Virus record (IMG/VR): IMGVR_UViG_3300042516_002090
Location: 2,578 to 66,577 of that record
Source of the DNA: a virus
DNA length: 64,000 nucleotides
Direction: 5' to 3' (one strand)
The notes beneath the pieces were generated by a model, which had not been told where the DNA came from, did no database searches, and saw only the letters and a list, made by a program, of their open reading frames with translations. Shown here piece by piece: positions 1-64,000 of the stretch. The position numbers were made by a program, and so were the translations under genes. Within the stretch, counting starts at the first letter, position 1. Each line of letters opens with the position of its first letter.

Positions 1-97
1 AATTAAAACTCGAAATTAAGGCAATCGCCAATGGTGACTTTTCAAGCGAATTAAAGGCAATTAGCGAATAAATCATAAACAAATAAATCCAGTACAA

Positions 98-469
98 ATG
101 AAAATTACATTCACAAACGAAGAATCACAGCAACATTTCTTGTCTGCAATGTGCAACGGCCTTGGTTACATTTCCGATTACGGCCTTCAATTAAGTTACA
201 AAGAAGCAGAGTACAAATCTGCAAAAAAGAAGCTAGAATCCCCATGTTGGGAGGACGTACTGCTTCAGATTCTTATCGACGGCAATTCCCTATCCCTTTA
301 TGATGGTAATGACGACGTGACGCACACCATTACAATTCAAGACGTATACAATCGCTTGCCGGAAACACCAATGCGACATCTAATGGACATGGTAAATCAG
401 CAAGATGATGCAGTTACTGCGGATGTAATACTTCAAACAATATTCCTTGAGGAAGTAATCTACGGCTAA
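98..469 (+). CDS. hypothetical early protein
   Basis: 123-aa ORF with A-rich leader, on the early-gene strand. Confidence 0.8.
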   Translation: MKITFTNEESQQHFLSAMCNGLGYISDYGLQLSYKEAEYKSAKKKLESPCWEDVLLQILIDGNSLSLYDGNDDVTHTITIQDVYNRLPETPMRHLMDMVNQQDDAVTADVILQTIFLEEVIYG

Positions 470-522
470 GGTTAACTGACGATGGCTTTATTAGCCGAAA
501 CTGCCTTCGGGCAGTCTTAACC
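470..522 (+). ncRNA. type I hammerhead ribozyme
   Basis: GGUUAA-CUGACGA-U-[GGCU uuauu AGCC]-GAAA-[CUGCC uucg GGCAG]-UC-UUAACC: all three stems pair, full core present, predicted GUC cleavage after 516. Confidence 0.92.
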
Positions 523-538
523 ACAAAAAACAATTCAA

Positions 539-706
539 ATGAAAAAGGCAGTTATTTTTTTGGTAGTGTTCATTGCATCACTATTTCTAGCATCAGAATT
601 CGACAAGGAAGTACTACTTATCGAGTGTGTACAAGAAACGCAAGGTAGCGACGCGGACTGCGAAGAATGCTACGTTAAAGTATATGGTAAACCTTCAAAC
701 GATTAA
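539..706 (+). CDS. small secreted or membrane protein (55 aa, not in ORF track)
   Basis: Hand translation MKKAVIFLVVFIASLFLASEFDKEVLLIEC...DCEECYVKVYGKPSND*; signal-peptide-like N-terminus. Confidence 0.7.
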   Translation: MKKAVIFLVVFIASLFLASEFDKEVLLIECVQETQGSDADCEECYVKVYGKPSND

Positions 707-710
707 ACAC

Positions 711-830
711 ATGAAAGAAGAAACACTTATCGCATTGCTCAATTATATCGAGTACTGGACTTCCGATGATCATGAAAGAAGTCAGATGAAGCAAGCCCTA
801 ATCGATTTCATAAACGAAGTACATCAATAA
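711..830 (+). CDS. small hypothetical protein (39 aa)
   Basis: ATG 4 nt after upstream stop; in frame with track ORF 627..830. Confidence 0.55.
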   Translation: MKEETLIALLNYIEYWTSDDHERSQMKQALIDFINEVHQ

Positions 831-851
831 ACAATTAATACAATAAACAAG

Positions 852-1364
852 ATGACAACTCATCAACAAAACATCATCGACTCTTTAGTCGCAGAATTCA
901 ACAGAATCAACACACCAATCCCTAATGGATTCGCTCGAATCGGCGAGGCACTCGAACATTGTGACGAATGGAATTGCCTTGTAGCTGGAGTAAGAGCATG
1001 CAACGCAAGGTTTGAATACCTACGCGAGGAAATGATTGAAACCGATTTCTTTCGACTTAAGGAAGAATGTAGGCTTGCCGGGCTTGATGGTATTCGCATC
1101 ACGATGGGCGACGATTATATCGCGCTCGATGTAGATGGTGATTGGATTCACACGGATGATAGAATTACAATCTACTACAGATTCGAAAGGAAGCACCATA
1201 GCAGTAGTACAAACAAATCGATTGATGAATTCAAACAAATCCGAATTCATTCATATCAGGCCTCATCTACTTACGCGGATGACTTCGCGTCCATAGACAG
1301 CTTGTTTCAACACGGCACATTCTTCCGCAATTGGACGAAACTCATAGAAAAGTCACGCAAATAA
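852..1364 (+). CDS. hypothetical protein
   Basis: 170-aa ORF, leader ACAATAAACAAG-ATG. Confidence 0.8.
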   Translation: MTTHQQNIIDSLVAEFNRINTPIPNGFARIGEALEHCDEWNCLVAGVRACNARFEYLREEMIETDFFRLKEECRLAGLDGIRITMGDDYIALDVDGDWIHTDDRITIYYRFERKHHSSSTNKSIDEFKQIRIHSYQASSTYADDFASIDSLFQHGTFFRNWTKLIEKSRK

Positions 1365-1389
1365 TTAAACTCAATAAACAATAAACAAG

Positions 1390-1656
1390 ATGTTACATAA
1401 CGAACACCTATCGAAAGCAGACGAGTCATACGAAATTCGTCACGACAACAATGGCAATGCTATTCACGTCTACATTAAAGATGGCGAAGCCATCATCTTC
1501 CCTACACTTCATGACTTTGTAATGCGTGTATACTACGGACAAGACGTTGAACGTTTCTACCTAGAAGAGGATAGCCTATCCGCTATGTACGACGAGTCAG
1601 CATATGACTACTACACGCTGAAAGGCCAATACTATGTCGAATCCATCAACAATTAA
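1390..1656 (+). CDS. hypothetical protein
   Basis: 88-aa ORF, same leader ACAATAAACAAG-ATG. Confidence 0.8.
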   Translation: MLHNEHLSKADESYEIRHDNNGNAIHVYIKDGEAIIFPTLHDFVMRVYYGQDVERFYLEEDSLSAMYDESAYDYYTLKGQYYVESINN

Positions 1657-1667
1657 ACACAACTCAG

Positions 1668-1901
1668 ATGAAAATTCTATTCTTCGCGACAATGCTTGTC
1701 GCACATCAGCACTCAGCTGAAATGAAATTCCGTGAAATGCAAGACGATGGATTAATCGTGTACGAAGGTGACGACATCGATACTGGCAATGCCATGTTTA
1801 CCATCATGCTTCCTGATACGACTATTAACTATGCGTACAAAGGTGAAGTAATGGAATACATCAGCACCGGGACATTCGAGTATAATGACTTCTTAAAATA
1901 A
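1668..1901 (+). CDS. hypothetical protein
   Basis: 77-aa ORF in tightly packed operon. Confidence 0.7.
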   Translation: MKILFFATMLVAHQHSAEMKFREMQDDGLIVYEGDDIDTGNAMFTIMLPDTTINYAYKGEVMEYISTGTFEYNDFLK

Positions 1902-1906
1902 ACACC

Positions 1907-2104
1907 ATGAACATAATGAACAGCGACGAAAAATTCAAAATCTACGACCGCGTAATGGCAGTCATAGTAATCATTGCAGTAGTGGCAATGCTACTTACAT
2001 CATGCACAACATCACGTCACTCAGGCTATCAAGACCATCTGAGAAGCACCCACCACACTAATTGGGTAAAGCAAGACAACGGTGGCTGTGGATGGCATAA
2101 TTAA
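1907..2104 (+). CDS. small putative lipoprotein
   Basis: Hydrophobic stretch ending LLTS-C (lipobox-like). Confidence 0.6.
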   Translation: MNIMNSDEKFKIYDRVMAVIVIIAVVAMLLTSCTTSRHSGYQDHLRSTHHTNWVKQDNGGCGWHN

Positions 2105-2123
2105 CCCTTAAAACTAAAACGAA

Positions 2124-2462
2124 ATGGGATTCTTTTCATTCAAAACTCAAGACACCAATCGGAGTATACCAAGCCGATACAGCTGTCGCAAAACATTCAA
2201 AGTGTTCATGCACGATAACGCTGGCAATGTTTACCCTGAGACCAACTACGAAGGCTACGGCACGTTTGGAGGCATGGACTACTATGAACTGCTTGCAAAA
2301 ATGAACGGCCTTGCGGATCGATATGACGCGATTCGAGCATACTGCGACAAGACTGATGGATTACTTTATCCAAACCTAACCGAGTCAGAGGACTGGCAAT
2401 GGCGCAACGAACGGACAAGCGAATGTCCTAACCAAGGCTACTTCTACGACTCAGCAAATTAA
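2124..2462 (+). CDS. phage hypothetical protein
   Basis: 112 aa, MGFFSF...YEGYGTFGGMDYYELLA...PNQG motif pattern. Confidence 0.8.
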   Translation: MGFFSFKTQDTNRSIPSRYSCRKTFKVFMHDNAGNVYPETNYEGYGTFGGMDYYELLAKMNGLADRYDAIRAYCDKTDGLLYPNLTESEDWQWRNERTSECPNQGYFYDSAN

Positions 2463-2475
2463 CAACTCTTAACAA

Positions 2476-2509
2476 GTGGGTGCAGTATTTAAACTTATAT
2501 TGCACCCAC
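2476..2509 (+). other. intergenic 13-bp hairpin
   Basis: GTGGGTGCAGTAT-ttaaactt-ATATTGCACCCAC, no long U tract. Confidence 0.6.
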
Positions 2510-2529
2510 ATTTAAACACTAACAGCGTC

Positions 2530-2724
2530 ATGAAGAAAGAAACAATTACCAATCACAAGCCTATTTCAGAAGATGTCGCCGACTCAATTAAGGCATTGTT
2601 GCCCGAATCGCTTTGGGTTACGGACTTCGCAAAGGCAGTCGCGCACATACTTGCTGACGAGTATGGCGAACACAACTACGAAACGTTTATCGACGAATTA
2701 AAAAAACAGCTAAACAATAAATAA
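2530..2724 (+). CDS. hypothetical protein
   Basis: ATG 2530 in frame with track ORF, downstream of the hairpin. Confidence 0.7.
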   Translation: MKKETITNHKPISEDVADSIKALLPESLWVTDFAKAVAHILADEYGEHNYETFIDELKKQLNNK

Positions 2725-2738
2725 AAACAAAAACAGCT

Positions 2739-3233
2739 ATGGCAAACATGTGCTACAATTATGTTACCTGTACTGGGAGTGCAGAGAGCATTGCAAAACT
2801 GAAACAAACCTTACTAGATGGCCGTGAATACATGCGGACGCATCTTCAAGCAACAGACCTAGGAGTCGACCTACAAGAGGGCGCATTCTTCGAAATTGAA
2901 ATAGGCGACGAGACTGATTGCAGTCTGCAATTCAGCTACGAAACAAAGTGGGCGCCAAATCTGCTCGACCTAGCAGAAGTGTGCAAGATGCACAACGTAT
3001 CAGCAGTAAACGAGTACACCGAGTGTGGATTCGAAATCTACGGCAAGGCCACAATTACACCTGATGGATTGGTCGACGACGACGAAGTACCGGGTGACTT
3101 CCTTGAACTGATTGAGTATATCGAGGACGAGGGATGCTACGAATACAATGGCATTCAGCATGAGACGATAGGCGACGCAATTGAAGAACACTATGAAGAA
3201 TGGAAGAAATCACAACCAAAAACTACAAACTAA
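2739..3233 (+). CDS. DUF1281/YubB ferredoxin-like domain protein
   Basis: MANMCYN start and F-x-Y-E-T-K-W-A-P motif resemble the family. Confidence 0.6.
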   Translation: MANMCYNYVTCTGSAESIAKLKQTLLDGREYMRTHLQATDLGVDLQEGAFFEIEIGDETDCSLQFSYETKWAPNLLDLAEVCKMHNVSAVNEYTECGFEIYGKATITPDGLVDDDEVPGDFLELIEYIEDEGCYEYNGIQHETIGDAIEEHYEEWKKSQPKTTN

Positions 3234-3478
3234 TGGAAGATATCATGAAGGACTTCACCAAGCAACTCAAGAGGAGGTTGCTAGGCAAAAAGATTGTTGC
3301 AATCAGATACATGAGCGACAAGGAAAAAACCTTGTTCGGATGGCACAGCAAGCCATTAATTATCATTCTTGACGATAACACGTTTTTGATACCTCAGGCC
3401 GACGACGAGGGGAATGATGGAGGTGCATTAGCTATGGTCAATGGTCAAGAGTTTAACGTAATACCAGTAACCTATTAA
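3233..3478 (+). CDS. hypothetical protein
   Basis: TAATG coupling to upstream gene; DDEGNDGGAL motif. Confidence 0.75.
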   Translation: MEDIMKDFTKQLKRRLLGKKIVAIRYMSDKEKTLFGWHSKPLIIILDDNTFLIPQADDEGNDGGALAMVNGQEFNVIPVTY

Positions 3479-3491
3479 TCCAATAAGAGTC

Positions 3492-3764
3492 ATGAAAGAT
3501 ATCACATCATTTCACCACTATGGTTTTGCCGAATGGCTAAACGAGGCTTGCAAAGAGCAAGAGAATCAAACCCTAAACGTAAGAGTCTACTACGACGACG
3601 TCGAAGAGTGCTACTACATCGACATTCACAATGCTGATGATCTAGATGAGTTTAATGCACTAGAGTCCTTCCACTATATAGACGTGCCGGAAATACAGCA
3701 CGACGTAGCGGAGGCAATGAATCAATTTCCAATTCACATAAATCTAATTCGCAATGACAACTGA
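3492..3764 (+). CDS. hypothetical protein
   Basis: 90-aa ORF in operon. Confidence 0.7.
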   Translation: MKDITSFHHYGFAEWLNEACKEQENQTLNVRVYYDDVEECYYIDIHNADDLDEFNALESFHYIDVPEIQHDVAEAMNQFPIHINLIRNDN

Positions 3765-3945
3765 AGAAGAAGTAATTGAATTCATCCAACGCACAATCAT
3801 GGACGAATGGCGAGTGGTCATGAAGTATGAAGCCCAACTTAAAAAGCCGGAATGGGAAGGCGACAAAATCATTCAGGACTGCGTAGATAATGCCAAGGAG
3901 CGCATCAAAATTTTTACAATAATCTTAAACAAGTTTGAACAATGA
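3754..3945 (+). CDS. hypothetical protein
   Basis: 63-aa ORF overlapping both neighbours. Confidence 0.7.
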   Translation: MTTEEEVIEFIQRTIMDEWRVVMKYEAQLKKPEWEGDKIIQDCVDNAKERIKIFTIILNKFEQ

Positions 3946-4292
3946 AATACCACAACTATGACGATTGGAAACTATCCAACCCCGACGACGATGGCCACTA
4001 CATCGAAGATACCGACGCCATTCAAGAGGACGTCTACTTCAAGTACCTTCACAATCGTGACAGACGCTGGGCATACGGAGTGATAAACAAGGACGGGTAT
4101 TCAATTACCATTACAAAGTACACATCGATTCCGGCCATCGACGTTGATTGGATGGACGCCACCGAGTTTAATCAGAACGACGAGACTAGCCGCTTGCGTA
4201 TACACTACAAGCAATTCACCTTCATTGACAGGGACGAGTTCGTCGAGGCGTACAAGGATGCCATAAACCAACTAAACAAAGTAATGCTGTGA
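3942..4292 (+). CDS. hypothetical protein
   Basis: ATGA coupling; YDDWKLSNP N-terminal motif. Confidence 0.75.
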   Translation: MKYHNYDDWKLSNPDDDGHYIEDTDAIQEDVYFKYLHNRDRRWAYGVINKDGYSITITKYTSIPAIDVDWMDATEFNQNDETSRLRIHYKQFTFIDRDEFVEAYKDAINQLNKVML

Positions 4293-4357
4293 GAAGGCTC
4301 TTGGACAGCATAGTGTTTACCCTAATGATGTGGCTCTTAAAAGATATAGACAAATGA
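4289..4357 (+). CDS. 22-aa hydrophobic micro-ORF
   Basis: GTGA overlap upstream and ATGA overlap downstream; MRRLLDSIVFTLMMWLLKDIDK*. Confidence 0.45.
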   Translation: MRRLLDSIVFTLMMWLLKDIDK

Positions 4358-4674
4358 TAATAGACTATCGTACTGGCGACGACATCGTCGCAATCAAAGA
4401 CCATTCACAGGGTGTGTTCCTCAAAGGGGATGTGTTCACGGCCATGGCTCTGCAAAGAAACAGCTGTGGATGCATTCTCGTTGTGGACATCGGATTGAAA
4501 TCTGACAGGCCATTTACCAAGTGTCCTGTGTGCGACATGAACGACGAGAAGACCGACAACGTGTGGTGGGTTGACGCCCGTGCGTTTCGCAAGCTGCTGA
4601 CTAAATCAGAGGAGGCCGACCTCGCGGACGTGCTTGCCGGGGTGTTCTCTGAGGAACTAAATAGTCTTAATTAG
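4354..4674 (+). CDS. hypothetical Zn-binding protein
   Basis: CGC and CPVC pairs; ATG 4354 in frame with track ORF. Confidence 0.7.
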   Translation: MIIDYRTGDDIVAIKDHSQGVFLKGDVFTAMALQRNSCGCILVVDIGLKSDRPFTKCPVCDMNDEKTDNVWWVDARAFRKLLTKSEEADLADVLAGVFSEELNSLN

Positions 4675-4685
4675 ATTGGGATCAA

Positions 4686-4714
4686 TTGATACCATTGAAG
4701 TTACACTATATTTG
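4686..4714 (+). promoter_or_regulatory. Bacteroidota-type promoter
   Basis: TTG(4686)-N18-TATATTTG(4707-4714), 8 nt before ATG 4723. Confidence 0.65.
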
Positions 4715-4722
4715 CAATCTAA

Positions 4723-4920
4723 ATGACAAAGCTATTTAAAACTAAAGATGGGTATGAGGTTGTCAAACATTCGCGTGACGTTTATGCAATCGTAGGCAAG
4801 CGCGTGAAGTACATAGGCAAGGTCTCAGCCAACTACCAGTCAAGCGGACGACTGCTCAAGAGTATACCAAACGAAATCAAAACAATCTTTTTTAACATTC
4901 AACGAAATGAAGAGAACTAA
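4723..4920 (+). CDS. hypothetical basic protein
   Basis: 65-aa ORF after promoter. Confidence 0.7.
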   Translation: MTKLFKTKDGYEVVKHSRDVYAIVGKRVKYIGKVSANYQSSGRLLKSIPNEIKTIFFNIQRNEEN

Positions 4921-5212
4921 ATTTTCAATTGACGTAATCAGCGACGTTTACGATGGTTACACGAACGGACAACGGTGGAACGGATGGGAAATGCCATACC
5001 TGAGCAAGGCGGAGGTAATGCGCTTCCTTGCAACCGAGGCATTCGACGAGGACAGCGCGACCACATTCCGGTGGGAAGGTGAAACACTTATCGAAACCGA
5101 CCGAGACGAGCAATGTAGCGACGTCGTGCCGACAACCACCATCGACGGCCAAACCTACTACCGAATCGGAAACGGCTGGGTGTGGGAAGAAGTAAAAACA
5201 ACTTACAATTAA
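4907..5212 (+). CDS. hypothetical protein
   Basis: 101 aa, RWNGWxxP and IGNGWVW motifs. Confidence 0.75.
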   Translation: MKRTKFSIDVISDVYDGYTNGQRWNGWEMPYLSKAEVMRFLATEAFDEDSATTFRWEGETLIETDRDEQCSDVVPTTTIDGQTYYRIGNGWVWEEVKTTYN

Positions 5213-5222
5213 ATAAATCAAC

Positions 5223-6218
5223 ATGAATTGGAACCTCCAACAACTATGGAATGAATGCGTTTATTCCCAACAACGTGCGCTAGAGCCACGAGACTACTGC
5301 TATGCATCTGAAATCGGACAGCCCCTCGTTGACCGATACCTCAAGATGAAGGCCGTTACACCAACCAATCCACCAAACATGAGAAGCCTCCGCAAGTTTG
5401 AAGCGGGTAACCTTGTCGAGTGGGTAGTTCGATACGTCCTTGAACGTGCCGGGCTGATCAACAATACACAAGAGCGTGTGATGGTTGAGTATCCGAATAT
5501 GCTCAAGGTATCGGGTCGATTAGACTTCCTTGCGGGTGGCAAGATTGACATCGAACGTGCCAAGCAAGACATCACATCGTCTCATCTGCCTGAGTCTATC
5601 CAAGCATCCTCCCTATACATCGCAGAGAAACTATATGAGAAGTTTGGTGACAAGGAGCTAGAGAAGAAAGTGCTAGAGATTAAATCGTGTTCATCCTTCG
5701 TAATGGACATGATGGAAAAGACCGAGAAACCGATTAAGCACCACAGACTTCAGCTGTTCCACTACATGAAGGGACTCGGACTCAATGGGGAGTTAGTATA
5801 CATCTGCAAGGACGACCTCCGAATGATGTGCTTCCAGTACGAGCCATCAGCTGAACTAGAGGCCGAGTACATCGCAGACCTTGAGAGAATAACAATCTTC
5901 TTCAACAACTCCGTTAGACCACCACTAGAACCGCTCATTGTGGTCGAAGATGGCAAGTTCAAGAAGAACTTCGGCATCGAGTATTCAAACTATCTGAAGT
6001 TCCTATACGACTTCGAAGAGCCACGCGACTACGCTGACTCAGTTAAGTCTCAGGTCGCACGCTGGACTCGTGTGGTTGCCCGATACGCTAAAGGCGAGAA
6101 GATAACCGCAAAGAATGAGGAGGTACGAGCAGAGATTGAGTTAGCCGGATACAACTTCGATAAAATAGTAGAACAAGCCAAGAAGTTTGGCGTAACTGAA
6201 GAAGAAGAAGAAATTTAA
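5223..6218 (+). CDS. PD-(D/E)XK exonuclease (Cas4/lambda-exo-like recombination nuclease)
   Basis: YASEIG, SGRLD, LEIKS and QLFHY motifs in canonical order. Confidence 0.8.
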   Translation: MNWNLQQLWNECVYSQQRALEPRDYCYASEIGQPLVDRYLKMKAVTPTNPPNMRSLRKFEAGNLVEWVVRYVLERAGLINNTQERVMVEYPNMLKVSGRLDFLAGGKIDIERAKQDITSSHLPESIQASSLYIAEKLYEKFGDKELEKKVLEIKSCSSFVMDMMEKTEKPIKHHRLQLFHYMKGLGLNGELVYICKDDLRMMCFQYEPSAELEAEYIADLERITIFFNNSVRPPLEPLIVVEDGKFKKNFGIEYSNYLKFLYDFEEPRDYADSVKSQVARWTRVVARYAKGEKITAKNEEVRAEIELAGYNFDKIVEQAKKFGVTEEEEEI

Positions 6219-6230
6219 TAATTAAACCAA

Positions 6231-6449
6231 ATGAAAATACAAATCGAAACCAAGTTCTCCATAGGAGACACAATCTTTTTCATCGAGGATGACAAGATTA
6301 AATTCGGGGTAATGTACAAGATGGAAATTACTATCGAAGAACACGAACACAGAACGTATCTATTTGCGCGAGACCAAGACAGAAATGCTTCGGTAGTGCC
6401 GGAAAGAAGAGCGTTCATATCAAGAGAACAACTAATCCAATCCCTATGA
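6231..6449 (+). CDS. hypothetical protein
   Basis: 72 aa, ETKFSIGDTIFF motif. Confidence 0.75.
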   Translation: MKIQIETKFSIGDTIFFIEDDKIKFGVMYKMEITIEEHEHRTYLFARDQDRNASVVPERRAFISREQLIQSL

Positions 6450-6679
6450 AAATTCAAATCGAAAAGGGTGTGCCTGCACCCAAGCAAACCACAAGATCAG
6501 GCAAGTACCCATTCAGGGACATGGTAGTAGGCGACTCCTTCTTTATCAAGGACGAAGACCCTGAGCCTATACGCAAGAAGATATCAGCGGCCGCTTGTAT
6601 GTTCTGCAAGAAGAACGATGACTACAAATTCAAGACCCAGGTCTTCGATACCGGGGTCAGAGTGTGGAGGATACAATGA
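6446..6679 (+). CDS. small phage protein, possibly DNA-binding
   Basis: IEKGVPAP...KYPFRDMVVGDSFFI...GVRVWR pattern. Confidence 0.7.
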   Translation: MKIQIEKGVPAPKQTTRSGKYPFRDMVVGDSFFIKDEDPEPIRKKISAAACMFCKKNDDYKFKTQVFDTGVRVWRIQ

Positions 6680-7110
6680 AGCACAGCGCAGTAATTACAC
6701 CACAGGGGGCATTGCGAATCTACAATCGCCCCCTCTTCGAAGAGGAAGTCAGAGCCATGTCCCGTGAAAAGGACTTGGCTGTGACCATCGAAGTCAAACT
6801 GAAGAAGCGTTTCCGCTCGGACGTGCAGAACGCATACTACTGGGGCGTGGTCGTGGCCATGATATCGCAGAGACTACGCGAGCTTGGACACGATGTTGAC
6901 CGAGACCTCACGCATGAGTTCCTCAAGGGAAGGTTTCTCTACACGGAGTTTACCGACCCAACATCCGGCGAGGTAATGAAGATTCCACGCAAAACGTCGG
7001 AGCTTGCAACGGAAGAATTTATGGAATACGTTGAACACGTCAAGCAGTTTGCGGCTGAGACGTTGGACATTTATATTCCTGACCCGAACGAGCAACTTGA
7101 GATAGGTTAA
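6676..7110 (+). CDS. NinB/Orf-like recombination protein
   Basis: RSDVQNAYYWGVV...TSELATEEFMEYVE...IYIPDP. Confidence 0.65.
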   Translation: MKHSAVITPQGALRIYNRPLFEEEVRAMSREKDLAVTIEVKLKKRFRSDVQNAYYWGVVVAMISQRLRELGHDVDRDLTHEFLKGRFLYTEFTDPTSGEVMKIPRKTSELATEEFMEYVEHVKQFAAETLDIYIPDPNEQLEIG

Positions 7111-7309
7111 ACCTTGGACACATTCAAAAGAAAAGACAGAGAAAAGAAACAAGTCAAGAAGAAACCTAAAGAGAAGAAAAGAAAAAGCCTCCCCCCGTGA
7201 AAAACAAACTACCCCGCCCCACAAAGGGGCAGCTACCCGATCCAACATACTCACGTATGAAGTTTGCCTCTTGCACCGACAGGGCTGATTCGGATGATGG
7301 GGAACGGGT

Positions 7310-7409
7310 AAAAAAAAAGCCCTCGTCTGGCGGACCGAGGGCAATTCTGAGTAAGGTTTTAATCTTACCTCCCACATTACACTGCCGCCAAACACTGTAA
7401 TGTGAGAAC
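7310..7409 (-). ncRNA. kissing-loop small RNA A
   Basis: Own promoter; 13-bp hairpin with loop UUUGGCGG, small GUAAG/CUUAC hairpin, terminator GCCCUCG-GUCCGCCAGA-CGAGGGC-U9. Confidence 0.75.
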
Positions 7410-7413
7410 GCAA

Positions 7414-7485
7414 CAAAAGTATGACTACAAAAATGTAGAAGTCAAAAAAAATAATTGCAATAAACCATCACACGAGTTATCTTTG
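7414..7485. promoter_or_regulatory. divergent Bacteroidota-type promoters
   Basis: - strand TTTG(7446-7443)-N21-TACTTTTG(7421-7414); + strand TTG(7455)-N20-TATCTTTG(7478-7485). Confidence 0.8.
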
Positions 7486-7489
7486 TAAT

Positions 7490-8362
7490 ATGAAAAAAGC
7501 AATATGTTGGTGGAGCGGTGGAATAACGTCTGCCGTGGCCTGTAAACTGGCGATAGATATGTTTGGTGTTGATAACTGCAAGGTTATCATGATTGACACC
7601 AAGAACGAGCATCCGGATACCTACCGATTCAAGGACGACTGCGCCCTGTGGTACGGAAAGGAAATAGAAACCATCACGGCAATCGGAAACAAGTACGAGA
7701 GCATACAAGACGTGTGGACTCAGCACAAGTCCCTCAACGTGGCAAGCGGGGCAATCTGCTCTACTATGCTCAAACGCAGAGTCAGGGAGAGGTTTCAGAA
7801 GGACGAGGACTACGACTACCAAGTGTTCGGCTTTGAGTTCGATAAGAAAGAATTCAACAGAGCTAACTCCCTTACGATGAATCACCCCAAGGCCAAGCCG
7901 ATATACCCATTACTCATGTTCGGGTACGACAAAGACCATTGCATCAAGATGGTGCAGAACGCCGGAATAGAAGTACCTGTAATGTACAAGATGGGCTTTA
8001 GGAACAACAACTGCTTTGGGACAGGGTGTGTACAGGGCGGGATAGGATACTGGCAGAAGATGAAGCGGGACTTCCCCGACAAGTTCGACGCGATGGCCGA
8101 CATGGAGTGGAAACTAACCGAGATGAAGGGAGAGCCAGTCACCATGCTCAAGGATCAGGGCAAGGACGCCAAGTCATCAGGCAACGTGCTTGTCTTCCTC
8201 AAGAAACACCCCGACTACCCAAACTTGAAATCCCTCGATGACATAGAGGGAAGGGAAGTTGAACCCCTTTTTGAATGCAATGGGTTCTGCGGAACGAACG
8301 ACCTCAACGAAAGAACATCAACCGAAAACGAAATCAATTACGGATTATTCTCAAACTTATAA
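7490..8362 (+). CDS. PAPS-reductase/PP-loop family protein
   Basis: WWSGGITS PP-loop, EHPDTYRF, GF-NNNC-xxx-GC, C-terminal CNGFC. Confidence 0.8.
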   Translation: MKKAICWWSGGITSAVACKLAIDMFGVDNCKVIMIDTKNEHPDTYRFKDDCALWYGKEIETITAIGNKYESIQDVWTQHKSLNVASGAICSTMLKRRVRERFQKDEDYDYQVFGFEFDKKEFNRANSLTMNHPKAKPIYPLLMFGYDKDHCIKMVQNAGIEVPVMYKMGFRNNNCFGTGCVQGGIGYWQKMKRDFPDKFDAMADMEWKLTEMKGEPVTMLKDQGKDAKSSGNVLVFLKKHPDYPNLKSLDDIEGREVEPLFECNGFCGTNDLNERTSTENEINYGLFSNL

Positions 8363-8364
8363 AA

Positions 8365-8628
8365 ATGAAAAAAACATCTTTAACAATTTTAATCGCGCTA
8401 TCCCTACTTGCCTGCAAGAAAGAGGAGCCGGAACCCGCACAACCAACACAACAATGCAACTGCGGTACTATCGCTAACGACGGCATCGACTCGGCCACCA
8501 ACTGCTATTGGTTGGAGATACGAAACGAATGCTCCGGCAACAAGAAGAAGTTCTGCTTCGACCAAGACATTTGGATGAACAACTATGTCGGCGACAGATT
8601 CTGTGTAACTAACGTATCATCTTGGTGA
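8365..8628 (+). CDS. lipoprotein
   Basis: MKK-hydrophobic-LLA-C-KKEE lipobox; Cys-rich mature domain. Confidence 0.75.
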   Translation: MKKTSLTILIALSLLACKKEEPEPAQPTQQCNCGTIANDGIDSATNCYWLEIRNECSGNKKKFCFDQDIWMNNYVGDRFCVTNVSSW

Positions 8629-8630
8629 AC

Positions 8631-8864
8631 ATGAAACTACCAATGTTTGACAAAGACAAGGCGAACCACGCCATCTACGGCGTAGTAATCTATGGACTAT
8701 GTTCCATCCTGATCACGCCTGTGTTCTCCTTAATCGCGGTGTTTACCACAGCGGTAGCAAAGGAGCTGTATGACAACTACAACGGCAAGAGATTCAGCTA
8801 TGGCGACATCATGGCGACCCAGGCCGGGGGTATAATCGGGTTCTTGATATCAATTATTAACTAA
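8631..8864 (+). CDS. small membrane protein (YfiM/VanZ-like)
   Basis: DKxxH...AKELYD...DIMAT..GG pattern with hydrophobic helices. Confidence 0.6.
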   Translation: MKLPMFDKDKANHAIYGVVIYGLCSILITPVFSLIAVFTTAVAKELYDNYNGKRFSYGDIMATQAGGIIGFLISIIN

Positions 8865-8877
8865 ACTGATTTGATAA

Positions 8878-9303
8878 ATGACAATAGCACAGCAGTTAAA
8901 AATTACGACATTTCCTTTTGAGATAAAGGATGAGAATGGCAATACAATCTATCGCGAATTCAGCAACAAGTATTGGGTAAAATCTGAATATGACCAAGAT
9001 GGGAATGAAATCTATGCCGAAGATAGTTATGGAGATATCACAGACAACCGCCCCAAGCCTGAACCTGTGCTGACTGCGGTAGAATGGTTGGAAAAGCAAT
9101 TGGATACAACACAATTGTATTGGCAAAAATATTATATAGACCAAGCCAAAGCAATGGAGAAGGAGCAGACTGAGGAGAATATGGCAAAGGCAATAACTTT
9201 CGGATGGGAATTGAGTCACCACCATAGACTTAAAGAACCGGAAGTGCTATTGAAAATGCAAAAAGATTTTATCACATCTGTTGTTGAAGGAGGTGACAAA
9301 TGA
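8878..9303 (+). CDS. hypothetical protein
   Basis: D-x-x-GN-x-IY repeats fused to a TAVEWL...AKAMEKEQ module. Confidence 0.75.
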   Translation: MTIAQQLKITTFPFEIKDENGNTIYREFSNKYWVKSEYDQDGNEIYAEDSYGDITDNRPKPEPVLTAVEWLEKQLDTTQLYWQKYYIDQAKAMEKEQTEENMAKAITFGWELSHHHRLKEPEVLLKMQKDFITSVVEGGDK

Positions 9304-9521
9304 AAAAGAAAGTAGACTTTTACAAGGTTCCCAAGAACGAATGGCAGATGCCCATCGAGAAGGGATACAAGATGGCCTGTTGCGACTGCGGACTCGTTCA
9401 CAGCATGGACTTCAAGGTAATTGATCCGGAGACCAACAAGGTCATTAAGAATGTGCGGACGATCCTCAGAGCAAGAAGGCACGAGACGTTGACCAAACAG
9501 CTCAGAAAAAACAAATACTGA
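9300..9521 (+). CDS. hypothetical Zn-binding protein
   Basis: CCDCGLVH motif. Confidence 0.75.
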   Translation: MKKKVDFYKVPKNEWQMPIEKGYKMACCDCGLVHSMDFKVIDPETNKVIKNVRTILRARRHETLTKQLRKNKY

Positions 9522-9527
9522 AAGAAC

Positions 9528-9824
9528 ATGAATAAGATAGAATGCCGAATCATCAAGACCACGCGCCCCGATGGCAGCGAATACTACACCATCGAACAAA
9601 AGAAGAAGCGGTTCTTTGGTGGCTACAAGTGGAAAGAAGCAGGGATTTGGGAGGGATGGATGAGAACCACCTATAAAACACTAGAAGATGCCCAAGCAGA
9701 TCTGTGTTGGTACGACGGGACAGAAACAAAAACAGAAGTCGTAAGTATGCCGCATAAAGTCGTTTATTACGACTACATGGCTACACCACCTAAAATCATC
9801 TACACCTATGAAAGCAATACTTGA
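9528..9824 (+). CDS. hypothetical protein
   Basis: 98-aa ORF in operon. Confidence 0.7.
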   Translation: MNKIECRIIKTTRPDGSEYYTIEQKKKRFFGGYKWKEAGIWEGWMRTTYKTLEDAQADLCWYDGTETKTEVVSMPHKVVYYDYMATPPKIIYTYESNT

Positions 9825-10023
9825 ATTCAATTTGCCGGAAGATCAGTACGAGTTCGACCTTGCAGTAAAGGCTCGTGAAATGTACCACGCGCTCAATGAC
9901 ATCAGGAACTACCTCAGGGCCAAGGTAAAGTACGAGGAGATGCCAGCCGACAAGTGGGATCTGTGCGATGAAATATACCAAGAGTTTTACAGGCTGCTAG
10001 AACAGAACAACATCAAACTGTGA
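9808..10023 (+). CDS. phage hypothetical protein
   Basis: MKAILEFNLPED motif. Confidence 0.75.
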   Translation: MKAILEFNLPEDQYEFDLAVKAREMYHALNDIRNYLRAKVKYEEMPADKWDLCDEIYQEFYRLLEQNNIKL

Positions 10024-10478
10024 ACCCCCTGTTGTGTACCATAGTCATCTGGTGCGGCATGCACTACGCCACGCCTACTTGGATGAAGAAGCAGGTTCCC
10101 ACATGGATGTGGTCAAGGTACGAGATATTCATCGTGCCATACGGAACGCCACTAGCCGTGGTTGATCCGGATGTTGACTACCAAACAACAGCCCTTGTGG
10201 GATTCAGCGCGGGTGGTATAGACGTGCTGAAGAACTACGACAGCAGATACGCGTTTGTAGGACTGATAGACCCATCAACAAGGCAGTCCTTCCTAAAGGG
10301 AACGTACAGAAACACGGCCATCGTATACAACCCGTCGGTATGGGGAAACATAAACAAGTCCCTCGTCCCCATGGCCGAAAGAATAAAGGCAACTGGAGGC
10401 AACGCCGAGAGGGTACAACTAAGTCATTCTGATATACCAAAATACTTTTTCAACAAACACTTTAAAAACTATGATTAA
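10020..10478 (+). CDS. minimal alpha/beta-hydrolase-like protein
   Basis: LVGFSAGG nucleophile elbow, GLIDPS, C-terminal His (LSHSDIP). Confidence 0.55.
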   Translation: MNPLLCTIVIWCGMHYATPTWMKKQVPTWMWSRYEIFIVPYGTPLAVVDPDVDYQTTALVGFSAGGIDVLKNYDSRYAFVGLIDPSTRQSFLKGTYRNTAIVYNPSVWGNINKSLVPMAERIKATGGNAERVQLSHSDIPKYFFNKHFKNYD

Positions 10479-10746
10479 AATCTCAGACAAGCCATCTAAG
10501 AAGGTGGAACACTTTACCGGAACAATAACCATGTCGTTCCCCGGCGTGGAAAATAAACTTTGGAACTTCACGGTCTTGCGTACAACGAACGGATCAACTA
10601 CCTTTGCTGTACAAGCAGACTATGAGCAATTCAAACAACACATCGACGACGAGAAATATGGCGAGTTCTACACGACGATACTCGAAGAAACCGTCAAGGC
10701 AAACTTGGCTAAAGAACAGGCAGAGTGGAAACCTGCCGAAAAATAA
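10471..10746 (+). CDS. hypothetical protein
   Basis: 91-aa ORF in operon. Confidence 0.7.
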   Translation: MIKISDKPSKKVEHFTGTITMSFPGVENKLWNFTVLRTTNGSTTFAVQADYEQFKQHIDDEKYGEFYTTILEETVKANLAKEQAEWKPAEK

Positions 10747-10754
10747 GATAGCGT

Positions 10755-11294
10755 ATGAAGGCGAGGAATAAGAAGTGCAGGATCTGTAGGCAGGAGTTTA
10801 TCCCTAAGTACAGCACGATGCAGGCAACGTGTGAGAACATCGAGTGCATGATAGCTTACTCCTCCAAGCAGAAAGAAAAGAAAACCAAGGCTGAGTTCAA
10901 GGCCATCAAGGAGCGGAACAAATCCGTTTCACAATGGAGGAAAGAACTACAACAGGTCTTCAATCAGTTTATCCGACTGAGGGATGCCAAGCGTGGGTGT
11001 ATAAGCTGTGGCAAGCCCTTGGTCGGTAAAACAGACGCAGGTCACTACTATTCCGTGGGGTCTTACCCAAACCTTAGGTTCCATGAGGACAACGTGCATG
11101 GCCAGTGTGTAAACTGCAACCAACACAAACACGGGAACCTATTAGAATACGCTATCGGGATTGAGAGGCGGATAGGCAAGGCCAGACTCGAAGAGTTGAA
11201 GTCCATGCGTAACGACCGACTCAGCCTCCCGCTTGACAAGATGAAGGAGTTGATATACCACTACAAGGACAAAGTAAAAGAACTAAAAAAATGA
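10755..11294 (+). CDS. ninG: NinG/Rap-family HNH endonuclease
   Basis: IRLRD..CISCG..DAGHY.SVG..LRFHEDNVHGQCVNCN. Confidence 0.9.
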   Translation: MKARNKKCRICRQEFIPKYSTMQATCENIECMIAYSSKQKEKKTKAEFKAIKERNKSVSQWRKELQQVFNQFIRLRDAKRGCISCGKPLVGKTDAGHYYSVGSYPNLRFHEDNVHGQCVNCNQHKHGNLLEYAIGIERRIGKARLEELKSMRNDRLSLPLDKMKELIYHYKDKVKELKK

Positions 11295-11342
11295 TTGATC
11301 CACCCACCTGGGAAGACCTAGGATATGCTAACTTTGAATAAC

Positions 11343-11741
11343 ATGGACAAGACCAAGAACATATATACTTTAATTATCCTTGCGCTGTCGGTTGTAATTC
11401 TGTGCGGGGTGTTCTTTCTAGTCTTCCACATGGGAGGTTTGAAGGAAAGCTCCGAGAACGAGGCTGTAGCCATAGACAGGCTGCATGAGATAACCGAAAA
11501 GTACGAGGCTAAGATGGACCAGAACATCATCATCGTACAGGAAACAAAGGCCGCCATCGACTCCCTGCTTGTTCAAGACGAGAAACAGTTCGTCATAGAA
11601 CAGGAGCAGATAGCCAAGTCTAAGATATTGATTTCACGAATACCCAAAATGCCAAATGACACGCTACAAAAACTTTACACGCTCTCTTGGAATTATCTTC
11701 TTAATGAGTATCGCTCAGGCCGTCTACAGCCAGCCGAGTGA
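11343..11741 (+). CDS. i-spanin-like membrane-anchored coiled-coil protein
   Basis: One N-terminal TM plus helical domain; overlaps next gene by 86 nt. Confidence 0.5.
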   Translation: MDKTKNIYTLIILALSVVILCGVFFLVFHMGGLKESSENEAVAIDRLHEITEKYEAKMDQNIIIVQETKAAIDSLLVQDEKQFVIEQEQIAKSKILISRIPKMPNDTLQKLYTLSWNYLLNEYRSGRLQPAE

Positions 11742-12072
11742 GGTTCCACAGTTGCCAAGAGAAGCCCAGGAAATCGTATCAGCAGCCGCTGAGACCATAC
11801 GGCAGAACAAGATGACCATTGAGTCACGTTCGATGCGTATACAACAGATGAAAGACCAGCTAGAGGCTGCCCAGATAGCCCTTGACTTGGCCATACAAAA
11901 CAACGACCTTTGCACAGAGGTAAGACAGAACCAACTCGCAGAGATCAGGTTCCTAAAGACTCAGTACCTTGACATGAAGCAGGAGATGAAGAAGGAGAGA
12001 AGGAGAAAGATATTCTGGAAGTGTGCAACGATTGTTACCTCCGCCACGACGTTATACTTTTTTGTGTTCTAG
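11656..12072 (+). CDS. spanin-partner-like exported coiled-coil protein
   Basis: Signal-peptide-like N-terminus, coiled coil, basic patch plus hydrophobic C-terminus. Confidence 0.5.
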   Translation: MTRYKNFTRSLGIIFLMSIAQAVYSQPSEVPQLPREAQEIVSAAAETIRQNKMTIESRSMRIQQMKDQLEAAQIALDLAIQNNDLCTEVRQNQLAEIRFLKTQYLDMKQEMKKERRRKIFWKCATIVTSATTLYFFVF

Positions 12073-12103
12073 TTGTTATAGTTGTTATAGTTGTTTATTG
12101 TTG

Positions 12104-12138
12104 AAAGAGGGCCATCCAACGGGGTGGCCTTTTTTTTA
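12104..12138 (+). terminator. intrinsic terminator at convergent junction
   Basis: GGCCATCC-aacg-GGGTGGCC followed by T8. Confidence 0.8.
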
Positions 12139-12720
12139 TCTAAACCTTGAAGATTTTTTCCACCTTGTTATGTGGGTGTTCTTCGATAGTGGGCGGATCT
12201 TGACATACACCCCATCCCTTGAGCGAGAGTCTCTCATGCCCTGCTCGTTGGTGTTCCCCTCGATGGTGCGGATAGAATACTCCCCAATACGATCTACAAT
12301 CCCGGTGTGGCCGATTCCCTTGAACCTTGACTTTCTAAAGTTAGAGTAGGTGAACGTGGCGACAAGCACGTCCCCTTCCTTGAACGACTGATAGAACCTT
12401 CCGTCTGTAAAGACTACATCGTTCTTGTTATACGCTGACGGAGACCAGCCAGTAATGCTGTTTTGGACACCGCACTCGTCAAGGATAGCCCTGACGAAGA
12501 ACGCGCACCATGCATAGCCGGGCTTCCACCCGACGTTAGCCATCATCTTCTGGAGGTCCCTGTCATTGAAACCCTGATTGTTACCTCCTTTCTCCCTTAC
12601 GCCTACAAAGGAAGCGGCTGTGGCACGGACGCAGTAACCGTCATTATCAGCCACAAGATTAGAAGGAAGGATAAGAATAATCCAAAGTAAACAACAAGGT
12701 ATAAAACGATTCTTTGCCAT
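12136..12720 (-). CDS. CHAP-domain endolysin with signal peptide
   Basis: AWCAFFV catalytic Cys, GHTGIV His, TIEGNT; hydrophobic N-terminus. Confidence 0.85.
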   Translation of the reverse strand: MAKNRFIPCCLLWIILILPSNLVADNDGYCVRATAASFVGVREKGGNNQGFNDRDLQKMMANVGWKPGYAWCAFFVRAILDECGVQNSITGWSPSAYNKNDVVFTDGRFYQSFKEGDVLVATFTYSNFRKSRFKGIGHTGIVDRIGEYSIRTIEGNTNEQGMRDSRSRDGVYVKIRPLSKNTHITRWKKSSRFR

Positions 12721-12995
12721 GGTGTAGATGAGTATTCGAGTTCCGCCTTGGCGTCTTTACTATAGAAGTAGTTCTGCAAACCACGGAAGTTAAAGAACGC
12801 CCCAAGGAACACCACAAAGTTAGCAAAAATCATGACAAGTGCGGCAAGTAAAACCTGCTGAATGTACTCCGTTGAGATCAGTCCGTCCCCGAAATACTCA
12901 GCGCTGTAAGAACCTGCGAGTAAAAACAAAAAGAAGGCGATTGGAATAGACCAAAGGCCGTCGAACATTTGAAGCTTGTTGATTATCTTTTTCAT
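12603..12995 (-). CDS. putative holin
   Basis: Three hydrophobic helices, overlaps endolysin start. Confidence 0.55.
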   Translation of the reverse strand: MKKIINKLQMFDGLWSIPIAFFLFLLAGSYSAEYFGDGLISTEYIQQVLLAALVMIFANFVVFLGAFFNFRGLQNYFYSKDAKAELEYSSTPWQRIVLYLVVYFGLFLSFLLILWLIMTVTASVPQPLPL

Positions 12996-14092
12996 AGGAT
13001 ATATTTATACATTGTGTCTAAGTCGATTGATGAGCCGCTTGTCTCGTTCTTGCCCTGGGCAGGGAGGAACTCAAAGTCAAAGGCCAGTCTGCTACCTTCT
13101 GGGTAGGTCAACATCTTGGTTGCCGCGTCGTATTTAACCTCGTTTCCTTTGACAAGTCTTATGGTCGTGTCCTGGTTAGAGTATAGGGTTATGTCCCACG
13201 CGGTTCCAAACACGTTGGTTCCGGTCTTAGTGAACTTATCATTATACAGCTTCCACCTGCACACGAAGTCAGGTAGATTCTTCCCGTAAGAACTGATTAG
13301 ACTAGTGTATGGAATGTCTTTAGACAAGATTCCATTAATGTAAACCTCACCCTTTAACGTGGTCTCGTCAACCGTCACGATGTCTGCCGCTATGTTCAAG
13401 CAGTGTGTGTCGTGGCTCTTGAGCTCGACGTGCCATGTGGTCCCGAATGAATCTGCCAGTTGGAAGTCATTTAGCCCCGTCTTTGCCTTCAATTCGGCAA
13501 TGGTATACTTAGGGTAGGACTTGGTAAAACGTGTCGGATTTGGGGTCGATGTGGTCTTTATGAAGGTCTTTCTAAGGATCGATCTCCAGGTCACGTTCTC
13601 GTCGTGTGGATAGTACACCCCGAAATAATTGTTAAAGCCCTGCTCGTAATAGAAGTTATAGTCGTACCCATTAGCCGTAGGGACGATGCGAACCTCGTTC
13701 CACCCGGTCCAACTCTTCTGCCCTGTACCCTCTGGGAGATTAACAAGGTTTCCGCTTGAGTCCAGCACCGTGTCAATGGTAAACTCCTGGTATGGGCGAT
13801 AGAACACGAAGGTTCCGTTCTCCATGCTTACAAGATCCATGTCGCTTGAGTGAAGATGGATTGCGGCAAGGTTCAAGGGATAGGCCCCGAACGAAGAGAC
13901 CGCAGAGTCTATGACGTAGTTGTAGGTAACGGTCGGGCCGAGCTTTCCATTTGCCCCCTTGACCATTTTAGTATAGTCCATTACGCAAATTTCCACAAGA
14001 GACTTAGTAGTTCTCTTGTTGATCTGCCCGTTGATTGCCCCTATCTCCGAAGGGAGGTTCAAGAGTCGTAGTGACTTGTCTAGGTTCTGCAT
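12992..14092 (-). CDS. hypothetical protein, possibly tail-associated
   Basis: 366-aa ORF downstream of tail fibre. Confidence 0.7.
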   Translation of the reverse strand: MQNLDKSLRLLNLPSEIGAINGQINKRTTKSLVEICVMDYTKMVKGANGKLGPTVTYNYVIDSAVSSFGAYPLNLAAIHLHSSDMDLVSMENGTFVFYRPYQEFTIDTVLDSSGNLVNLPEGTGQKSWTGWNEVRIVPTANGYDYNFYYEQGFNNYFGVYYPHDENVTWRSILRKTFIKTTSTPNPTRFTKSYPKYTIAELKAKTGLNDFQLADSFGTTWHVELKSHDTHCLNIAADIVTVDETTLKGEVYINGILSKDIPYTSLISSYGKNLPDFVCRWKLYNDKFTKTGTNVFGTAWDITLYSNQDTTIRLVKGNEVKYDAATKMLTYPEGSRLAFDFEFLPAQGKNETSGSSIDLDTMYKYIL

Positions 14093-14289
14093 TATTCTGG
14101 ATTTATTGGTTCTTCTGGAACTACGGGTTCCGGATCAGGGATAGGTTCAATAACACTATCTAAATCAGGCACTAAGTTGCTGCATATCCCGCATATATAC
14201 GCTTGAAATAAATGTGGGCTTACTACCTCAATGTCTATATACCCCAATGGTGTAGAGCAAACACCGCAAGTCATTATTATCCTTTCCAT
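14092..14289 (-). CDS. small CxxC-CxxC protein
   Basis: CGVC...CGIC; ATG directly after fibre stop. Confidence 0.6.
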   Translation of the reverse strand: MERIIMTCGVCSTPLGYIDIEVVSPHLFQAYICGICSNLVPDLDSVIEPIPDPEPVVPEEPINPE

Positions 14290-14290
14290 G

Positions 14291-17200
14291 TTATGATGAG
14301 AATGTACAAGTTGCACCTGCTGTTCCTGCTGTTCCTGTTATTCCTGTTGGAGTTGCAGCCGTAGATGCTGCTACCGCAGTAGAATCAACAACTGTTACAG
14401 AGTTAGCCGCCATATTTATTACTGTTATTTTTCCTCCGTTGCCACCTGAACCACCTTGTCCACCAAAGTTACCAGCACCTCTTCCATCTCCTCCAGTTCC
14501 TCCAGTTCCTCCATCTGCTGATACAAATGTAACGCCACTAGTTCCGCTGATGCTTCCTGCAGCTAAGTAAACAAATCCACCGCCTCCACCGCCTGCTCCC
14601 CCACTACCTGTTCCATTGAATGTGGTGTGAGATCCTCCATTACCTCCTCTGCCACCTCTTGCCGAAATAGCTGCTGCATTTGTTGAAGGACCAACTACTA
14701 TGTTTCTAGCAAATATAACGGTGGTTCCTCCACCTCCACCTCCAGCTCCACCTCCATTTCCAGCAACGGTTACATTAGCACCACTTCCCCCTCCACCGCC
14801 TCCGTGACCTCCTGCAAAGTATATATAAGTAGTAGAAGTAAAGCTGATGTTTGCTGTATTAGAAACATCTTGTCTAGTCCTATTAAAAAATGTACCTGAT
14901 CCTGCTGGATTTGTTATAAATGTTTGTGGGGTATATGTTCCAAAGTTGGTTACACTTATACCCGTAGCTTGTCCAGTAGCTCCTGCACCTCCCGTTGCCC
15001 CGGATGCTGAATTTCCACCTACACCTCCTATTCCCCCTACTCCCCCGATAAGACCTTCTGTACTTAATAAAACAGGTGGACTAGATCCTGCACTTCCATT
15101 TCCACTTGACGTTCCACCATTCCCTCCAGATCCTCCTTTATGCTTTCCATTTGTAGCACTTCCCCCTATAAACCATCCATAAACCGTAGACCCAAATCCA
15201 CCTCGACCACCAGTACCAGTAAGATTAGAAGCTCCACCTGTGCTATTAGCATTATTTGCTCCTCCATATCCATTGTTGTGTATAGCAGAAGACCCAGCAT
15301 TAGTAAGATCTAAAGTCCCACTCACGAATATTCTATAACCATTTAAGTATAAAATACCTCCTGCATCAATAGTTAAATCATTATAGTACATATCATTGGC
15401 AAGGGTTACCGTGCCGCCTGATCCACTTGACCCATTAATTGTTACACTCCCATCTGTGCCATCCCCAAAATAACCTGTAAAAGATAATGATTGTTGCACA
15501 GCATTTGTTACAAAAGCCGTTGTGGCTATCTGAGTTGTATTAGTTCCTGATGCAGCAGTTGGTGCTGTTGGTGTTCCTGTAAATGCAGGAGAATTAATAT
15601 CAGCCGGGGTGTATCCAAGTATGGTGGATATAGACGCGGTCTTCCATTGACCAGGAGAAACCGAGTTGTCGTACCACAAGGTGTCCTTGAGGCTTGGAGT
15701 CTTTGCTTGTACGTTATGCAACTCGTCTAACTCATATCCGTTCTGTACACGGACATACATCCTTCCCGAACCACCTGGATTAGCCGTGGTTACAATCCCT
15801 AAGTAAACCAAATGGTTAGGGGCATATGGCTTGGTAAACGTCTTTGAACCCGCAGTTGGGCCTAGATATACAGGCATTCCATCCGCCCATCCATCAACGG
15901 GTTTCAAAGTGCTAAGCCCTGTAATCAGTCCCTGCATGATGATTATACCCTTTTGGTTGGCGCCAATAGAGTCTGAGTAAACAAGACCAACAGTCTGAGC
16001 GGACGTGCCGTCGGTTGTGTTGTTGGCTAGTTTAACAGTCATGCGATCCCCTGTACCGCTAAAGGCATAAACAGCCTGGCCCTTGGTGATCGTCACCGAG
16101 TCGTCGTTGGTAACGTATGAGAACAAGCTGTTAGGAGACGTTCCAATAGCCTGAAACGCATTGGTAGTCGAGTTGTATACACAGAGCATCTCAGCCCCGG
16201 CCCAAATATCTCCTCCAATGACAGGCCCGTCGTTGTTTCTATAAATAGATATGGCGCCAAAGCCATTTATATTCAAAGTACTAGACGTCGTGTTGCCGTT
16301 TGTAAAACGAATCAAGTAAGCGTCTCCGTCCGCATAAGTGGTTGCCCCTGTAATAGTAGACGTATACGTGTCCGTTCCCGATGCGGTTCCGTGCAGTATT
16401 CCTCCCCCGCCTGTGGACGCTATGGTGAAGCTTGGGTATGTACCTGTCACGCTGATTCCTGTACCCGCAGTCAAAGAAACCGTTTGGTCGGGAAGCGTGT
16501 TCTGTAAGGTAAAACTTGGATAGGTCCCTGTAACCGCAAGTCCTGTGCCTGTGGTTCCAAGAGAAACCGTTTGGTCAGGAGCCGTGTTGGTAACCGTGAA
16601 GGTTCCCGACGTGGTTATAGGCCCGGCAGGAGAGACCGAAATCCCTGTCCCGCCGTCCACATCAATCGACGTAACGGTTCCTGTCCCCGCAGTGCCGCTA
16701 GAGGCCGAGGTGATTCGCCCCTGCTGGTCAACGGTTATGTTCGCATTGGTATAGGCCCCTGGGGTTACAGCCGTGTCTGCAAGGTCAATGGTTCCGCTTG
16801 AGGTTATAGTCCCCCCGTCAAGCCCTACCCCTGCCGTTATCGAGGTGACGGTCCCAAGGCTTCCCCCAACAGAGGTAACGTCCACGCATAGCGAAGTGCC
16901 GTCGGGGAAGCTAGAAGGTCCGTCAAGAAGTGTGGCATTAAACTGAGCGTAAACACCAGGGCCGCCGTCAGAGTAGTTTGATAGCTGATAAATTCCGAAT
17001 ACAGTTGGATCTGTCTTGCTGAAGATAAATATCCATGAGCCGTCTTGAATGATGGGCCAGAATCCTGTGAAGTCTTGATTGTTCGCAGTAGTGTAACTAA
17101 CTCGAATAGCCCCTCCGCCGTCGTAATATATGGTCCCTGAGTCTGTTCCGTTTCCGTAAGTATACTGAATAGAACACTCAGGCTCTGTGTTACCACACTC

Positions 17201-17509
17201 GCAACACCCCTTGAATACAGACGTCACAAGCAGTCTATAAATTTCAATAGTTCTTGCCTGGATTTCAGCTACTGAATTATTAGAGTTGATTGGAACAAAG
17301 GCATTGCCACCAACCTCGTTTATAGTGTAAATGGGAAACTCAAACGATTTGTTTCCATCCTGCGTTATCGAAATCGTATCATACGAGTATGAAATGTACG
17401 TAGGAACCTGAGGCATGATTTGACTCATGCCAATTACATAGTTAGTCCCGTTTAAAAAAGATACGATGTCGTTTCCCTCGATCTGTATCTTTGTAATTGT
17501 TGAAATCAT
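14291..17509 (-). CDS. tail fibre / receptor-binding protein
   Basis: GTVTSI, ITVDQQGRIT and FTGTPTAPT..NTTQIATTAFV fibre motifs; Gly-rich C-terminal domain. Confidence 0.85.
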   Translation of the reverse strand: MISTITKIQIEGNDIVSFLNGTNYVIGMSQIMPQVPTYISYSYDTISITQDGNKSFEFPIYTINEVGGNAFVPINSNNSVAEIQARTIEIYRLLVTSVFKGCCECGNTEPECSIQYTYGNGTDSGTIYYDGGGAIRVSYTTANNQDFTGFWPIIQDGSWIFIFSKTDPTVFGIYQLSNYSDGGPGVYAQFNATLLDGPSSFPDGTSLCVDVTSVGGSLGTVTSITAGVGLDGGTITSSGTIDLADTAVTPGAYTNANITVDQQGRITSASSGTAGTGTVTSIDVDGGTGISVSPAGPITTSGTFTVTNTAPDQTVSLGTTGTGLAVTGTYPSFTLQNTLPDQTVSLTAGTGISVTGTYPSFTIASTGGGGILHGTASGTDTYTSTITGATTYADGDAYLIRFTNGNTTSSTLNINGFGAISIYRNNDGPVIGGDIWAGAEMLCVYNSTTNAFQAIGTSPNSLFSYVTNDDSVTITKGQAVYAFSGTGDRMTVKLANNTTDGTSAQTVGLVYSDSIGANQKGIIIMQGLITGLSTLKPVDGWADGMPVYLGPTAGSKTFTKPYAPNHLVYLGIVTTANPGGSGRMYVRVQNGYELDELHNVQAKTPSLKDTLWYDNSVSPGQWKTASISTILGYTPADINSPAFTGTPTAPTAASGTNTTQIATTAFVTNAVQQSLSFTGYFGDGTDGSVTINGSSGSGGTVTLANDMYYNDLTIDAGGILYLNGYRIFVSGTLDLTNAGSSAIHNNGYGGANNANSTGGASNLTGTGGRGGFGSTVYGWFIGGSATNGKHKGGSGGNGGTSSGNGSAGSSPPVLLSTEGLIGGVGGIGGVGGNSASGATGGAGATGQATGISVTNFGTYTPQTFITNPAGSGTFFNRTRQDVSNTANISFTSTTYIYFAGGHGGGGGGSGANVTVAGNGGGAGGGGGGTTVIFARNIVVGPSTNAAAISARGGRGGNGGSHTTFNGTGSGGAGGGGGGFVYLAAGSISGTSGVTFVSADGGTGGTGGDGRGAGNFGGQGGSGGNGGKITVINMAANSVTVVDSTAVAASTAATPTGITGTAGTAGATCTFSS

Positions 17510-18156
17510 GATTTACACTCTGCGTCAGAAGCAAAGGTACAAAACTCGTCGAGACTTTTGTACATTTTCACATACTTAGATGTAGGAAATTTGTCACGCC
17601 ACTCCATCTTGACTCGCGCCCACTCCGGACCGGTGCGTACAGGCTGCGCCCTTTTCTCTTCCTTAGCCCCCGAAAAGATAAAATCTATTACAGACTTCTT
17701 GCTAGGGCGACCGCCCTCCTTTCGTTTGTTCTCAATCAGAATCTTTACCTCGTCGAGCTTTTCGTGGTTTGCTTCTTCAAGCAATTCCACCATCTGACGA
17801 AGAGATATGCAAGAATCGAGCTTACCACGGGTTATCGAAACCTTCTCGCGAATAACCGGATCGCTGTCCAGGAACTTGATATCAAACCCAAGTTCGCGCA
17901 TAGCGAAGGTAAGGGCGAGAATGTCCGCCTTGATTTGCGCCGTCCCCCGGTTGGGAACCGAGGGGTAAATTGCGGAATGCGAGTCTGTGCGTTTGTCACC
18001 GTCTATCCATATTGATGTAATACTAATCGCGTAATCTGAATACTCCCTGTCAACAAGTACAGTTGCGTCGGGGAACCTTTCCTTTAGCTCCTTAATTAGC
18101 ACTCTATATTCGCCTAATTCATGCGGGGTTGGATCCGCTATTTTCAATTCTATCAT
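17506..18156 (-). CDS. hypothetical protein
   Basis: 216-aa ORF with own TATATTTG box (18180-18173). Confidence 0.75.
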   Translation of the reverse strand: MIELKIADPTPHELGEYRVLIKELKERFPDATVLVDREYSDYAISITSIWIDGDKRTDSHSAIYPSVPNRGTAQIKADILALTFAMRELGFDIKFLDSDPVIREKVSITRGKLDSCISLRQMVELLEEANHEKLDEVKILIENKRKEGGRPSKKSVIDFIFSGAKEEKRAQPVRTGPEWARVKMEWRDKFPTSKYVKMYKSLDEFCTFASDAECKS

Positions 18157-18180
18157 ATCGTTGTATTGAATGCAAATATA

Positions 18181-18248
18181 AAAAGAAAACCCAAGCCGTT
18201 GCCTGGGTCAACCATAAGTAATCACTAACACTATTATTACCAAAACCG
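18181..18248 (-). ncRNA. putative small RNA D
   Basis: TTTG-N20-TATATTCG promoter variant, U/G-rich body, terminator ACCCAGGC-aacg-GCUUGGGU-UUUCUUUU. Confidence 0.5.
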
Positions 18249-18322
18249 GGGCGAATATATATCCTCATGTTTAGTTATGCAAATTATTTTGCATTAATTA
18301 ATAAATGTCATATATTTGCATC

Positions 18323-18396
18323 GCAAGTTCGCGCACATCAGTGCAGTCGGGAGACGAGAACTTTGAGGGCGGGCTGATCACCGCCCTCTGTGTTTT
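18323..18396 (+). ncRNA. kissing-loop small RNA C
   Basis: TTTG-N19-TATATTTG promoter; 3-way junction then GAGGGCGG-GCUGAUCA-CCGCCCUC-UGUGUUUU. Confidence 0.65.
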
Positions 18397-18426
18397 CAGA
18401 AGGTATACAACTACAGAAGGGAGAAA

Positions 18427-18642
18427 TTACTTGGTAGAACGCTTCGCCTTGGCCTTCTTGTGGTGGCCATAAAGAACGACGATAGACACAGTGCATGCAA
18501 GGAGTAGAGACGCGATTCGGAAGGCCCACTCGGCCTGTTCCTGCCATGAAAGCACGGTAGCAAATGTAGTTAATAAAACTGACGCCGCTCCGTCTACGTA
18601 TCCTTGTCCTGTCATATCTGTATGATTGATATCATGCTGCAT
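18427..18642 (-). CDS. small two-TM holin-like protein
   Basis: Two hydrophobic helices, basic tail; TATATTTG box at 18658-18651. Confidence 0.55.
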   Translation of the reverse strand: MQHDINHTDMTGQGYVDGAASVLLTTFATVLSWQEQAEWAFRIASLLLACTVSIVVLYGHHKKAKAKRSTK

Positions 18643-18663
18643 TGCGCTCACAAATATAGTAGA

Positions 18664-21600
18664 TTATTTTGTTTCGATGCCGTATTTTTTTCGTAACTCG
18701 GTTACTATTTGCTCTCTTTTTTTGTAAACCGCCTCTTGCATACCCTTCTCGCTCATGCCCTGCACGTCTAGATCGTACATCTTTTGCCAAAACTCATAAC
18801 GAACATTTTCGATTGCGTCCTGGCGATAGCTACTCAACAACTCAATCTTTTCTGCCTGTGAAGCAGCGTCTATACTTGACTTATTGCTATTTATTAGTTG
18901 AGCGGTTTCCTTGTTGATTATAAGACTAAGTGACTGCTTGAAGTCGTCGTCCATCTCAAAAGGTTCCCTCTCCGAGCCAACATTTACCTCTATCCAGTCC
19001 TTGGCATCCCATCTAGAGTAAGTCTTAGGGAACCACTTCTCCTTTGTTAGGTTATAATACGGGCTGTTTTCAACGTGGCTTGTTCCGTCCTTCCATACAC
19101 TTTCTGGAAGAAGAGCCTTGAGTACCGGGTTCGATGGCTGCACGTACACAGGCTCGCCGAAGTGGTCGTACATCAGACCTCCGTTGGTGTCCATGAATAC
19201 ATCAGTAAAGAAAATATCCGACACTATGTTATCAACCGCCCCGCTTCGTTTCTCCTTTTGAATACCCTTCCACGCCTCGTAGTCCTTCTTAATGTTTTCA
19301 TACAGGGTTGGGGAGAACGATGTTTCGATACCGTCTAAGAAAAATATCTCCAACGCTTCAGCCGCCTTTGCCTCGCCATATCCACCGTATAGTTTTTCTA
19401 TCGCTCTCTTTGGCGCGGACATCTCACTACCTGTTAGCTGGGCGCCGACAAGAGCAAGTATCTTGTTAAAGCCGACGGTTGTTTTATCCCCTTCACCAAA
19501 CCTTATATCGTTTGATACCTCGCCAAGGATTTTACCTATTGCCCCAAACACAGGGCCTGTCAATGACAGAGGAATATTTTTGCCTGCTATGGTTACACTG
19601 TTTGGCTCCGCACCCTCAGCCTCCATCTCAGCTCTTTGCTTGCTGTCCTCGGCCGATCCATAGAATTTGATCCACGCATTAGGGTCGAGTTTCACTTCAT
19701 CGTCATCCTCGTCGCCAAAGTCAAACAATGACGCGATAAGACCACCCCAAATCATTGTAGCCACTACGTTTTTAAACGCTCTGGATATCTTCTCCTCGTT
19801 AGTTAGAGGTACGGTGGTTGCCTTTCCGTCTATGTATCTAACCTTAACCCCAGTAATCTTTTTACCCGGTATGGCCGCTATTACAGCAGGAACAACAGGT
19901 ATGGACTTGTAGAAGTATTCTGCCATTACCGTGTTTAATCGGATGAAGCCTAGCACCGTACTCAGGGTAAGTCTTCCAAACGCAACAACCGGGTTGTCCG
20001 TATCTCGAAATGGAGTTGCCTTGGATATGAGGTTGAACACAGCTGCTCCAGCAAGTGTTTCCGGTTTTTGAAGAAGGAGGGACTTCCTGGCCTGGTGAGC
20101 CATCTCGTCGATAACTTCTTTAGGCATTGCGTTATGAACCTTGTCGCGAAGCTTTCTCTTTGCCCAACCCTTCGGTAACGACTCTCCGTTGGCAATCCTT
20201 TCTGCCGCCTCTTGAGCAACCTCGCTTTTGAAATTGTTTATCTGATCAGGACCTGCCTGTATAAGCTCCTTAAGTTGTTGATTCCAAACCGCTGACCCCT
20301 TCTTCATCTTGACACCTGACTTCTTATTCACCATGTCGAGGTAATTTTCAGCCTCGATGTAGGTGTAAATGTCTTGCAAGGCGCCGCCCATAAGTATATC
20401 CTGGGCGCTCATGAGTACCATACTTATCTCCGAAAGGGCAGGCAAGAACTTGCGCTTTCTATAACCGGAACTCATTAATTGACTAAAGGACTTTAAAAAG
20501 GCTTCTGTTGCGTAACGCGCTCTCCTGCCTCCCTTCTTGTTTATGAAGTCGCTTAGTATCTGAGCGTACTCCTTCTTTGTAACACGATAGATTGCGCCGT
20601 GAGCTTTTTCCTCAGGTCTTTCAAGCATGGTTGTTTCACCAAACCTAGACTGTGGTTTTTCCCACTTCGCGGCAACGGTTTCCCATCCCATTGTGGCGCC
20701 CTCGGCCCTCATCATTTTAGCAAACTTAATCGCCCTGGCCATTCTAGCCGGGTTGTAAAGAGCCGTGAACGCACCGTGCTGAATGCTCGATACTACAGCA
20801 CCCACACCGGATGCCATGATCGCCGTCTTAAATATATCCGAAAGCGCGTTCGTATAGAACTGCTCGGTAAGCCAGCGGCCAACAAGTGCGGCAGTGGTCT
20901 CGTCGTACTCACTAAGGATGTCGTTGATGTACCTGTTAATCTCTTGGTACAACTCCTCTCCGGGCTGGAGTGCTTGCAGCCTATCAAAGTATCCCTGCAA
21001 CTTCACAATGTCGCTTTGAGATATCCCCTTATAGCCAAGCGTGTCCAAAAGAGCGGCCTCAAACTGAGAATCAGAAACCTGTCCCTTAGAAATAGCCCTG
21101 ATAACTCCCTTCTTCACACTCTCGGCGTCCTTAATTCCCTGCATGATCGAGTCTATGCTCTGCTTTTTGGCCTTGATTTTTTCATCAACCTTCTCCGCAA
21201 TCAAAGGCTCGATTTCAGTCTGTAGCTGTGAGGCGTATGCCGGGTCTATTCCAAGGTTGTTGACCAGCGCCTCTGCAAGGGTTTGTATTTTCGCGTTTTG
21301 ATTTGTGATGTGTTCGGCGGCTATACGAGCAATCTCCTTGTCCATATCCTCCTTGCTAAGCGATGCGGCTGCGGCTCTTTTTTCTACACCACCAATTGGC
21401 ATCTCAAGCAGGTCAGATACTAGCGCGTCAATCTCGTTCTTGATTGCCATCTTGGTCGCAGCGTCTAACTTCTCGTTAGCGTCTACGTTTGCCTTGGCAA
21501 TATTCATGGCCTTGGTCACCATCGACTCAACCTGGGCCTTGTTGTTTAGGATTGTCTTGAGCCTGTCCTTTGCCTTCACCTTCTCGCCACGGCTCTTGGC

Positions 21601-22848
21601 CATGACGTAATCAGGGTCGTTCTGTAGAATCGTGTCGGACAACATCTTCAGGGCCTTGTCCTTGACGTTCCTTGTGTCAGCAATACCCTCGAACGCCTTG
21701 GCCAAACGCTTGGTTGCGGTTACCTCTTTGTTCTTCTTAATGTCGGTATCGAAAGAGGACATGTTGTCGTCAACGATTTGATCTATCGCTGTACGTTCAC
21801 CGGGCAGTACGTCCTTGATTTGATTCCACACCTTGTTCTTAATCATCTTGGCCGAGTACGCACCCTCCTCGATGTATGACATAATAAGGTCCCTGATGTG
21901 TGGAGTTATCTCAGCTATAATTGAATTTGACAAGGCAAGTGGGCCTGGGGTCCTTTTCTTCGCCAGAATACCCTTGATTGCGTTTACACTAGCGGTTCTT
22001 TGAGCCTTAAACTCCGGCTTGACCGTTACAACGGTGGCCGTCTTCTTAACCTTTGGCATTGCAGCCGCAACAATAGCGATTGCCTCGGCCTGGTTGAGTT
22101 TTGCTATCTCACGCAGTTGTGTGATAGCCTCTCCAATAGTCATTCCGCCTGACGTTACCTGATTGAGGAAATTCCGCTTTGAACTATCCTCGTCCATTAT
22201 TCGGTTTGCTAACTGCTCTGGAGTTGACGCCGCCGCAAGTGCAGCTACTGTTTGACCGGCCGTAGTTCCTGATGTACCCTTAGTATTATATATCTTCTTG
22301 GCCATCTTATAATCGCCCTTCACGTAGAAGTAGTTAGCAGCCTTAGCCATAACCACTAAGTACTCATACTTTAACCCAGAGTTTTCAATCCATTCGTTCT
22401 CGGTTGTGTTTCCGTATGCACTTAACAAGTCATTAAATATATCCGTTTCTCCAGCTTCATATTGGGCTTTAAGTTGCTCGAACTTTTCGTTTGCTAAAAC
22501 CTCCATGGCCCTTTGATCAATGGCAATATACTCTTCAGTACCTATGCCTCGTTGCTCTGCAAGCCTTTCTCCATAAGCCCTCTGCCTTACGTCGCCGTAA
22601 GCCTCGCCTAGTCTTGACTTCATGAAGTCAGACATTGCGCTCTTCTTTTCTTTAGGTTGTTTCTTGGTGGTCTTAGGAGCCTCGGTAAACGGATTATCAC
22701 CCTTGAGGGCGTTAACGTTCAATTTGTCGTTGTTGATAAGCTCCTGCAGCGCCCCGTTATAGAGCATCTCCATGTACTGCTCAAAGGTTTTTTCCTCCGC
22801 AGCAGTAGCGCCCGGCATCTTTATAGTTACCTTACAAGGTTTCGCCAT
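18664..22848 (-). CDS. large virion ejection (internal) protein
   Basis: 1394 aa, Ala/Lys-rich, single Cys, last of ejection cluster. Confidence 0.7.
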   Translation of the reverse strand: MAKPCKVTIKMPGATAAEEKTFEQYMEMLYNGALQELINNDKLNVNALKGDNPFTEAPKTTKKQPKEKKSAMSDFMKSRLGEAYGDVRQRAYGERLAEQRGIGTEEYIAIDQRAMEVLANEKFEQLKAQYEAGETDIFNDLLSAYGNTTENEWIENSGLKYEYLVVMAKAANYFYVKGDYKMAKKIYNTKGTSGTTAGQTVAALAAASTPEQLANRIMDEDSSKRNFLNQVTSGGMTIGEAITQLREIAKLNQAEAIAIVAAAMPKVKKTATVVTVKPEFKAQRTASVNAIKGILAKKRTPGPLALSNSIIAEITPHIRDLIMSYIEEGAYSAKMIKNKVWNQIKDVLPGERTAIDQIVDDNMSSFDTDIKKNKEVTATKRLAKAFEGIADTRNVKDKALKMLSDTILQNDPDYVMAKSRGEKVKAKDRLKTILNNKAQVESMVTKAMNIAKANVDANEKLDAATKMAIKNEIDALVSDLLEMPIGGVEKRAAAASLSKEDMDKEIARIAAEHITNQNAKIQTLAEALVNNLGIDPAYASQLQTEIEPLIAEKVDEKIKAKKQSIDSIMQGIKDAESVKKGVIRAISKGQVSDSQFEAALLDTLGYKGISQSDIVKLQGYFDRLQALQPGEELYQEINRYINDILSEYDETTAALVGRWLTEQFYTNALSDIFKTAIMASGVGAVVSSIQHGAFTALYNPARMARAIKFAKMMRAEGATMGWETVAAKWEKPQSRFGETTMLERPEEKAHGAIYRVTKKEYAQILSDFINKKGGRRARYATEAFLKSFSQLMSSGYRKRKFLPALSEISMVLMSAQDILMGGALQDIYTYIEAENYLDMVNKKSGVKMKKGSAVWNQQLKELIQAGPDQINNFKSEVAQEAAERIANGESLPKGWAKRKLRDKVHNAMPKEVIDEMAHQARKSLLLQKPETLAGAAVFNLISKATPFRDTDNPVVAFGRLTLSTVLGFIRLNTVMAEYFYKSIPVVPAVIAAIPGKKITGVKVRYIDGKATTVPLTNEEKISRAFKNVVATMIWGGLIASLFDFGDEDDDEVKLDPNAWIKFYGSAEDSKQRAEMEAEGAEPNSVTIAGKNIPLSLTGPVFGAIGKILGEVSNDIRFGEGDKTTVGFNKILALVGAQLTGSEMSAPKRAIEKLYGGYGEAKAAEALEIFFLDGIETSFSPTLYENIKKDYEAWKGIQKEKRSGAVDNIVSDIFFTDVFMDTNGGLMYDHFGEPVYVQPSNPVLKALLPESVWKDGTSHVENSPYYNLTKEKWFPKTYSRWDAKDWIEVNVGSEREPFEMDDDFKQSLSLIINKETAQLINSNKSSIDAASQAEKIELLSSYRQDAIENVRYEFWQKMYDLDVQGMSEKGMQEAVYKKREQIVTELRKKYGIETK

Positions 22849-23339
22849 TAGAACAATTTTTCTTCGAGAAGCAATAACTTGAATTTATCCTTTCCATCCA
22901 CATCCTCAAGCATATTGAGCTTGTCGCTGTACTCCGCAACAGACTTGGTCTGTATCAAACGGAACTGTTGCAAGAAGTCAAACGTGCAAAGGTCCATGTT
23001 GAAAAGTTTTTTGGACGTGTCTTCATACGCCTCGTACAAATCGTACTCAATCTTGTATGCCTCCTCTAGCACCTCAAGAAGCCCGGAGAAGTCTACGCGT
23101 GGCTTGGGTACAGTGGGAAGTGGAACCGTGATGTTCCAGTCCACCAAGTACTTTTCAATCTTGGCCGCGTGTTCGAGTTCATCCTGCGACTCAGCCGCGA
23201 AAAAGGCAGCCGCCTTGAAGTATCCAACACCCTGACACCAGTTGCTGGCGGCACGATAGAAGTAAAATGCATCCATCTCGTCAAGATGGCGTGGAGCTAG
23301 TAGGTCTACTACACCTTTGTCTAAGCTATAAGGTTTCAT
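22848..23339 (-). CDS. ferritin (non-haem, FtnA-like)
   Basis: E..A..FY, ESQDELEHA, EAYKIE, Q....AE ferroxidase pattern; 163 aa. Confidence 0.85.
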   Translation of the reverse strand: MKPYSLDKGVVDLLAPRHLDEMDAFYFYRAASNWCQGVGYFKAAAFFAAESQDELEHAAKIEKYLVDWNITVPLPTVPKPRVDFSGLLEVLEEAYKIEYDLYEAYEDTSKKLFNMDLCTFDFLQQFRLIQTKSVAEYSDKLNMLEDVDGKDKFKLLLLEEKLF

Positions 23340-23345
23340 GTTTTA

Positions 23346-26300
23346 TTACGGGCAACCGTCGGTTTTATCTGTTATCACACCTGCTTCTTGCAGCTGCTTG
23401 TTAATGTCGCTAATATTTTTGTAAATATACTTCAACTTTGGGTCGAGATCCAAAATTTCATCAATGGCATCACGAGCTGCTGCACGTTCGGCACGGTCCC
23501 CGTCCTTGATCTTATAGTAATTTTCAACAATACTACTGATGTTTGCCGCCAACCCGGAGGTAGGCGCTGCCTTTGGAGCCTTTGGGGCCTTTGGAGCCGG
23601 CTTCTTAGGTAGGCCCCTAGGTGTAACACCAAAGTCCTCCTTAATGAACTCATCGAATTGATTCTTATACTTCGGATTAAGTTCATTGTACCAGTCCTGG
23701 CTACCAACAAAGTCATTAACAGCTATCTGGGCGTCCGTGCCTGATGCAATCGCCTCGTCAATGGCATCCATTGCGTCCTCCATCAACCTCTGAATCTCGT
23801 CATTGCTTCGGTTAATCATGGACATCTGACCTTCCTGGGCGACCTGTTTAGGTTTATTAAACTCCGCCTCACGCTTGGTTACCTCTGCTGCTTTGATTTT
23901 TGCTGATGGCATTGCGCCCATAATGGCCTTAGCCGCCTCAGGTTTTCCTCGCAGGCCAAACTGTGTAGGGTTCACGTCCTTACCTGTACCCATCGGCTTT
24001 GACTCGTAGAATATTGAACGAGCGTCAAGCATTTCATTTAGATACTTGACTGACTTAATTGTACCGCTAATAACGTAGTTATAAGACTTATGGTGGTACT
24101 CGTCGGCCTCCTCTGTCTTTACAACCTTCAGGGACTCAGGATCGTACTCTACAAATCCTACAACGTCTCCGTACTCGGCGTTGGCAAACGCTGGTTCGTT
24201 AGTGTAGTCAAGAATAGTCTGATCCATTTTATAGGTAGCACCTCCGCTAATGGAAGGAATACCAAACTTCAGGCTGTTACCTACATTGAATACTTTTTTG
24301 AAGTAGCTTGATCTTACGTCATAGGTAGAATCAAAAAGTTCGTCATAAAGCTCTTGAACCGAATTGAATCTTATACCCTTTTTATAAATGGCGTCTATCT
24401 TGGCCAGGGCCGTGTTCTTTCGGGCAGCTATCCCCTTTGAAGACTTGTTAAACTCTGCTGGAGTTATTTTTCCATCCTTCAGCGACTTCTTTATTTTGTT
24501 TTCTTCTTTCTCTATATCGGCTAACTGTTTTCTTATAACCACCGTCCCCGGTCTGTCCTCTAAGAGTTTTTCATAAAATGGAAAGTCCTTTTGAAACGCT
24601 GTGTTGAGGGGATTGTTTATCGCGTCCAACAGTTCGTTTATGAACTTCTTCGCCTCGGCCTTCTGCTGTGGAGTTGACTTGCTACTTGCCAGTGTGTCTT
24701 GGTGCGGCTTCAGTGCCTTATTCAACAAGTCAGCGTAGTGTGCAAGCATCATCTTGTTACCCAGAACTCCAGTAGATGCCTGAGCGCCTATAGCCGCAAG
24801 CTGACCCTTCTTTAAAGCATTCAATAGCTTGTTTGCCCCATCCTCGTCGGTGGTCGCCCACACAGAGCCATTTAGTATCTCACTTATTTTACCTGAGATT
24901 AGGTTGGCCAGCTCCTTTTGGTTCGCCCATATCGGGTAAAATCCGCCACCTCTGCCATAAAAAGGTACTCCTGTAGGAGACACAACATCCCCCACAACCT
25001 GCTTGTCACCTAAGAAACCAACAGCTGTTTTTCCGTCGTACTCCTTAATGTCGGCGTATTGGATCAGGGAGCTATCAAATGGACGTTCTACAGTGGTATC
25101 TTTTACCACGCCTCTGTTGGTTTTGTCGCGGTTAAGAATAGTGAACTGACCACCATTATTACCCAGGATAATGTTTTCGTATCGCTTCACGTTTTCCTTA
25201 CCAACAACATCACCTATCGTCCCGCCATTATTCATGGCAAACGAAAGCTTCTGAGCAAACTCTCTGAACTTTTTAGCAGACGCGTTCTTGTCCACAGGGT
25301 TATAGCCAAACATTCTGGCTATCTTGTTCATTATGTCAACGAGTAGGTCCTTGAGGCTTTTGTTAAGCTCAGTAACATTAACGTCCCCGGTAACAATTTT
25401 AGCAAGCGTCTCTACGACAATCTCGTCCTCAATGGTTTCGCTACCCTTTAGTTGGTATCCTCCCGTGTCCTTCACCTCGTTTATGATATTAGCAATAGCG
25501 CCGTTTACCTGCGCCTCGCCCTTAATCCCGTCTACAATAGCCTGATAAAGCTCAGGGTTTGTGTTGCGGATGATATTTATCACCGGGTGAATACCCTCGT
25601 GAAACGCGATAACCCTACCGCTTGAACTCTTGAGTCGGTCGCGGTTAATGTAGATTACACCGTAGTCTTTGCTGGCAAGGAATATACCATCGATACTACC
25701 CTCCACCTGACGCTGTTGACCGAGCCTCTGTGCCTCGTTGTCGTCAATAATTTTTACATCAATGCCAGACTCCTTGACAAACTCTTGAATTCTTTCAGCG
25801 GCGTTCTCACCATCGGTCTCGAACATCTTAGCAATACGTGCCTTGCCTGTGCGCTTTGGCGCCTCTTTTTTAGGAGTCTTAGCTTCGCTTTCAAGAACAG
25901 ACTTAACGTCCTTTGCAAAAGGAGTTGAGCCATAATCTTTTTTAAAATCATCAAAAGTAAATTCTTTTAAATCATAAGCTAAATGTTCGGCCCAGTTAAT
26001 ACCTTTATTAACAAGCAAAGAACTTAGCTCGCTGCTAAATCCATATTCATCTTGCAGATACTTTATTATTTTTTTTGGATCACGATTCCAAATAGGCATA
26101 TCCAAAACCTCAACCGCACTAGCTGCCTTTTTTACATATTCAAATGCTTTTTCGTAGTCCTCTTTAGACGCCGGGATAGTATCATATTCATATGCTTCTT
26201 TTAGATCCTTAACGGATTTTATTGCTGCTTCTTTTGCTTCCTCTAATGAACTAAATGTTTGAACGTTTTCATATCGTGTATCTAAATTAAATTTATTTCG

Positions 26301-29300
26301 CACACTTGTCTTTAAAACGTATTCAGGATTTCCGTCATCGTCCTTGCCTTCTTTCTCTATAGTAACTTTTGTTTTATCGAAGTCGTTTGATTCGGTAAAC
26401 AAAACGTCACCGTTTTCATCTACAGTTTCATTACCCCACTCAACATCCTCTGATTTCTTAGGATCAACCTTAGATGGCATTTTGTAATTAGTAGCCTTCT
26501 GTTCTTGAACTTCAACACTTGTGCTAGGGGTTGACAATCCATTCTTAATACCTTCTTTTAATAACTTAATATTTCCATTTATATATTCAATTCTAAACTC
26601 TTGTGATCTGAATGCATCTTTGTTGCTTTTCTTAATTGATTTAAGTTTATCCTTAGCCTCGGCAAGAAGTTTTTCATTCAGCTTCAGCTCTTCTTCATAA
26701 TCAACAACAGGGTCTGAATTTTGAGCAATCGCCCACCATTCCTTATCTCTATCCTTTAATTTTTTTACATCTCCTCCATGATGATATTTATACAATGCAT
26801 CAGGATTGGTTGTAAGACCGAGTTCTTTTGCAATAGAATCGTTTCTTTTTCTCCATTCCTCTAAAACTGATGACCTCGGTACGTTAAATCCCCACTCTTG
26901 TGGATGTGACATTTGAATCAACAAATACAAATCCACAGCCGACGCCTCTCCAATGTTGAATTGATTGTATCTAAGAAGCTGAGGATACTCTTGGGTTAGA
27001 TCAGTTTCAGATTTGTAAAATTCTGGAGAAGACAATGTCCCCTTTACACCTGCGGGTATAAAGGTATTCCTATTAGATTTTTGAACAGTTTTAGGTGCTT
27101 GTTTTGACACCGGCTGTTTGCCTGTTTTCTTTTCAGCCTTTGTTTCAGGTTCTTTTTTGGTCTCCGTCTTTGTTTCTACTGGTTCTACTTTATCCTTAGA
27201 TTTTCTTTTCTTTTTGTATTTTCCAGCAACGAACAAATAGTTAGGTTCTTTTTCATTGGGAACCTTAACAATTTCACCTGTGTTGATATTTTGTATTTCA
27301 GATATTAATGTCGGAGTAACGCTTGTAGAATATGAACTTAATACCTCATACTCCTGACCGTCTTTTATTGATTTTATCAAGTTCCCACTTCCTAAGTCAC
27401 TTAAAGAAATAGGTGTTTCACTTGTGATCTCTCTTAATGTTGCACCAAAATCAAGAAATGTATGTGTGCTTTCTAGCTGTCCATTATCGTTTATAAAAAC
27501 ACGTATACCTCTCTGATCTTCACCAAACAAAAAATACGCTTCCGTTACATCTTCTCTGTCATTGTATCCAGGGTCATCACTAAGATCAAACGGTTCTCCT
27601 ACTCTTGCTATTTTCATAGGCCCAGACATATGAGTACCCATAATCACAGTAGCACCTACTATTTTTCCAATGTTTTCTTTTGTGAATTTAGCAGGGAATA
27701 CCTTTTTGCTGTTTATAGTTGGCTTTGTGGCTGGAGCCTCTGTTTCAGGTTCTTTTTTGGTCTTAGGCTCAGGCTTTGTTTCAGGAGCCTTTTTCCCCTC
27801 AGTAAGCTCGGTTCGGCGGAAATTCGCTTCTCCTGCATATGCGGGTTCTCCTTCTGGCTTTAAAATCACCAATGAGTTATTGCCCACGTAAGATTCTGGC
27901 CATTCTTCTGAGTCAATGTTTCCAGGGAGTCTTTCTATTACAATATTTTCAGTTTCATCCGGGCCAAGGACTACGCCTTCGATATAACTTACCCAACCCA
28001 TTCTTTCATCAATAGCACGAACCACTATGTCGCCAACTTTGAATTCAGAGAGCGGCTTTCCGTTTTTATTAACTTCTTCTATCCTATCACTTACAAATTT
28101 CTCGTTTTCTTCGGTTTCAAATAACCTAGACTCCCGTGGTTTGCGCTCCTCAGTCTTAGTTTCAACTGCCGCAGGCTCGGCCTCCTCCTCGCCCTCAAAT
28201 ATCTTGGCGATGCGCTTTTTACGAGTAGTCTTGGGTTCGGTTTTGACTTCAGGCTTTGTCTCTGGAGCTTTTTCTTTTTTAGCCGGAGCTGCTTCTTCTA
28301 CTTGAGGGGCGGCTTGTGTTTTGGAGGCTTCGAGGGCGGCTAGTTTTGCGTCGTATTCAGCATTGATTTTATCTTTAGATTTTTGAAAACCACTTCTACT
28401 TACAATTTCAAAAAACAAATTAGGAGATTCTTCTGTGTTGCTCCATAATCCATTACTTTCATCTAATACTTGAGGTCTTCCGGTATTTTCATTTACTCTA
28501 AAAATTCTATTATTTGGATCACCAATTATTTTAAACTCCCCGTCTTCAACTGTTGGTTTTCTATCATAAACTACTCTATTTTTTAACTCTTCTTGTCTTT
28601 CCTTTTCTACTTCTTCCCTTTGTGCTTGAAGTACTCCACCTGCTTCAGGCGTTTCTGCGCTTGGGACTTCGATAGGTTTGGCTGCGACAGGTTCTTGCCC
28701 GACTCCGACTTGACCTGATACCCTTGTTTCGTTTTCTTTATCATATTTTAGATTGTTAAGATTTTCAAGCAATAACTTGGAGTTGCCCTGCTGGCCCTCT
28801 CTTATCTGTAACGTCTTGCCGTCCTCGGTGGTGATGTTTACCGATACTATCTTCCCGTTCTTCTCAGCGTAATTATTAAGAGTCGCATTCTTCCCGGCGT
28901 AGTTAATCGTCGCACCCTTCTCAAGCGTTGGCGTAATGAGAGTGTTTTGATTCTCGATGTTCATTTCACCGACAACACCCTCGTCGGTCTCGATTCCCAT
29001 TTCGCGAATCTTATCGACTGCACCCTCTCCCTTCTCAACAATAACACTCTTACCGTTGTTGTATTCTATCTCGTAGTCACCATCCTCGTTAATAAAGAAG
29101 TTGGCGTACTGTCCACCAATCACAACACGCTGAGGTGTTGTTGACGTGCCTACTGACTTGGCGCTGATGCCGTTTTCCCCAAGCGACAAGATTTCTTGAC
29201 GCTCGTTTTTCAATCTTTCAATCTGAGCATTGATAATAGGGTCCTTCAGGTCTGTATCCTCAAGGGTTCGTATCTGCTGGGTAATGCCAAAAGCCCTGGC

Positions 29301-31826
29301 CTTCTTAGGTCTGTCAAGGTTCTTCCAGTTAGGATGAGCAGAAAGATTCATAAAATCCTCCCTTGGCCCCTTCATGTCCTGCTTCAGCTTGCCGATGTTA
29401 TTGTTGTTGTTGTAGGCCGCTATTATACCATCAGCGTTCTCCACCGCTTCGAGCATGATCTCCTCTGAGATATTTGAAGCGCCAACAGGTCTCTTAAAGA
29501 AATTACCCACGCTACCACCGATCAGACCACCTAACGCCGCGTCCTTATATGCTCTGCTATTCAAAAGGTCCTTGAAGTATTCGGTCTCGCCAATGTAGTT
29601 GATCAGACCCTTAACACCATCATCAACGGTCTTTTGGGCCAACTCCTCGCCGCCTTCTTTGAGGCCGGAAAGCAAGTATGATTCCGCTGATTCGGGCATG
29701 GCATTTCTAAACGCTTGAGAAACACTTTTGCTACTAGCGATTTCATTCAGCATTGATTTTCTGAATGCAGATGGCTCAAAGTACTTGATATCTGGAATTA
29801 ATCCTTCTACCAACGATGTCGCCACCGCCACCGCAGTTGATGCAGCCGCAGCTTGTCGTGGGGACATTTTGTGCGTATTGATTGCCTCCTCATAAGCGCC
29901 AACCTCTGTGGTTAGCATTGATGACACGAACGTAGCTCCGAACTGAGACATCTTTGATGCCCCGCCAAACGTACCGCCAAGTGCGAATACAGCAAGAGAG
30001 GACAAGGTGTTACCACCAAGACCAGCCAAATACTGAGTAGTCGATTCAGAGTCTATGCTTGGAAAATCAAGTTGCTTTTCCATTCTGTAGTTTTCCACGC
30101 CGTCGTAGAACTCGTCCAAGAAATTGTATTCTGTATTACCAGTGATAAGATCCTCTACAACCTTTGGTATCTGAACCACGTTAAGGGCTAGATCTCCGAT
30201 ACCCGAAGCAAACGTGTTGGCTAGTTCGCCGGGAGCGTAAACCATCTTCATTAATGGAGATGCGCTTTCCCATCTTTGCTTTCCAGCCTCTTGGGCTTTT
30301 TCTATCTGATCTTTTAAAGTGCTGTACTCGGAGTAATAATTTATATTTTCTTGGTTCATTGTACCAAGAGCCTTGAGCGACAATGCCGACTGACCCAACT
30401 GTTGATACGCGCCTTTTGCTTGTTGCAGCTTAGCCACGTTTTCGTCAGTCATTCTTGACCTAACCTTCAGTGTTTCGTAGTCTTGTTGCAACTTATTGCT
30501 TCGCTCTTCAAGTTGTGCAAAACTTGGATACTTTGCCTTGTACGCCTCGTATTCAGCCTTGTATTCGTCAGTGATCCTATTAAACTCAGCCTCATAATCT
30601 TCACGATTCATGGTTGAGGCTTTGGTGTTTAAACTTTCGATAGCCTTATTGAAGGCCGCTTCTTTCTCACTCCATTGAGCAGAAGACTGACTAGCCTGTT
30701 CGTTAAGTCTCTTGTATTCGCTATCAATAGCCGCTCTCTCCTTATTCAAGGCTATCACACCACTGTCAAACATTCGAGTGTCAATAGAAGCCTCTATCTG
30801 AGAGTATTCGTTTACGGCTGACTTTTGTTTTTCGTAGTTCCTCTTTATGGCAGACATCTTCATTTGAATAGCCCTGGTCTCCATTGAATGAAGCCACTCT
30901 TCATTCTTGGCGCTTCTGTCCGCTTTTGATTTTAATGCCAGATATTTGTTTTGTTCCGCCTCACCAGCCTCTGGGTATTTGGCTTTCATGTAGGTGAAAT
31001 AGTCATCCATCAAAGCGGATGTTATCTCACCTCTTTTGCCCTCTTTCTCAATGGTAGTTCCATTGGGAACTTCTCTTTGGCCAAGAGCAATTTGAAGATC
31101 CGTTAAATCAGCCGGTGCTACTGTGAAGTACGGGAAGAACTTATCAGACTTGTTGCCAGCACTTTCCATGTAGCTGTCTATCTCCTCGCCAAACTGAGCC
31201 TCGTACTCTTTCTTTATCTGATTGTCTACATCCTCCTTTGATAGAAGATTTACACCTTTCTCTTGCAGTACTTGTTGGCTCTTTTCAAAAGCCTTTTGAT
31301 TAACCTTTTTAATGGTCTCTTCAGATGTCCAATCGGTTCCTTTCTCCTCAGAAATCTTTGTAACAGGAGACTGTACAAATTTGCCTTCCTGTACCTTTTC
31401 CTCAACCGACTTTATTGTTTTAGCCATTTGAGGAACCTGAGCTTGTGTGGTCTCAGACGGCAACTCTGGGCGACGAAATGTGATATCCTGTTCTTTCTTT
31501 TGAGGTTCTTTCTTAACCCCTTTCATTACAGGCTGCCCACTAACAAGCGCGTCAGTGACTACTTTTTGCCCAAAACTCGGCGCAGAAGGCTGACCAGGCT
31601 GCTGTACAGGCTGACCAGAAGCGGCTTGTGTACCGTCTTTTTTTTTTACACCAAGAATACTCTCAAATTCATTATAGTCTTTGAATCCAAGCTCCTTATT
31701 AGAGTTTTCAAAAAACACTTTACGACTATTGTTGTTAGCCATTAAAGACTTAAACTCATCATAGCCATTGAAACCCTTATTGTTTGCGTAATTATCCCAA
31801 AGGAACTTTAACTGATTCTCGTTCAT
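23346..31826 (-). CDS. giant polyvalent ejection protein with zincin-like domain
   Basis: 2826 aa; Gly/Ala hydrophobic segments; YIN...FHEGIH...DEIVVE; single Cys. Confidence 0.75.
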   Translation of the reverse strand: MNENQLKFLWDNYANNKGFNGYDEFKSLMANNNSRKVFFENSNKELGFKDYNEFESILGVKKKDGTQAASGQPVQQPGQPSAPSFGQKVVTDALVSGQPVMKGVKKEPQKKEQDITFRRPELPSETTQAQVPQMAKTIKSVEEKVQEGKFVQSPVTKISEEKGTDWTSEETIKKVNQKAFEKSQQVLQEKGVNLLSKEDVDNQIKKEYEAQFGEEIDSYMESAGNKSDKFFPYFTVAPADLTDLQIALGQREVPNGTTIEKEGKRGEITSALMDDYFTYMKAKYPEAGEAEQNKYLALKSKADRSAKNEEWLHSMETRAIQMKMSAIKRNYEKQKSAVNEYSQIEASIDTRMFDSGVIALNKERAAIDSEYKRLNEQASQSSAQWSEKEAAFNKAIESLNTKASTMNREDYEAEFNRITDEYKAEYEAYKAKYPSFAQLEERSNKLQQDYETLKVRSRMTDENVAKLQQAKGAYQQLGQSALSLKALGTMNQENINYYSEYSTLKDQIEKAQEAGKQRWESASPLMKMVYAPGELANTFASGIGDLALNVVQIPKVVEDLITGNTEYNFLDEFYDGVENYRMEKQLDFPSIDSESTTQYLAGLGGNTLSSLAVFALGGTFGGASKMSQFGATFVSSMLTTEVGAYEEAINTHKMSPRQAAAASTAVAVATSLVEGLIPDIKYFEPSAFRKSMLNEIASSKSVSQAFRNAMPESAESYLLSGLKEGGEELAQKTVDDGVKGLINYIGETEYFKDLLNSRAYKDAALGGLIGGSVGNFFKRPVGASNISEEIMLEAVENADGIIAAYNNNNNIGKLKQDMKGPREDFMNLSAHPNWKNLDRPKKARAFGITQQIRTLEDTDLKDPIINAQIERLKNERQEILSLGENGISAKSVGTSTTPQRVVIGGQYANFFINEDGDYEIEYNNGKSVIVEKGEGAVDKIREMGIETDEGVVGEMNIENQNTLITPTLEKGATINYAGKNATLNNYAEKNGKIVSVNITTEDGKTLQIREGQQGNSKLLLENLNNLKYDKENETRVSGQVGVGQEPVAAKPIEVPSAETPEAGGVLQAQREEVEKERQEELKNRVVYDRKPTVEDGEFKIIGDPNNRIFRVNENTGRPQVLDESNGLWSNTEESPNLFFEIVSRSGFQKSKDKINAEYDAKLAALEASKTQAAPQVEEAAPAKKEKAPETKPEVKTEPKTTRKKRIAKIFEGEEEAEPAAVETKTEERKPRESRLFETEENEKFVSDRIEEVNKNGKPLSEFKVGDIVVRAIDERMGWVSYIEGVVLGPDETENIVIERLPGNIDSEEWPESYVGNNSLVILKPEGEPAYAGEANFRRTELTEGKKAPETKPEPKTKKEPETEAPATKPTINSKKVFPAKFTKENIGKIVGATVIMGTHMSGPMKIARVGEPFDLSDDPGYNDREDVTEAYFLFGEDQRGIRVFINDNGQLESTHTFLDFGATLREITSETPISLSDLGSGNLIKSIKDGQEYEVLSSYSTSVTPTLISEIQNINTGEIVKVPNEKEPNYLFVAGKYKKKRKSKDKVEPVETKTETKKEPETKAEKKTGKQPVSKQAPKTVQKSNRNTFIPAGVKGTLSSPEFYKSETDLTQEYPQLLRYNQFNIGEASAVDLYLLIQMSHPQEWGFNVPRSSVLEEWRKRNDSIAKELGLTTNPDALYKYHHGGDVKKLKDRDKEWWAIAQNSDPVVDYEEELKLNEKLLAEAKDKLKSIKKSNKDAFRSQEFRIEYINGNIKLLKEGIKNGLSTPSTSVEVQEQKATNYKMPSKVDPKKSEDVEWGNETVDENGDVLFTESNDFDKTKVTIEKEGKDDDGNPEYVLKTSVRNKFNLDTRYENVQTFSSLEEAKEAAIKSVKDLKEAYEYDTIPASKEDYEKAFEYVKKAASAVEVLDMPIWNRDPKKIIKYLQDEYGFSSELSSLLVNKGINWAEHLAYDLKEFTFDDFKKDYGSTPFAKDVKSVLESEAKTPKKEAPKRTGKARIAKMFETDGENAAERIQEFVKESGIDVKIIDDNEAQRLGQQRQVEGSIDGIFLASKDYGVIYINRDRLKSSSGRVIAFHEGIHPVINIIRNTNPELYQAIVDGIKGEAQVNGAIANIINEVKDTGGYQLKGSETIEDEIVVETLAKIVTGDVNVTELNKSLKDLLVDIMNKIARMFGYNPVDKNASAKKFREFAQKLSFAMNNGGTIGDVVGKENVKRYENIILGNNGGQFTILNRDKTNRGVVKDTTVERPFDSSLIQYADIKEYDGKTAVGFLGDKQVVGDVVSPTGVPFYGRGGGFYPIWANQKELANLISGKISEILNGSVWATTDEDGANKLLNALKKGQLAAIGAQASTGVLGNKMMLAHYADLLNKALKPHQDTLASSKSTPQQKAEAKKFINELLDAINNPLNTAFQKDFPFYEKLLEDRPGTVVIRKQLADIEKEENKIKKSLKDGKITPAEFNKSSKGIAARKNTALAKIDAIYKKGIRFNSVQELYDELFDSTYDVRSSYFKKVFNVGNSLKFGIPSISGGATYKMDQTILDYTNEPAFANAEYGDVVGFVEYDPESLKVVKTEEADEYHHKSYNYVISGTIKSVKYLNEMLDARSIFYESKPMGTGKDVNPTQFGLRGKPEAAKAIMGAMPSAKIKAAEVTKREAEFNKPKQVAQEGQMSMINRSNDEIQRLMEDAMDAIDEAIASGTDAQIAVNDFVGSQDWYNELNPKYKNQFDEFIKEDFGVTPRGLPKKPAPKAPKAPKAAPTSGLAANISSIVENYYKIKDGDRAERAAARDAIDEILDLDPKLKYIYKNISDINKQLQEAGVITDKTDGCP

Positions 31827-31838
31827 AATTTATACAAA

Positions 31839-33113
31839 TTATTTATTTTGCTCTCTCATGAGTTCGGCCATTGTCTTTTTACCTCCTGTTGAACCCGTGC
31901 CGGTTGATGTGTCTGTATTATCGGTTGAATTATTTTTTTGAATAAAGTCTTCCATCACATCATAGCCGTTCATCTGCGCTTTCAATGCCTGTTTGTTTTT
32001 ATTATAACTAATATATGAGTCTACATCTTTGCCACCTTGTTTTTTAAATCCTCTGATACTAATTTCATTCCCCTTTAAGTAAAAAGCGGTCGGTTGAAAC
32101 TGTATTAAATTACCGTTGTCATCTTGTAGATTTAAAAATGGGAGGTTATCATTTGACGCTGTTCTTGTAATGCTTATTGCGTTTGCCTTATTAGCGGCTG
32201 GATAAGCGGCATCGTTTCCATACGTTATAGTTAATTTACCATCCCAGTTACCCGTACCGTACCCACTCTCCTTCTCTTCCTTATCTTCTCTAGATTGTTT
32301 GGTAGTGCTTCTTTTTGTCTTATCAGCTTTGAATGTAGCCTCAAATATCTCCTCCGCCTTCTTCATCAAATCAGCATCGTCCTTATACTTGCCACTATTC
32401 ATCAATGCTTCGTAGTCCTCCATTCCGCTTTGATCGTTGAAGTAAATTGACATTAACTTCTTAAAGTCCTCCTTATCCCTTCCCGTTATATCATATCCGC
32501 CTTGGGTTAATTTTTGCTCCTCCATTTTTTCTCCAATAGAATAAACAAGATTAGTAAGATCTACATTCTTTTGGTATGGCTTGCCCTGTTGGCGAATCTT
32601 GGCCCTTTCGGAAGGAGTAAGGTTTGGGTCGGCGTATTGTTCAAACCATTTGGTGGCGTATTCCTGATTCCATGTTTTTCCAGCATCCTCATCAATGTTG
32701 AAAGTATTCTTATCCCAATACTCTTTATTAGCCTTGGCCGCATTGGTTTCACGAATTACTTCAGTTTTAAGCCTTTCAAGTTCTCTTGACTCTTTTGCTG
32801 GTAAATCGTATGGGTTATATCCTTGCTCTCTAAGTGATCTAACGTAGTCGTTATAAGCTAAACTTTTTTCTTTAACCTTCTCGAAATCTAAATTCCATAC
32901 GTCAGGGGTCTTCTCAAGCATGGTGTTCCATGCGTTATTCTTCTTTTGCTGCTCCTCTTTCCTAAGTTTTTCGTCTTCACGAATATCCTTAAGCCACTGA
33001 TTCATGTTTTCAAGTGAAGAGCTTATATCCTCGGAATAGGCTGCACCTTTTCCCGAACCAGACATTTCGCCTGCTGCCCCTGTATAAACTACTGCTGCGC
33101 TTGGTACTCCCAT
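31839..33113 (-). CDS. virion ejection protein
   Basis: 424 aa, Cys-free, position in internal-protein cluster. Confidence 0.6.
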   Translation of the reverse strand: MGVPSAAVVYTGAAGEMSGSGKGAAYSEDISSSLENMNQWLKDIREDEKLRKEEQQKKNNAWNTMLEKTPDVWNLDFEKVKEKSLAYNDYVRSLREQGYNPYDLPAKESRELERLKTEVIRETNAAKANKEYWDKNTFNIDEDAGKTWNQEYATKWFEQYADPNLTPSERAKIRQQGKPYQKNVDLTNLVYSIGEKMEEQKLTQGGYDITGRDKEDFKKLMSIYFNDQSGMEDYEALMNSGKYKDDADLMKKAEEIFEATFKADKTKRSTTKQSREDKEEKESGYGTGNWDGKLTITYGNDAAYPAANKANAISITRTASNDNLPFLNLQDDNGNLIQFQPTAFYLKGNEISIRGFKKQGGKDVDSYISYNKNKQALKAQMNGYDVMEDFIQKNNSTDNTDTSTGTGSTGGKKTMAELMREQNK

Positions 33114-33125
33114 TTCAATTTATTT

Positions 33126-33929
33126 TTATCCCGGAATCCATGTTTGTAAATATGGATCGTAATATCCACCACCATAAGATCCACCTATTTGATTTTGCCA
33201 ATTAGCACCCATTCCAGATCCTCCGGCAGGATTTCCGTAATTTCCAAATTGACTATTTTGCATAGAGCCGGCCCCCATTATTGCATTAGCAGCAGACGGA
33301 GCAACAGAACCTATATCGAAGCCGCCTCCGCCCAATCCGCCTCCTCCACCGAATTGAGTTATTCCACCACCCACTGTTTGAGCCAAACTACCAAATGCGT
33401 TAAAGGTATTATTTGATTCCTTGTATCTCTTTTCTTGAAGAGCAGAAATAGCAGCCGACGTTCTCAAGAATGGGTTTAACTCATTCTCTCTGTACATTAC
33501 GTCTCTGTATTGACCTATTTGACCAGCAAGTTGAGCAATTGCGCGCATCTTTTCCTGCTCGGCCTCTCCTTGATATTGAGCAGCTGTCTCTGAGAGCTTT
33601 AAGCCGCCCATCATCCTTTGCTCTCCAAGCCCTGTTGCCGCTGCTAATAAATCTTGAGAACTAGTGGCCGCCCTGCTTACTCCCCCCAAAGCTTGCCCAT
33701 AAGACATGTCCATACCATATCTAGCAAGTTGCTGTCCCGGCATTTCTGTAGACATCCCAAGCTGTCTGTTGTAAGCAGACATCAGTTCTGGAGGGAGTTC
33801 ATATGAAGGCTCTACTAAACCCTTCTTAAGCCTGTTTATTTCTTTTTTAGCACGATTGGAGCGAACAGCACTTTGTATGCCTTTACCGAGAGCTATACTG
33901 CCAACTACTACTGATCCTATTATAGGCAT
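33126..33929 (-). CDS. virion ejection protein (T7 gp14-like position)
   Basis: Hydrophobic Gly-rich N-terminus, Q/A helix, Gly-rich tail, Cys-free. Confidence 0.65.
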   Translation of the reverse strand: MPIIGSVVVGSIALGKGIQSAVRSNRAKKEINRLKKGLVEPSYELPPELMSAYNRQLGMSTEMPGQQLARYGMDMSYGQALGGVSRAATSSQDLLAAATGLGEQRMMGGLKLSETAAQYQGEAEQEKMRAIAQLAGQIGQYRDVMYRENELNPFLRTSAAISALQEKRYKESNNTFNAFGSLAQTVGGGITQFGGGGGLGGGGFDIGSVAPSAANAIMGAGSMQNSQFGNYGNPAGGSGMGANWQNQIGGSYGGGYYDPYLQTWIPG

Positions 33930-34354
33930 GACTTATATCTTAGTTTAATAATTTTTTCCAAATCTACAGGCTCTTTCTCCATCCCACATTTCTCAAGCCA
34001 TTTTACGCTTCTTTCATTTCTTTCCCACATATAAGCGACAAAATCTCCATTCATCCAGTCTTTCACGTCTTCAAAAACACTTTTCAAGAAAGCTTTGTTT
34101 CTGTAGTTTTTGTTTACACCAAAGCTAACTAAAACATTGTCAAAGTAATAAACAAAACCAACCTCCTTTTCATTAGATTTTATAGTTTTAAAAACACCAT
34201 CAACTAATGTTTCGTAATCAACAAGCTTTTCAAAAACGTCATCAATCACACCCTTTGGTGTCGGATTTTTATTCCCTGGATCACAGTATTTATCAATCTC
34301 ATCATCCCCTTCAAACGCAGCGCAAATTGCGCTATAGGAAATCTTGCCATCCAT
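33920..34354 (-). CDS. GNAT-fold protein (T7 gp13-like position)
   Basis: SFGVNKNYRNK and NERSVKWLEKCGM acetyltransferase motifs; TAAATTTG box 6 nt upstream. Confidence 0.7.
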   Translation of the reverse strand: MDGKISYSAICAAFEGDDEIDKYCDPGNKNPTPKGVIDDVFEKLVDYETLVDGVFKTIKSNEKEVGFVYYFDNVLVSFGVNKNYRNKAFLKSVFEDVKDWMNGDFVAYMWERNERSVKWLEKCGMEKEPVDLEKIIKLRYKSCL

Positions 34355-34365
34355 TAGCGGCAAAT

Positions 34366-37300
34366 TTAAGATAAAACGCCCTTAATTCCAACAGAGAAAA
34401 GAACAGAACCTTCGCCCGATGCGCTAGGCGCCGCCGGGTCATAACTCAACGTGTGAGTCAATGCGTTTGCTCTTATGTCTTCTCCGTTTAACAAAACCTT
34501 CTCGCTCAAGTACCAAGTCCCATCAACACCTATCGTGTTCGGCTGCAAGCCTACTAACTCGATATCTGTGGTGTTGGGTCCTACGTTATAAACAGGGTTT
34601 GTAATTACACCCGTATATATATTCTTGTCTGTATCCTGAATAATAGTAATGGTCTCACCGATAAGCGATGTTTGGTTGCCATCCAAAGTCCATGTAGTTG
34701 TATTTGTCTCGCTCACATTGGAATTTATACGGAATCTTGGATCGTACAGATTCTTTCTGTAGTTTGTTTTTCCGTAACCCTCATACATATTAATAATTTG
34801 CTCTGACATTATTGTCTTCATTCCGAGCGGATAGCTTCTGTTTGGCTCGGATGACGCCTCAATAGAGAAGCTGTCATCAGAAACCAAGGTTATATCTTGA
34901 TAACGCTTTAACATCAACGGATTCTCATTAGAAACAAACGTAACCTTTTGAATAAAAGAATCGCCGTGGAATGTCCAAACACCGTCTTGGTTGTGTACGT
35001 ACAACTGGTTGTTCTTGCCCCATCCAACTAGAGTCTGTCCTAGGTTGCAAAACTGACGGAAATTGTAGTCGTATGTCGAACGCCATCTCATGTTCACGTA
35101 GTCAAACACTACGTGTTCGTAAGTCTCTTCGTCATCAAAGCTGAAAGCAAAACCAACTTCTCCAACAGTCTCATTCACATACGTCCTAACCAAAGGTGTT
35201 ATACCTAGGGCTAAACTTTCATTATACGCTTTCGCAAGTTCCTTAGTCTTTGTTCTGAACTTGTAGTCCTTCCCGGTATCGGGATCTATCTCGCTCACCA
35301 CAATTTGACCGTTTCCTCCCGAATAGATAAACACTCCAGAGTTGTTATCAAAATACATCGTGGCTCCGTTTGGAAGTACAGCAGTAGCTCCAGCATCAGA
35401 ACATCCGAAGAGACTCTTGTAATCAAACCACGAAGCAAAGGTCTTATTAGATACGCGAACCGTTGAGTCCGAGCCTACCTCGTTGGGGTAGTACTGAATG
35501 TAAATCGAGTTCTCCCTCTTTGGTTGTAGACACTTCAAGGTTTTACCTTCTCTACCCGACATATACGTTCTAATGATTTCTCCGTAGAACGGATTCATTT
35601 CCTCAATGTTTTGGTTGTCTAGCGCAAACGAAGAAAGTCCATTTACTTGAGTACCTACTATGAATGAGTCTGAGTGGATAGAAGATGCTTTTCTATGAAC
35701 CATTTTAGCATTTTGATCTTCAATCCTAATTCTTCCAGTATTGTGTATATCGCTTGACCAGTAATCTGAATAATGTGGATCTTCCACATAATAATATAGA
35801 TAGGCATACGCATCATCAAGACCAGTTCTATACAATCTCTGCCTCAAATAAACATCGCCGTACTCAACAGGGTAGTACGCTGAAGTTGTATTTGAAAGAT
35901 TATTAACTATTTGATCTTGTCCATTGAATGTAATATAAGCAATCGTTGGAGAAGGGACAACACTGTCCAAATCTAATCCGGTGGCGTTTTCAGCACTATC
36001 GTATGTAGCACTTAACACAAGTGCAAAATTTTGATCTATAGTCCCATCCGTGTAGTGAATAGTTATTGGCCAAATTGTTCCAAGTAATTGAGTTTGGTCG
36101 CCAGTGAGATAAAAATAAATTCCACCAAATACAGTAGGGCTGTATTGAACATAGTATTGAACAGGAGAACCATGAGATCTATCTTCGGTATGAGGATTTA
36201 TTATTTGAATGGCCTCTGTTACATCGTTCCAAGTAGATATAAATATGCTTCCTGTGTCGTCTGTAGAAGGACGAGGGGTATATATTTCTAGAAATTGGCC
36301 AAAAAGCCTATTGTCACTTAAAGCTAGATTATTGTCTATTATTGATGTGTCAAAAATATTAGTGTACACTAAATCACCTCCAGTTAAACCACCACCTTTT
36401 ACGTATTTAACTACGTCTAACTCCAAATAGGGAATCCAATCTAATGTGTGAGCATTCTGCCTTATAAATCTTATTTTATCACCTTCTTTTATTTCGTGTC
36501 TTATTTTAGCGCCTACAAATGTTGTCTCGTAATAATTGTCTATTTCTATTATGTACCTGTTTGAATCAAGTTTAATTGATATTGTATATCCAGAGTTAAC
36601 GTAGGCGGCGGTATCAGAGTTAGTAATGTATTGACCAAAACTCAAGATTTCCGTTGCTGGTTTTGCAACTATCCAGTATTTAGTAGCCCAAACAGGGGGG
36701 ATGTGGTTTATTACAATTTCAGGAGTTACTGTAAATGGATTTTTTTGATCTGAAAAAAGAGATTTATCTATATCGTAAAACCAAGGAACAAAGACATTCA
36801 TGGCATCCACAGTGTAGACCGTACTATCTCTATAAGCCCTATCTCCATAAACAATTCCAAATTCGTGTGTCGCTCCAACTTTCAAAGAAGGCATTGTATT
36901 GCTAAGTACCTGAAATGGTATTCGTTGATAACTTTTATTGTTTACCCCTGGATAGTCATCAAATTCATATTGAACAATCAAATAAGTAGGATCTACAACT
37001 ATTTGATTTACAAATCCAGTAGGAAGCCCACAAGCAATAGCTATTTGGTTCCCTAATATTCCTAACATTGCTTTAAAACGCTGAAATGCACCGGGTAATA
37101 TAAAAGCATTATCAATGTCAGCTTGAGTTATAGTATAATTAAAAGTGTCTCCATTAGGAAGAGGAACACTCATAACCATTCCCACAGCAAATGGAAACGG
37201 AAGATCATACGGGAGTATGATGTCTCTATAACCATAAATCCAAAATTCACAACCAAAATTATCATCATACTCTACATAAAACAACAAATCCTGAAACGGA

Positions 37301-38418
37301 TTTGAAACCACCTCCTTAACTTTATATCCCATCCAAACATCCAAAGTAAATGGCGGGTCTGTAGGTTTATCGTATCCCTCTCTAAAGTTAGAATATACTA
37401 ATTGATTTGTTGGTAGATATTCTTGACAATCAGCAATTATTGGAAGTCTATCATAATTCTTAAACACATCAATCGCCGGACTTATAGCTGCGTCGCCATA
37501 AAAATAAACTGTATAAAACTCATTATCATTTATGTTGTCCTGCACTTTATCCAACTGAAGAAAAACCCCAAATGGAGGAGTGGCTCCAAGATTTTTACTG
37601 TCGAATTGCTGAACAGCAATGTTAAATTTCCTAATTATTTTAGATCCGGTGTCAAATTGAATCTTTATCGCGTTGTCATTGTTTAAGTAAACCCAGTTTG
37701 TTCCACTAACAAGTTCAGACCTGTCTGGTAATTCTAAACTAGAATACATCGACCATACACCTAATTCTCCATTTTCATATATAGGCTGAATAATGAACTT
37801 AAAAAGTTTATTGCGTAATTTATTATCATTACGAGTGGTGTCTGTGAAATAACTAACAATAGGCGGCTCCATTGGCCACTTAATCGCATCTATGGTTTGA
37901 AGGTCGATTATACCGTAAAATCCATTTGGACTTGGCAGCTCAAGGGCCTTACTCAAATTAATCTGATAAGGAGGGTTGAAAAGACGAGTTCCATCAGATT
38001 CATACATAACGGGATCCCAACGTCCGTCGGTCCACTTAAGAATATCATCCACTACGTTTGAATGGAAGATTGGCCAATCTGGACTAAAATTAAGTTCACT
38101 ACCTTGTAGGGCTAAAACATGAGTTTGAGTAGAGATATAGTAAACCCATATCTCGTGGATTCCAGTATCCTTGTAAAGAAAATAAACGATAGCATTTTCC
38201 TTAAGCCATTGCGTGGCTCCAATTACCTTATCGTCTCCTAAGATGGCCGGATTATTTATTTCAATTGTACCGCTAGATGTCTCTACAGCGAAAGCATTAC
38301 CAGAATTATAACCAAGGCGACAATATGAAAAGTCACGATAGTCACCTTTAGGCACACCCTGTGGGGTGTCGTCGGTATTTATACCGCCCTCAAATGTTAT
38401 TATCTCGTTGAAATCCAT
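34366..38418 (-). CDS. tail nozzle / stabilization protein
   Basis: 1350 aa, FEGGINTDD..PKGDYR N-terminus, beta-rich, precedes ejection genes. Confidence 0.75.
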   Translation of the reverse strand: MDFNEIITFEGGINTDDTPQGVPKGDYRDFSYCRLGYNSGNAFAVETSSGTIEINNPAILGDDKVIGATQWLKENAIVYFLYKDTGIHEIWVYYISTQTHVLALQGSELNFSPDWPIFHSNVVDDILKWTDGRWDPVMYESDGTRLFNPPYQINLSKALELPSPNGFYGIIDLQTIDAIKWPMEPPIVSYFTDTTRNDNKLRNKLFKFIIQPIYENGELGVWSMYSSLELPDRSELVSGTNWVYLNNDNAIKIQFDTGSKIIRKFNIAVQQFDSKNLGATPPFGVFLQLDKVQDNINDNEFYTVYFYGDAAISPAIDVFKNYDRLPIIADCQEYLPTNQLVYSNFREGYDKPTDPPFTLDVWMGYKVKEVVSNPFQDLLFYVEYDDNFGCEFWIYGYRDIILPYDLPFPFAVGMVMSVPLPNGDTFNYTITQADIDNAFILPGAFQRFKAMLGILGNQIAIACGLPTGFVNQIVVDPTYLIVQYEFDDYPGVNNKSYQRIPFQVLSNTMPSLKVGATHEFGIVYGDRAYRDSTVYTVDAMNVFVPWFYDIDKSLFSDQKNPFTVTPEIVINHIPPVWATKYWIVAKPATEILSFGQYITNSDTAAYVNSGYTISIKLDSNRYIIEIDNYYETTFVGAKIRHEIKEGDKIRFIRQNAHTLDWIPYLELDVVKYVKGGGLTGGDLVYTNIFDTSIIDNNLALSDNRLFGQFLEIYTPRPSTDDTGSIFISTWNDVTEAIQIINPHTEDRSHGSPVQYYVQYSPTVFGGIYFYLTGDQTQLLGTIWPITIHYTDGTIDQNFALVLSATYDSAENATGLDLDSVVPSPTIAYITFNGQDQIVNNLSNTTSAYYPVEYGDVYLRQRLYRTGLDDAYAYLYYYVEDPHYSDYWSSDIHNTGRIRIEDQNAKMVHRKASSIHSDSFIVGTQVNGLSSFALDNQNIEEMNPFYGEIIRTYMSGREGKTLKCLQPKRENSIYIQYYPNEVGSDSTVRVSNKTFASWFDYKSLFGCSDAGATAVLPNGATMYFDNNSGVFIYSGGNGQIVVSEIDPDTGKDYKFRTKTKELAKAYNESLALGITPLVRTYVNETVGEVGFAFSFDDEETYEHVVFDYVNMRWRSTYDYNFRQFCNLGQTLVGWGKNNQLYVHNQDGVWTFHGDSFIQKVTFVSNENPLMLKRYQDITLVSDDSFSIEASSEPNRSYPLGMKTIMSEQIINMYEGYGKTNYRKNLYDPRFRINSNVSETNTTTWTLDGNQTSLIGETITIIQDTDKNIYTGVITNPVYNVGPNTTDIELVGLQPNTIGVDGTWYLSEKVLLNGEDIRANALTHTLSYDPAAPSASGEGSVLFSVGIKGVLS

Positions 38419-39149
38419 TATCCTAGGTTAAACTCTGAACTTTGTGCAAGCGCATCAATCATCTCACTTAGTCGTGGAGCCTTAACTAAAATGTTGGCGC
38501 TCCACTGAGCAGCTTCGTATTGTAATTGTAATTCTTTATACTTCGAACGGTCTAATGAGTTACCCTTGTGTAGGCAATATTCCGCCATCAAATACAAACG
38601 GAATGGCTCCGCGTATGCCGTGTCAATTAGACTATCCTCGTTAACGTCCGAACCGTTTGAAAAGTATTCGATTACTAACTGCCCGTCGGGTATGTTGTGA
38701 TCGAAAATAATGTTATTACCATCTATTCGGTAATAGTTCTGATTCCGTCCACCACCCAAACCAAACTGGGTCTGGTTGTAAAAGAAACCAAAGTATCCGT
38801 ATGGGAAAAGGCCGTCTGCAATTACAGGATCGGTCTTGTCGCTTTCGCACTGAAAGAACTCCTCTGGATATGTCAGCGACGTGTCCGGGGTCAGAGTCCA
38901 AATGCGACGGCCAGACTTGAGTCCAACTTTGGTAATTCTCATGCAGTCACCGGGCATTGTGAACACTCGCGCACCTGTATCAATCTTTCCGTAAATTGTT
39001 CTTAGCGACACGTTTCCGTCTAGTGGAGACTTTTCACTCAAATAGTCAATGGCCACCTGAACCATCCAGTTTAACTCACGACCAACCGGGTTCTTCCCTA
39101 GACGATATAGGGCCGACGTGGCAATATATTTTATATTCTTAATGGTCAT
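38418..39149 (-). CDS. tail ring/adaptor protein
   Basis: MPGDCMRITKVG motif, position before nozzle. Confidence 0.6.
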   Translation of the reverse strand: MTIKNIKYIATSALYRLGKNPVGRELNWMVQVAIDYLSEKSPLDGNVSLRTIYGKIDTGARVFTMPGDCMRITKVGLKSGRRIWTLTPDTSLTYPEEFFQCESDKTDPVIADGLFPYGYFGFFYNQTQFGLGGGRNQNYYRIDGNNIIFDHNIPDGQLVIEYFSNGSDVNEDSLIDTAYAEPFRLYLMAEYCLHKGNSLDRSKYKELQLQYEAAQWSANILVKAPRLSEMIDALAQSSEFNLG

Positions 39150-39766
39150 TCGTTACTATATAATCTTGATGTATCTCTCGCAAGCGATTGAGCGTCAACA
39201 GAATCGTTATTCAAGTCGTCTTGATATTGCTGTGAAGCTAGTAATTGAAGACACGTTTGGAATAACATCGCTTCTCCACGACCTGTCTCATTAGATGGAA
39301 TGATTAATACATCGTCATCCTCCATTTGGTATACGTTGGGAACCATGACCACGGTCACATCTCCTTCGGGCCTTTTGTTGAAGCGGAGTTTGTTATTGTA
39401 AAAAACAACAGCCGAGTTGTTTTCACCACGAAGAACCTTCATGGCTCTAGCCTCTGCTTTTGTCTGAATTATGTATTCGTTATTTCCCGTACTTTCGTCT
39501 GTTACCGTAAATACAGCAAGAGACCCCGCCACAGGCTGTGGACTTAGAATTACGTAGTATCCGTTAGCGTCGGACGCAGGAGTAAATGTATAAGGAACCG
39601 CCATGTCACTCGCGTCGTATGGGTTGGCACTTACAATATCTGCAATTGCCATGTTGATTACGCGAGAAATTACCGAGCGCGGATATAAACGGCGCAAGTC
39701 CTCTGGGGTATCCCCGCCAGTCAACCTGTGCTGTATGAGTTCTATGGCTTGACGTTTTGTTATCAT
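39146..39766 (-). CDS. tail ring/adaptor protein
   Basis: Position and size in coupled tail operon. Confidence 0.55.
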   Translation of the reverse strand: MITKRQAIELIQHRLTGGDTPEDLRRLYPRSVISRVINMAIADIVSANPYDASDMAVPYTFTPASDANGYYVILSPQPVAGSLAVFTVTDESTGNNEYIIQTKAEARAMKVLRGENNSAVVFYNNKLRFNKRPEGDVTVVMVPNVYQMEDDDVLIIPSNETGRGEAMLFQTCLQLLASQQYQDDLNNDSVDAQSLARDTSRLYSNE

Positions 39767-40518
39767 ACTTTACTAGGCATTTGAGTCTGAATGTTCCACT
39801 GGTTCTCGTTACCAATACCAACATACGTCTTAATCATATCGATCAAGTGGTCTACGCAGCTCTCAGGATACTCAAACTCAACACTCAAACTCGGAGATCC
39901 CACAGTTGCTACAGTACTATTAGTATGTACGCTACCCGGTGGTAAATATACGGGAATTCCGTTATCAATGTCGTAGTCGAAGTAAGGAATATTTGGAGTT
40001 CTTATGTAAGTAAACGTGATACGCGGAAGATATGGGTAAATGAAGTACTTGTCGTTTCGTGTGACAAGGATTGGGTCGTTTTCTTCCGGGTTGTCTACAG
40101 GGCTTATGAGCGAACTTCTCATCTTTGCATCAAACTGATGCTGACTAACAAACTCAACGCTTCTGTAGTTAGTCTCAAGCCCGCAGTTCACGTTTAAAAG
40201 TTCAAGGTAACTAGATGATGCCTCGTACCAAATGTCGCTTGGAATGTCGGCATACCCACCCTTCTTTGGGTCTCCTGAAAACACAGGAGTGAAATTCAGA
40301 GCAGGATACTGAGGGCTTCCCAAGGTCTTGATAAATGGCTGAAGGTCGCTAGTAATCTCCCGGTTCTTTTCAAAAAGGTCAACCAAGCGGTTTAAGTATC
40401 GTTGGTTAACCGTCTTGATACCCTTGTTGAAGGTTTCGGGAGTTATGTACCCTCCGCGCAAGTCCTTACCTGCGCGGAAGAGCAACTCGTCATATATTTC
40501 ACCTAGATTGGTTATCAT
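39763..40518 (-). CDS. tail ring/adaptor protein
   Basis: KD.RGGYITPETFN and TYIRTP motifs. Confidence 0.65.
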   Translation of the reverse strand: MITNLGEIYDELLFRAGKDLRGGYITPETFNKGIKTVNQRYLNRLVDLFEKNREITSDLQPFIKTLGSPQYPALNFTPVFSGDPKKGGYADIPSDIWYEASSSYLELLNVNCGLETNYRSVEFVSQHQFDAKMRSSLISPVDNPEENDPILVTRNDKYFIYPYLPRITFTYIRTPNIPYFDYDIDNGIPVYLPPGSVHTNSTVATVGSPSLSVEFEYPESCVDHLIDMIKTYVGIGNENQWNIQTQMPSKV

Positions 40519-43397
40519 TATGGGTAAATTTCAATTCTTATTGACGCTACATTCAAAAGGCCATCATCTAACTGTATGCTTCCTCCGCGAGGAAGTCCTA
40601 GTGTTTTCACCTCAACTGTGCTTGTACTTGTTCTTTTAGACTGGACGTTAATCAGCAATCCATCATAAGGAGTTACTGCGGCATACCCCCCAAAGTTTAT
40701 AAACACAGATGTTTTTGACGCAGTAAAAGCGTTACCTGTAATCGTAGCGGTATATTCACCTGTTCCAGTTCTTGTCCAAGTAATTGTTTGTCCTGTAGTA
40801 TTAAGAATTTCTGTAGCAGTAGGAGCAACAGAACCTGTTTGGGTTAGTGTCGCTACATATACTTTAGGCAAAACAGGAACAGCAGGTGTTTCAATTACGT
40901 TTCCAGCTGAGTCAACACTCAAAGAGTGAGTTGGCGTTCCTGTAAATGCCCCTGTGCCATAAGAACTCAATTTAGTAGATCCGACTGAATTAAGAGTAAA
41001 AAATGTTGACTCAACACCATTATTGGCCGTGGTTAATTCAATTTTAGAATTTTGATTAGCGGCGTCTTCCCATGAGCTTTTTATAGAAGATGTTGTAACG
41101 CTTAATCCAGTTGTATTTTCTAAAGCAAACTCCACTGAAGCGCCGAATCCATTTCCAACAGTTCCGCTTGTGCCGGTTTGTACTTTTATGTTTTTCGCAA
41201 CCGTATTATCAGTAGAGGTTCTGTTCACGGCAAATACACCAGCTAAATTACCCGTGGCTTGCGACGCAAAACTGCTGTCAACTCCGCTTACAACCATTGC
41301 AGGGAAACCGGTAGTAGATTTCGATACACTTATAAAACCTGTTGTAATTGGATAACTTAAAAAGTTAGCGCCTACATCTATTGTAGTTGATTCAGTTAAT
41401 GTCCCTCCAAGTTTAACATTGTCTCCTGATGTAGACAAACCATTTAAAGCACCACTTACCTGATTGCTTTCAATAATATTTCCATCAACATCCACAGATA
41501 ATGAATATGTAGGTGTTCCTGTATAAGTTCCAGCACCATAATTATTTAAAGTAGCTTTTCCATCAGCATTTAGTGTAAGGGCTGTAGATTCTACATCTGA
41601 GTTCATTGTTGTAAACTCCAACTTAGAACTTAACGTAGTAGCGTTTGACCACGTGCTTTTGATTGTGGACATAGCGCCACCCGTTGGGAATCCGGTAGCA
41701 CCATTGGCTGTAAATTCAATCGAGGTTCCATATCCATTACCAGGAGCGAATGCCACCCCGGCTAGGGTTAGGGTTGGGGAAGGCGTAACAGCTGAACCAG
41801 AAGTGTCTAATGTGGCAAGAGTTGCAGATCCTGAGCTATGCGCTCCTTGAGTGCTAAACGCCTGAGCCGCTGTATTAGTTACAGAAAGAGATGGTGACGT
41901 ATCTCCTCCAGTTACAGAAACATTACCAGTCGTTCCACTTAAAATAAGATTGTAAGCGCCTCTGGCTATTGTAGTGTTTCTATTTAAGGTTCCTCCAAGC
42001 CCAACAGTTCCGCTTAATTCAGTTAAGCCGTTGTCTGCACTTAAAATTGAATCATTTGGATCGTAATAAACTTCCCATTGTAAATTTGAAGGAGTTGCGT
42101 CTATACAGCGATATAGAACGCCTGTATTAGTGTTTTGCCAAATCGCTCCATATTCTACCCCCGCTTGGGCAGGCCCAGGATCTCCAGTGCCTGCAAACAA
42201 GCGGTATTGGAAGTTTGCAAGCAGCTCGTCGATAATAGAGTTGGCTGAGTTGTTTGATACCCAGTAGTAAGTCTCGTCATCGCAACAAGCGCATTCACAC
42301 CCTGAGGCGTCTAGTTGAGCCTCAAGAAGCGCAATGGTTGACTTATATTTGTCAAGTTCTCCGCAAGCCTTGTAGTTCATAGCCTCCAAGTAATATAGGG
42401 CTACGTTGTCTACATAAACTTGATACTTTGACACCTTGTTTCGTACAAGTTCTGCCGCGTGAGCTGCGCGAAGATTCTCGATGCAAGGAACAAGTCCGCA
42501 AAGGGTTCCGGCACAACTTACGGTAAATTCTTTTGTTACAGACTTAGTGTATGTAACCACAAGACCTGAGGTCTGTGTTTGCTGAATTAACTCTGACAGT
42601 AAAATGCTGTAAGTACCAGTAGCAAGCGGAGTATCCTCTGTTGGTAAAGTTGGATACGGAAGAGACGTGGTAACTATCTGTGGATTGAACAATGGGTCGA
42701 TGTTTGTCCAAGATGGATAGTTTATCGTACAACTTTCGCTTACTATAATTTCGTTTGAACCTAAAACTGTAGTGTTTGATACAGACCATGTTCCGCTATC
42801 TAAATAATCGCAGTCATATATGAAGTCTACATCTGCTGTTGTTTGCGTACAACCCGCATAAGCATAGGTTGCGCTAAATTGAACAGAAACATCATTAATA
42901 AACGTCAATGGCTTGGCTGGACCGTTTGCTGCAACCGTACCTAAAGTAATTACAGCGTCAGAACCAACAACAACTGCTCCGGCAACTGTATTATTAACAC
43001 CATCAACAGCTATAGAACTACCTATAGGTAAAACTTCAACTAACCATTCTGCCGCGCTGGTAAAAGTGGTTCCTCCTGTAACGGTTCCAACATAACCTAC
43101 ACCAGAGGCAGTTGAATCTAGTCTCAAGCTATACTCAAAACCATATACGCCATTAGCCACATTGCCGTTGTTATCAAGGGGGAGATTGATAAAGCCCGTT
43201 GTTTCAAAAGCCTCAAGATTTATGAGAGGGTTTATAACGGTATCTTTTGCCTCAACTACATCTCCGTTAAAAGTGAGAACACCGTATCCCTTTGCGCTAA
43301 ATAAATCAACTGCAAATGGATAAGTAGTTGAATCGGTGACAACAACTCTCGGTGGAGATGCGCTTAAATCAAACGAAAGGGATACGGTGCTAATCAT
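40518..43397 (-). CDS. structural fibre protein with tandem repeat
   Basis: 959 aa, Cys-rich neck (CECACC), two ~195-aa Thr/Gly-rich repeats. Confidence 0.65.
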   Translation of the reverse strand: MISTVSLSFDLSASPPRVVVTDSTTYPFAVDLFSAKGYGVLTFNGDVVEAKDTVINPLINLEAFETTGFINLPLDNNGNVANGVYGFEYSLRLDSTASGVGYVGTVTGGTTFTSAAEWLVEVLPIGSSIAVDGVNNTVAGAVVVGSDAVITLGTVAANGPAKPLTFINDVSVQFSATYAYAGCTQTTADVDFIYDCDYLDSGTWSVSNTTVLGSNEIIVSESCTINYPSWTNIDPLFNPQIVTTSLPYPTLPTEDTPLATGTYSILLSELIQQTQTSGLVVTYTKSVTKEFTVSCAGTLCGLVPCIENLRAAHAAELVRNKVSKYQVYVDNVALYYLEAMNYKACGELDKYKSTIALLEAQLDASGCECACCDDETYYWVSNNSANSIIDELLANFQYRLFAGTGDPGPAQAGVEYGAIWQNTNTGVLYRCIDATPSNLQWEVYYDPNDSILSADNGLTELSGTVGLGGTLNRNTTIARGAYNLILSGTTGNVSVTGGDTSPSLSVTNTAAQAFSTQGAHSSGSATLATLDTSGSAVTPSPTLTLAGVAFAPGNGYGTSIEFTANGATGFPTGGAMSTIKSTWSNATTLSSKLEFTTMNSDVESTALTLNADGKATLNNYGAGTYTGTPTYSLSVDVDGNIIESNQVSGALNGLSTSGDNVKLGGTLTESTTIDVGANFLSYPITTGFISVSKSTTGFPAMVVSGVDSSFASQATGNLAGVFAVNRTSTDNTVAKNIKVQTGTSGTVGNGFGASVEFALENTTGLSVTTSSIKSSWEDAANQNSKIELTTANNGVESTFFTLNSVGSTKLSSYGTGAFTGTPTHSLSVDSAGNVIETPAVPVLPKVYVATLTQTGSVAPTATEILNTTGQTITWTRTGTGEYTATITGNAFTASKTSVFINFGGYAAVTPYDGLLINVQSKRTSTSTVEVKTLGLPRGGSIQLDDGLLNVASIRIEIYP

Positions 43398-43401
43398 CTT
43401 T

Positions 43402-44325
43402 TTATAGTTTTCTTAATTTACCTAATAATTCTTCATTTACTTTGAGGTGATCAATCAAGGCAAATGCGTCCTTCTCTCCTGTTGATTCGAAGAACGGATT
43501 CTTTAACCACTTGGTTCCGTCACCTCTACGGTCGCGAAGATACCAAATTCCGTCCTCATTTTTAATAAAACCTTCAGAAGAAAGTCGATTTACCATCTCA
43601 TGGATAGTTTCCTCGGTTTTTACCTCTTGTTTCTTGGGACGAGAGTCAAGTATTTCGAACGCGTTTTTGCGGAACGTAGCGCTTCCATTCTTAATAGAGT
43701 CGTGAAGCATCACGCGGTTTTCCTCCTCAGAATTCTTCTTTGGAAGGGATAATCCGTCGATTGTCTTCAACACCATGTCGTATGGAGTATCGAAATAAAT
43801 CATGTTCTCTAAATCACGAGCGCTCTTAGCTTGTTCAATTTTGCTCTTAGCATCCATCTCCGGTCTGTCAAACTCGTAGAATGGGTCTGCCGCAGGGTTC
43901 ATACACTTGTTGCCCTTGATGTTTGGACACAAAAAGTACAAATAGAACAAGAAGTCTTTTTGCCCAGGCTGAACAGTCATATTGTTATCAAGGGTTATGT
44001 ACCCCGATGGGTATCCCCAAGTTATTTGCCCTTCTGACCTTTTGGGGTAAGTAGTGGCATATTGAATTGGATATGTGTAACCGTCTTCAGGATCCACAAC
44101 TAGGCCTCTAGCCTTTCTTGTGTTTCCCGGAGGGGCTTCGATTACGGTTCTCATTTCTCCGTTCTTGTCTGAAGAAGAAACCTTTTGTAGTCGAAGCATC
44201 TTTGATTCTGTAACCTTAATTTTCAGCGGAATCCCCTTGTAAAATTCAGGAAATTCTTTTTGCATTATTTCATCTGCCCATATTGGAACAGGTATGGACT
44301 CACCTGTACTTATATCGAAAAGCAT
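43402..44325 (-). CDS. hypothetical protein downstream of capsid gene
   Basis: 307-aa ORF. Confidence 0.75.
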   Translation of the reverse strand: MLFDISTGESIPVPIWADEIMQKEFPEFYKGIPLKIKVTESKMLRLQKVSSSDKNGEMRTVIEAPPGNTRKARGLVVDPEDGYTYPIQYATTYPKRSEGQITWGYPSGYITLDNNMTVQPGQKDFLFYLYFLCPNIKGNKCMNPAADPFYEFDRPEMDAKSKIEQAKSARDLENMIYFDTPYDMVLKTIDGLSLPKKNSEEENRVMLHDSIKNGSATFRKNAFEILDSRPKKQEVKTEETIHEMVNRLSSEGFIKNEDGIWYLRDRRGDGTKWLKNPFFESTGEKDAFALIDHLKVNEELLGKLRKL

Positions 44326-44343
44326 AACGTATATTGGTTTTAT

Positions 44344-44378
44344 AAAAACAAGGGGGCTTTTTAGACCCCCTCGTTTTT
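44344..44378 (-). terminator. terminator after major capsid gene
   Basis: AAAAACGAGGGGG-loop-CCCCCTTGTTTTT inverted repeat. Confidence 0.8.
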
Positions 44379-44391
44379 GAGTTTACAAAGA

Positions 44392-45780
44392 TTAGTTGAT
44401 GTTGGTCAACAAGCCGTACTTCTGAGCGTTGATGAATTTGAACGCGATTTCAGATACAATGTGAACACCGAGCTGCCACTTGTCGGTCTTGTTAGACGCG
44501 GCACGGCCACCTGTTTGCCACATGTTCATGAATGCGCCTGGCTTGTGAGAAAGACGGATATATTTACCCATGTTACCCAAACCATCGTCAACACCTTGAG
44601 AAGTCATTGGCAAGAACACTGCGTAACCAGGCCATGGGTTAGTACCATTGCCAGGAGCTACGTTGAACGTCTGTGGGTTATCGAAGATACCCATACGAAC
44701 AAGTGCAAAGTTCTTGTTATTGAACACGAGATTGTTGAAGCTATAAGTAGAAGACATCAAGTCTGCATAAGCACCCTCACCCCAGAAGGTCTTCTCCATC
44801 TGAACCTTGTTGACGCTGATGTTCGCATTCTTGTTGTACTGCAACAAAAGCTGCTCAAGAATAGATGAGCTTTGACCGCTAGTCCAAACCATGTAGTTCT
44901 TTACAGAACCATCGATTTTAGAGAGCTTAGCTTCCAAAGCGTAGATATCAGCAACATCAGGACCAGCAGTCGTGGTGTCGCAGTCTACAACCTGACCTGA
45001 ACTAAAGATGGTAGGAATCAAACCGTTTGTGAACTGGTAACCATTCATACCTGTGTTGGTATTGGTCTTACCGGCCAAGAACGTGTTTACGATTGCCACC
45101 TGATGCTCACGCTGTAAGTAGATGATGTCACGTGAGTTAGAGTACGGAGTTGCAGTACCGTTCTCAAGCTGAGAGTACCAAAGTTGGTTGTACAAAGCCT
45201 CAGAGCTAGCAAGCGCATCGTTACGGAAGGTTTGCAGTTTAGCGCTGTACTTTGTATCAAACACGAACTTAGGATCCTGAGCGCCTGAGTTTTCAGCAAC
45301 AGATACACCAACGTAGAAGAATGAGTCTCCAGCTGCGATGTCAGTAGCAGGAACTACAGTAGCAGTCAAAGGACGCAATTCCAAAGTGTTAGCCGATGTC
45401 TTGTCGATAACTTGATAAAGCTCACCGGTCTTAGCGTGACGCCAAATTTCATTCTTGATAGGGAAAGAGTAACCAGTTACTGCATCCACCTCGCTAGAAG
45501 GAATAGTGATGGTAATGGTTGTACCAGCAGTAGCTCCACCTGATTCAGTTGCAACTGTGAAAGGAACTTCCATACGGTTCATTTCAAACCAGTTTACAAT
45601 CTGCTGTGTTGCAATTTCACGGTTACCAATACCGTTCATGATTTGGTTCATAGCATCCCAGTATTCGTCACCGAAGGGCAGGTATGCTACTGCATCGAAG
45701 TCTGCCTTCAATGCATCCCAGTTGTTGAGAATCCCATTGGTAATACCACCGGGAATCGCTTGGGCTAAAAGATTTGCCAT
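44392..45780 (-). CDS. major capsid protein
   Basis: 462 aa after portal and scaffold, followed by terminator; TNGLIP motif. Confidence 0.8.
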   Translation of the reverse strand: MANLLAQAIPGGITNGILNNWDALKADFDAVAYLPFGDEYWDAMNQIMNGIGNREIATQQIVNWFEMNRMEVPFTVATESGGATAGTTITITIPSSEVDAVTGYSFPIKNEIWRHAKTGELYQVIDKTSANTLELRPLTATVVPATDIAAGDSFFYVGVSVAENSGAQDPKFVFDTKYSAKLQTFRNDALASSEALYNQLWYSQLENGTATPYSNSRDIIYLQREHQVAIVNTFLAGKTNTNTGMNGYQFTNGLIPTIFSSGQVVDCDTTTAGPDVADIYALEAKLSKIDGSVKNYMVWTSGQSSSILEQLLLQYNKNANISVNKVQMEKTFWGEGAYADLMSSTYSFNNLVFNNKNFALVRMGIFDNPQTFNVAPGNGTNPWPGYAVFLPMTSQGVDDGLGNMGKYIRLSHKPGAFMNMWQTGGRAASNKTDKWQLGVHIVSEIAFKFINAQKYGLLTNIN

Positions 45781-45799
45781 TTTTTTCTAAATTTTTTTA

Positions 45800-46864
45800 T
45801 TATTCAACATTCTTTATTTTCTGAGACGGCAGAGCAATACCCCTAGCCAACAAGTCCTGTTGTGCAGGGGTTAAGTTCTTCGCGTCTACAGTTGTTTTGT
45901 CTACACGGTTAATCGTTTTTGGTTGACCGTTGTAGACCTCTTTGACCACCTTCTTTTCTACGCTTGCCGAAAGTGACTTGGCTATTTGAACTCCGAGATC
46001 CCCAGACTGAACCTTATGAATGAGGATTTGGTTCTCTAACCAGTTTCTAACCGCCTGCTTTCCTTCTCTAGTGGTCGTATCAAATGCTTGACCCAAGTAG
46101 CCTGCATACTGCGACTTCAAAATCGAATCGATCTCTTCGTTTGAAACTTTTAACGAAACTTCTGATTCGCCGAATTTGTAGGGAACATCCTTTAGCTGCT
46201 TGGCGTAGGACTCTGCCTCGGCAAGTGCTATTGTCTGTCTTTCCGCAATCTGCTTTTGAGTTTGGCTCTTTAGCTCTTTTGCAAAGGTAAAAGGATTTTT
46301 AACAGTTTCAACATCTTTCTTAGTCTTTTCAATTATTTCTATAGCATCTATAGCATCAGACTTTAAAAGAGCTGTCGCATAATAGTCACCTTCACCTAAG
46401 TTATACTTTTCACGAATGGCTTCCTCAATAGTTGAGTGGCCAAGTCGCTTGAATTTGTCTGGGTTCTTTACCGCCTCAGCGATAACCAACGCCTTGAGCG
46501 GATCTTCCATCAAGGAATCCGGGTTTGAAGAAACAATCTGATTGGCGATAGATGGGCTGATACCCTTCTTGCCAAAAGCAACAAGTGTACGCGCCTCTTC
46601 ATTTCCGCCAAACGGATCGTCAGCCTCCTGCAATAAAGAAAGACCTTCATTTATTTCAGCCTCCTTACTAGCAATATACTCTGCGCGCTCCTTGTAACTC
46701 TTTAGTTCCTCAAACTGAGAACGGAAGTCGTCCTCGGTCTCAAAGCCAAACGAGCCATACCATGTGGATGGAGTCTCGTTTGTTTCCTGGTTCTCATTTG
46801 TTTCTTGTGAGATTTCTTGATTGTCAATAATCTCTTCTTGATTGTTCATTTCTGTGTTTTCCAT
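45800..46864 (-). CDS. putative scaffolding protein
   Basis: Acidic N-terminus, helical, between portal and capsid. Confidence 0.6.
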   Translation of the reverse strand: MENTEMNNQEEIIDNQEISQETNENQETNETPSTWYGSFGFETEDDFRSQFEELKSYKERAEYIASKEAEINEGLSLLQEADDPFGGNEEARTLVAFGKKGISPSIANQIVSSNPDSLMEDPLKALVIAEAVKNPDKFKRLGHSTIEEAIREKYNLGEGDYYATALLKSDAIDAIEIIEKTKKDVETVKNPFTFAKELKSQTQKQIAERQTIALAEAESYAKQLKDVPYKFGESEVSLKVSNEEIDSILKSQYAGYLGQAFDTTTREGKQAVRNWLENQILIHKVQSGDLGVQIAKSLSASVEKKVVKEVYNGQPKTINRVDKTTVDAKNLTPAQQDLLARGIALPSQKIKNVE

Positions 46865-46869
46865 GTGTT

Positions 46870-49266
46870 TTATACTCTTCCTGTTATTTCGTTTCCTAAC
46901 TCAGCCTCAAGGGTTGCCTCAAGCTGTATCTCTTCAAGGGCTTGCTTGCCCTTCAATAATTGTACTTGGTAGTTTGCGTCGGCCTTAATCTTAGCGAGCT
47001 GTTGCTCCTTCATAAGCTCCATGTTGGCCATCTCGCGCTGTTTCATGATTTCGATCTGAGCAAGCTGCATGGCTGTTTGGCGCTTAGCTTCTTCGGCCAT
47101 CATAGCAGACTGCTGTTGACCTTGAATTGTTTGCTGAAGCATCATTTGAGCATTCTTCTGCTCGCGTTCACGCGCTTCTGTTTCCTCGGTTGCCATGAAC
47201 CAAAGTGCTTCATCTACATCACCGTTCTTAAGAAGTTGAGCAACACGCTCTACACTTGACGGAGTAAGAAGAACTGAACCATCCTTGGTTGGGATTTGAG
47301 ACATCTGAATAGCTCTTTGAAGTATTGCGCTCTTTTCTTTTTCGTTCGGAATAGACTTAACGCTAATTGCAAGCTGGTCTAATGACAATCCTTCAATCTC
47401 ATCCAAGGAGTCAATCATGTTTTTGCCAATTACCGCCTCGTAAAACTCGCGAATCTTAGGGTCGTATTCTATGTCTATACGAGCCTGGTGAATCATGCGC
47501 TCTCCTACCTTGCGTTTAAAGTCACGCTCTGAATCGCGAAGAGTCCAGTTTGCGTGGTTGCCGGCTTGGTAATCCTGCTCCATAACACCAACAAGTCTTT
47601 CCGCGCTTTGGTCGGGGCTAGCCGCCATTGCATCCGGAATACCCATGGTATCCTTAATCATCATCTGCAAGTTGGCTATCTGCTGAATCCATTCAGTTCC
47701 CTGTGGGCCTAATCCGTTGTCCATCTCGGTCAATGGCTGGGACACATACTTTCCCGTTGCTGCGTTGAACTTAGTGGCAACAACCTGAATACCATTCTGA
47801 CGATGTACGTGTACAAGGTCAAACAAGTCGTATTCTACTCCGCCAATCTTGATGTTGGCGGCCTCACCTACGTCAATTCGATAACCCTTAGGAGCAGCAG
47901 CCCATACAGCGGCGCGAAGTTTAAGGATGGCGAACATTAAGTCGTCAAGCAATCCTCTTACGCTACGTGTGGGGGACTGTCCTGGAATACGGTCGATAAC
48001 GTAAGAACTCATCGGTGTGAGTCCCTTCTGCATCTGGTTAGGCTTCTTCTTCCATTCGTAGATTCGGTCAAGACCGGTTCCCGAGATGATGTATGAACCT
48101 TCGTACCAATAGTTGCAGGCAACCTCTTCGTATGTGTCGTTAGGATTCTTTTTCTTTTCCTCTACAGGCTTGTTGTTTCGAAGGAATGAGGCATAACCCT
48201 GCTTGTTCTTTCTCTCAACATATTGCTTGTAGTCAGTGGAAAGGTATTCAAACTTTAGGACGTAAACCTTGAAGTCCATCCAAACCCATCGGTTTGATGT
48301 CTCGTCCTTTCTCTCAAAAGCCCACACGGGAATCATGGAGGCATTCGTCTGATAAGGAACGTAAGACTTAGCCATTGACTGAATCTGCTTCTCGTCAAAT
48401 CCTGCCTCAACTAGCTTAGGGAATATCGACTGAATGGTCTCAATCTCAATGTGGCCAATAGCTACAGGCTCGTCTTCATTGTCTTCGTTCCAAAGCATGA
48501 TAAGACGAGCGGGGTCTATATATTGAACCTTTACTTGTCCTGTGATTGGGTCGTTGTAAATCTTAGCAGACCGGAAGTGGTAATCAATAGCGTCGCGATT
48601 TATATCAGTACGCATTGAACCCCAATTAGATGAACGAAAGCCTGACTCAGCAAGTTTCTCCAAGGCAACCTCATATTTAGTCTTGAAAAAACCAAGGCGA
48701 TCCGCCATGTCGAGCATGGTCTCGTCCTTTGGCACAAACGGAAGTTTAAACTCCGGAAGGCCAAGCTCACGCATTAACGGATTTGTAAAATTCGCTTTAG
48801 CGTAAATATCATTTTTTTCGCGCTTCTTTTTATTGATGATATTTTTATCAAGAGAAATACAATCAAGTTTGTAATCGTTATCAGAAAGAATTGATAAAAG
48901 AACATTGGTCAGTTTTTTCATTGGAGAGAAAATGTCGTAGCTTATGTTAGCCATCGCCTTTCTCTGTGCCGTGTTCATGCCCTTTGTTGACTGAGAGGTC
49001 TCGTTGTTTGACCTTGTCTTAGTTCCAATAGGGGATCCGTTAGTAAACCAGTTCTTATATTTCTCCACCGATTGAATTCCAGAGCCGTAGTTTCGGGTCT
49101 CTTGCATCTCAGGGAGCTGCGTGTATGAAAAGTACGTACCCCCTGTGCAAAAACGAGAATACAATGCTCTTCCGCATCGTAAGCCAAATTCGGGCTTTAG
49201 TTTTTCTATCTCTGGCACGTTATCGCTTGGAAACAAATAGTTTCCAGCCATTTGAGGTAGTATCAT
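46870..49266 (-). CDS. portal protein
   Basis: 798 aa after TerL; Q/M/A-rich C-terminal barrel typical of podoviral portals. Confidence 0.85.
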   Translation of the reverse strand: MILPQMAGNYLFPSDNVPEIEKLKPEFGLRCGRALYSRFCTGGTYFSYTQLPEMQETRNYGSGIQSVEKYKNWFTNGSPIGTKTRSNNETSQSTKGMNTAQRKAMANISYDIFSPMKKLTNVLLSILSDNDYKLDCISLDKNIINKKKREKNDIYAKANFTNPLMRELGLPEFKLPFVPKDETMLDMADRLGFFKTKYEVALEKLAESGFRSSNWGSMRTDINRDAIDYHFRSAKIYNDPITGQVKVQYIDPARLIMLWNEDNEDEPVAIGHIEIETIQSIFPKLVEAGFDEKQIQSMAKSYVPYQTNASMIPVWAFERKDETSNRWVWMDFKVYVLKFEYLSTDYKQYVERKNKQGYASFLRNNKPVEEKKKNPNDTYEEVACNYWYEGSYIISGTGLDRIYEWKKKPNQMQKGLTPMSSYVIDRIPGQSPTRSVRGLLDDLMFAILKLRAAVWAAAPKGYRIDVGEAANIKIGGVEYDLFDLVHVHRQNGIQVVATKFNAATGKYVSQPLTEMDNGLGPQGTEWIQQIANLQMMIKDTMGIPDAMAASPDQSAERLVGVMEQDYQAGNHANWTLRDSERDFKRKVGERMIHQARIDIEYDPKIREFYEAVIGKNMIDSLDEIEGLSLDQLAISVKSIPNEKEKSAILQRAIQMSQIPTKDGSVLLTPSSVERVAQLLKNGDVDEALWFMATEETEAREREQKNAQMMLQQTIQGQQQSAMMAEEAKRQTAMQLAQIEIMKQREMANMELMKEQQLAKIKADANYQVQLLKGKQALEEIQLEATLEAELGNEITGRV

Positions 49267-49272
49267 ATCTTA

Positions 49273-49300
49273 CAAATTTAATAAAACAACTACAAATGTA
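49273..49300 (-). promoter_or_regulatory. tandem -7 boxes before portal
   Basis: TACATTTG (49300-49293) and TAAATTTG (49280-49273). Confidence 0.6.
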
Positions 49301-49330
49301 TGAAAATTTATCATAAATGGTTGAAAACAA

Positions 49331-51793
49331 TCAATCTATTTCGAAAAACGAAAATCCTCCCTGTACCTCTATCGGTTGGTAAGCCTCCTTGTAAAGATCT
49401 GGCATCCGGCTCTTTATGGCTCTCATACACCACCCCGTTGCGGCACACAAGTCATGGTTTGTCAAGTCATCAATGCCCCTCATCTGACTCCATTCCTCGA
49501 CTATCTCCCACATTTTCACGTACTTAACATTGTTGTTAAAGAAGGTCATGATGTCTCCGGCCATCTCGTTTTTTTCGGCTTCCCCCGCCCAAACACCTGG
49601 TCTTGAGTCCTGCTTGCCGTCTGATCCCAAGTCCTTCAGAAGGTATCCGTCAAATCCGTTATCTCTAAAGTATTCGACAAGGGCCTCTCCATCGGGCCAT
49701 TCTGGGTAAACGTATGCCCCAAGGAATACAGCCGCCTTTAACCACTCTTCGTGATACTCAGCCTTGTCTTCGGTCTGTCTGTTGTAAATCAGAATCCAGT
49801 CGTTACTTACCCACTCGCTTCTAGGCTTGGTGTCGGGGTCCGCCTGACTATCTCTTTTGTAAAACACAGCGGCAGCAGCGTTTGACTTCTTTTTACCTAC
49901 AGTGTTTCGCTTGTGGAACTTTACAGGGTCACAGCAAAGGAAGAATCTATTCATTACCGATGGATCGGGAGCGTAAATAGGTCCCCTATTCTTTGGTTGA
50001 ATGTAGCCCTCTTCTGCTGTAACAACGGTCTTCCTATTACGCATCTCATTTGGAGGAAGGTAACTCATGGTCCAACTTCCCTTGGGGTCGTTTTCTACAT
50101 AAACATCCCCACCAAACTTGTCACCCATCCACTTGAAGTTGATTTTTGTTGTAATAGGTGTACGAGAAAACTTGAGTTCCGATATACGGTCGCGCATCTT
50201 CTCGATAGGCATACCCATGTCCTTAGGGATTACCGCGAACGCCTGCTTCCAACTCATCGGGAAGTTCTGCTGTAACTTAATCAGCTTTTGCCACTCCCTC
50301 TTGCGCTCGAAGTAGTCTGCCTGGTTCAAAAGATACGACTTAGCTCCCTTGGTAATCCACTTGCCCTCGTTAGACATCACAGGTTCCTTAGGGTCGTCGA
50401 TAATGCTTGCCCCATACTCGTCGATGTATCCCTCTACCGCGTAGTAACCCGGCAAGAAGAAGTTGATGAGTCCCGATGGTGTAGTTCCATTCTCATTACG
50501 ATCAGAGAAGTGCGAGTCGTTGGCAATGTCAAAGAACTGCGCTCCACCCCCTGTGTCCATGTCACCTACTGTAGATGGCATGATGCAGAACCCACGAATG
50601 TTTTCCCCTCGTTCGATAGCGGGTTTCATCGTGTTGTACCACCACGTCGGGATGTTTTGGTCCGCCGCCTTCGCATCCGTTTTCTTCGCTGGCTCGTCAC
50701 GGTAGACAAAAGCGATTTCCGCTTCACCATCCGCCGCTTTCTCCGTCGAAGGGAGCGGCGTGATAAAGCACTCCATTTGTTCTGGGATGATTCCTGCCCT
50801 TGCTGCTGATGCGATTGCTCCTTCATACTGGAAACGCAAGCCCTCCTTTGCCTCTATTCGTCCGCGATAGTATGGGCGAAAGAAGAAAGGAAGCTTGCTT
50901 ACAGGTGTTTGAATTTGTTTTATGAATATCTTGTTTACCGCCTGGTCCTCATTCATCGCCTGGATGATAAAGGTTTGGTCGGGCATATTGAGCGTTCCCC
51001 ACGTGCAGAAGCAACAAGCAATAGCTGTCTTAGCAATACGTCGCCCGGATACGAAGTTTATCCCATGCACAGTGCGCTTTCCTTTCTTGACCGTGATGTT
51101 TACGTTTGGTTCAACGAAGTACTCCACACCCATTTCGTTCATTTCGTCAACCACGTTCTTCACGTCTTGGTTTGAGTACTTTGTTTTTACTACCGCGTCT
51201 TCCCTGTAGATAATCTTGTGCTTATAGAACGCATCCTCTGTAGTGTAGGCATACATGAACAGGTGGAACATTTTCCTTTGGTAGTCCCTGTAGTCAGGTC
51301 TGTTGTTATTCTTACCAAAGTTCTTTACCGTCCAAAAGTTCAAGAAGAAATAGTTCGCCCCGTTTATGTAGGTTGGTTTCCCTTTAATGAAACACCAATA
51401 GCCAACGTATCTACGCTTTATCTGGAGCTTGATCCACTCAATCTCCATAGCGTAATACTTCTGATTCGATTCTATCTCCTCGTAAATATCTTCTAACCTT
51501 ACGTCACCGACCTCTTTGTACTTGGACTTGTTGGTTGCGTGTTTCTTATTAAAAACGACCTCGTAAATAAGTCTTATCTTTTCAGGAGTTTCCTGATAAG
51601 TGAACTTTTGGTCTTTTGGATTCATTCCATACCCATCGACGTAAGTAAGCGCTTCTTCCCTAGTGACCTCTCTTTTTAGGTGGTGTGAATACCACTCCTC
51701 AAGGCGCGGAAGCGGAATGCGGATTGTATCCAACTCGTCGTCATCCTCGTGGAATGAAACATACTTATCCTCCTCATCGTATTCGTACTTCAT
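49331..51793 (-). CDS. terL: terminase large subunit
   Basis: GRRIAKT Walker A, FVYRDE Walker B, PST, FLCCDP and HDLCAA nuclease motifs; ATGA-coupled start. Confidence 0.9.
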   Translation of the reverse strand: MKYEYDEEDKYVSFHEDDDELDTIRIPLPRLEEWYSHHLKREVTREEALTYVDGYGMNPKDQKFTYQETPEKIRLIYEVVFNKKHATNKSKYKEVGDVRLEDIYEEIESNQKYYAMEIEWIKLQIKRRYVGYWCFIKGKPTYINGANYFFLNFWTVKNFGKNNNRPDYRDYQRKMFHLFMYAYTTEDAFYKHKIIYREDAVVKTKYSNQDVKNVVDEMNEMGVEYFVEPNVNITVKKGKRTVHGINFVSGRRIAKTAIACCFCTWGTLNMPDQTFIIQAMNEDQAVNKIFIKQIQTPVSKLPFFFRPYYRGRIEAKEGLRFQYEGAIASAARAGIIPEQMECFITPLPSTEKAADGEAEIAFVYRDEPAKKTDAKAADQNIPTWWYNTMKPAIERGENIRGFCIMPSTVGDMDTGGGAQFFDIANDSHFSDRNENGTTPSGLINFFLPGYYAVEGYIDEYGASIIDDPKEPVMSNEGKWITKGAKSYLLNQADYFERKREWQKLIKLQQNFPMSWKQAFAVIPKDMGMPIEKMRDRISELKFSRTPITTKINFKWMGDKFGGDVYVENDPKGSWTMSYLPPNEMRNRKTVVTAEEGYIQPKNRGPIYAPDPSVMNRFFLCCDPVKFHKRNTVGKKKSNAAAAVFYKRDSQADPDTKPRSEWVSNDWILIYNRQTEDKAEYHEEWLKAAVFLGAYVYPEWPDGEALVEYFRDNGFDGYLLKDLGSDGKQDSRPGVWAGEAEKNEMAGDIMTFFNNNVKYVKMWEIVEEWSQMRGIDDLTNHDLCAATGWCMRAIKSRMPDLYKEAYQPIEVQGGFSFFEID

Positions 51794-52443
51794 GGTATTA
51801 CCTCCGGGAATATCTCTTTCTTTTCGCGCCAAATCCTTGCATAGTGTTCGGGCTGTATTCCAAGGTTCTCAGCGCGTACAGAGAATGTAATCGCTTTCTG
51901 TAGTGTAATGCTAACCTCGTCGCTCATGATTCGAGTACGAGCATCCACAAGTGTCTGGCGCCAACTCTCAAGACCTGCTTGGAAGTTTTTATCGTCGTTC
52001 GATCTGTCAACTGGCTGAGTCAATAGCGCCCTCTGCAACGCGGCTATTCGGATGTCTGCCGTACTCATGATTGAGTAGTCCTCCGAGCATTGCAGGCGGG
52101 TAAACGTGATGTACCGCTCCACCGCCCAGTCCACATTCATCATGCAGAGCTGAGCGTACCCATCCTCCGAATCCGTGTCATCAACCATGATATTCAGCTT
52201 GTTCAACGTGTATCGTTTGCGCTGGTTGATGTCCGGATACGCGTCTTTAACGGGCGTACCTGGAGCGAACATATATATGAGATATCGAACAACCTTGTCG
52301 GCGCTAACCCCCTCAGGAAGATCGTCAGACCTGTCCAGAATATGGGCTTGACTAGCCAGGTCCGAGAAACGGTAAATCACCGACTCGTCATCCGGGATGC
52401 CTTCAATGTTGTACGATATTTTACTAAAGTCTAGTTTTATCAT
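51790..52443 (-). CDS. putative terminase small subunit
   Basis: Helical 217 aa, coupled directly upstream of TerL. Confidence 0.5.
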   Translation of the reverse strand: MIKLDFSKISYNIEGIPDDESVIYRFSDLASQAHILDRSDDLPEGVSADKVVRYLIYMFAPGTPVKDAYPDINQRKRYTLNKLNIMVDDTDSEDGYAQLCMMNVDWAVERYITFTRLQCSEDYSIMSTADIRIAALQRALLTQPVDRSNDDKNFQAGLESWRQTLVDARTRIMSDEVSITLQKAITFSVRAENLGIQPEHYARIWREKKEIFPEVIP

Positions 52444-53243
52444 TCTTCGATTGCTAATATGACCCTAGGCTGAAACCTAACGTAATCACTTGACTCGGCC
52501 ATTGTTGAGTCTAACTTCACTGAGAAGTGTTTCTTAATACAAACCACGTCTCCTTTCTTTACCTCTGTGTTTGTCCATACATCGTCGGCAACATACTTGG
52601 GCATCTTTGCAGGTGGGACTTCTACTTGTACTCTTTCTGTTTCTGAATCCAACAGAAAAATACTTCCTGCCTTTCTATCATTAGGTAAAACCTTTCCAAT
52701 GATGTATCCGTTCATGCTCTTAATCTCTCCGTTCCTCTTCGCGGCATAAATACATTCAGAAGGAACAAGCACATATCTTTTTCCGTCCTTCTCAAACCCT
52801 CCGTCGCCTTCTGTGATAAAGTTTCTCGTGTAGGTAGAATCAAACCAAACCTCATCGCCTGGCTCTCCGTCAAACTCGCAAGAAAAGTCCCAGTTCTTTG
52901 TGGTAGAACCTTTTTCAGGCTTCTTTACAAGCACCCCGCGCCTAACAGCCTGAGTGGCCCTAATATCTTCCTTGTTGGGGTCAACCTCCTTCTTTTGTTC
53001 TCCAGCCATTCTCATGTATTCAGACATAGCCCTCTTGTCCTTGTAGTTACTTTTCTTCATAGACTTTACAAGAGAATTCATGTCGCTTATACTTCCAGAA
53101 TCGGTCATACCCTTTAGGCTGTTCACTAACTTCAATGTTCCCCCATTAAAAGATATCTCATCTTCGGTCCAAGAATGTATCTCGACCAAGCAGTCACCGT
53201 CTATAAGCCTTAACTGGTCTATGTCAACGTCTTCAAAGTTCAT
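52440..53243 (-). CDS. tandem GroES-like domain protein
   Basis: GDEVWF...YVLVPSECIYA and KAGSIFL...EVKKGDVVC motifs. Confidence 0.65.
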   Translation of the reverse strand: MNFEDVDIDQLRLIDGDCLVEIHSWTEDEISFNGGTLKLVNSLKGMTDSGSISDMNSLVKSMKKSNYKDKRAMSEYMRMAGEQKKEVDPNKEDIRATQAVRRGVLVKKPEKGSTTKNWDFSCEFDGEPGDEVWFDSTYTRNFITEGDGGFEKDGKRYVLVPSECIYAAKRNGEIKSMNGYIIGKVLPNDRKAGSIFLLDSETERVQVEVPPAKMPKYVADDVWTNTEVKKGDVVCIKKHFSVKLDSTMAESSDYVRFQPRVILAIEE

Positions 53244-53491
53244 TAGAGTATCTTCTTATAAATTTCAAATAGTTGCTTTTGGGTTTCAAAGTTCTTCTTG
53301 CCAACCGGCGTTCGCTTCTTTATCTTGTTCACACCACGGCGGAGTGACGAGTATGTTCCAAACAGATTGATTGCGTCCCAGTTACTCATCAGCTTCTCTA
53401 CATCCTTCATGTCTGTATTCTCCCGCTCGATGTAGTACTCATACACCTCTATAATCTTGAGGTAGTTACCCTTTGTTTTTGTCCTTATCAT
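53243..53491 (-). CDS. hypothetical protein
   Basis: 82-aa ORF in operon. Confidence 0.7.
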   Translation of the reverse strand: MIRTKTKGNYLKIIEVYEYYIERENTDMKDVEKLMSNWDAINLFGTYSSLRRGVNKIKKRTPVGKKNFETQKQLFEIYKKIL

Positions 53492-53768
53492 AATGCTCTT
53501 TCAGTTTTTGAAAGTATGTTGACCGCTTTATTCTGGTCTCAACCTGTGTTTTACCCATATCCTCTAGGGTGTCCTTGTATCTTACAATAGCCTTTTCGAC
53601 CTCGTCTAAATCGTTTGATGTTATGTTAGGATTGCAGTAAAGCAAGTTTCTCCGCGCAGATGTAGCCATCGGAGTGAATATTTTCATCACCTCATAAATC
53701 TCAATCTTCTCGTCAAGCATCCGGTTGACGATTGATATGGCTCTTTTCCAGTTTTCTGTCTTATTCAT
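53466..53768 (-). CDS. hypothetical protein
   Basis: ATG 53768 overlapping upstream stop region. Confidence 0.7.
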   Translation of the reverse strand: MNKTENWKRAISIVNRMLDEKIEIYEVMKIFTPMATSARRNLLYCNPNITSNDLDEVEKAIVRYKDTLEDMGKTQVETRIKRSTYFQKLKEHYDKDKNKG

Positions 53769-53976
53769 ATAAAAATGCAATGTGTCGTTCATGTACAGAG
53801 TAAACTTCAATGCCTTGCAGTTCCACCTTCTCTATTTTTCCCATAACACAAGCCTTCTGCCCAATCTGTAGTTCTACTCCGTTTCCTACCGCCGTTATGG
53901 TTACGTCTATTTGCTTTGGCTGTTTTTTATCGATCGTCACAAAAACACGCCCGTCTGGTGGTCTCAAGTTCGTCAT
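53761..53976 (-). CDS. GroES-like protein lacking mobile loop
   Basis: LRPPDGRVFV, ITAVGNG, LQIGQ, VELQGIEVYSVHERHI align to GroES strands. Confidence 0.65.
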   Translation of the reverse strand: MTNLRPPDGRVFVTIDKKQPKQIDVTITAVGNGVELQIGQKACVMGKIEKVELQGIEVYSVHERHIAFLYE

Positions 53977-53980
53977 GTTG

Positions 53981-54048
53981 CAAATATACAAACAAATAAC
54001 ATAGTGTCAAGTTCTTGCTTGTAAACAATACTATTTTGCGTAAATTTG
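53981..54048. promoter_or_regulatory. divergent promoters between morphogenesis and replication modules
   Basis: - strand TTG-N19-TATATTTG-CAAC-ATG; + strand TTG-N19-TAAATTTG-CGCT-ATG. Confidence 0.8.
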
Positions 54049-54052
54049 CGCT

Positions 54053-54244
54053 ATGTTTATCCTCTCAATTGTCTTAACTGTTGTATCTATCTATCTGATG
54101 ATCAAGAACTCCATATATGGCTGTGGCAAAAGATGTTACAAGACCCGAAAGGAGGCTCAGGATCATTGTGATCAGGACCAACAAGTGTTCATGTGTTGGG
54201 ACTGCGAAAAGTGGCACATAAAAAATAATGAAGAAAATACTTGA
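54053..54244 (+). CDS. small membrane-anchored Zn-finger protein
   Basis: N-terminal TM; CGKRCY and CWDCEKWH. Confidence 0.7.
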   Translation: MFILSIVLTVVSIYLMIKNSIYGCGKRCYKTRKEAQDHCDQDQQVFMCWDCEKWHIKNNEENT

Positions 54245-54276
54245 CAGCCACGCGTGTTTGTTTTATGTTTGTCAAA

Positions 54277-54386
54277 ATATTTCACCCCTCGTTTGCTACG
54301 AACCACAGTAAACTAGGGTTGGAAGCTAAGTAAAAACTTACTTATCAACCTAAAAGCTCGCAAAGTGGTTCTTGCGAGCTTTTTTT
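54277..54386 (+). ncRNA. kissing-loop leader RNA B of replication operon
   Basis: TTG-N20-TATGTTTG promoter; hairpin loop ACGAACCAC; UAAGUAA/UUACUUA hairpin; terminator loop AGUGGUUC and U7. Confidence 0.8.
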
Positions 54387-54391
54387 ATCTT

Positions 54392-55114
54392 ATGCACAAT
54401 CAATATTCAATCATCCCTGCAAGTGTGCTGCTTAGTAAGGAATTGTCATCTACTGAGAAATTGCTCATAGGTGTCATATCAAATCTATCAAACATCAAAG
54501 GTTATTGTTTCGCTTCAAACCATTACCTGGGTGAGTGCCTTGGTATATCCAAGCATAGTGTTCGTCGGGTTATTTCCGATCTAGAACAGAAGGGTGTTCT
54601 AGGGAGAATAGTTAAACTCAACAGTCGAAATGAAGTTGAGGTAAGGTGTTTAACAATAAATCCAGACGCTGATATTTTGAGTAGAACGGTCACCCCTGAA
54701 ATACCAATATCTGAAAATGAGGAAGATGAATTTTTTGATCATACCCCTGCTCAAAAACCTGCATACCCCCTGCTCAAAAATGAGCATACCCCTGCTCAGG
54801 AATGCTCACATAATAAAAAGAATAAAGTAAAAGAAGAAAGTAAGTATTCTTTCGAGCAGTTTTGGTTGATGTATGACAAGAAGGTGGATAAGAAACAAAC
54901 CCTTGCTGTTTGGAATAAACTATCTGCTGAGGACCGAACCCTAGCAGTTGAAGGCATGGGAAACCATAAAAGTGGGCGCGAGCGCAAATACTGGAAGGAC
55001 CCGATACGATATCTTCGCGACAGAAGGTGGGAAGACGAAACAACGAATACGAATACAAATACAAAACAAACTAACTACAATTATGACCCAAATGACCCAA
55101 GGAATAAATGGTAA
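54392..55114 (+). CDS. replication initiator (HTH, lambda O-like)
   Basis: LSSTEKLL...GYCFASNHYLGE HTH; FEQFWLMYDKK...P.RYL...RWEDE C-domain. Confidence 0.85.
   Translation: MHNQYSIIPASVLLSKELSSTEKLLIGVISNLSNIKGYCFASNHYLGECLGISKHSVRRVISDLEQKGVLGRIVKLNSRNEVEVRCLTINPDADILSRTVTPEIPISENEEDEFFDHTPAQKPAYPLLKNEHTPAQECSHNKKNKVKEESKYSFEQFWLMYDKKVDKKQTLAVWNKLSAEDRTLAVEGMGNHKSGRERKYWKDPIRYLRDRRWEDETTNTNTNTKQTNYNYDPNDPRNKW
54740..54808 (+). repeat. iterons (putative replication origin)
   Basis: CATACCCC(C)TGCTCA at 54740, 54762, 54785, followed by A-rich tract. Confidence 0.8.
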
Positions 55115-57029
55115 GGTATCCATCTACAAAGACTTCAATGACCTGCAAGGACACACGATTAGTGTACTGGGCGCACTTGAACGAATTAGGACTGGAAAAT
55201 CAAAGGCACTTGTTGAGAAGGCGAGGGAAGCCAAGACCAAGAAAGAGGCGGACGAATTAAAAAAGAAACTCCCCGCAGTTTGTTTCAGTGGAACTTTTTC
55301 CAAAAGGAAAGACTCTGAGCTGCTCGAACACTCCGGATACATCGTGTTGGACTTCGATAACGTGTCAGATATGGCCCAAAAACGAAGCGAATTGTGTTCG
55401 ATGAGGTATATTACCGCTGTTTGGGAATCACCCTCAGGAAAAGGCTTAAAAGCGCTCGTCCAAATAGAGTGGAAAACCAAGCATAAGGAACACTTTGACG
55501 CTTTGATGGAAGAAATGCCCGACATTGACAAGACCGGTCGCAATGTTTCTCGCCTGTGCTTTGAGTCGTATGATACCAATCTTTGGTACAACGAGAACGC
55601 TGAAGTGTACACAAAGCTTCCTGTAAAAAAGGAAGATAGGAGGTTGCCCCAACAGACAACTACCGAGACTATTAACGACGACGACAAGATATTTCAAAAT
55701 CTTCTTGCGTGGATGACATCTAAGGGTGATGCGTTCCGTGAAGGCGAAAGGAACCACTTTGTATTCAAGTTAGCTGCGAGTTGCTGCCGCTTTGGGATGA
55801 TGGAGGAAACTTGCTACAGCTTAATGATGATGCACGTTACTCCAAACTCTAGCTTCAGTCAAAAGGAATGCAGGCAAGCCATCCGTAGTGCTTACCGGGC
55901 CAACATGAATCAGTGGAATACTGCTGAGTTCACTAAAGACCAACTGGTTACAAAGAGTAACCACAAGGAGGTAGAGATCGTAATCACCGCAGAAGATGCG
56001 GAGAATATCGCCGCAGAAGATGTCATTTATGCTGAAGAAGTGTTTGAGCAGGCATCTGAGATTTACCACAAGGGCTATCAGGCAGCAATGCCGCTTGGCG
56101 TTCCGCTCCTAGACAAACACTTCAAAAGAGTTAAAGGCGAATTAACAATTGTTTCCGGAATCGGAAACTATGGTAAGTCTTCGTTTATGAAGTGGGAGAT
56201 GATATTCCGCATGGTCAAGTTTGGGGAGAAGGTTGCCATATTTACTCCCGAGGAATTGCCCGCTGAGCAGTTCTATCATGACCTAGTCGAGATTTACTTT
56301 GGAAAGGACTGCACACCCAACAATTACCACAGACCGAGTTACGAGTCTTACAAGAAGGTGTATGATATGATTGGACAACACATCTTCATGGTGTATCCAA
56401 AGAACGTAAGCCCGACTCCTGACTATGTCAAGGAAGTCTTCCTAAGCATGATCATCAAGCATGGAGTAGACCGAGTAGTAATCGACCCGTTCAACCAAAT
56501 GGCAAACGACTACAGCAAGGGCGGTGGTCGCAGCGACAAGTACCTTGAGACATTTCTATCCGACTGCACAAGGTTTGCAAGAAAAAACAACGTGTACTTC
56601 GATATTGTGGTCCACCCGCACAAGATGAGAAAAGGAGACGACGGCAACTACCCATGCCCGGAGGTGTTTGACCTTGCCGATGGGGCGATGTGGAACAACA
56701 AGGCTGACAACATCATCATTTACCATCGTCCTGTCGCTCAGACAGCCCCCGAAAGTCCACTGTGTGAGTTTCACTCCAAGAAGATCCGTAGACAGAAGAT
56801 AGTGGGGATAAAGGGCTTCTTTGACTTTGAACTCGTAAGGTCTACTCGCAGGTTCACGTTCGAGGGCGTCGATTACCTTCAACAGGCGATCGAGGGTAAG
56901 TATGTGCAAGCTGAAATTAAACAGCCAGCCGCGATAAAGCCGAACAAGAGTTGGACTGATTCGAAAGAGGCAAAGGAATGGAACGAGGAGCCAGGACACC
57001 CGAACGGGTATAAAGAGGCTTGGGAGTAA
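55083..57029 (+). CDS. primase-helicase (BT4734/VirE-N + PriCT + SF4 helicase)
   Basis: KKKLPAVCFSG, IVLDFD, SPSGKGLK, EGERN, SGIGNYGKS, VVIDPFN, VVHPHK. Confidence 0.9.
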   Translation: MTQMTQGINGKVSIYKDFNDLQGHTISVLGALERIRTGKSKALVEKAREAKTKKEADELKKKLPAVCFSGTFSKRKDSELLEHSGYIVLDFDNVSDMAQKRSELCSMRYITAVWESPSGKGLKALVQIEWKTKHKEHFDALMEEMPDIDKTGRNVSRLCFESYDTNLWYNENAEVYTKLPVKKEDRRLPQQTTTETINDDDKIFQNLLAWMTSKGDAFREGERNHFVFKLAASCCRFGMMEETCYSLMMMHVTPNSSFSQKECRQAIRSAYRANMNQWNTAEFTKDQLVTKSNHKEVEIVITAEDAENIAAEDVIYAEEVFEQASEIYHKGYQAAMPLGVPLLDKHFKRVKGELTIVSGIGNYGKSSFMKWEMIFRMVKFGEKVAIFTPEELPAEQFYHDLVEIYFGKDCTPNNYHRPSYESYKKVYDMIGQHIFMVYPKNVSPTPDYVKEVFLSMIIKHGVDRVVIDPFNQMANDYSKGGGRSDKYLETFLSDCTRFARKNNVYFDIVVHPHKMRKGDDGNYPCPEVFDLADGAMWNNKADNIIIYHRPVAQTAPESPLCEFHSKKIRRQKIVGIKGFFDFELVRSTRRFTFEGVDYLQQAIEGKYVQAEIKQPAAIKPNKSWTDSKEAKEWNEEPGHPNGYKEAWE

Positions 57030-57070
57030 TGAAAAAAACCATATCGGGTATAAATTTAACAGTTTTTTTC

Positions 57071-57101
57071 TTGCACAAAAGAAACATATATGCTAGATTT
57101 G
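57071..57101 (+). promoter_or_regulatory. Bacteroidota-type promoter for SSB
   Basis: TTG-N20-TAGATTTG. Confidence 0.7.
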
Positions 57102-57134
57102 CGAAACATAACCAATTAATTAATCATAAAAATT

Positions 57135-57767
57135 ATGGGATTAAATCAAGGTGGTTCATCAAACCGTACTTACCTCAGCATATCTGGCGGTAAGATTGCC
57201 AAGCGAGTTCCTGAAGGAACGGCTGGCTCAATTAAGTGTAACAGCAAGGACGGCACTAAGGTGTGGTACGAGCAGAGATTTTCTTCTCTGTCTGGCTACA
57301 TAGTAGACGTGTTCAAGCGCGTATCCGAACAGGGATATGGAGACCAACTCTGCGTGGTTCTTAGAGATGGAAGCGAGGAGTATCAGATCCAGATGCCGTG
57401 GTCTTCACGCTACTCGTCAGGATTCTTCTTATCAATGCCGAACATCGACGCCGGCAAAGAAATTACTCTAACTCCGTGGTCTAAAGAGATTGACGGAAAG
57501 ACTCGCACGATGCTTTACCTCCGTCATGGTCAAGAGGATATCAAGTGGGGGTGGACCAAGGACAATCCTGGAAATATGCCTGAGATGAAACAAATTAAGG
57601 TGAAGGGACAAATCGTGTGGGACGACTCAGAACGTCAAGAATTTTTTGAGAAGCACCTCAACGACATCTTCATGCCACAAGTAAAGGCTGTGAGTTCTGT
57701 AAAGAAATTAGATTCATACGCCGCTATAGCTCCTTCTGAGGACCCTGGAGACGACCTGCCATTCTAA
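57135..57767 (+). CDS. putative single-stranded DNA-binding protein
   Basis: C-terminal DDLPF tail, position after helicase. Confidence 0.75.
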   Translation: MGLNQGGSSNRTYLSISGGKIAKRVPEGTAGSIKCNSKDGTKVWYEQRFSSLSGYIVDVFKRVSEQGYGDQLCVVLRDGSEEYQIQMPWSSRYSSGFFLSMPNIDAGKEITLTPWSKEIDGKTRTMLYLRHGQEDIKWGWTKDNPGNMPEMKQIKVKGQIVWDDSERQEFFEKHLNDIFMPQVKAVSSVKKLDSYAAIAPSEDPGDDLPF

Positions 57768-57776
57768 CTTTAACCA

Positions 57777-57821
57777 AGGGCCGTGGCGGGGGATAAACAG
57801 GGGCGAACCTGCCGCGGCCTT
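57777..57821 (+). other. GC-rich intergenic hairpin
   Basis: 14-bp stem, 17-nt purine-rich loop, no U tract. Confidence 0.55.
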
Positions 57822-57834
57822 AATCCAAACGAAC

Positions 57835-58320
57835 ATGAGATATACATTCAAAGACCTAGTGGAGCTTGTCCACGTAAACAAACGAAACGAGTTTACAAAA
57901 ATTTACGAGTACTTACATAAGATAGACAACCCTCAGGAAAACGAAATCCTTGAGAAGGTAGGAAAACACTTCGAGGTAACTCCAAAAGAAATCAAGGGAA
58001 GGAACAGATACGCTGACGTTGTACTAGCGAGACACATGTTTATGGCGACAATCAAGGTATGCTCTACAAAAACACTTGCCGAGGTTGCAAGACTGGTAGA
58101 GAGAGACCACGCCACTGTTTGCCACGCCATGAAGACTATCCGCATGGACTACGACTACAACCCGGCTAGAAGGAACAAGATAAGACACTTCATCGCCGAC
58201 CTAGACCCAACAAGACAAGAACTTTTATTAGACTTTTTAAATGAACGGAACCCCGATATACTTGCCGCCTACGCCGTCGACACTGACCGAGTTACAGCAC
58301 CTTCGGAATTTAAGGCATAA
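57835..58320 (+). CDS. DnaA C-terminal HTH domain protein
   Basis: R...VVLARH...TLAEVARLVERDHATVCHA matches DnaA domain IV signature. Confidence 0.85.
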   Translation: MRYTFKDLVELVHVNKRNEFTKIYEYLHKIDNPQENEILEKVGKHFEVTPKEIKGRNRYADVVLARHMFMATIKVCSTKTLAEVARLVERDHATVCHAMKTIRMDYDYNPARRNKIRHFIADLDPTRQELLLDFLNERNPDILAAYAVDTDRVTAPSEFKA

Positions 58321-58507
58321 GCTACTCATTCAGGACATGGAATACCCAAAGCTGGGTATACACAAGCCAAAGATAAAATATGATCGTGACAAGTCTCTAA
58401 TGCGTTTGATTAACGTAAGGTTGTACGAACTCACTGGTAATGATATGTATCTTTGGATCAGCGGACATTTTAATGAACTTAAAAAAATAGAAGATGGGCA
58501 GAATTGA
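58241..58507 (+). CDS. hypothetical protein
   Basis: 88-aa ORF overlapping neighbours. Confidence 0.6.
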   Translation: MNGTPIYLPPTPSTLTELQHLRNLRHKLLIQDMEYPKLGIHKPKIKYDRDKSLMRLINVRLYELTGNDMYLWISGHFNELKKIEDGQN

Positions 58508-58772
58508 AATAAAAGACGCAAAGCGCACAGTAGACGGACAGAAGGTAAACGCGTACCGGGTCCGTACTATTGGGGATAACAACGAGATACTTCAGACCTC
58601 TGAGGTGTTGAACACGATTGACAGCGTGAAAAAGCACATCAGAGCGATGGCTCTTGCTTGGAATAGTGAAGGTTATGCCGAGGTGATAGACTGCACGTAT
58701 CGCGGAAAGTTTGATGGTAAAATCATCGATCTTGAAGAGTACGACAAGCTAAAAATTGAAACAATTTCCTAA
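58494..58772 (+). CDS. hypothetical protein (YegP-like pattern)
   Basis: YRVRTIGDNNEILQTSE motif. Confidence 0.65.
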   Translation: MGRIEIKDAKRTVDGQKVNAYRVRTIGDNNEILQTSEVLNTIDSVKKHIRAMALAWNSEGYAEVIDCTYRGKFDGKIIDLEEYDKLKIETIS

Positions 58773-58918
58773 TGGACACCATTGAGTCTATCATGTACGT
58801 GCCATACAGTGTGTGTGAGGGCGGCGAAGAGAAAATAATGTATATTTGCGTACCTACTACATTGGTAATCATGAAGAGTCAACAAGTCGAAAAATCACAA
58901 TTTATATTTTGGAACTAA
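58772..58918 (+). CDS. small hypothetical protein (48 aa, not in track)
   Basis: TAATG-coupled, MDTIESIMYVPY...FIFWN*. Confidence 0.5.
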   Translation: MDTIESIMYVPYSVCEGGEEKIMYICVPTTLVIMKSQQVEKSQFIFWN

Positions 58919-58938
58919 AAAAGTCATTCCCAGCCTAC

Positions 58939-59157
58939 ATGTTGGAGTTACCCAACATCACCCTTACAGCATTCCTGTTTGCGTTTGTTATTGCCTTTGT
59001 GTTTTCACTTTTGGAGAAAAACTACGCAACCGCGATTGCTTCGTTTTTGATCGTGGCATCCATCCTTCCAATTAAGTACTATATGTGGAAGAAGATAAAG
59101 GTGCAAAACGATGACAACGAAAAAAAGCATAAAGTCATCGTAATCAAAAGAAAGTGA
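58939..59157 (+). CDS. small two-TM membrane protein
   Basis: Two hydrophobic helices and basic tail. Confidence 0.6.
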   Translation: MLELPNITLTAFLFAFVIAFVFSLLEKNYATAIASFLIVASILPIKYYMWKKIKVQNDDNEKKHKVIVIKRK

Positions 59158-59189
59158 GCAAACTAAATTGTTTGTTGATACATTTGCTG

Positions 59190-59269
59190 AGTTGTGCTTT
59201 TATAGCGCAAGTTCAGTTTGTTTTATTCATTTCGTTTGTGAAAACCGTCTCCTAAGCGAGGCGGTTTTT
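59190..59269 (+). ncRNA. small RNA E, antisense to start-codon regions
   Basis: TACATTTG box, 5' hairpin, unpaired UUUGUUUUAUUCAUUUCGUUUGUG, terminator AAAACCGUCUC/GAGGCGGUUUUU. Confidence 0.7.
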
Positions 59270-59312
59270 GCTTTCTAGGTGATACTCATTATATTTGCAA
59301 ATATCTACCTTA

Positions 59313-60332
59313 ATGAAAAACAACGTACAGAACTATCGCAACATCTTAAACGACACGCGAGACCTTAGTCAAAACAAAAAGATTGAATTAGAGTATGATA
59401 ACGTAACGTCCGGGATCACACTTGAGTCTTTTAAACGACAGTTTCTCTCCTGGAAGAAGAACAACAAAGTAGAACCGGCAAAGAAGGCGCGGATAACTCC
59501 AAAAGCCATCGCAAACGCATTCGAGGATATCATTAATGAGCTGATTCCCGACAGCAATCCACTAGGGTTGCCTGACTCAAAGGAAAAAAGTTACAGCCCA
59601 TATAAATTCCCAGTTAACCACAATGATATCCTATTTCTCACCGACATTCACGTACCATATCACAACATCCCTGCCCTCACAGCAGCGCTCAAGTACGGAC
59701 TTGAAAACGATGTCAACACAATCTACATCAACGGGGACCTCATCGACTTCTATGCGATCAGCCGGTTCCAAAAAGACCCGCGCAAGAGAGACCTCGCTTC
59801 TGAAATCTATATGGCAAGGGACTTCCTCTACACGCTGCGGAAGCTGTTCCCTACTCAAGCAATATACTTCAAGGCAGGAAACCACGACATCCGTTGGGAC
59901 CACTACCTGATCAACAACGCATCAGATTTAGTTGGGATTGAAGAGTTCTCCTTGGAATCCATCTTGCATCTTAAGCAGCTCAACATCACATTTATCCCAG
60001 ACAAGCAGCTTGTAAGAATGGGCAAGCTAATAGCACTGCACGGCCACGAGTTTGGGTCAAGTATGTTCAGCCCGGTAAACATCGCCCGTGGTTTATACCT
60101 TAGGGCCAAGGACAACGCAATCTGCGGACACCACCACCAGACGTCGGAGCATACCGAGCCAAATATCAACGGGAAGGTGACAACCTGCTGGTCGGTAGCC
60201 TGCCTGTGCGAGCTTCACCCTGACTATATGCCGATTAACAAGTTCACTCACGGTTTCGCGCACGTGAAAGTGTTTGATAATGAGGAGTTTGAGGTTACAA
60301 ACTACCGAATCGTAAACGGCAGGATCAAGTAA
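59313..60332 (+). CDS. calcineurin-like metallophosphoesterase
   Basis: DIHVP, NGDLID, GNHD, HGHE, GHHH motifs; own TTTG-N19-TATATTTG promoter. Confidence 0.9.
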   Translation: MKNNVQNYRNILNDTRDLSQNKKIELEYDNVTSGITLESFKRQFLSWKKNNKVEPAKKARITPKAIANAFEDIINELIPDSNPLGLPDSKEKSYSPYKFPVNHNDILFLTDIHVPYHNIPALTAALKYGLENDVNTIYINGDLIDFYAISRFQKDPRKRDLASEIYMARDFLYTLRKLFPTQAIYFKAGNHDIRWDHYLINNASDLVGIEEFSLESILHLKQLNITFIPDKQLVRMGKLIALHGHEFGSSMFSPVNIARGLYLRAKDNAICGHHHQTSEHTEPNINGKVTTCWSVACLCELHPDYMPINKFTHGFAHVKVFDNEEFEVTNYRIVNGRIK

Positions 60333-60349
60333 ACCTCGTAACATTTTTA

Positions 60350-60384
60350 TGCACGTTTTTGTTACAGAACGTGTGCGTTTTTTT
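60350..60384 (+). terminator. intrinsic terminator
   Basis: GCACGTTT/GAACGTGT stem then T7. Confidence 0.55.
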
Positions 60385-60410
60385 CTGTATTTTGCATAAC
60401 AGGATGTGCA

Positions 60411-60653
60411 ATGGAGAACCCAAGGATCAGATACAGGAAGTTAGGCAGGGAAAAGGCGCGTGGCCTTTACCATGAGGACGGTCTTATCGAGATCGATCCA
60501 AGACTCCCTGCAAAGGAACACCTTGAGGTAATTATCCACGAATATCTTCACCACGAGTTCAAGCATTGGGAGGAGGGGCATGTTGAAGAGTATGGAATAA
60601 AAATATCCGAGTTCCTGTGGGCATTAGGTTACAGACGCGTAAATTTGGAATGA
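60411..60653 (+). CDS. small zincin-like protein
   Basis: IEIDPRL...IIHEYLH (HExxH) plus downstream Glu. Confidence 0.75.
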   Translation: MENPRIRYRKLGREKARGLYHEDGLIEIDPRLPAKEHLEVIIHEYLHHEFKHWEEGHVEEYGIKISEFLWALGYRRVNLE

Positions 60654-60654
60654 C

Positions 60655-60906
60655 ATGAGAATTATGCTCCCGATAGTCATAGACAACGACGAGAAAAGGG
60701 TCGCCGACCTGGTTGGTTCTACGCCGGAGAAGTTCGAATGCGAGCCGGCTATTTTTTACTCCATAGATAACATTCGTCCATACCTCAATTACAAGAATCT
60801 CTGCATGATAAGCTCTGGGGGAGACGACTTTATCGTCGGACTTTCCATGGAAGAGGTGGACGACATCATCATGAGCGACATAAGCCACATGTTTAGCGCA
60901 AATTAA
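60655..60906 (+). CDS. hypothetical protein
   Basis: 83-aa ORF. Confidence 0.7.
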   Translation: MRIMLPIVIDNDEKRVADLVGSTPEKFECEPAIFYSIDNIRPYLNYKNLCMISSGGDDFIVGLSMEEVDDIIMSDISHMFSAN

Positions 60907-60964
60907 TGTTAAAATTGTTGCATGTTGCCACGCGTGTATTATATTTGCCATATAAATAAACGAA

Positions 60965-61423
60965 ATGAACGATTTAGAAAGAAAAAAACGACTGATTGTG
61001 ACCGCTTTGGGCGCACAACAAATCTACGCACAGTGTCACGACGAGTGTGTGGACATGAAGTTCTTCAAGCACGATATGAAGATGCACTCCAAAAACCTTA
61101 TTGCCAAGCTAGAGCGTGAGCTTATGCCCATTTTCGGGGTGCTTGGTAACGTGGACGGAGGAGACGCATATCTAAACGCCGTTGGTATGATGGAAAACAC
61201 CTTGCAGAACCTTGCAACGCTCCCTGTCGAATACTGGGCGGTAATCAACATTGCGATTAACGACATAAAAAAGCGAATCGATGAAAAGAACCAAGAAGGG
61301 GATAACGGAGTACCTGACGGAGAAGCTCATGGAGTGGAATCCGACGGTGGACAGCCAAGCGATAGCGTGGACGCTGAGCCGGAACATACCGCAGCTGAAG
61401 AGCATGAAGCAAGCGGACATTGA
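60965..61423 (+). CDS. hypothetical protein
   Basis: 152 aa; TTG-N19-TATATTTG promoter at 60918-60947. Confidence 0.75.
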   Translation: MNDLERKKRLIVTALGAQQIYAQCHDECVDMKFFKHDMKMHSKNLIAKLERELMPIFGVLGNVDGGDAYLNAVGMMENTLQNLATLPVEYWAVINIAINDIKKRIDEKNQEGDNGVPDGEAHGVESDGGQPSDSVDAEPEHTAAEEHEASGH

Positions 61424-61638
61424 CACAGTACTCCAAGCCTGCAAAGATGATCTTTCCCAATGGTCCTATACCGGTCACGACTCCCCTTGGAGACGGATAC
61501 ATCCTCTACATAACACCGAACGGTTTTCTGGAGAATGACGAGATAACGGTCGTGCTGTCAAACGGCGGCGAAATAAGGCACTTCTCTAGCGATCAGGTGC
61601 GTGTGTGGAAAAACTCAACCTACGGGATACATGAATAA
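61420..61638 (+). CDS. hypothetical protein
   Basis: IPVTTPLGDG motif; ATGA coupling. Confidence 0.7.
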   Translation: MTQYSKPAKMIFPNGPIPVTTPLGDGYILYITPNGFLENDEITVVLSNGGEIRHFSSDQVRVWKNSTYGIHE

Positions 61639-61819
61639 CTACGTGATAACGATATGGGACGGCGAGAAGATCGTCCACAACGCAAGGGCCAAGGCCAAGA
61701 GTCCTGAGTCTGCCAAGACAAAGGCTTTAAGCGACTGCTTGAAGATGGATAAACTAATGGGAAAAGAAAACAACTGGTTAAGCTACCGATGGGACATACA
61801 AGCGACAATAAGCCGATAA
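61631..61819 (+). CDS. hypothetical protein
   Basis: ATG 61631 in frame with track ORF. Confidence 0.65.
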   Translation: MNNYVITIWDGEKIVHNARAKAKSPESAKTKALSDCLKMDKLMGKENNWLSYRWDIQATISR

Positions 61820-62001
61820 AATATGTGTCAGAACTGCTCAACGAGGTAATCGTTGACATGATTATGCGTGAAAAGAAGGGTTTTTCTCAGTATAATCACA
61901 CAATGGACCGCACGGACCTGACCAAGGAGGAGTGGATTCAACACGCATACGAGGAGGCGCTTGATCTTGCGCTGTACCTCAAGAAGATTATGAAGTCATA
62001 A
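61789..62001 (+). CDS. small phage protein (all-alpha NTP-PPase-like pattern)
   Basis: R...G..QY..TMDRTDL...WIQHAYEEALDLALYL. Confidence 0.65.
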   Translation: MGHTSDNKPIKYVSELLNEVIVDMIMREKKGFSQYNHTMDRTDLTKEEWIQHAYEEALDLALYLKKIMKS

Positions 62002-62010
62002 ACAAACGAA

Positions 62011-62292
62011 ATGAAAAAGAAGACACAGTACACAATCTTTGCCTACGAGCCAGGCACTGAGGTTTATGCCATCTCCATGTGGCATGATAACGGAAAGCCA
62101 ACTGATCATCTAGCAATCTACAAGGCCAAGGTGGCGTCGTGGAGCTATGACGCGGAGGAGAAAGATGTTCTTTACTACCTTGAAAACCTCAGCGGAGAGT
62201 GGTGGGGAGACAGCATCAAGGGGGAGTATGTGTCGGAGTCGTTTGACGAACTTATGAACTACGCCAAAGAACTCTGGAGAAATGCGAAATAA
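62011..62292 (+). CDS. hypothetical protein
   Basis: 93-aa ORF. Confidence 0.75.
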   Translation: MKKKTQYTIFAYEPGTEVYAISMWHDNGKPTDHLAIYKAKVASWSYDAEEKDVLYYLENLSGEWWGDSIKGEYVSESFDELMNYAKELWRNAK

Positions 62293-62386
62293 ATACAACT
62301 TCCGAAGGGACATTGAACACATTATCCCTTACCTGATCCTACTTGCAATCTACGCAGTAATAATCCTAATACTATTTTCACTATGA
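62282..62386 (+). CDS. 34-aa single-TM peptide (not in track)
   Basis: MRNKYNFRRDIEHIIPYLILLAIYAVIILILFSL*, ATGA-coupled to next gene. Confidence 0.55.
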   Translation: MRNKYNFRRDIEHIIPYLILLAIYAVIILILFSL

Positions 62387-62661
62387 GCGAGCCAAAAGAA
62401 TACAAGAACTACCTAGAAGTCTTACTTGACCTTTACCCTGACGACGAGTTTCTCATCGCAGACGGGTTTGACGACGCCGTGATTGGTGTTGACTACGGGT
62501 CTTCACGCCTGATATACTCATGCAAGAAGTGTCTAGAGATCTTAATTGAAGTCGAGGAGATGGACCCAGAGGATGCGATCGAGCATTTTCAGTACAACGT
62601 GGCTGGCGCCTACGTGGGGGAGAAGACCCCAATCTGGTGCGAAGACAGCTACGAGCTATAA
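62383..62661 (+). CDS. phage hypothetical protein
   Basis: ADGFDDAVIG...YNVAGAYVGEKTP motif. Confidence 0.8.
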   Translation: MSEPKEYKNYLEVLLDLYPDDEFLIADGFDDAVIGVDYGSSRLIYSCKKCLEILIEVEEMDPEDAIEHFQYNVAGAYVGEKTPIWCEDSYEL

Positions 62662-62683
62662 AAAAACCGGGAGTTACCCCGGC
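62660..62683 (-). terminator. intrinsic terminator at convergent junction
   Basis: GCCGGGG-uaac-UCCCGG-U7 on - strand. Confidence 0.75.
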
Positions 62684-62726
62684 TTTAGTCGTAACTACAA
62701 CGGTCCCCCACACGAGACCGTGTTTC

Positions 62727-62990
62727 TTAGCAGTCCCATTTACGTAAAGCTAAAGCCTTACGAGTAGGCTTGCCGTTAGGTTTCTTCATTGGGCCTGGCA
62801 TACCACCCATTCTAGCACAGAAGGATTTCCTTCGAACAGCCGCCTTTGGGGACTTCTTTGCCTGCTTAGCAGAGACTGGGGGCTTCAATGTGCCTCCGGT
62901 TTCACGCTTATACGAAGCTCTACCCTTGGCGTTTAGTCCGCCTTCCGGGTTCTTGCCCTCCTTTCTTTGCCATGCTGCTGTCTTTGCCAT
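62727..62990 (-). CDS. DUF6321-like basic protein
   Basis: AWQRKEGKNPEGGLNAKGRASY...RRKSFCARM...ALRKWDC. Confidence 0.8.
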   Translation of the reverse strand: MAKTAAWQRKEGKNPEGGLNAKGRASYKRETGGTLKPPVSAKQAKKSPKAAVRRKSFCARMGGMPGPMKKPNGKPTRKALALRKWDC

Positions 62991-63349
62991 TACTTTCTTT
63001 TTGGTTTCATGATGTTTACCGCGTTGAGCGAATCACGGGTAGCCTGAGACTTCAAAGTCTTTGCCGCCGGCTTATTTCCTCTCTTCTCCTGCTCAGACGC
63101 CAAAAACTTCTTGTTTTCAGATTCTTGCATACGAATTTTAGAGTCTAATCTTGAGATCTCAGATACCTTACTTGGCGTATTGGACTTTGAACCAGCAGGT
63201 ATACCCTTCGGCAAGAACTGTGAACCTCCTTTGGGTTTTTCAGCGACCATCTTGCGGACACCTGTAGATTTATCGTTCTTTGGAGCAGGCTTGTACGGGC
63301 CAACCGGACTCGACTTCTTGCCAGGCGGTGTGTTTGTCTTCTTTGCCAT
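62990..63349 (-). CDS. Lys/Pro-rich basic protein
   Basis: 119 aa, coupled to DUF6321-like gene. Confidence 0.7.
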   Translation of the reverse strand: MAKKTNTPPGKKSSPVGPYKPAPKNDKSTGVRKMVAEKPKGGSQFLPKGIPAGSKSNTPSKVSEISRLDSKIRMQESENKKFLASEQEKRGNKPAAKTLKSQATRDSLNAVNIMKPKRK

Positions 63350-63352
63350 TAT

Positions 63353-63511
63353 TTATTTTTTTGGTTTTTTTGCTGTCAACTTAGACTTGATGAAGTCCTT
63401 CAACTTAGGCGCACCCTTACTTCCGGGCTTCCTCATCTTCTCGCCTGATCCTTCAGCTATTCGCTTGCGCTTGGCGTGAATGTTTGCATATAGTCCTGTC
63501 TTTGCTTTCAT
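63353..63511 (-). CDS. small basic protein (52 aa, not in track)
   Basis: MKAKTGLYANIHAKRKRIAEGSGEKMRKPGSKGAP... Confidence 0.75.
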   Translation of the reverse strand: MKAKTGLYANIHAKRKRIAEGSGEKMRKPGSKGAPKLKDFIKSKLTAKKPKK

Positions 63512-63627
63512 CCTTGTCCTCTTGATGGTTTTACATTCTTGTCCATTGGTGACTTGCGCTTAAAAGGTTTGCCGTCCTTGCGCTTGCCAAAGGTCGTCTT
63601 AGACCCGGTACCCATCGCCTTAGCCAT
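63508..63627 (-). CDS. small basic protein (39 aa, not in track)
   Basis: MAKAMGTGSKTTFGKRK...PSRGQG*, ATGA-coupled. Confidence 0.7.
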   Translation of the reverse strand: MAKAMGTGSKTTFGKRKDGKPFKRKSPMDKNVKPSRGQG

Positions 63628-63778
63628 GACTACCCCCTTCACACTTGCACTTCTCCGCCTCCTTGGCCTCCATCTCCATTCTCTCCATGTCCTGGCGACG
63701 TCTGTTCTTTACCATCTGCTTGGCAGGTGAGTACCCCCCAAACATGTTGTCCATAAAGTCCTGTGATGCGTATCTCAT
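63620..63778 (-). CDS. hypothetical protein (52 aa)
   Basis: ATG 63778 below TTG-N19-TATATTTG promoter (63821-63792). Confidence 0.65.
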   Translation of the reverse strand: MRYASQDFMDNMFGGYSPAKQMVKNRRRQDMERMEMEAKEAEKCKCEGGSHG

Positions 63779-63846
63779 AGCCTTTTTTTTACAAATATAT
63801 GCAATGTCGTCATCTATACAAGGTTTGGCGAACTTATCTTTTTTCC

Positions 63847-63954
63847 GTAAACTCATAATGGTTGGCATTTCGTAAACCAACTATGGTTGGGGTACACAAT
63901 CTGTAAACTTATAATGGTTGGGGTGAATAATTCATAAACTCATATTGGTTGGGG
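63847..63954. repeat. four degenerate ~21-bp direct repeats
   Basis: RTAAAC-N6-TGGTTGG(GG) at 63847, 63872, 63903, 63934. Confidence 0.8.
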
Positions 63955-63955
63955 T

Positions 63956-63991
63956 CCCCCCACCCACCCCCAACCCCACACCCGCAAACCC
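63956..63991 (-). other. potential G-quadruplex
   Basis: Six runs of 3 or more G on the - strand within 36 nt. Confidence 0.55.
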
Positions 63992-64000
63992 AACTCGATA

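Follow-up and report, generated by a model that had tools for sequence, protein, structure and literature searches.

The CI RNA of satellite phage P4, in which seqB pairs with seqA and seqC, and the c4 RNA of P1 and P7 are short operon-leader RNAs complementary to sites on their own transcript. They control replication or antirepressor genes via premature termination, and a few compensatory bases set one specificity type apart from another. These RNAs belong to temperate enterobacterial elements, undergo processing by RNase P and are trans-acting by design, working through Rho-dependent termination or a block of translation. In plasmid ColIb-P9 (IncI-alpha/IncB), control of the repZ leader involves a pseudoknot and an antisense Inc RNA, and pT181 and pIP501 use attenuation by a countertranscript. 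Cobalamin riboswitches combine a large ligand aptamer with a kiss between an aptamer-side loop and the loop of an expression-platform hairpin (L5-L13), and exert mostly translational control. The phi29 pRNA, a phage RNA of ~120 nt, carries two complementary loops that covary among relatives and pair between molecules via 4 bases; in terminal-protein phages, the packaging motor is built in this way.

Here we describe a leader element at positions 54241-54394 of a 64,000-nt stretch of DNA (the window) from an uncultured, Flavobacteria-type phage, where it lies ahead of the DNA-replication genes. Its RNA is predicted to fold into three hairpins (P1, P2 and the terminator P3), and the apical loops of P1 and P3 (L1 and L3) are complementary. 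We read this leader, with a probability of about 0.6, as a cis-acting attenuator of an uncatalogued family in Flavobacteria-type phages, in which the kiss between the two loops would hinder closure of the terminator and allow read-through. If the kiss does gate the terminator, the leader would be a natural, ligand-free kissing-loop attenuator that controls the first step of DNA replication in Bacteroidota phages; gene regulation in this group has hardly been studied.

In probable mode of action, the closest match to the leader is the guanidine-IV riboswitch (mepA motif). In that riboswitch, the loop of an upstream hairpin kisses the loop of an intrinsic terminator (PMC11611296), a design that the leader shares. 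The kiss competes there with the fully elongated terminator stem under a limiting short linker, elongation of the stem shortening the linker and giving steric hindrance to the kiss (PMC11611296); we propose the same competition for the leader.

Comparison with described systems

The leader is nevertheless not a member of the guanidine-IV family. The loop bases of guanidine-IV are conserved and its kiss needs guanidine, whereas the loops of the phage leaders are variable (three types and unrelated 6-7-mers), and free change of the central loop bases argues that the leader has no fixed ligand pocket. As the loops are conserved in the riboswitch to hold the ligand and vary freely in the phage leader, the analogy is limited to the expression platform. 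Guanidine export or detoxification genes downstream are a criterion for guanidine-IV, and the gene that follows the leader is instead a replication initiator.

The likeness to P4 CI and P1/P7 c4 lies in the presence of L1 and L3 on one leader and in three orthogonal, compensatory types. The leader differs from them in that its pairing partner lies within the same 110-nt RNA, in the loop of an intrinsic terminator, and in that no lysogeny genes were found in the present phage. ColIb-P9 repZ is alike in that pairing of a leader loop with a distal site before the initiator gene sets Rep expression and an RNA competing for the loop reverses the effect, but in ColIb-P9, as in pT181 and pIP501, the antisense RNA comes from the opposite strand. 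A minus-strand TAnnTTTG lies within 260 nt downstream of the leader in only 15/53 homologues, at coding-constrained positions, so a conserved countertranscript is unlikely. The leader and the cobalamin riboswitch both have a loop-loop kiss to an expression-platform hairpin, but the leader comprises three simple hairpins only. Unlike phi29 pRNA, the leader RNA is fixed to the initiator gene, and the phage that carries it has a standard terminase.

The leader family is uncatalogued. At the gathering score, Rfam gave nothing in the window and nothing save one tRNA in six related loci. At E values up to 10 it gave only 15 sub-threshold, terminator-like matches, with neither guanidine-IV nor C4 antisense RNA (the latter also absent at the gathering score) among them. 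No description of such a leader was found in the literature searched, the older P4 and P1 papers lying outside that search. The family could enter RNA family databases, where it would help to recognise early promoters and replication modules when metagenomic phages are annotated.

Promoter, transcript and downstream genes

The first-pass annotation of this locus had proposed a promoter followed by an RNA of about 110 nt that ends in a 12-pair terminator and U tract, just before the initiator ATG, and each of these elements is present where it was placed (Table 1). In sigma-70 terms, TTGACA is followed by a 17-nt spacer and TATGTT (54264-54269), for 10/12 matches to consensus; the bases that give TATGTT also form the Bacteroidota sigmaA -7 box, and the spacer region 54244-54261 is palindrome-like. 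As this box covers -12 to -5 (PMC9723704), transcription is predicted to start at 54276, which with the position of the terminator gives an RNA of about 108-111 nt. A TAnnTTTG sequence ends 16-20 nt 5' of the upper P1 stem in 52 of 53 homologues. Consensus scans are weak evidence by themselves: in 5 kb they gave 11 promoter-like sites where 7.6 were expected, and 8 terminator-like sites where the expectation was 4.3. For the leader, not only the promoter and start site but also the 3' end and the efficiency of termination are predictions.

Table 1. Features of the leader region (window positions) and loop pairs of other leaders
Feature	Position	Strand	Description
Upstream gene, 63-aa protein	54053..54244	+	N-terminal hydrophobic helix, Cys-rich C-terminal half
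Leader promoter	54241..54271	+	TTGACA 54241-54246 (contains -33 TTG); -7 box TATGTTTG 54264-54271
Predicted leader / terminated RNA, ~110 nt	54276..54386	+	Inferred start to U-tract end
P1, long hairpin	54280..54324	+	Loop L1 54298-54306 (ACGAACCAC), 9 nt; kissing 7-mer GAACCAC 54300-54306
P2, short spacer hairpin	54327..54344	+	Predicted fold; sequence variable
P3, intrinsic terminator	54352..54386	+	Stem 54352-54363/54372-54383; loop L3 54364-54371 (AGUGGUUC), 8 nt; kissing 7-mer GTGGTTC 54365-54371; U tract (T run) 54380-54386
Replication initiator gene	54392..55114	+	ATG 54392-54394; HTH_36 N-terminal domain; phrog_270
Iterons	54744-54811		Three, 22-23 nt, inside initiator gene, 350 nt downstream
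Primase-helicase gene	55083..57029	+	BT4734-like N domain, PriCT_1, phrog_18375
L017 loop pair			GUAAGGC/GCCUUAC
L057 loop pair			GUAGGAG/CUCCUAC
L056 loop pair			AUGCAG/CUGCAU
elemoE loop pair			GUGGAGG/CCUCCAC (cultured Flavobacterium phage)
elemoA loop pair			UGAGAGC/GCUCUCA (cultured Flavobacterium phage)

Two further proposals, that no other promoter stands between the RNA and the ATG and that the initiator and the primase-helicase depend on read-through of P3, agree with what was found. The plus strand has no sigma-70-like site between 54269 and 54392 and no TAnnTTTG between 54271 and 57094, and the primase-helicase gene begins (ATG 55083 or 55092) within the 3' end of the initiator gene, an overlap which argues that the two are co-transcribed. 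With no other promoter for either gene, their expression would, as judged from the DNA, amount to read-through of P3. The gap between the T run and the initiator ATG is 5 nt here, and the ATG lies 0-6 nt past the U-rich tract in 54/54 homologues. The leader RNA is far better conserved than the initiator: 83-88% nucleotide identity in the RNA goes with 43-48% identity in the protein. A leader peptide was considered and rejected: there is no ATG in 54276-54391, and the GTG at 54365 in L3 is in a frame that is not conserved, owing to variation of the U-tract length among relatives.

On the upstream side, the gene for the 63-aa protein ends within the leader promoter, its stop codon overlapping the -33 element. 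This protein had 69 tblastn matches among the related loci, in 34 distinct, very similar versions, and no Pfam or PHROG family match. PHROG matches identified a canonical large terminase and portal in the phage; no integrase or repressor family appeared among the matches to the 65 ORFs of the window, and the leader element was found, with the pattern used, in 0 genomes among 185,579 bacterial species. With no lysogeny genes found, the first-pass suggestion of a switch between lytic and carrier states, with the RNA as an immunity factor, is left unsupported.

Fold and loop-loop pairing

The leader folds at -36.3 kcal/mol against -19.2 +/- 3.0 for shuffled sequences (z = -5.64; 0/200 shuffles equal), and the minimum free energy structure has three hairpins in 53 of 54 distinct homologues, P2 being formed by about 20 different sequences. 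P3 has the hairpin and U tract of an intrinsic terminator, with 12 stem pairs (5 of them G-C) followed by U7, and a U-rich tract of differing length follows it in 54/54. In an alignment of 55 sequences, 10 of the 15 counted pairs of P1 were changed on both sides, with 97.7% of cells paired, as were 5 of 10 in P3; for the P1/P3 covariation the count was 18 of 32 pairs, with 98.3% of cells paired, and partners shifted by 1-3 columns as a control gave 37-49%. Almost no variation is seen in the upper P1 stem or in the loop flanks. Many of the pairs are G-U on the plus strand and would be A-C on the other, which argues that it is the plus-strand RNA that folds. A covariance model found a single copy within the window, at 128.7 bits, and no second one; its other matches were echoes of this site on the reverse strand, at 23.3 and 19.7 bits, and a single match at 13.3 bits (E = 1.4).

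The pairing of GAACCAC with GUGGUUC, also proposed at first pass, withstood comparison among relatives: seven perfect L1/L3 pairs are kept by compensatory changes in all 54 distinct homologues. Complementarity was likewise perfect in 37/37 of a smaller distinct set, and a scan without constraint on L3 found the complement in 59/59 true members. In alignment A4, 99.2% of cells in the kiss were paired, the exceptions lying only in the out-of-register row of L017, and 3 of the seven pairs were changed on both sides. Unpaired loop bases are confined to the 5' side of both loops, the pairing never reaches into the stems, and the distance between the two 7-mers ranges from 58 to 71 nt. This covariation shows the kissing loop to be real, and the maintenance of the pairing through matched mutations argues that the control element is as well. 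The duplex energy is -9.0 to -9.3 kcal/mol in five of the seven 7-bp versions, a narrow range that was spotted post hoc and in which three of the seven values have flanking bases in common; cross-type L1/L3 combinations reach -3.4 kcal/mol or weaker.

Three orthogonal loop types were found, with the central triplets ACC, GCA and GUC: type 1 (GAACCAC/GUGGUUC, n = 25), type 2 (GAGCAAC/GUUGCUC, n = 28) and type 3 (GAGUCAC/GUGACUC, n = 1). Types 1 and 2 are thus nearly equal in frequency and are found on the same backbones. On a tree built from the rest of the RNA, with L1 and P3 excluded, loop type has switched at least 8 times (about 8), and the well-supported branches alone force 4-5 changes. 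Over 834 nt, L127 (type 3) and L175 (type 2) show 97.6% identity with 19 mismatches, 4 of which are the two compensatory loop pairs; between L001 and L019, the differences in the RNA are almost confined to L1 and P3. Loop type varies independently of the three types of initiator N-terminal domain. Across these comparisons the L1/L3 pairing acts like a determinant of specificity. As a set of orthogonal 7-bp codes of equal energy carried by near-identical backbones, the leaders offer a ready-made natural experiment in RNA specificity.

The 7-mers GAACCAC/GTGGTTC occur 15 times in the window against 7.9 expected, an excess that is marginal at most (1/100 shuffles reached 15). A third type-specific target was rejected, as the sites at 55751, 57151 and 57354 are constant in relatives whatever their loop type, and no third site covarying with loop type was found within 3 kb.

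Mechanism and alternative explanations

In the mechanism that we propose, host RNA polymerase would initiate at about 54276 and transcribe P1, P2 and the terminator hairpin, and GAACCAC of the P1 loop would pair with GUGGUUC of the P3 loop, L3 being caught by L1 on emerging from the polymerase. The three hairpins abut with almost no single-stranded linker, so that the kiss and a fully zipped P3 would be sterically hard to combine, by a hand estimate from helix lengths. Through this conflict the base of the terminator would close late or with difficulty, and polymerases would read through in a set proportion. That proportion would be set by the strength of the kiss (most versions lie near -9 kcal/mol), and blocking of L1 or L3, by a protein or by accumulated copies of the same RNA with P3 closed, would restore termination. 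On this model the kiss probably gates termination and so sets the amount of the replication operon that is transcribed, and the likeliest way in which it would gate P3 is by making it harder for the terminator to close fully, the mode proposed for guanidine-IV. Against kiss-gated read-through, P3 is strong alone (12 pairs, U7) and needs no helper, and the kiss could equally promote termination or be unrelated to it.

A reading compatible with this cis mechanism is that the terminated RNA also acts in trans, like P4 CI or P1/P7 c4: the ~110-nt RNA would accumulate, and its L3 or L1 would kiss the complementary loop of same-type leaders as they are being transcribed, whether on copies of its own genome or on those of co-infecting relatives, altering their termination and giving dosage control or incompatibility. 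We consider this possible, though on the unlikely side. Types of equal duplex energy that pair poorly with one another would suit it, as would the similar abundance of types 1 and 2 on shared backbones, their repeated switching and the near-confinement of the L001/L019 differences to L1 and P3. The four loop bases that separate L127 from L175 in otherwise near-identical DNA look like selection for a new specificity, and phages elemoA-D and elemoE-F, isolated on one host strain, Flavobacterium sp. BAL314, carry different loop pairs. Trans-acting RNAs derived from attenuators also have a precedent in rnTrpL (PMC7968998). However, the cis partner is always closer than any partner in trans, no lysogeny module was found, and a purely cis constraint could also yield compensatory switching and recombination; other GTGGTTC/GAACCAC sites within 3 kb are unchanged in type 2 genomes. 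A more specific form, in which the leader would be its own antisense regulator, is conceivable but rather doubtful. Here the cis kiss would open the terminator, and accumulated terminated copies, with P3 closed and loops free, would bring termination back by kissing nascent leaders in trans. If so, the leader would be a protein-free, dosage-sensing shut-off of the replication genes whose 7-base code defines orthogonal 'incompatibility types', three of them isoenergetic and circulating in one phage lineage, with other codes in sister lineages including elemo. The loop codes may be a basis for incompatibility among co-infecting phages.

It is improbable, in our assessment, that the kiss only compacts or stabilises an RNA with another job (protein binding, a sponge, or multimerisation through L1/L3 like phi29 pRNA), with P3 as a plain terminator. 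The pRNA ring does form through two complementary loops on one molecule, the near-invariant upper P1 stem and loop flanks are as expected of a protein-binding site, and the leader is conserved well beyond the initiator protein. The element nevertheless stands, in every family found, directly before the initiator or before a small ORF and then the initiator, and this placement speaks for a role as leader: the ATG is 0-6 nt past the U-rich tract in the main family and about 20-25 nt past it in L056, L057 and elemo. A pRNA-like role is further opposed by the lack of an Rfam pRNA match, and a phage with a canonical large terminase and portal has no need of a pRNA. That the 7-mers are DNA sites, as a protein-bound inverted repeat or as single-stranded DNA hairpins at the origin, and not RNA partners, we regard as very improbable indeed. 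The two 7-mers do make an inverted repeat on DNA, the region adjoins the replication module with its iterons, and operator half-sites too can covary with specificity. But both 7-mers fall exactly in the apical loops of covarying hairpins with many G-U pairs on the plus strand only, their spacing is not phase-constant, loop type does not follow the initiator domain types, and a promoter box before and a U tract after the element are present in all families.

Leaders of the same design in other phages

Different complementary 6-7-mers are found in the same two loops of the leaders of L017, L056, L057, elemoE and elemoA (Table 1), among which are sequence-unrelated leaders before the initiator genes of other phages, those of elemoE and elemoA included. 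Each has a TAnnTTTG box upstream and the initiator gene, or a small ORF and then the initiator, directly downstream. The covariance model does not detect the L056, L057 or elemo leaders, and the likeness is one of design only, assessed by eye and by folds; in the minimum free energy folds of L057 and elemoE, P1 does not take the form assigned to it by homology, and the single-sequence fold of elemoE is weak (z = -1.97). Blastn of the region against cultured phages gave no match, and initiator relatives in cultured phages have identities of at most ~39%, or ~31% over long matches.

The leader as a general trait of the initiator family was rejected: when 24 N-terminal relatives of the L057 initiator, all distant, were compared, 21 lacked any terminator within 110 nt of the start. 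The remaining three comprise the leader family itself and two cases with a loop complement no better than shuffles (85-112/500). Nothing was seen within the 200 nt inspected at L060. In Maribacter phage Panino, a terminator precedes a small-ORF and initiator pair; by eye, a clear loop complement was not seen. The design is present in the cultured phages elemoA and elemoE, and since these share one host strain, the mechanism is directly testable there.

Structure and conservation of the leader RNA

The promoter, RNA, terminator, U tract and ATG described by the first-pass annotation upstream of the replication initiator gene were all found in place (see table). The sigma-70-like promoter match shares its bases with a TAnnTTTG box of the flavobacterial type, and since the flavobacterial sigmaA -7 box is described as covering -12 to -5 (PMC9723704), transcription is predicted to start at 54276. 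The promoter, the ends of the RNA and its termination are all predicted, and consensus scans by themselves would not make the case (observed/expected counts of 11/7.6 for promoter-like and 8/4.3 for terminator-like sites). The predicted fold of the leader (-36.3 kcal/mol) is equalled by 0 of 200 shuffles (-19.2 +/- 3.0; z = -5.64).

Features of the leader region, related leaders and neighbouring elements
Feature	Coordinates	Strand	Description
63-aa protein	54053-54244	+	N-terminal hydrophobic helix; Cys-rich tail GCGKRC...HCD...MCWDCE.WH
Sigma-70-like promoter match	TTGACA(54241)-17-TATGTT(54269)	+	10/12 consensus positions
Promoter spacer	54244-54261		Perfect palindrome ACAACC-N6-GGTTGT in most relatives
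SigmaA -7 box TATGTTTG	54264-54271	+	TAnnTTTG type of flavobacteria; same bases as TATGTT site
Hairpin P1, loop ACGAACCAC	54280-54324	+	Folding prediction
Hairpin P2	54327-54344	+	Folding prediction
Hairpin P3, loop AGUGGUUC	54352-54383	+	Folding prediction
T7 tract after P3	54380-54386	+	Followed by 5 nt, then initiator ATG 54392
Direct repeats	54744-54811	+	Three repeats of 22-23 nt (CCCCTGCTCAAAAA...) within initiator gene
Start of 210-aa gene (57135) plus 15 nt upstream	57120-57190	+	92-100% DNA identity across nearly all relatives
elemoE leader (L186)	2246-2353		Flavobacterium phage
elemoA leader (L189)	447-565		Flavobacterium phage

Relatives were gathered by an initiator protein search, which yielded 59 viral loci; blastn placed the leader RNA upstream of 47 of these, and six further loci (L013-L018) carry one common diverged version, scored at 40.4 bits by our covariance model of the leader. 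The RNA retains 83-88% DNA identity even where initiator protein identity is only 43-48%, and it precedes initiators with three N-terminal domain types and a common C-terminal domain (loci L002-L055). Because one leader RNA joins three N-terminal domains, the replication module is mosaic, with the leader as its constant part. A pattern scan that left the P3 loop (L3) unconstrained returned 75 viral loci, 59 with the element and 16 unrelated, and the model rejected all 12 tested of the latter. A stricter scan found 27 metagenome loci; with the pattern used, the leader was absent from genomes of 185,579 bacterial species.

Comparison of these sequences showed that the RNA adopts this structure and that L3 and the P1 loop (L1) kiss in the canonical geometry, with seven pairs, spare loop bases on the 5' side only and no pairing into the stems. 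The final seven L1 bases are perfectly complementary to L3 in 54/54 distinct sequences, a count from a regular expression with the L3 flanks GT..TC fixed and L1 free; the L3-unconstrained scan gave complementarity in 59/59. Three loop pairs occur among the 54 sequences: type 1, GAACCAC/GUGGUUC (25); type 2, GAGCAAC/GUUGCUC (28); and type 3, GAGUCAC/GUGACUC (1). In the model-based alignment of 55 sequences, 99.2% of kiss cells are paired, the exceptions lying solely in L017 because its own kiss is out of register. Both sides have changed at 3/7 kiss pairs (in 25, 1 and 26 sequences), at 10/15 pairs of P1 and at 5/10 pairs of P3. The entire structure is 98.3% paired versus 37-49% with partners slid by 1-3 columns, and the + strand has numerous G-U pairs. 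P2 forms a hairpin in 53/54 minimum free energy folds, from about 20 different sequences.

Switching of loop type and divergent leaders

To follow loop type, a tree was built from the leader minus L1 and P3, whose 76 columns limit its resolution. Loop type changes 8 times on this tree, against an average of 18.7 for shuffled labels, and well-supported branches alone force 4-5 changes. The window's leader (type 1) and that of L019 (type 2) have differences almost confined to L1 (3 bases) and P3 (6 bases). Over 834 nt, L127 (type 3) and L175 (type 2) share 97.6% identity. Two compensatory pairs make up 4 of their 19 mismatches; by our own arithmetic about 0.3 would be expected in the 14 kiss positions. 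Mismatched L1/L3 combinations were not seen among the relatives.

The same design recurs in divergent leaders, each with a TAnnTTTG box on its 5' side and either the initiator gene or a small ORF and the initiator gene on its 3' side. Their L1/terminator loop pairs are GUAAGGC/GCCUUAC (L017), GUAGGAG/CUCCUAC (L057), AUGCAG/CUGCAU (L056, homologous to L057), GUGGAGG/CCUCCAC (Flavobacterium phage elemoE) and UGAGAGC/GCUCUCA (Flavobacterium phage elemoA). The elemoA and elemoE leaders are 74% identical, and their loop pairs differ between these species isolated on one host strain. Both are cultured lytic phages, in which the leader lies 3' of a tRNA gene and 5' of a small ORF and the replication initiator. 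These readings were made partly by eye from few sequences; minimum free energy folds of L057 and elemoE draw P1 otherwise, and elemoE folds weakly (z = -1.97). Finding a lone 7-mer match within a long loop is by itself unremarkable (shuffles matched it in 85-112 of 500 in a wide search), and it is the position in both apical loops, together with paired changes between homologous leaders, that carries weight. The element is missing in distant initiator relatives from other phage groups, 21 of 24 having no terminator.

Downstream genes and probable host

The IMG/VR virus record is complete at 66.6 kb, and the window covers 64 kb of it. From about 54 kb, genes for terminase, portal and tail run leftward and those for replication and nucleotide metabolism rightward. 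The gene 3' of the leader encodes the replication initiator (HTH_36, phrog_270), and its end contains the start of the primase-helicase gene, at 55083 or 55092. The earlier proposal that both genes need read-through of P3 holds, since the first + strand TAnnTTTG after the leader box lies at 57094; we infer from this arrangement that read-through would be the sole route to their expression. The direct repeats within the initiator gene are probably origin iterons.

Portal relatives among cultured phages comprise 85 records, including 68 from Flavobacterium, 15 from Cellulophaga and 1 from Maribacter, and primase relatives give the same host picture. A Shine-Dalgarno sequence was not found before the initiator ATG, which fits the host phylum as described in PMC6847099. 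TAnnTTTG occurs 5-20 nt 5' of many start codons (e.g. 4707, 7478, 18173(-), 49273(-), 53981(-), 54041, 58841, 59290 and 60940). These observations make a host within Flavobacteriia probable. The boxes also suggest that many window transcripts are short-leader or leaderless, which would make the 115-nt structured leader an exception.

Alternative readings and known systems

The two 7-mers could instead be read as a pair of DNA operators, a reading we rejected: their spacing varies over 58-71 nt, they sit in loops of covarying, G-U-containing hairpins, and loop types do not track initiator types. No further loop-type-linked site was found within 3 kb. A coding function was rejected as the leader has no ATG and its U tract varies in length among relatives, and a conserved antisense promoter targeting the leader was rejected because it was found in 15/53 only.

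No Rfam family matched the leader RNA of the window or of six related loci, and PHROG matches to 65 window ORFs included no integrase or repressor family. In its proposed mechanism, the leader most resembles the guanidine-IV expression platform among known systems; in biology we take the closest to be P4 CI, P1/P7 c4 and the ColIb-P9 repZ pseudoknot. The leader belongs to none of these: among their defining traits, loops conserved for a ligand, matches to family models, a conserved antisense promoter and a lysogeny context were looked for and not found. We rate it as a new RNA family within kissing-loop attenuators, a kind already known.

Proposed mechanism

With 0-7 unpaired nucleotides separating neighbours, P1 (about 18 bp), P2 and P3 (12 bp) lie next to one another. 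By a qualitative helix-length estimate, so short a tether would not allow a coaxial P1-kiss-P3 stack to close once P3 is fully zipped, and L3 could reach L1 while the 5' arm of P3 is still single-stranded. In the guanidine-IV riboswitch, a kiss on the terminator-hairpin loop is described as hindering completion of the terminator stem, and a longer stem as shortening the linker and disfavouring the kiss (PMC11611296). Given the short tether and this precedent, we favour a kinetic antiterminator in which kiss strength would set the read-through fraction, the sign of the effect being provisional. Kiss duplex energy is -9.0 to -9.3 kcal/mol in five of the seven 7-bp versions, an interval holding 6.6% of all 7-mers; this narrow range was recognised after the fact, and three of these values come from related versions.

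The leader might also act in trans, as finished RNAs with a closed P3 would have free loops and could pair with type-matched leaders still being transcribed, which, if true, would constitute a dosage-sensing, type-specific system. Cross-type loop pairing is -3.4 kcal/mol or weaker, and such orthogonal types with repeated switching fit trans action, short of proof.

Neighbouring conserved elements

The 63-aa protein is strongly conserved immediately 5' of the leader promoter (69 tblastn matches, 34 distinct versions), matches no Pfam or PHROG family, and its stop codon falls in the -33 element of that promoter. The spacer palindrome, which may be an operator for a regulator, is more conserved than the leader RNA, and the window's version is degenerate (ACAGCC..GTTTGT). 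At the start of the 210-aa gene, the exception to the high identity is L018 (81%), and flanking sequence is about 80% identical; this conservation may reflect either a nucleic-acid element or a very constrained N-terminus.

Follow-up and report, generated by a model that had tools for sequence, protein, structure and literature searches.

In the phylum Bacteroidota, translation starts without Shine-Dalgarno pairing. To our knowledge, RNA-based control is little known in this phylum, and nearly all base-pairing small RNAs described for phages come from phages or prophages of Proteobacteria. The c4 RNA of phages P1 and P7 is a phage RNA of similar size to the one described here, which uses short complementary stretches to hide a ribosome-binding site in the phage's own mRNA; it is cut from the same transcript as its targets and has an immunity role in a temperate phage. 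RegA of phage T4 is a protein repressor of translation that recognizes several early phage mRNAs by their start regions. In Bacteroides thetaiotaomicron, the small RNA GibS is reported to carry a conserved unpaired seed, with which it pairs across the start codons of two mRNAs and represses them, and to bind mRNA with high affinity without protein in vitro (PMC7366714). Other small RNAs, from lytic or induced phages of Proteobacteria, act on host genes; in one example, the abstract points to the host replication machinery as the target (bioRxiv 10.1101/2024.10.31.621285). A 2025 review of phage-derived small RNAs mentions the c4 antisense RNA of P1 and P7, and the terms 'Bacteroid' and 'Flavobacter' are absent from its text (PMC12197685). 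Literature searches within one library listed no small RNA of a Bacteroidota phage.

Positions 59179-59269 (+) of the window, i.e. the whole 64,000-nt stretch of DNA that was analysed, come from an uncultured phage of Bacteroidota-type bacteria and may well be the gene for a predicted small RNA of ~80 nt. This RNA and GibS share a Bacteroidota setting without Shine-Dalgarno sequences, an unpaired seed directed to several start codons and extended complementarity. In contrast, GibS is chromosomal and regulates host metabolic genes, whereas the present RNA is phage-encoded, and the seed, here framed by two hairpins, is found in the 5' portion of GibS. No relation to GibS by sequence or family was found, and Rfam 15 returned no family at E up to 1 for 57000-62000 on both strands. 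Probably unlike c4, the small RNA would be transcribed separately from its targets: it has its own promoter box, and its candidate targets are located 1.4-2.8 kb away, probably in other transcription units. In addition, the phage genome, rated 100% complete, contains no tyrosine integrase (PF00589) and no resolvase (PF00239), in contrast with the temperate-phage setting of c4 immunity. The logic would be the same as that of RegA, with RNA base-pairing to a shared leader instead of a protein. The small RNAs of lytic or induced phages are likewise base-pairing phage RNAs, made during the lytic cycle, but for the present RNA we predict targets among phage genes, and its host is of another phylum.

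A first, sequence-only reading had placed this phage in a host devoid of Shine-Dalgarno sequences, and our analyses agree. The A/C-rich regions upstream of the genes, the Bacteroidota-type promoter and the terminase relatives, which were found only in phages of Flavobacteriia, together point to a host of this type.

Anatomy of the predicted small RNA locus

The anatomy and structure of the small RNA, its strand, its conservation and the conserved complementarity were established in silico. The locus comprises the following features.

59128..59157 (+): conserved 30-nt block at the 3' end of a 72-aa membrane ORF (58939-59157), 22-51 nt upstream of the small RNA promoter box
59179..59186 (+): promoter -7 box TACATTTG, fitting the Bacteroidota consensus TAnnTTTG
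59190..59269 (+): predicted small RNA, ~80 nt, with a putative 5' end at 59190-59192 and its 3' end within the U run 59265-59269
59192..59210 (+): 5' hairpin, with a 7-bp stem (59192-59198/59204-59210) and a 5-nt loop in the RNA fold
59211..59239 (+): nearly invariant U/G-rich stretch of 29 nt, unpaired in the minimum-energy fold
59226-59239 (+): core seed UUCAUUUCGUUUGU, containing the anti-start CAU at 59228-59230
59240..59269 (+): intrinsic terminator, with a G+C-rich stem, a 6-nt loop and a U run
59290..59297 (+): promoter box TATATTTG of the metallophosphoesterase gene 59313-60332, pairwise identity 0.96, separate from the small RNA box

The RNA fold was computed on 59190-59269 and bears out an unpaired segment between two hairpins at 59226-59239, as initially proposed; the letters at these positions are TTCATTTCGTTTGT, and UCAUUUCG is the core of the seed. 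Over the wider segment 59158-59285, the fold has a z-score of -6.1, with none of 200 shuffles equalling it.

The promoter box corresponds to the consensus TAnnTTTG given for Bacteroidota in the GibS study (PMC7366714). Elsewhere in the phage, such boxes are found 4-8 nt before an ATG, and the small RNA is thus expected to start 4-6 nt after its box. The bare 8-mer is not enriched, with 58 occurrences in the window versus 50.6 +/- 6.8 by chance, and therefore the promoter call rests on conservation and position, not on the match itself. A sigma-70 promoter/terminator scan was uninformative for this host type and missed the main terminator. RNAalifold proposed an additional outer stem, CTGAG/GTTCAG, which was discarded because it is broken by uncompensated, one-sided changes; it is probably located upstream of the transcription start.

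The 30-nt block preceding the promoter is conserved at a pairwise identity of 0.90-0.98, versus 0.13-0.75 across the remainder of the 72-aa ORF, and has no second copy within the window. It may represent an upstream promoter element. The 72-aa ORF (58939-59157) is hydrophobic by inspection. A type I toxin-antitoxin pair formed by the small RNA and this adjacent ORF was rejected, as the match to the start, which was the region tested, averages only 4.6 nt and is outside the best 12 co-folds. On the other side of the small RNA, the metallophosphoesterase gene (phrog_221, E 1.6e-38) is independent of the small RNA promoter, since its own box is found 16 nt before its ATG. The genes around the small RNA include replication genes, i.e. 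a primase/helicase gene (55083-57029), the gene of a DnaA-type helix-turn-helix (HTH) protein and the metallophosphoesterase gene.

Conservation and strand of the unit in related phages

The small RNA unit is present in ~40 related uncultured phage contigs, in a single copy per genome. It was found in the same place in 36 of the 66 loci reached via a neighbouring gene, in 38 of the 60 stretches obtained by a pattern scan of viral contigs and in 38 of the 41 metagenome stretches. A covariance model gave one strong match per genome, with 29 matches at E <= 2e-18 in 45 sources. A single stretch from the scan of genome contigs, without promoter, hairpin or seed, was dismissed as a chance match. 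Among 50,697 phage records, megablast searches with 57000-62000 and blastn searches with the small RNA element yielded no match.

The promoter box has a pairwise identity of 1.0 across 23 aligned distinct variants and is also invariant in a set of 24 sequences; in two metagenome loci it is altered to TAttTTTG, i.e. at the two free positions only. Pairwise identity reaches 0.96-0.97 over 59208-59237, compared with 0.55-0.67 in the loops, 0.42 in the spacer and mostly 0.5-0.8 in the flanking coding bins, and UCAUUUCGUU is constant in all main-clade variants. That the promoter and the unpaired stretch are far less variable than the loops, spacer and flanks argues for selection on their sequence.

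These data bear on the idea that the locus is a cis element, either the structured 3' end with the terminator of the transcript of the 72-aa gene, or a leader or attenuator acting on the metallophosphoesterase gene, or, in the replication module, a transcribed origin or primer. The small RNA directly follows a gene on the same strand, among replication genes, its promoter 8-mer is common by chance, and the conserved segment 59128-59157 could be part of a larger element, all of which would fit. Nevertheless, we consider a cis role unlikely. In the promoter box, the six fixed positions never change and the two free ones vary in one lineage, the downstream gene has a conserved promoter box of its own, and a plain terminator needs no invariant, unpaired stretch of 29 nt that mirrors two start codons elsewhere. 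Furthermore, a 3'-derived small RNA would act in trans anyway, so that this explanation partly merges with that of a trans-acting RNA.

Both stems are maintained. In 28 distinct sequences, 97.3% of 476 stem cells are paired, compared with at most 56.1% once the partners are slid, and three stem pairs show alternative Watson-Crick types. In the 5' hairpin, the two inner pairs alternate among UA/GC/UG and UG/UA/CG, and the loop sequence is free. In the terminator, 100% of the cells are paired, one pair alternating among CG/UA/UG and three between CG and UG, changes that are permitted on the + strand only. In total, 60 of the 476 cells are G.U; read on the - strand, each of these would be an A.C mismatch. 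The compensatory and G.U changes in both stems are compatible with an RNA of the + strand only, and indels of 1 nt exclude a conserved reading frame.

Complementarity to gene starts

The core 59226-59239 pairs at 14 of 14 positions with 62002-62015 (+), of which it is the exact reverse complement. Compared with the core, 60956-60969 (+) has one mismatch, which is a G.U pair in the RNA, leaving 12 contiguous Watson-Crick pairs plus the G.U. Shorter matches are found at 4901-4911 (11 nt), at 2117-2126 (10 nt) and before the ATG at 57835 (8 nt plus a bulged C). All five matches listed by the sequence-only reading were thus recovered and, as it had stated, they are all located on ATGs, here those of ORFs coding for proteins of 93-161 aa. 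Gene starts were defined by heuristic ORF calling, without a gene finder, which gave 85 ORFs.

60956..60969 (+): predicted target 1, 152-aa gene 60965-61423 (leader plus start codon); co-fold -18.9, rank 2/85
62002..62015 (+): predicted target 2, 93-aa gene 62011-62292 (9-nt gap plus start codon); 14/14, co-fold -20.4, rank 1/85
57826..57838 (+): predicted target 3, weaker, 161-aa gene 57835-58320 with a DnaA C-terminal HTH domain (leader); 8 nt plus bulge
4901..4911 (+): doubtful target, start of the 101-aa gene 4907-5212; 11-nt match, co-fold -13.8, rank 9
2117..2126 (+): doubtful target, start of the 112-aa gene 2124-2462; 10-nt match, outside the best 12 co-folds

Inverted exact 14-mers are common genome-wide (66.6 kb), with 68 positions versus 10-45 in 10 block shuffles, so that the presence of one is unremarkable in itself; its placement on gene starts is remarkable. 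The abundance of such repeats would suit a chance match, or a decaying gene start of the - strand without function, as that strand reads as a typical gene start with a frame of five codons after it (MNKTN*). We regard this possibility as very improbable. The stretch exceeds the flanking genes in conservation, the variability of the loops and spacer contradicts the idea that the relatives are too recent to have diverged, both stems carry G.U pairs that function on the + strand only, and 59270-59312 has no promoter box when read on the - strand. The mini-frame itself is not maintained: it becomes MK* in three loci through a 1-nt insertion and MIKTN* in others. The decay to MNKTN* that the first reading had itself named as its refutation is therefore contradicted.

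The complementary motif AACGAAATG occurs six times on both strands of the genome, with four copies at gene starts, one antisense of the small RNA and one elsewhere, a distribution that supports the preference for starts initially suggested. The shared AACGAA-AUG leader that had been proposed is also mirrored by the seed (..AAACGAA-AUG..). Five starts match the antisense of the unpaired stretch over at least 10 nt; in 300 shuffles, the mean was 0.42 and five was never attained. As a control, the reverse complements of ordinary gene starts match 0.75 starts on average, and 2 of 85 attain five. Since these ordinary mirrors do nearly as well, the unpaired stretch acts as the mirror of one family of gene starts, and its complementarity could be the relic of an inverted gene-start duplication.

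Targets were scored by contiguous Watson-Crick matches and co-fold gains. Sliding RNAduplex analyses, run on 16 loci and part of a seventeenth, were abandoned because, with such a U/G-rich seed, they returned long duplexes full of G.U pairs at all places. Over the 85 starts, the co-fold gains are -20.4 kcal/mol for the gene at 62011 and -18.9 for that at 60965, followed by -15.3 for the next. By co-fold energy, only these two genes stand out in this genome, and the DnaA-HTH start is intermediate; 1% of 200 random in-gene windows attain -19.7 kcal/mol, which makes energy alone not discriminating. The proposed regulon of five genes is thus reduced: 62011 and 60965 are strong candidates and 57835 is an intermediate one, but 4907 ranks 9 and 2124 is outside the top 12.

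We compared the starts of 11 neighbouring gene families with the small RNA of their own genome. The mean contiguous match is 11.2, 11.4 and 8.6 nt for the three candidates (152-aa, 93-aa and DnaA-HTH), and 4.3-6.7 nt for the eight other families. At the sequence level, these three early gene families keep complementarity at their starts and the eight neighbours do not. In five complete relatives, AACGAAATG has 27 copies versus 3 for the reversed control, and in each of them it marks the antisense of the small RNA and the start of a 152-160-aa gene.

The main candidate, the 152-aa gene 60965-61423, has its own promoter box at 60940-60947 and carries AACGAAATG at its start in 33 of 36 related loci. 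The identity of its leader at -8..-1 is 0.95, the highest of 11 genes, with 0.47-0.92 for the 10 neighbouring ones, despite the divergence of the protein to 60% identity. Two loci (L122 and L128) have a central mismatch in this target (ACAAACGAT-ATG). For the 93-aa gene, a match of 8-14 nt is kept in 17 of 17 distinct orthologue/RNA combinations, and the motif is doubled in tandem at its start in six relatives. The match of the DnaA-HTH gene, whose 161-aa product belongs to PF08299 (E 9.7e-17), averages 8.6 nt (range 6-12) in 24 distinct combinations. PHROGs and Pfam gave no family for the 152-aa and 93-aa proteins, and the ESM Atlas no usable match for the main target protein. Its AlphaFold2 model, based on a 14-row alignment, is poor (mean pLDDT 50, pTM 0.26).

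Proposed action and other possible partners

Our best reading, held with moderate confidence, is that the phage encodes a new trans-acting RNA that blocks the translation starts of its own early genes. The host RNA polymerase would transcribe the small RNA from the TAnnTTTG promoter and stop at the intrinsic terminator, and the 5' and terminator hairpins would frame the unpaired seed stretch. The core would then pair in trans with the leader and start codon (..ACAAACGAA-AUG-A..) of a few early mRNAs, mainly those of the 152-aa (60965) and 93-aa (62011) genes, with the DnaA-HTH gene (57835) as a less certain third. As the target leaders are very short and Shine-Dalgarno-free, a duplex from approximately -9 to +5 would leave no part of the ribosome landing site free, and initiation would be blocked. 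With the accumulation of the stable RNA, synthesis of the target proteins would be limited or shut off. The expression of the small RNA, its 5' end, its repressive effect and its timing, including the temporal switch suggested by the sequence-only reading, are what we infer.

The relatives offer little variation with which to follow seed and target together. In the main clade, both sides are nearly invariant and do not covary, own seed/target pairs matching over 11.09 nt versus 10.94 nt for cross pairs. In one locus (L127), a homologous RNA (E 8e-7) is devoid of the core seed, and the start of the orthologous 152-aa gene is devoid of the motif; this single event is the sole co-change. The seed variant AAUCAU, found in 7 of the first 36 loci, has no corresponding target change. 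In the more distant L042 group, the RNA is built alike but has no anti-AUG; aligned by eye, only 13 of its 16 positions agree with the orthologous start, and the longest contiguous match is 7 nt.

It is also possible, with a rather low probability, that this is a genuine phage small RNA with other partners, such as host mRNAs with similar A/C-rich starts, an RNA-binding protein of the host or phage with affinity for the U/G-rich stretch, or another RNA. The matches to phage starts would then be a by-product of a shared leader style or of an inverted gene-start origin of the seed. The evidence for an RNA gene, i.e. conservation and stems, fits this explanation equally well, and seed and target do not covary in the main clade. 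The L127 and L042 RNAs keep the architecture and GUUUG-type stretches but not the anti-AUG core, which fits a function independent of the AAACGAAAUG leader. Moreover, phage small RNAs are mostly described as acting on host genes in the 2025 review (PMC12197685). Nevertheless, the two best pairings among the 85 starts extend over 12-14 nt and are centred on the AUG, complementarity is kept in the same three gene families and not in eight neighbours, and the leader of the main target is unusually constrained exactly at the pairing positions.

Comparative data support the trans-acting reading unusually cleanly, and its few predicted targets are directly testable. If it is confirmed, an 80-nt RNA and its 14-nt leader would form a defined system in which to study start-site occlusion on near-leaderless mRNAs, and Bacteroidota genetics might gain a portable repressor module. 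With the covariance model of the small RNA, the family can be annotated in viromes.

A more far-reaching version, which we find doubtful, is that of a master anti-leader RNA, the RNA counterpart of T4 RegA, that would read ACAAACGAA-AUG and shut off a regulon including the DnaA-like protein. As the host mRNAs have no Shine-Dalgarno sequence, the bare leader and start codon would be the sole handle for pairing. The early programme would then be partly run by RNA, the unit at 54264-54386 would belong to the same RNA layer, and the doubled motif would tune sensitivity. The segment 54264-54386 is a second conserved small transcription unit, located in the first early operon.

Structure and conservation of the probable small RNA gene

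The source virus record comprises 66,577 bases, of which the window represents bases 2578-66577, and is rated 100% complete. The element sits in a 155-base gap between a 72-aa ORF and a metallophosphoesterase gene, arranged as follows.

Features of the element and its surroundings
58939-59157, +, 72-aa ORF, hydrophobic by inspection
59179-59186, +, promoter box TACATTTG, first feature in the gap
59192-59198 pairing with 59204-59210, +, 5' hairpin (RNA fold)
59211-59239, +, unpaired stretch (RNA fold)
59240-59269, +, terminator, G+C-rich hairpin and U run (RNA fold)
Between the U run (ends 59269) and the second box (59290), variable spacer (sequence comparison)
59290-59297, +, second box TATATTTG, 16 nt upstream of the metallophosphoesterase ATG
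59313-60332, +, metallophosphoesterase gene (phrog_221, E 1.6e-38)

The predicted fold of 59158-59285 has an energy of -45.1 kcal/mol (z -6.1), and none of 200 shuffles was equally stable. By analogy with other promoters of the phage, transcription would start at 59190-59192. In 28 distinct sequences, standard pairs occupy 97.3% of 476 stem cells, against at most 56.1% when the partners are slid by 1-3 columns. These counts come from a model-guided alignment fitted to the structure, which favours pairing; the same changes are visible in a plain alignment. Three pairs show alternative Watson-Crick forms (UG/UA/CG, UA/GC/UG and CG/UA/UG), and 60 of the stem cells are G.U, which would become A.C mismatches in a transcript of the - strand and thus argue for an RNA on the + strand. 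Because the loop and the unpaired stretch carry one-base indels, neither strand can hold a conserved reading frame. A decayed - strand gene start (MNKTN*) was rejected, as this mini-frame turns into MK* or MIKTN* in relatives. An outer stem added by RNAalifold (CTGAG/GTTCAG) was also discarded: it is broken by uncompensated changes, and this region probably lies upstream of the transcription start.

Using the metallophosphoesterase, we recovered 66 viral-contig loci. The element occupies the corresponding position in 36 of these and, with the window counted in, takes 28 distinct 110-nt forms; the metallophosphoesterase proteins of these 36 loci are 80-98% identical. A pattern scan of viral contigs found it in 38 of 60 stretches, the other 22 being chance matches inside genes, and it is present in 38 of 41 metagenome stretches. 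The scan of the genome collection returned a single stretch, without the element. With a covariance model, exactly one strong copy was detected per source (29 matches at E <=2e-18 in 45 sources).

Mean pairwise identity in a 23-sequence alignment of the neighbourhood
Promoter box 59179-59186: 1.0
First hairpin, 5' arm and loop: 0.60-0.67
59208-59237: 0.96-0.97
Terminator loop: 0.55
Terminator 3' arm, and promoter of the next gene: 0.96 each
Spacer: 0.42
Flanking coding sequence: mostly 0.5-0.8

The constraint on the unpaired stretch thus exceeds that on the surrounding proteins. Two metagenome loci have TAttTTTG as their promoter box, a change confined to the two positions that the consensus leaves free. 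As the 8-mer by itself shows no enrichment in the window (58 vs 50.6 +/- 6.8), the argument for a promoter is the conservation pattern rather than the match itself. The element matches no described RNA family in Rfam, and no small RNA of a Bacteroidota phage was found in the literature library searched. That it is a genuine small RNA gene, whatever its function, is very likely.

The last 30 bases of the 72-aa ORF (59128-59157, 22-51 nt upstream of the promoter box) are 0.90-0.98 identical among relatives, versus 0.13-0.75 in the remaining ORF, and may represent a regulatory site for the small RNA promoter. Directly 3' of the metallophosphoesterase gene, a 10-bp hairpin with a U run (60350-60385, +) is probably the terminator of that gene. 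It is followed by an 80-aa ORF with a weak IrrE/M78-like match (E 0.0064, under the curated cut-off).

Complementarity to gene starts and candidate targets

The sequence-only reading had described a 14-nt core (59226-59239) complementary to five gene starts, and re-examination confirmed these matches. The exact reverse complement of the core is found at 62002-62015, at the start of a 93-aa gene (62011-62292), and the single differing position at 60956-60969, at the start of a 152-aa gene (60965-61423), would be G.U in RNA. Shorter matches are present at 4901-4911 (11 nt), 2117-2126 (10 nt) and 57826-57838 (8 nt and a bulge). All five lie on ATGs of ORFs in the heuristic list that defines our gene starts (85 ORFs, 94% of the genome covered).

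Inverted exact 14-mers occur at 68 positions genome-wide, versus 10-45 in ten block shuffles; a single one is unremarkable at this genome size, and what exceeds chance is the placement. The antisense of the unpaired stretch shares at least 10 nt with five starts; its shuffled versions averaged 0.42, and none of 300 reached five. In a control, reverse complements of ordinary gene starts gave a mean of 0.75 such matches and 2 of 85 reached five. The most fitting description of the unpaired stretch is therefore a mirror image of one gene-start family. Counted on both strands, the 9-mer AACGAAATG is present six times: at four gene starts, in the antisense of the element and once elsewhere. Five complete relatives contain 27 occurrences, compared with 3 of a reversed control; five are the RNA antisense, five the start of the 152-160-aa gene, and 11 of the other 17 precede at least 40 open codons and are thus putative starts.

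We co-folded the 80-nt RNA with the -30 to +30 region of each of the 85 starts. From the five-target regulon proposed initially, the starts at 62011 (gain of -20.4 kcal/mol) and 60965 (-18.9) stand out (next best -15.3; mean -8.6, sd 4.0). The others do not: 4907 ranks ninth, and 2124 and 57835 fall outside the top twelve. As 200 random in-gene windows gave a mean gain of -6.3 and a first percentile of -19.7, co-fold energy by itself is weak evidence. Comparison of relatives provides stronger evidence for the putative targets. For 11 gene families around the element, each orthologue start was compared with its own genome's RNA, in 8-26 distinct combinations for each family.

Mean contiguous match between RNA and orthologue start
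152-aa gene: 11.2 nt (range 8-14)
93-aa gene: 11.4 nt (range 8-14)
DnaA-HTH gene (57835-58320): 8.6 nt (range 6-12)
Remaining eight families: 4.3-6.7 nt

In the 152-aa gene leader, identity of the last eight bases over 35 loci is 0.95, the top value among the 11 families (0.47-0.92 in the others), and identity of the protein drops to 60% among relatives. AACGAAATG is found at this start in 33 of 36 loci; the exceptions are the loci L122 and L128, with ACAAACGAT-ATG, and the distant locus L127, without the motif. Six relatives harbour a tandem double motif ahead of the 93-aa orthologue. In another group that start reads ..CAAATGAAT-ATG.., with two central pairs lost and pairing to the UAUUCAU part of the RNA gained, by our reading.

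Neither the 152-aa nor the 93-aa protein has a family match in PHROGs or Pfam. The 152-aa protein also has no usable match in the ESM Atlas, and its structure model is poor. In this protein and its orthologues the block QQ.YAQCHDE is invariant and reads AQQIYAQCHDE in the window; four helices are predicted, and the tail is acidic and varies. The third candidate target carries a DnaA C-terminal helix-turn-helix domain.

Divergent relatives and possible mode of action

Seed/target covariation, which the sequence-only reading had suggested looking for, was not detected within the main clade (own pairs 11.09 nt, cross pairs 10.94 nt), and a seed variant, AAUCAU, has no mirrored change in the targets. 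In L127, whose 152-aa orthologue is 47% identical, a homologous RNA (E 8e-7) lacks the UAUUCAUUUC core, and so does the orthologous gene start lack the motif. This co-loss is the outcome that a pairing model would predict, yet it is one event; across 12 kb, the remaining unpaired stretch of that RNA has at most a 7-nt match to any start. A similarly built unit is present in the L042 group of loci, where the neighbouring protein shows 59% identity; its first hairpin is unrelated, and its U/G-rich stretch is related but devoid of anti-AUG. Alignment by eye gave 13 matches over 16 positions between this unit and the orthologous start (longest contiguous match 7 nt). The architecture thus predates the seed now seen, and either seeds drift, as those of other small RNAs do, or the conserved function is a different one.

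The sequence-only reading also presumed a host that does not use Shine-Dalgarno sequences, which agrees with our data: the called genes have A/C-rich upstream regions that nearly always lack that motif. In many genes of the heuristic list a TAnnTTTG box lies only 4-8 nt ahead of the ATG, e.g. 53976 (-), 54053 (+), 4723 (+) and 18642 (-), which implies leaderless or nearly leaderless mRNAs. According to PMC7366714, TAnnTTTG is the -7 consensus of the Bacteroidota primary sigma factor, Bacteroidota mRNAs lack Shine-Dalgarno sequences, and leaders under 10 nt are rare (about 3.7%) in Bacteroides thetaiotaomicron. Among 50,697 phage records, the large terminase has 87 relatives, at only ~24% identity, and 86 of them belong to phages of Flavobacterium, Cellulophaga, Tenacibaculum or Maribacter.

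By analogy, the element is predicted to act like a classical trans-encoded small RNA that occludes start sites. The 60965 mRNA would start a few bases past its box (60940-60947), which leaves it a leader of ~11-14 nt; in the case of 62011, the stop of the preceding ORF lies 9 nt ahead of the start. Where ribosomes cannot resort to Shine-Dalgarno pairing, almost all of their accessible landing site would be covered by a duplex spanning about -9 to +5. GibS, a trans-encoded small RNA of B. thetaiotaomicron, resembles the element in host type and seed logic, and represses its two targets by a start-region duplex of this kind (PMC7366714). We consider it about as likely as not that the RNA represses the 152-aa and 93-aa genes of its own phage in trans, and perhaps the DnaA-HTH gene too. 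Since the small RNA and its putative targets appear to use the same promoter kind, the likeliest dynamic would, speculatively, be that accumulation of the RNA, protected by its hairpins, limits the dose of the targets or shuts them off with a delay. The initial interpretation is partly supported, and its wider regulon and temporal switch are improbable.

The c4 antisense RNA of phages P1/P7 provides a further parallel, as a phage-encoded RNA directed against messages of the phage itself. A c4-type immunity RNA was nevertheless rejected on the tested features. No integrase or resolvase was found in this complete-rated record, and the phage is therefore probably virulent.

Additional features of the genome

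What looks like a second conserved small transcription unit (54245-54392, +) follows the first early ORF (63 aa, 54053-54244), and may represent either another small RNA or a 3' UTR.

Features of the second unit
54264-54271, +, box TATGTTTG, kept in all five complete relatives
54353-54386, +, strong terminator following a structured stretch (fold z -3.2)

By reading of the printed alignment, the five complete relatives show compensated changes in the terminator stem and an inner stem. An 11-mer of the small RNA's unpaired stretch recurs exactly at just one further place in the window, 54256-54266, and 54256-54272 is 88% complementary to the primase/helicase leader (55055-55071).

In the late block, the ORFs at 23346-31826 (-, 2826 aa) and 18664-22848 (-, 1394 aa) matched no PHROG family at E <=1e-5; the terminase (49331-51793) and portal (46870-49266) are recognisable. 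The 240-aa ORF at 54392-55114 contains three tandem copies of a 23-nt unit (54744-54804). Lastly, four direct repeats of ~22 nt, spaced by 25-31 nt, are found in an intergenic region at the end of the record (63844-63952). One of them overlaps a - strand ACGAAATG start, and they look like iterons or operators.
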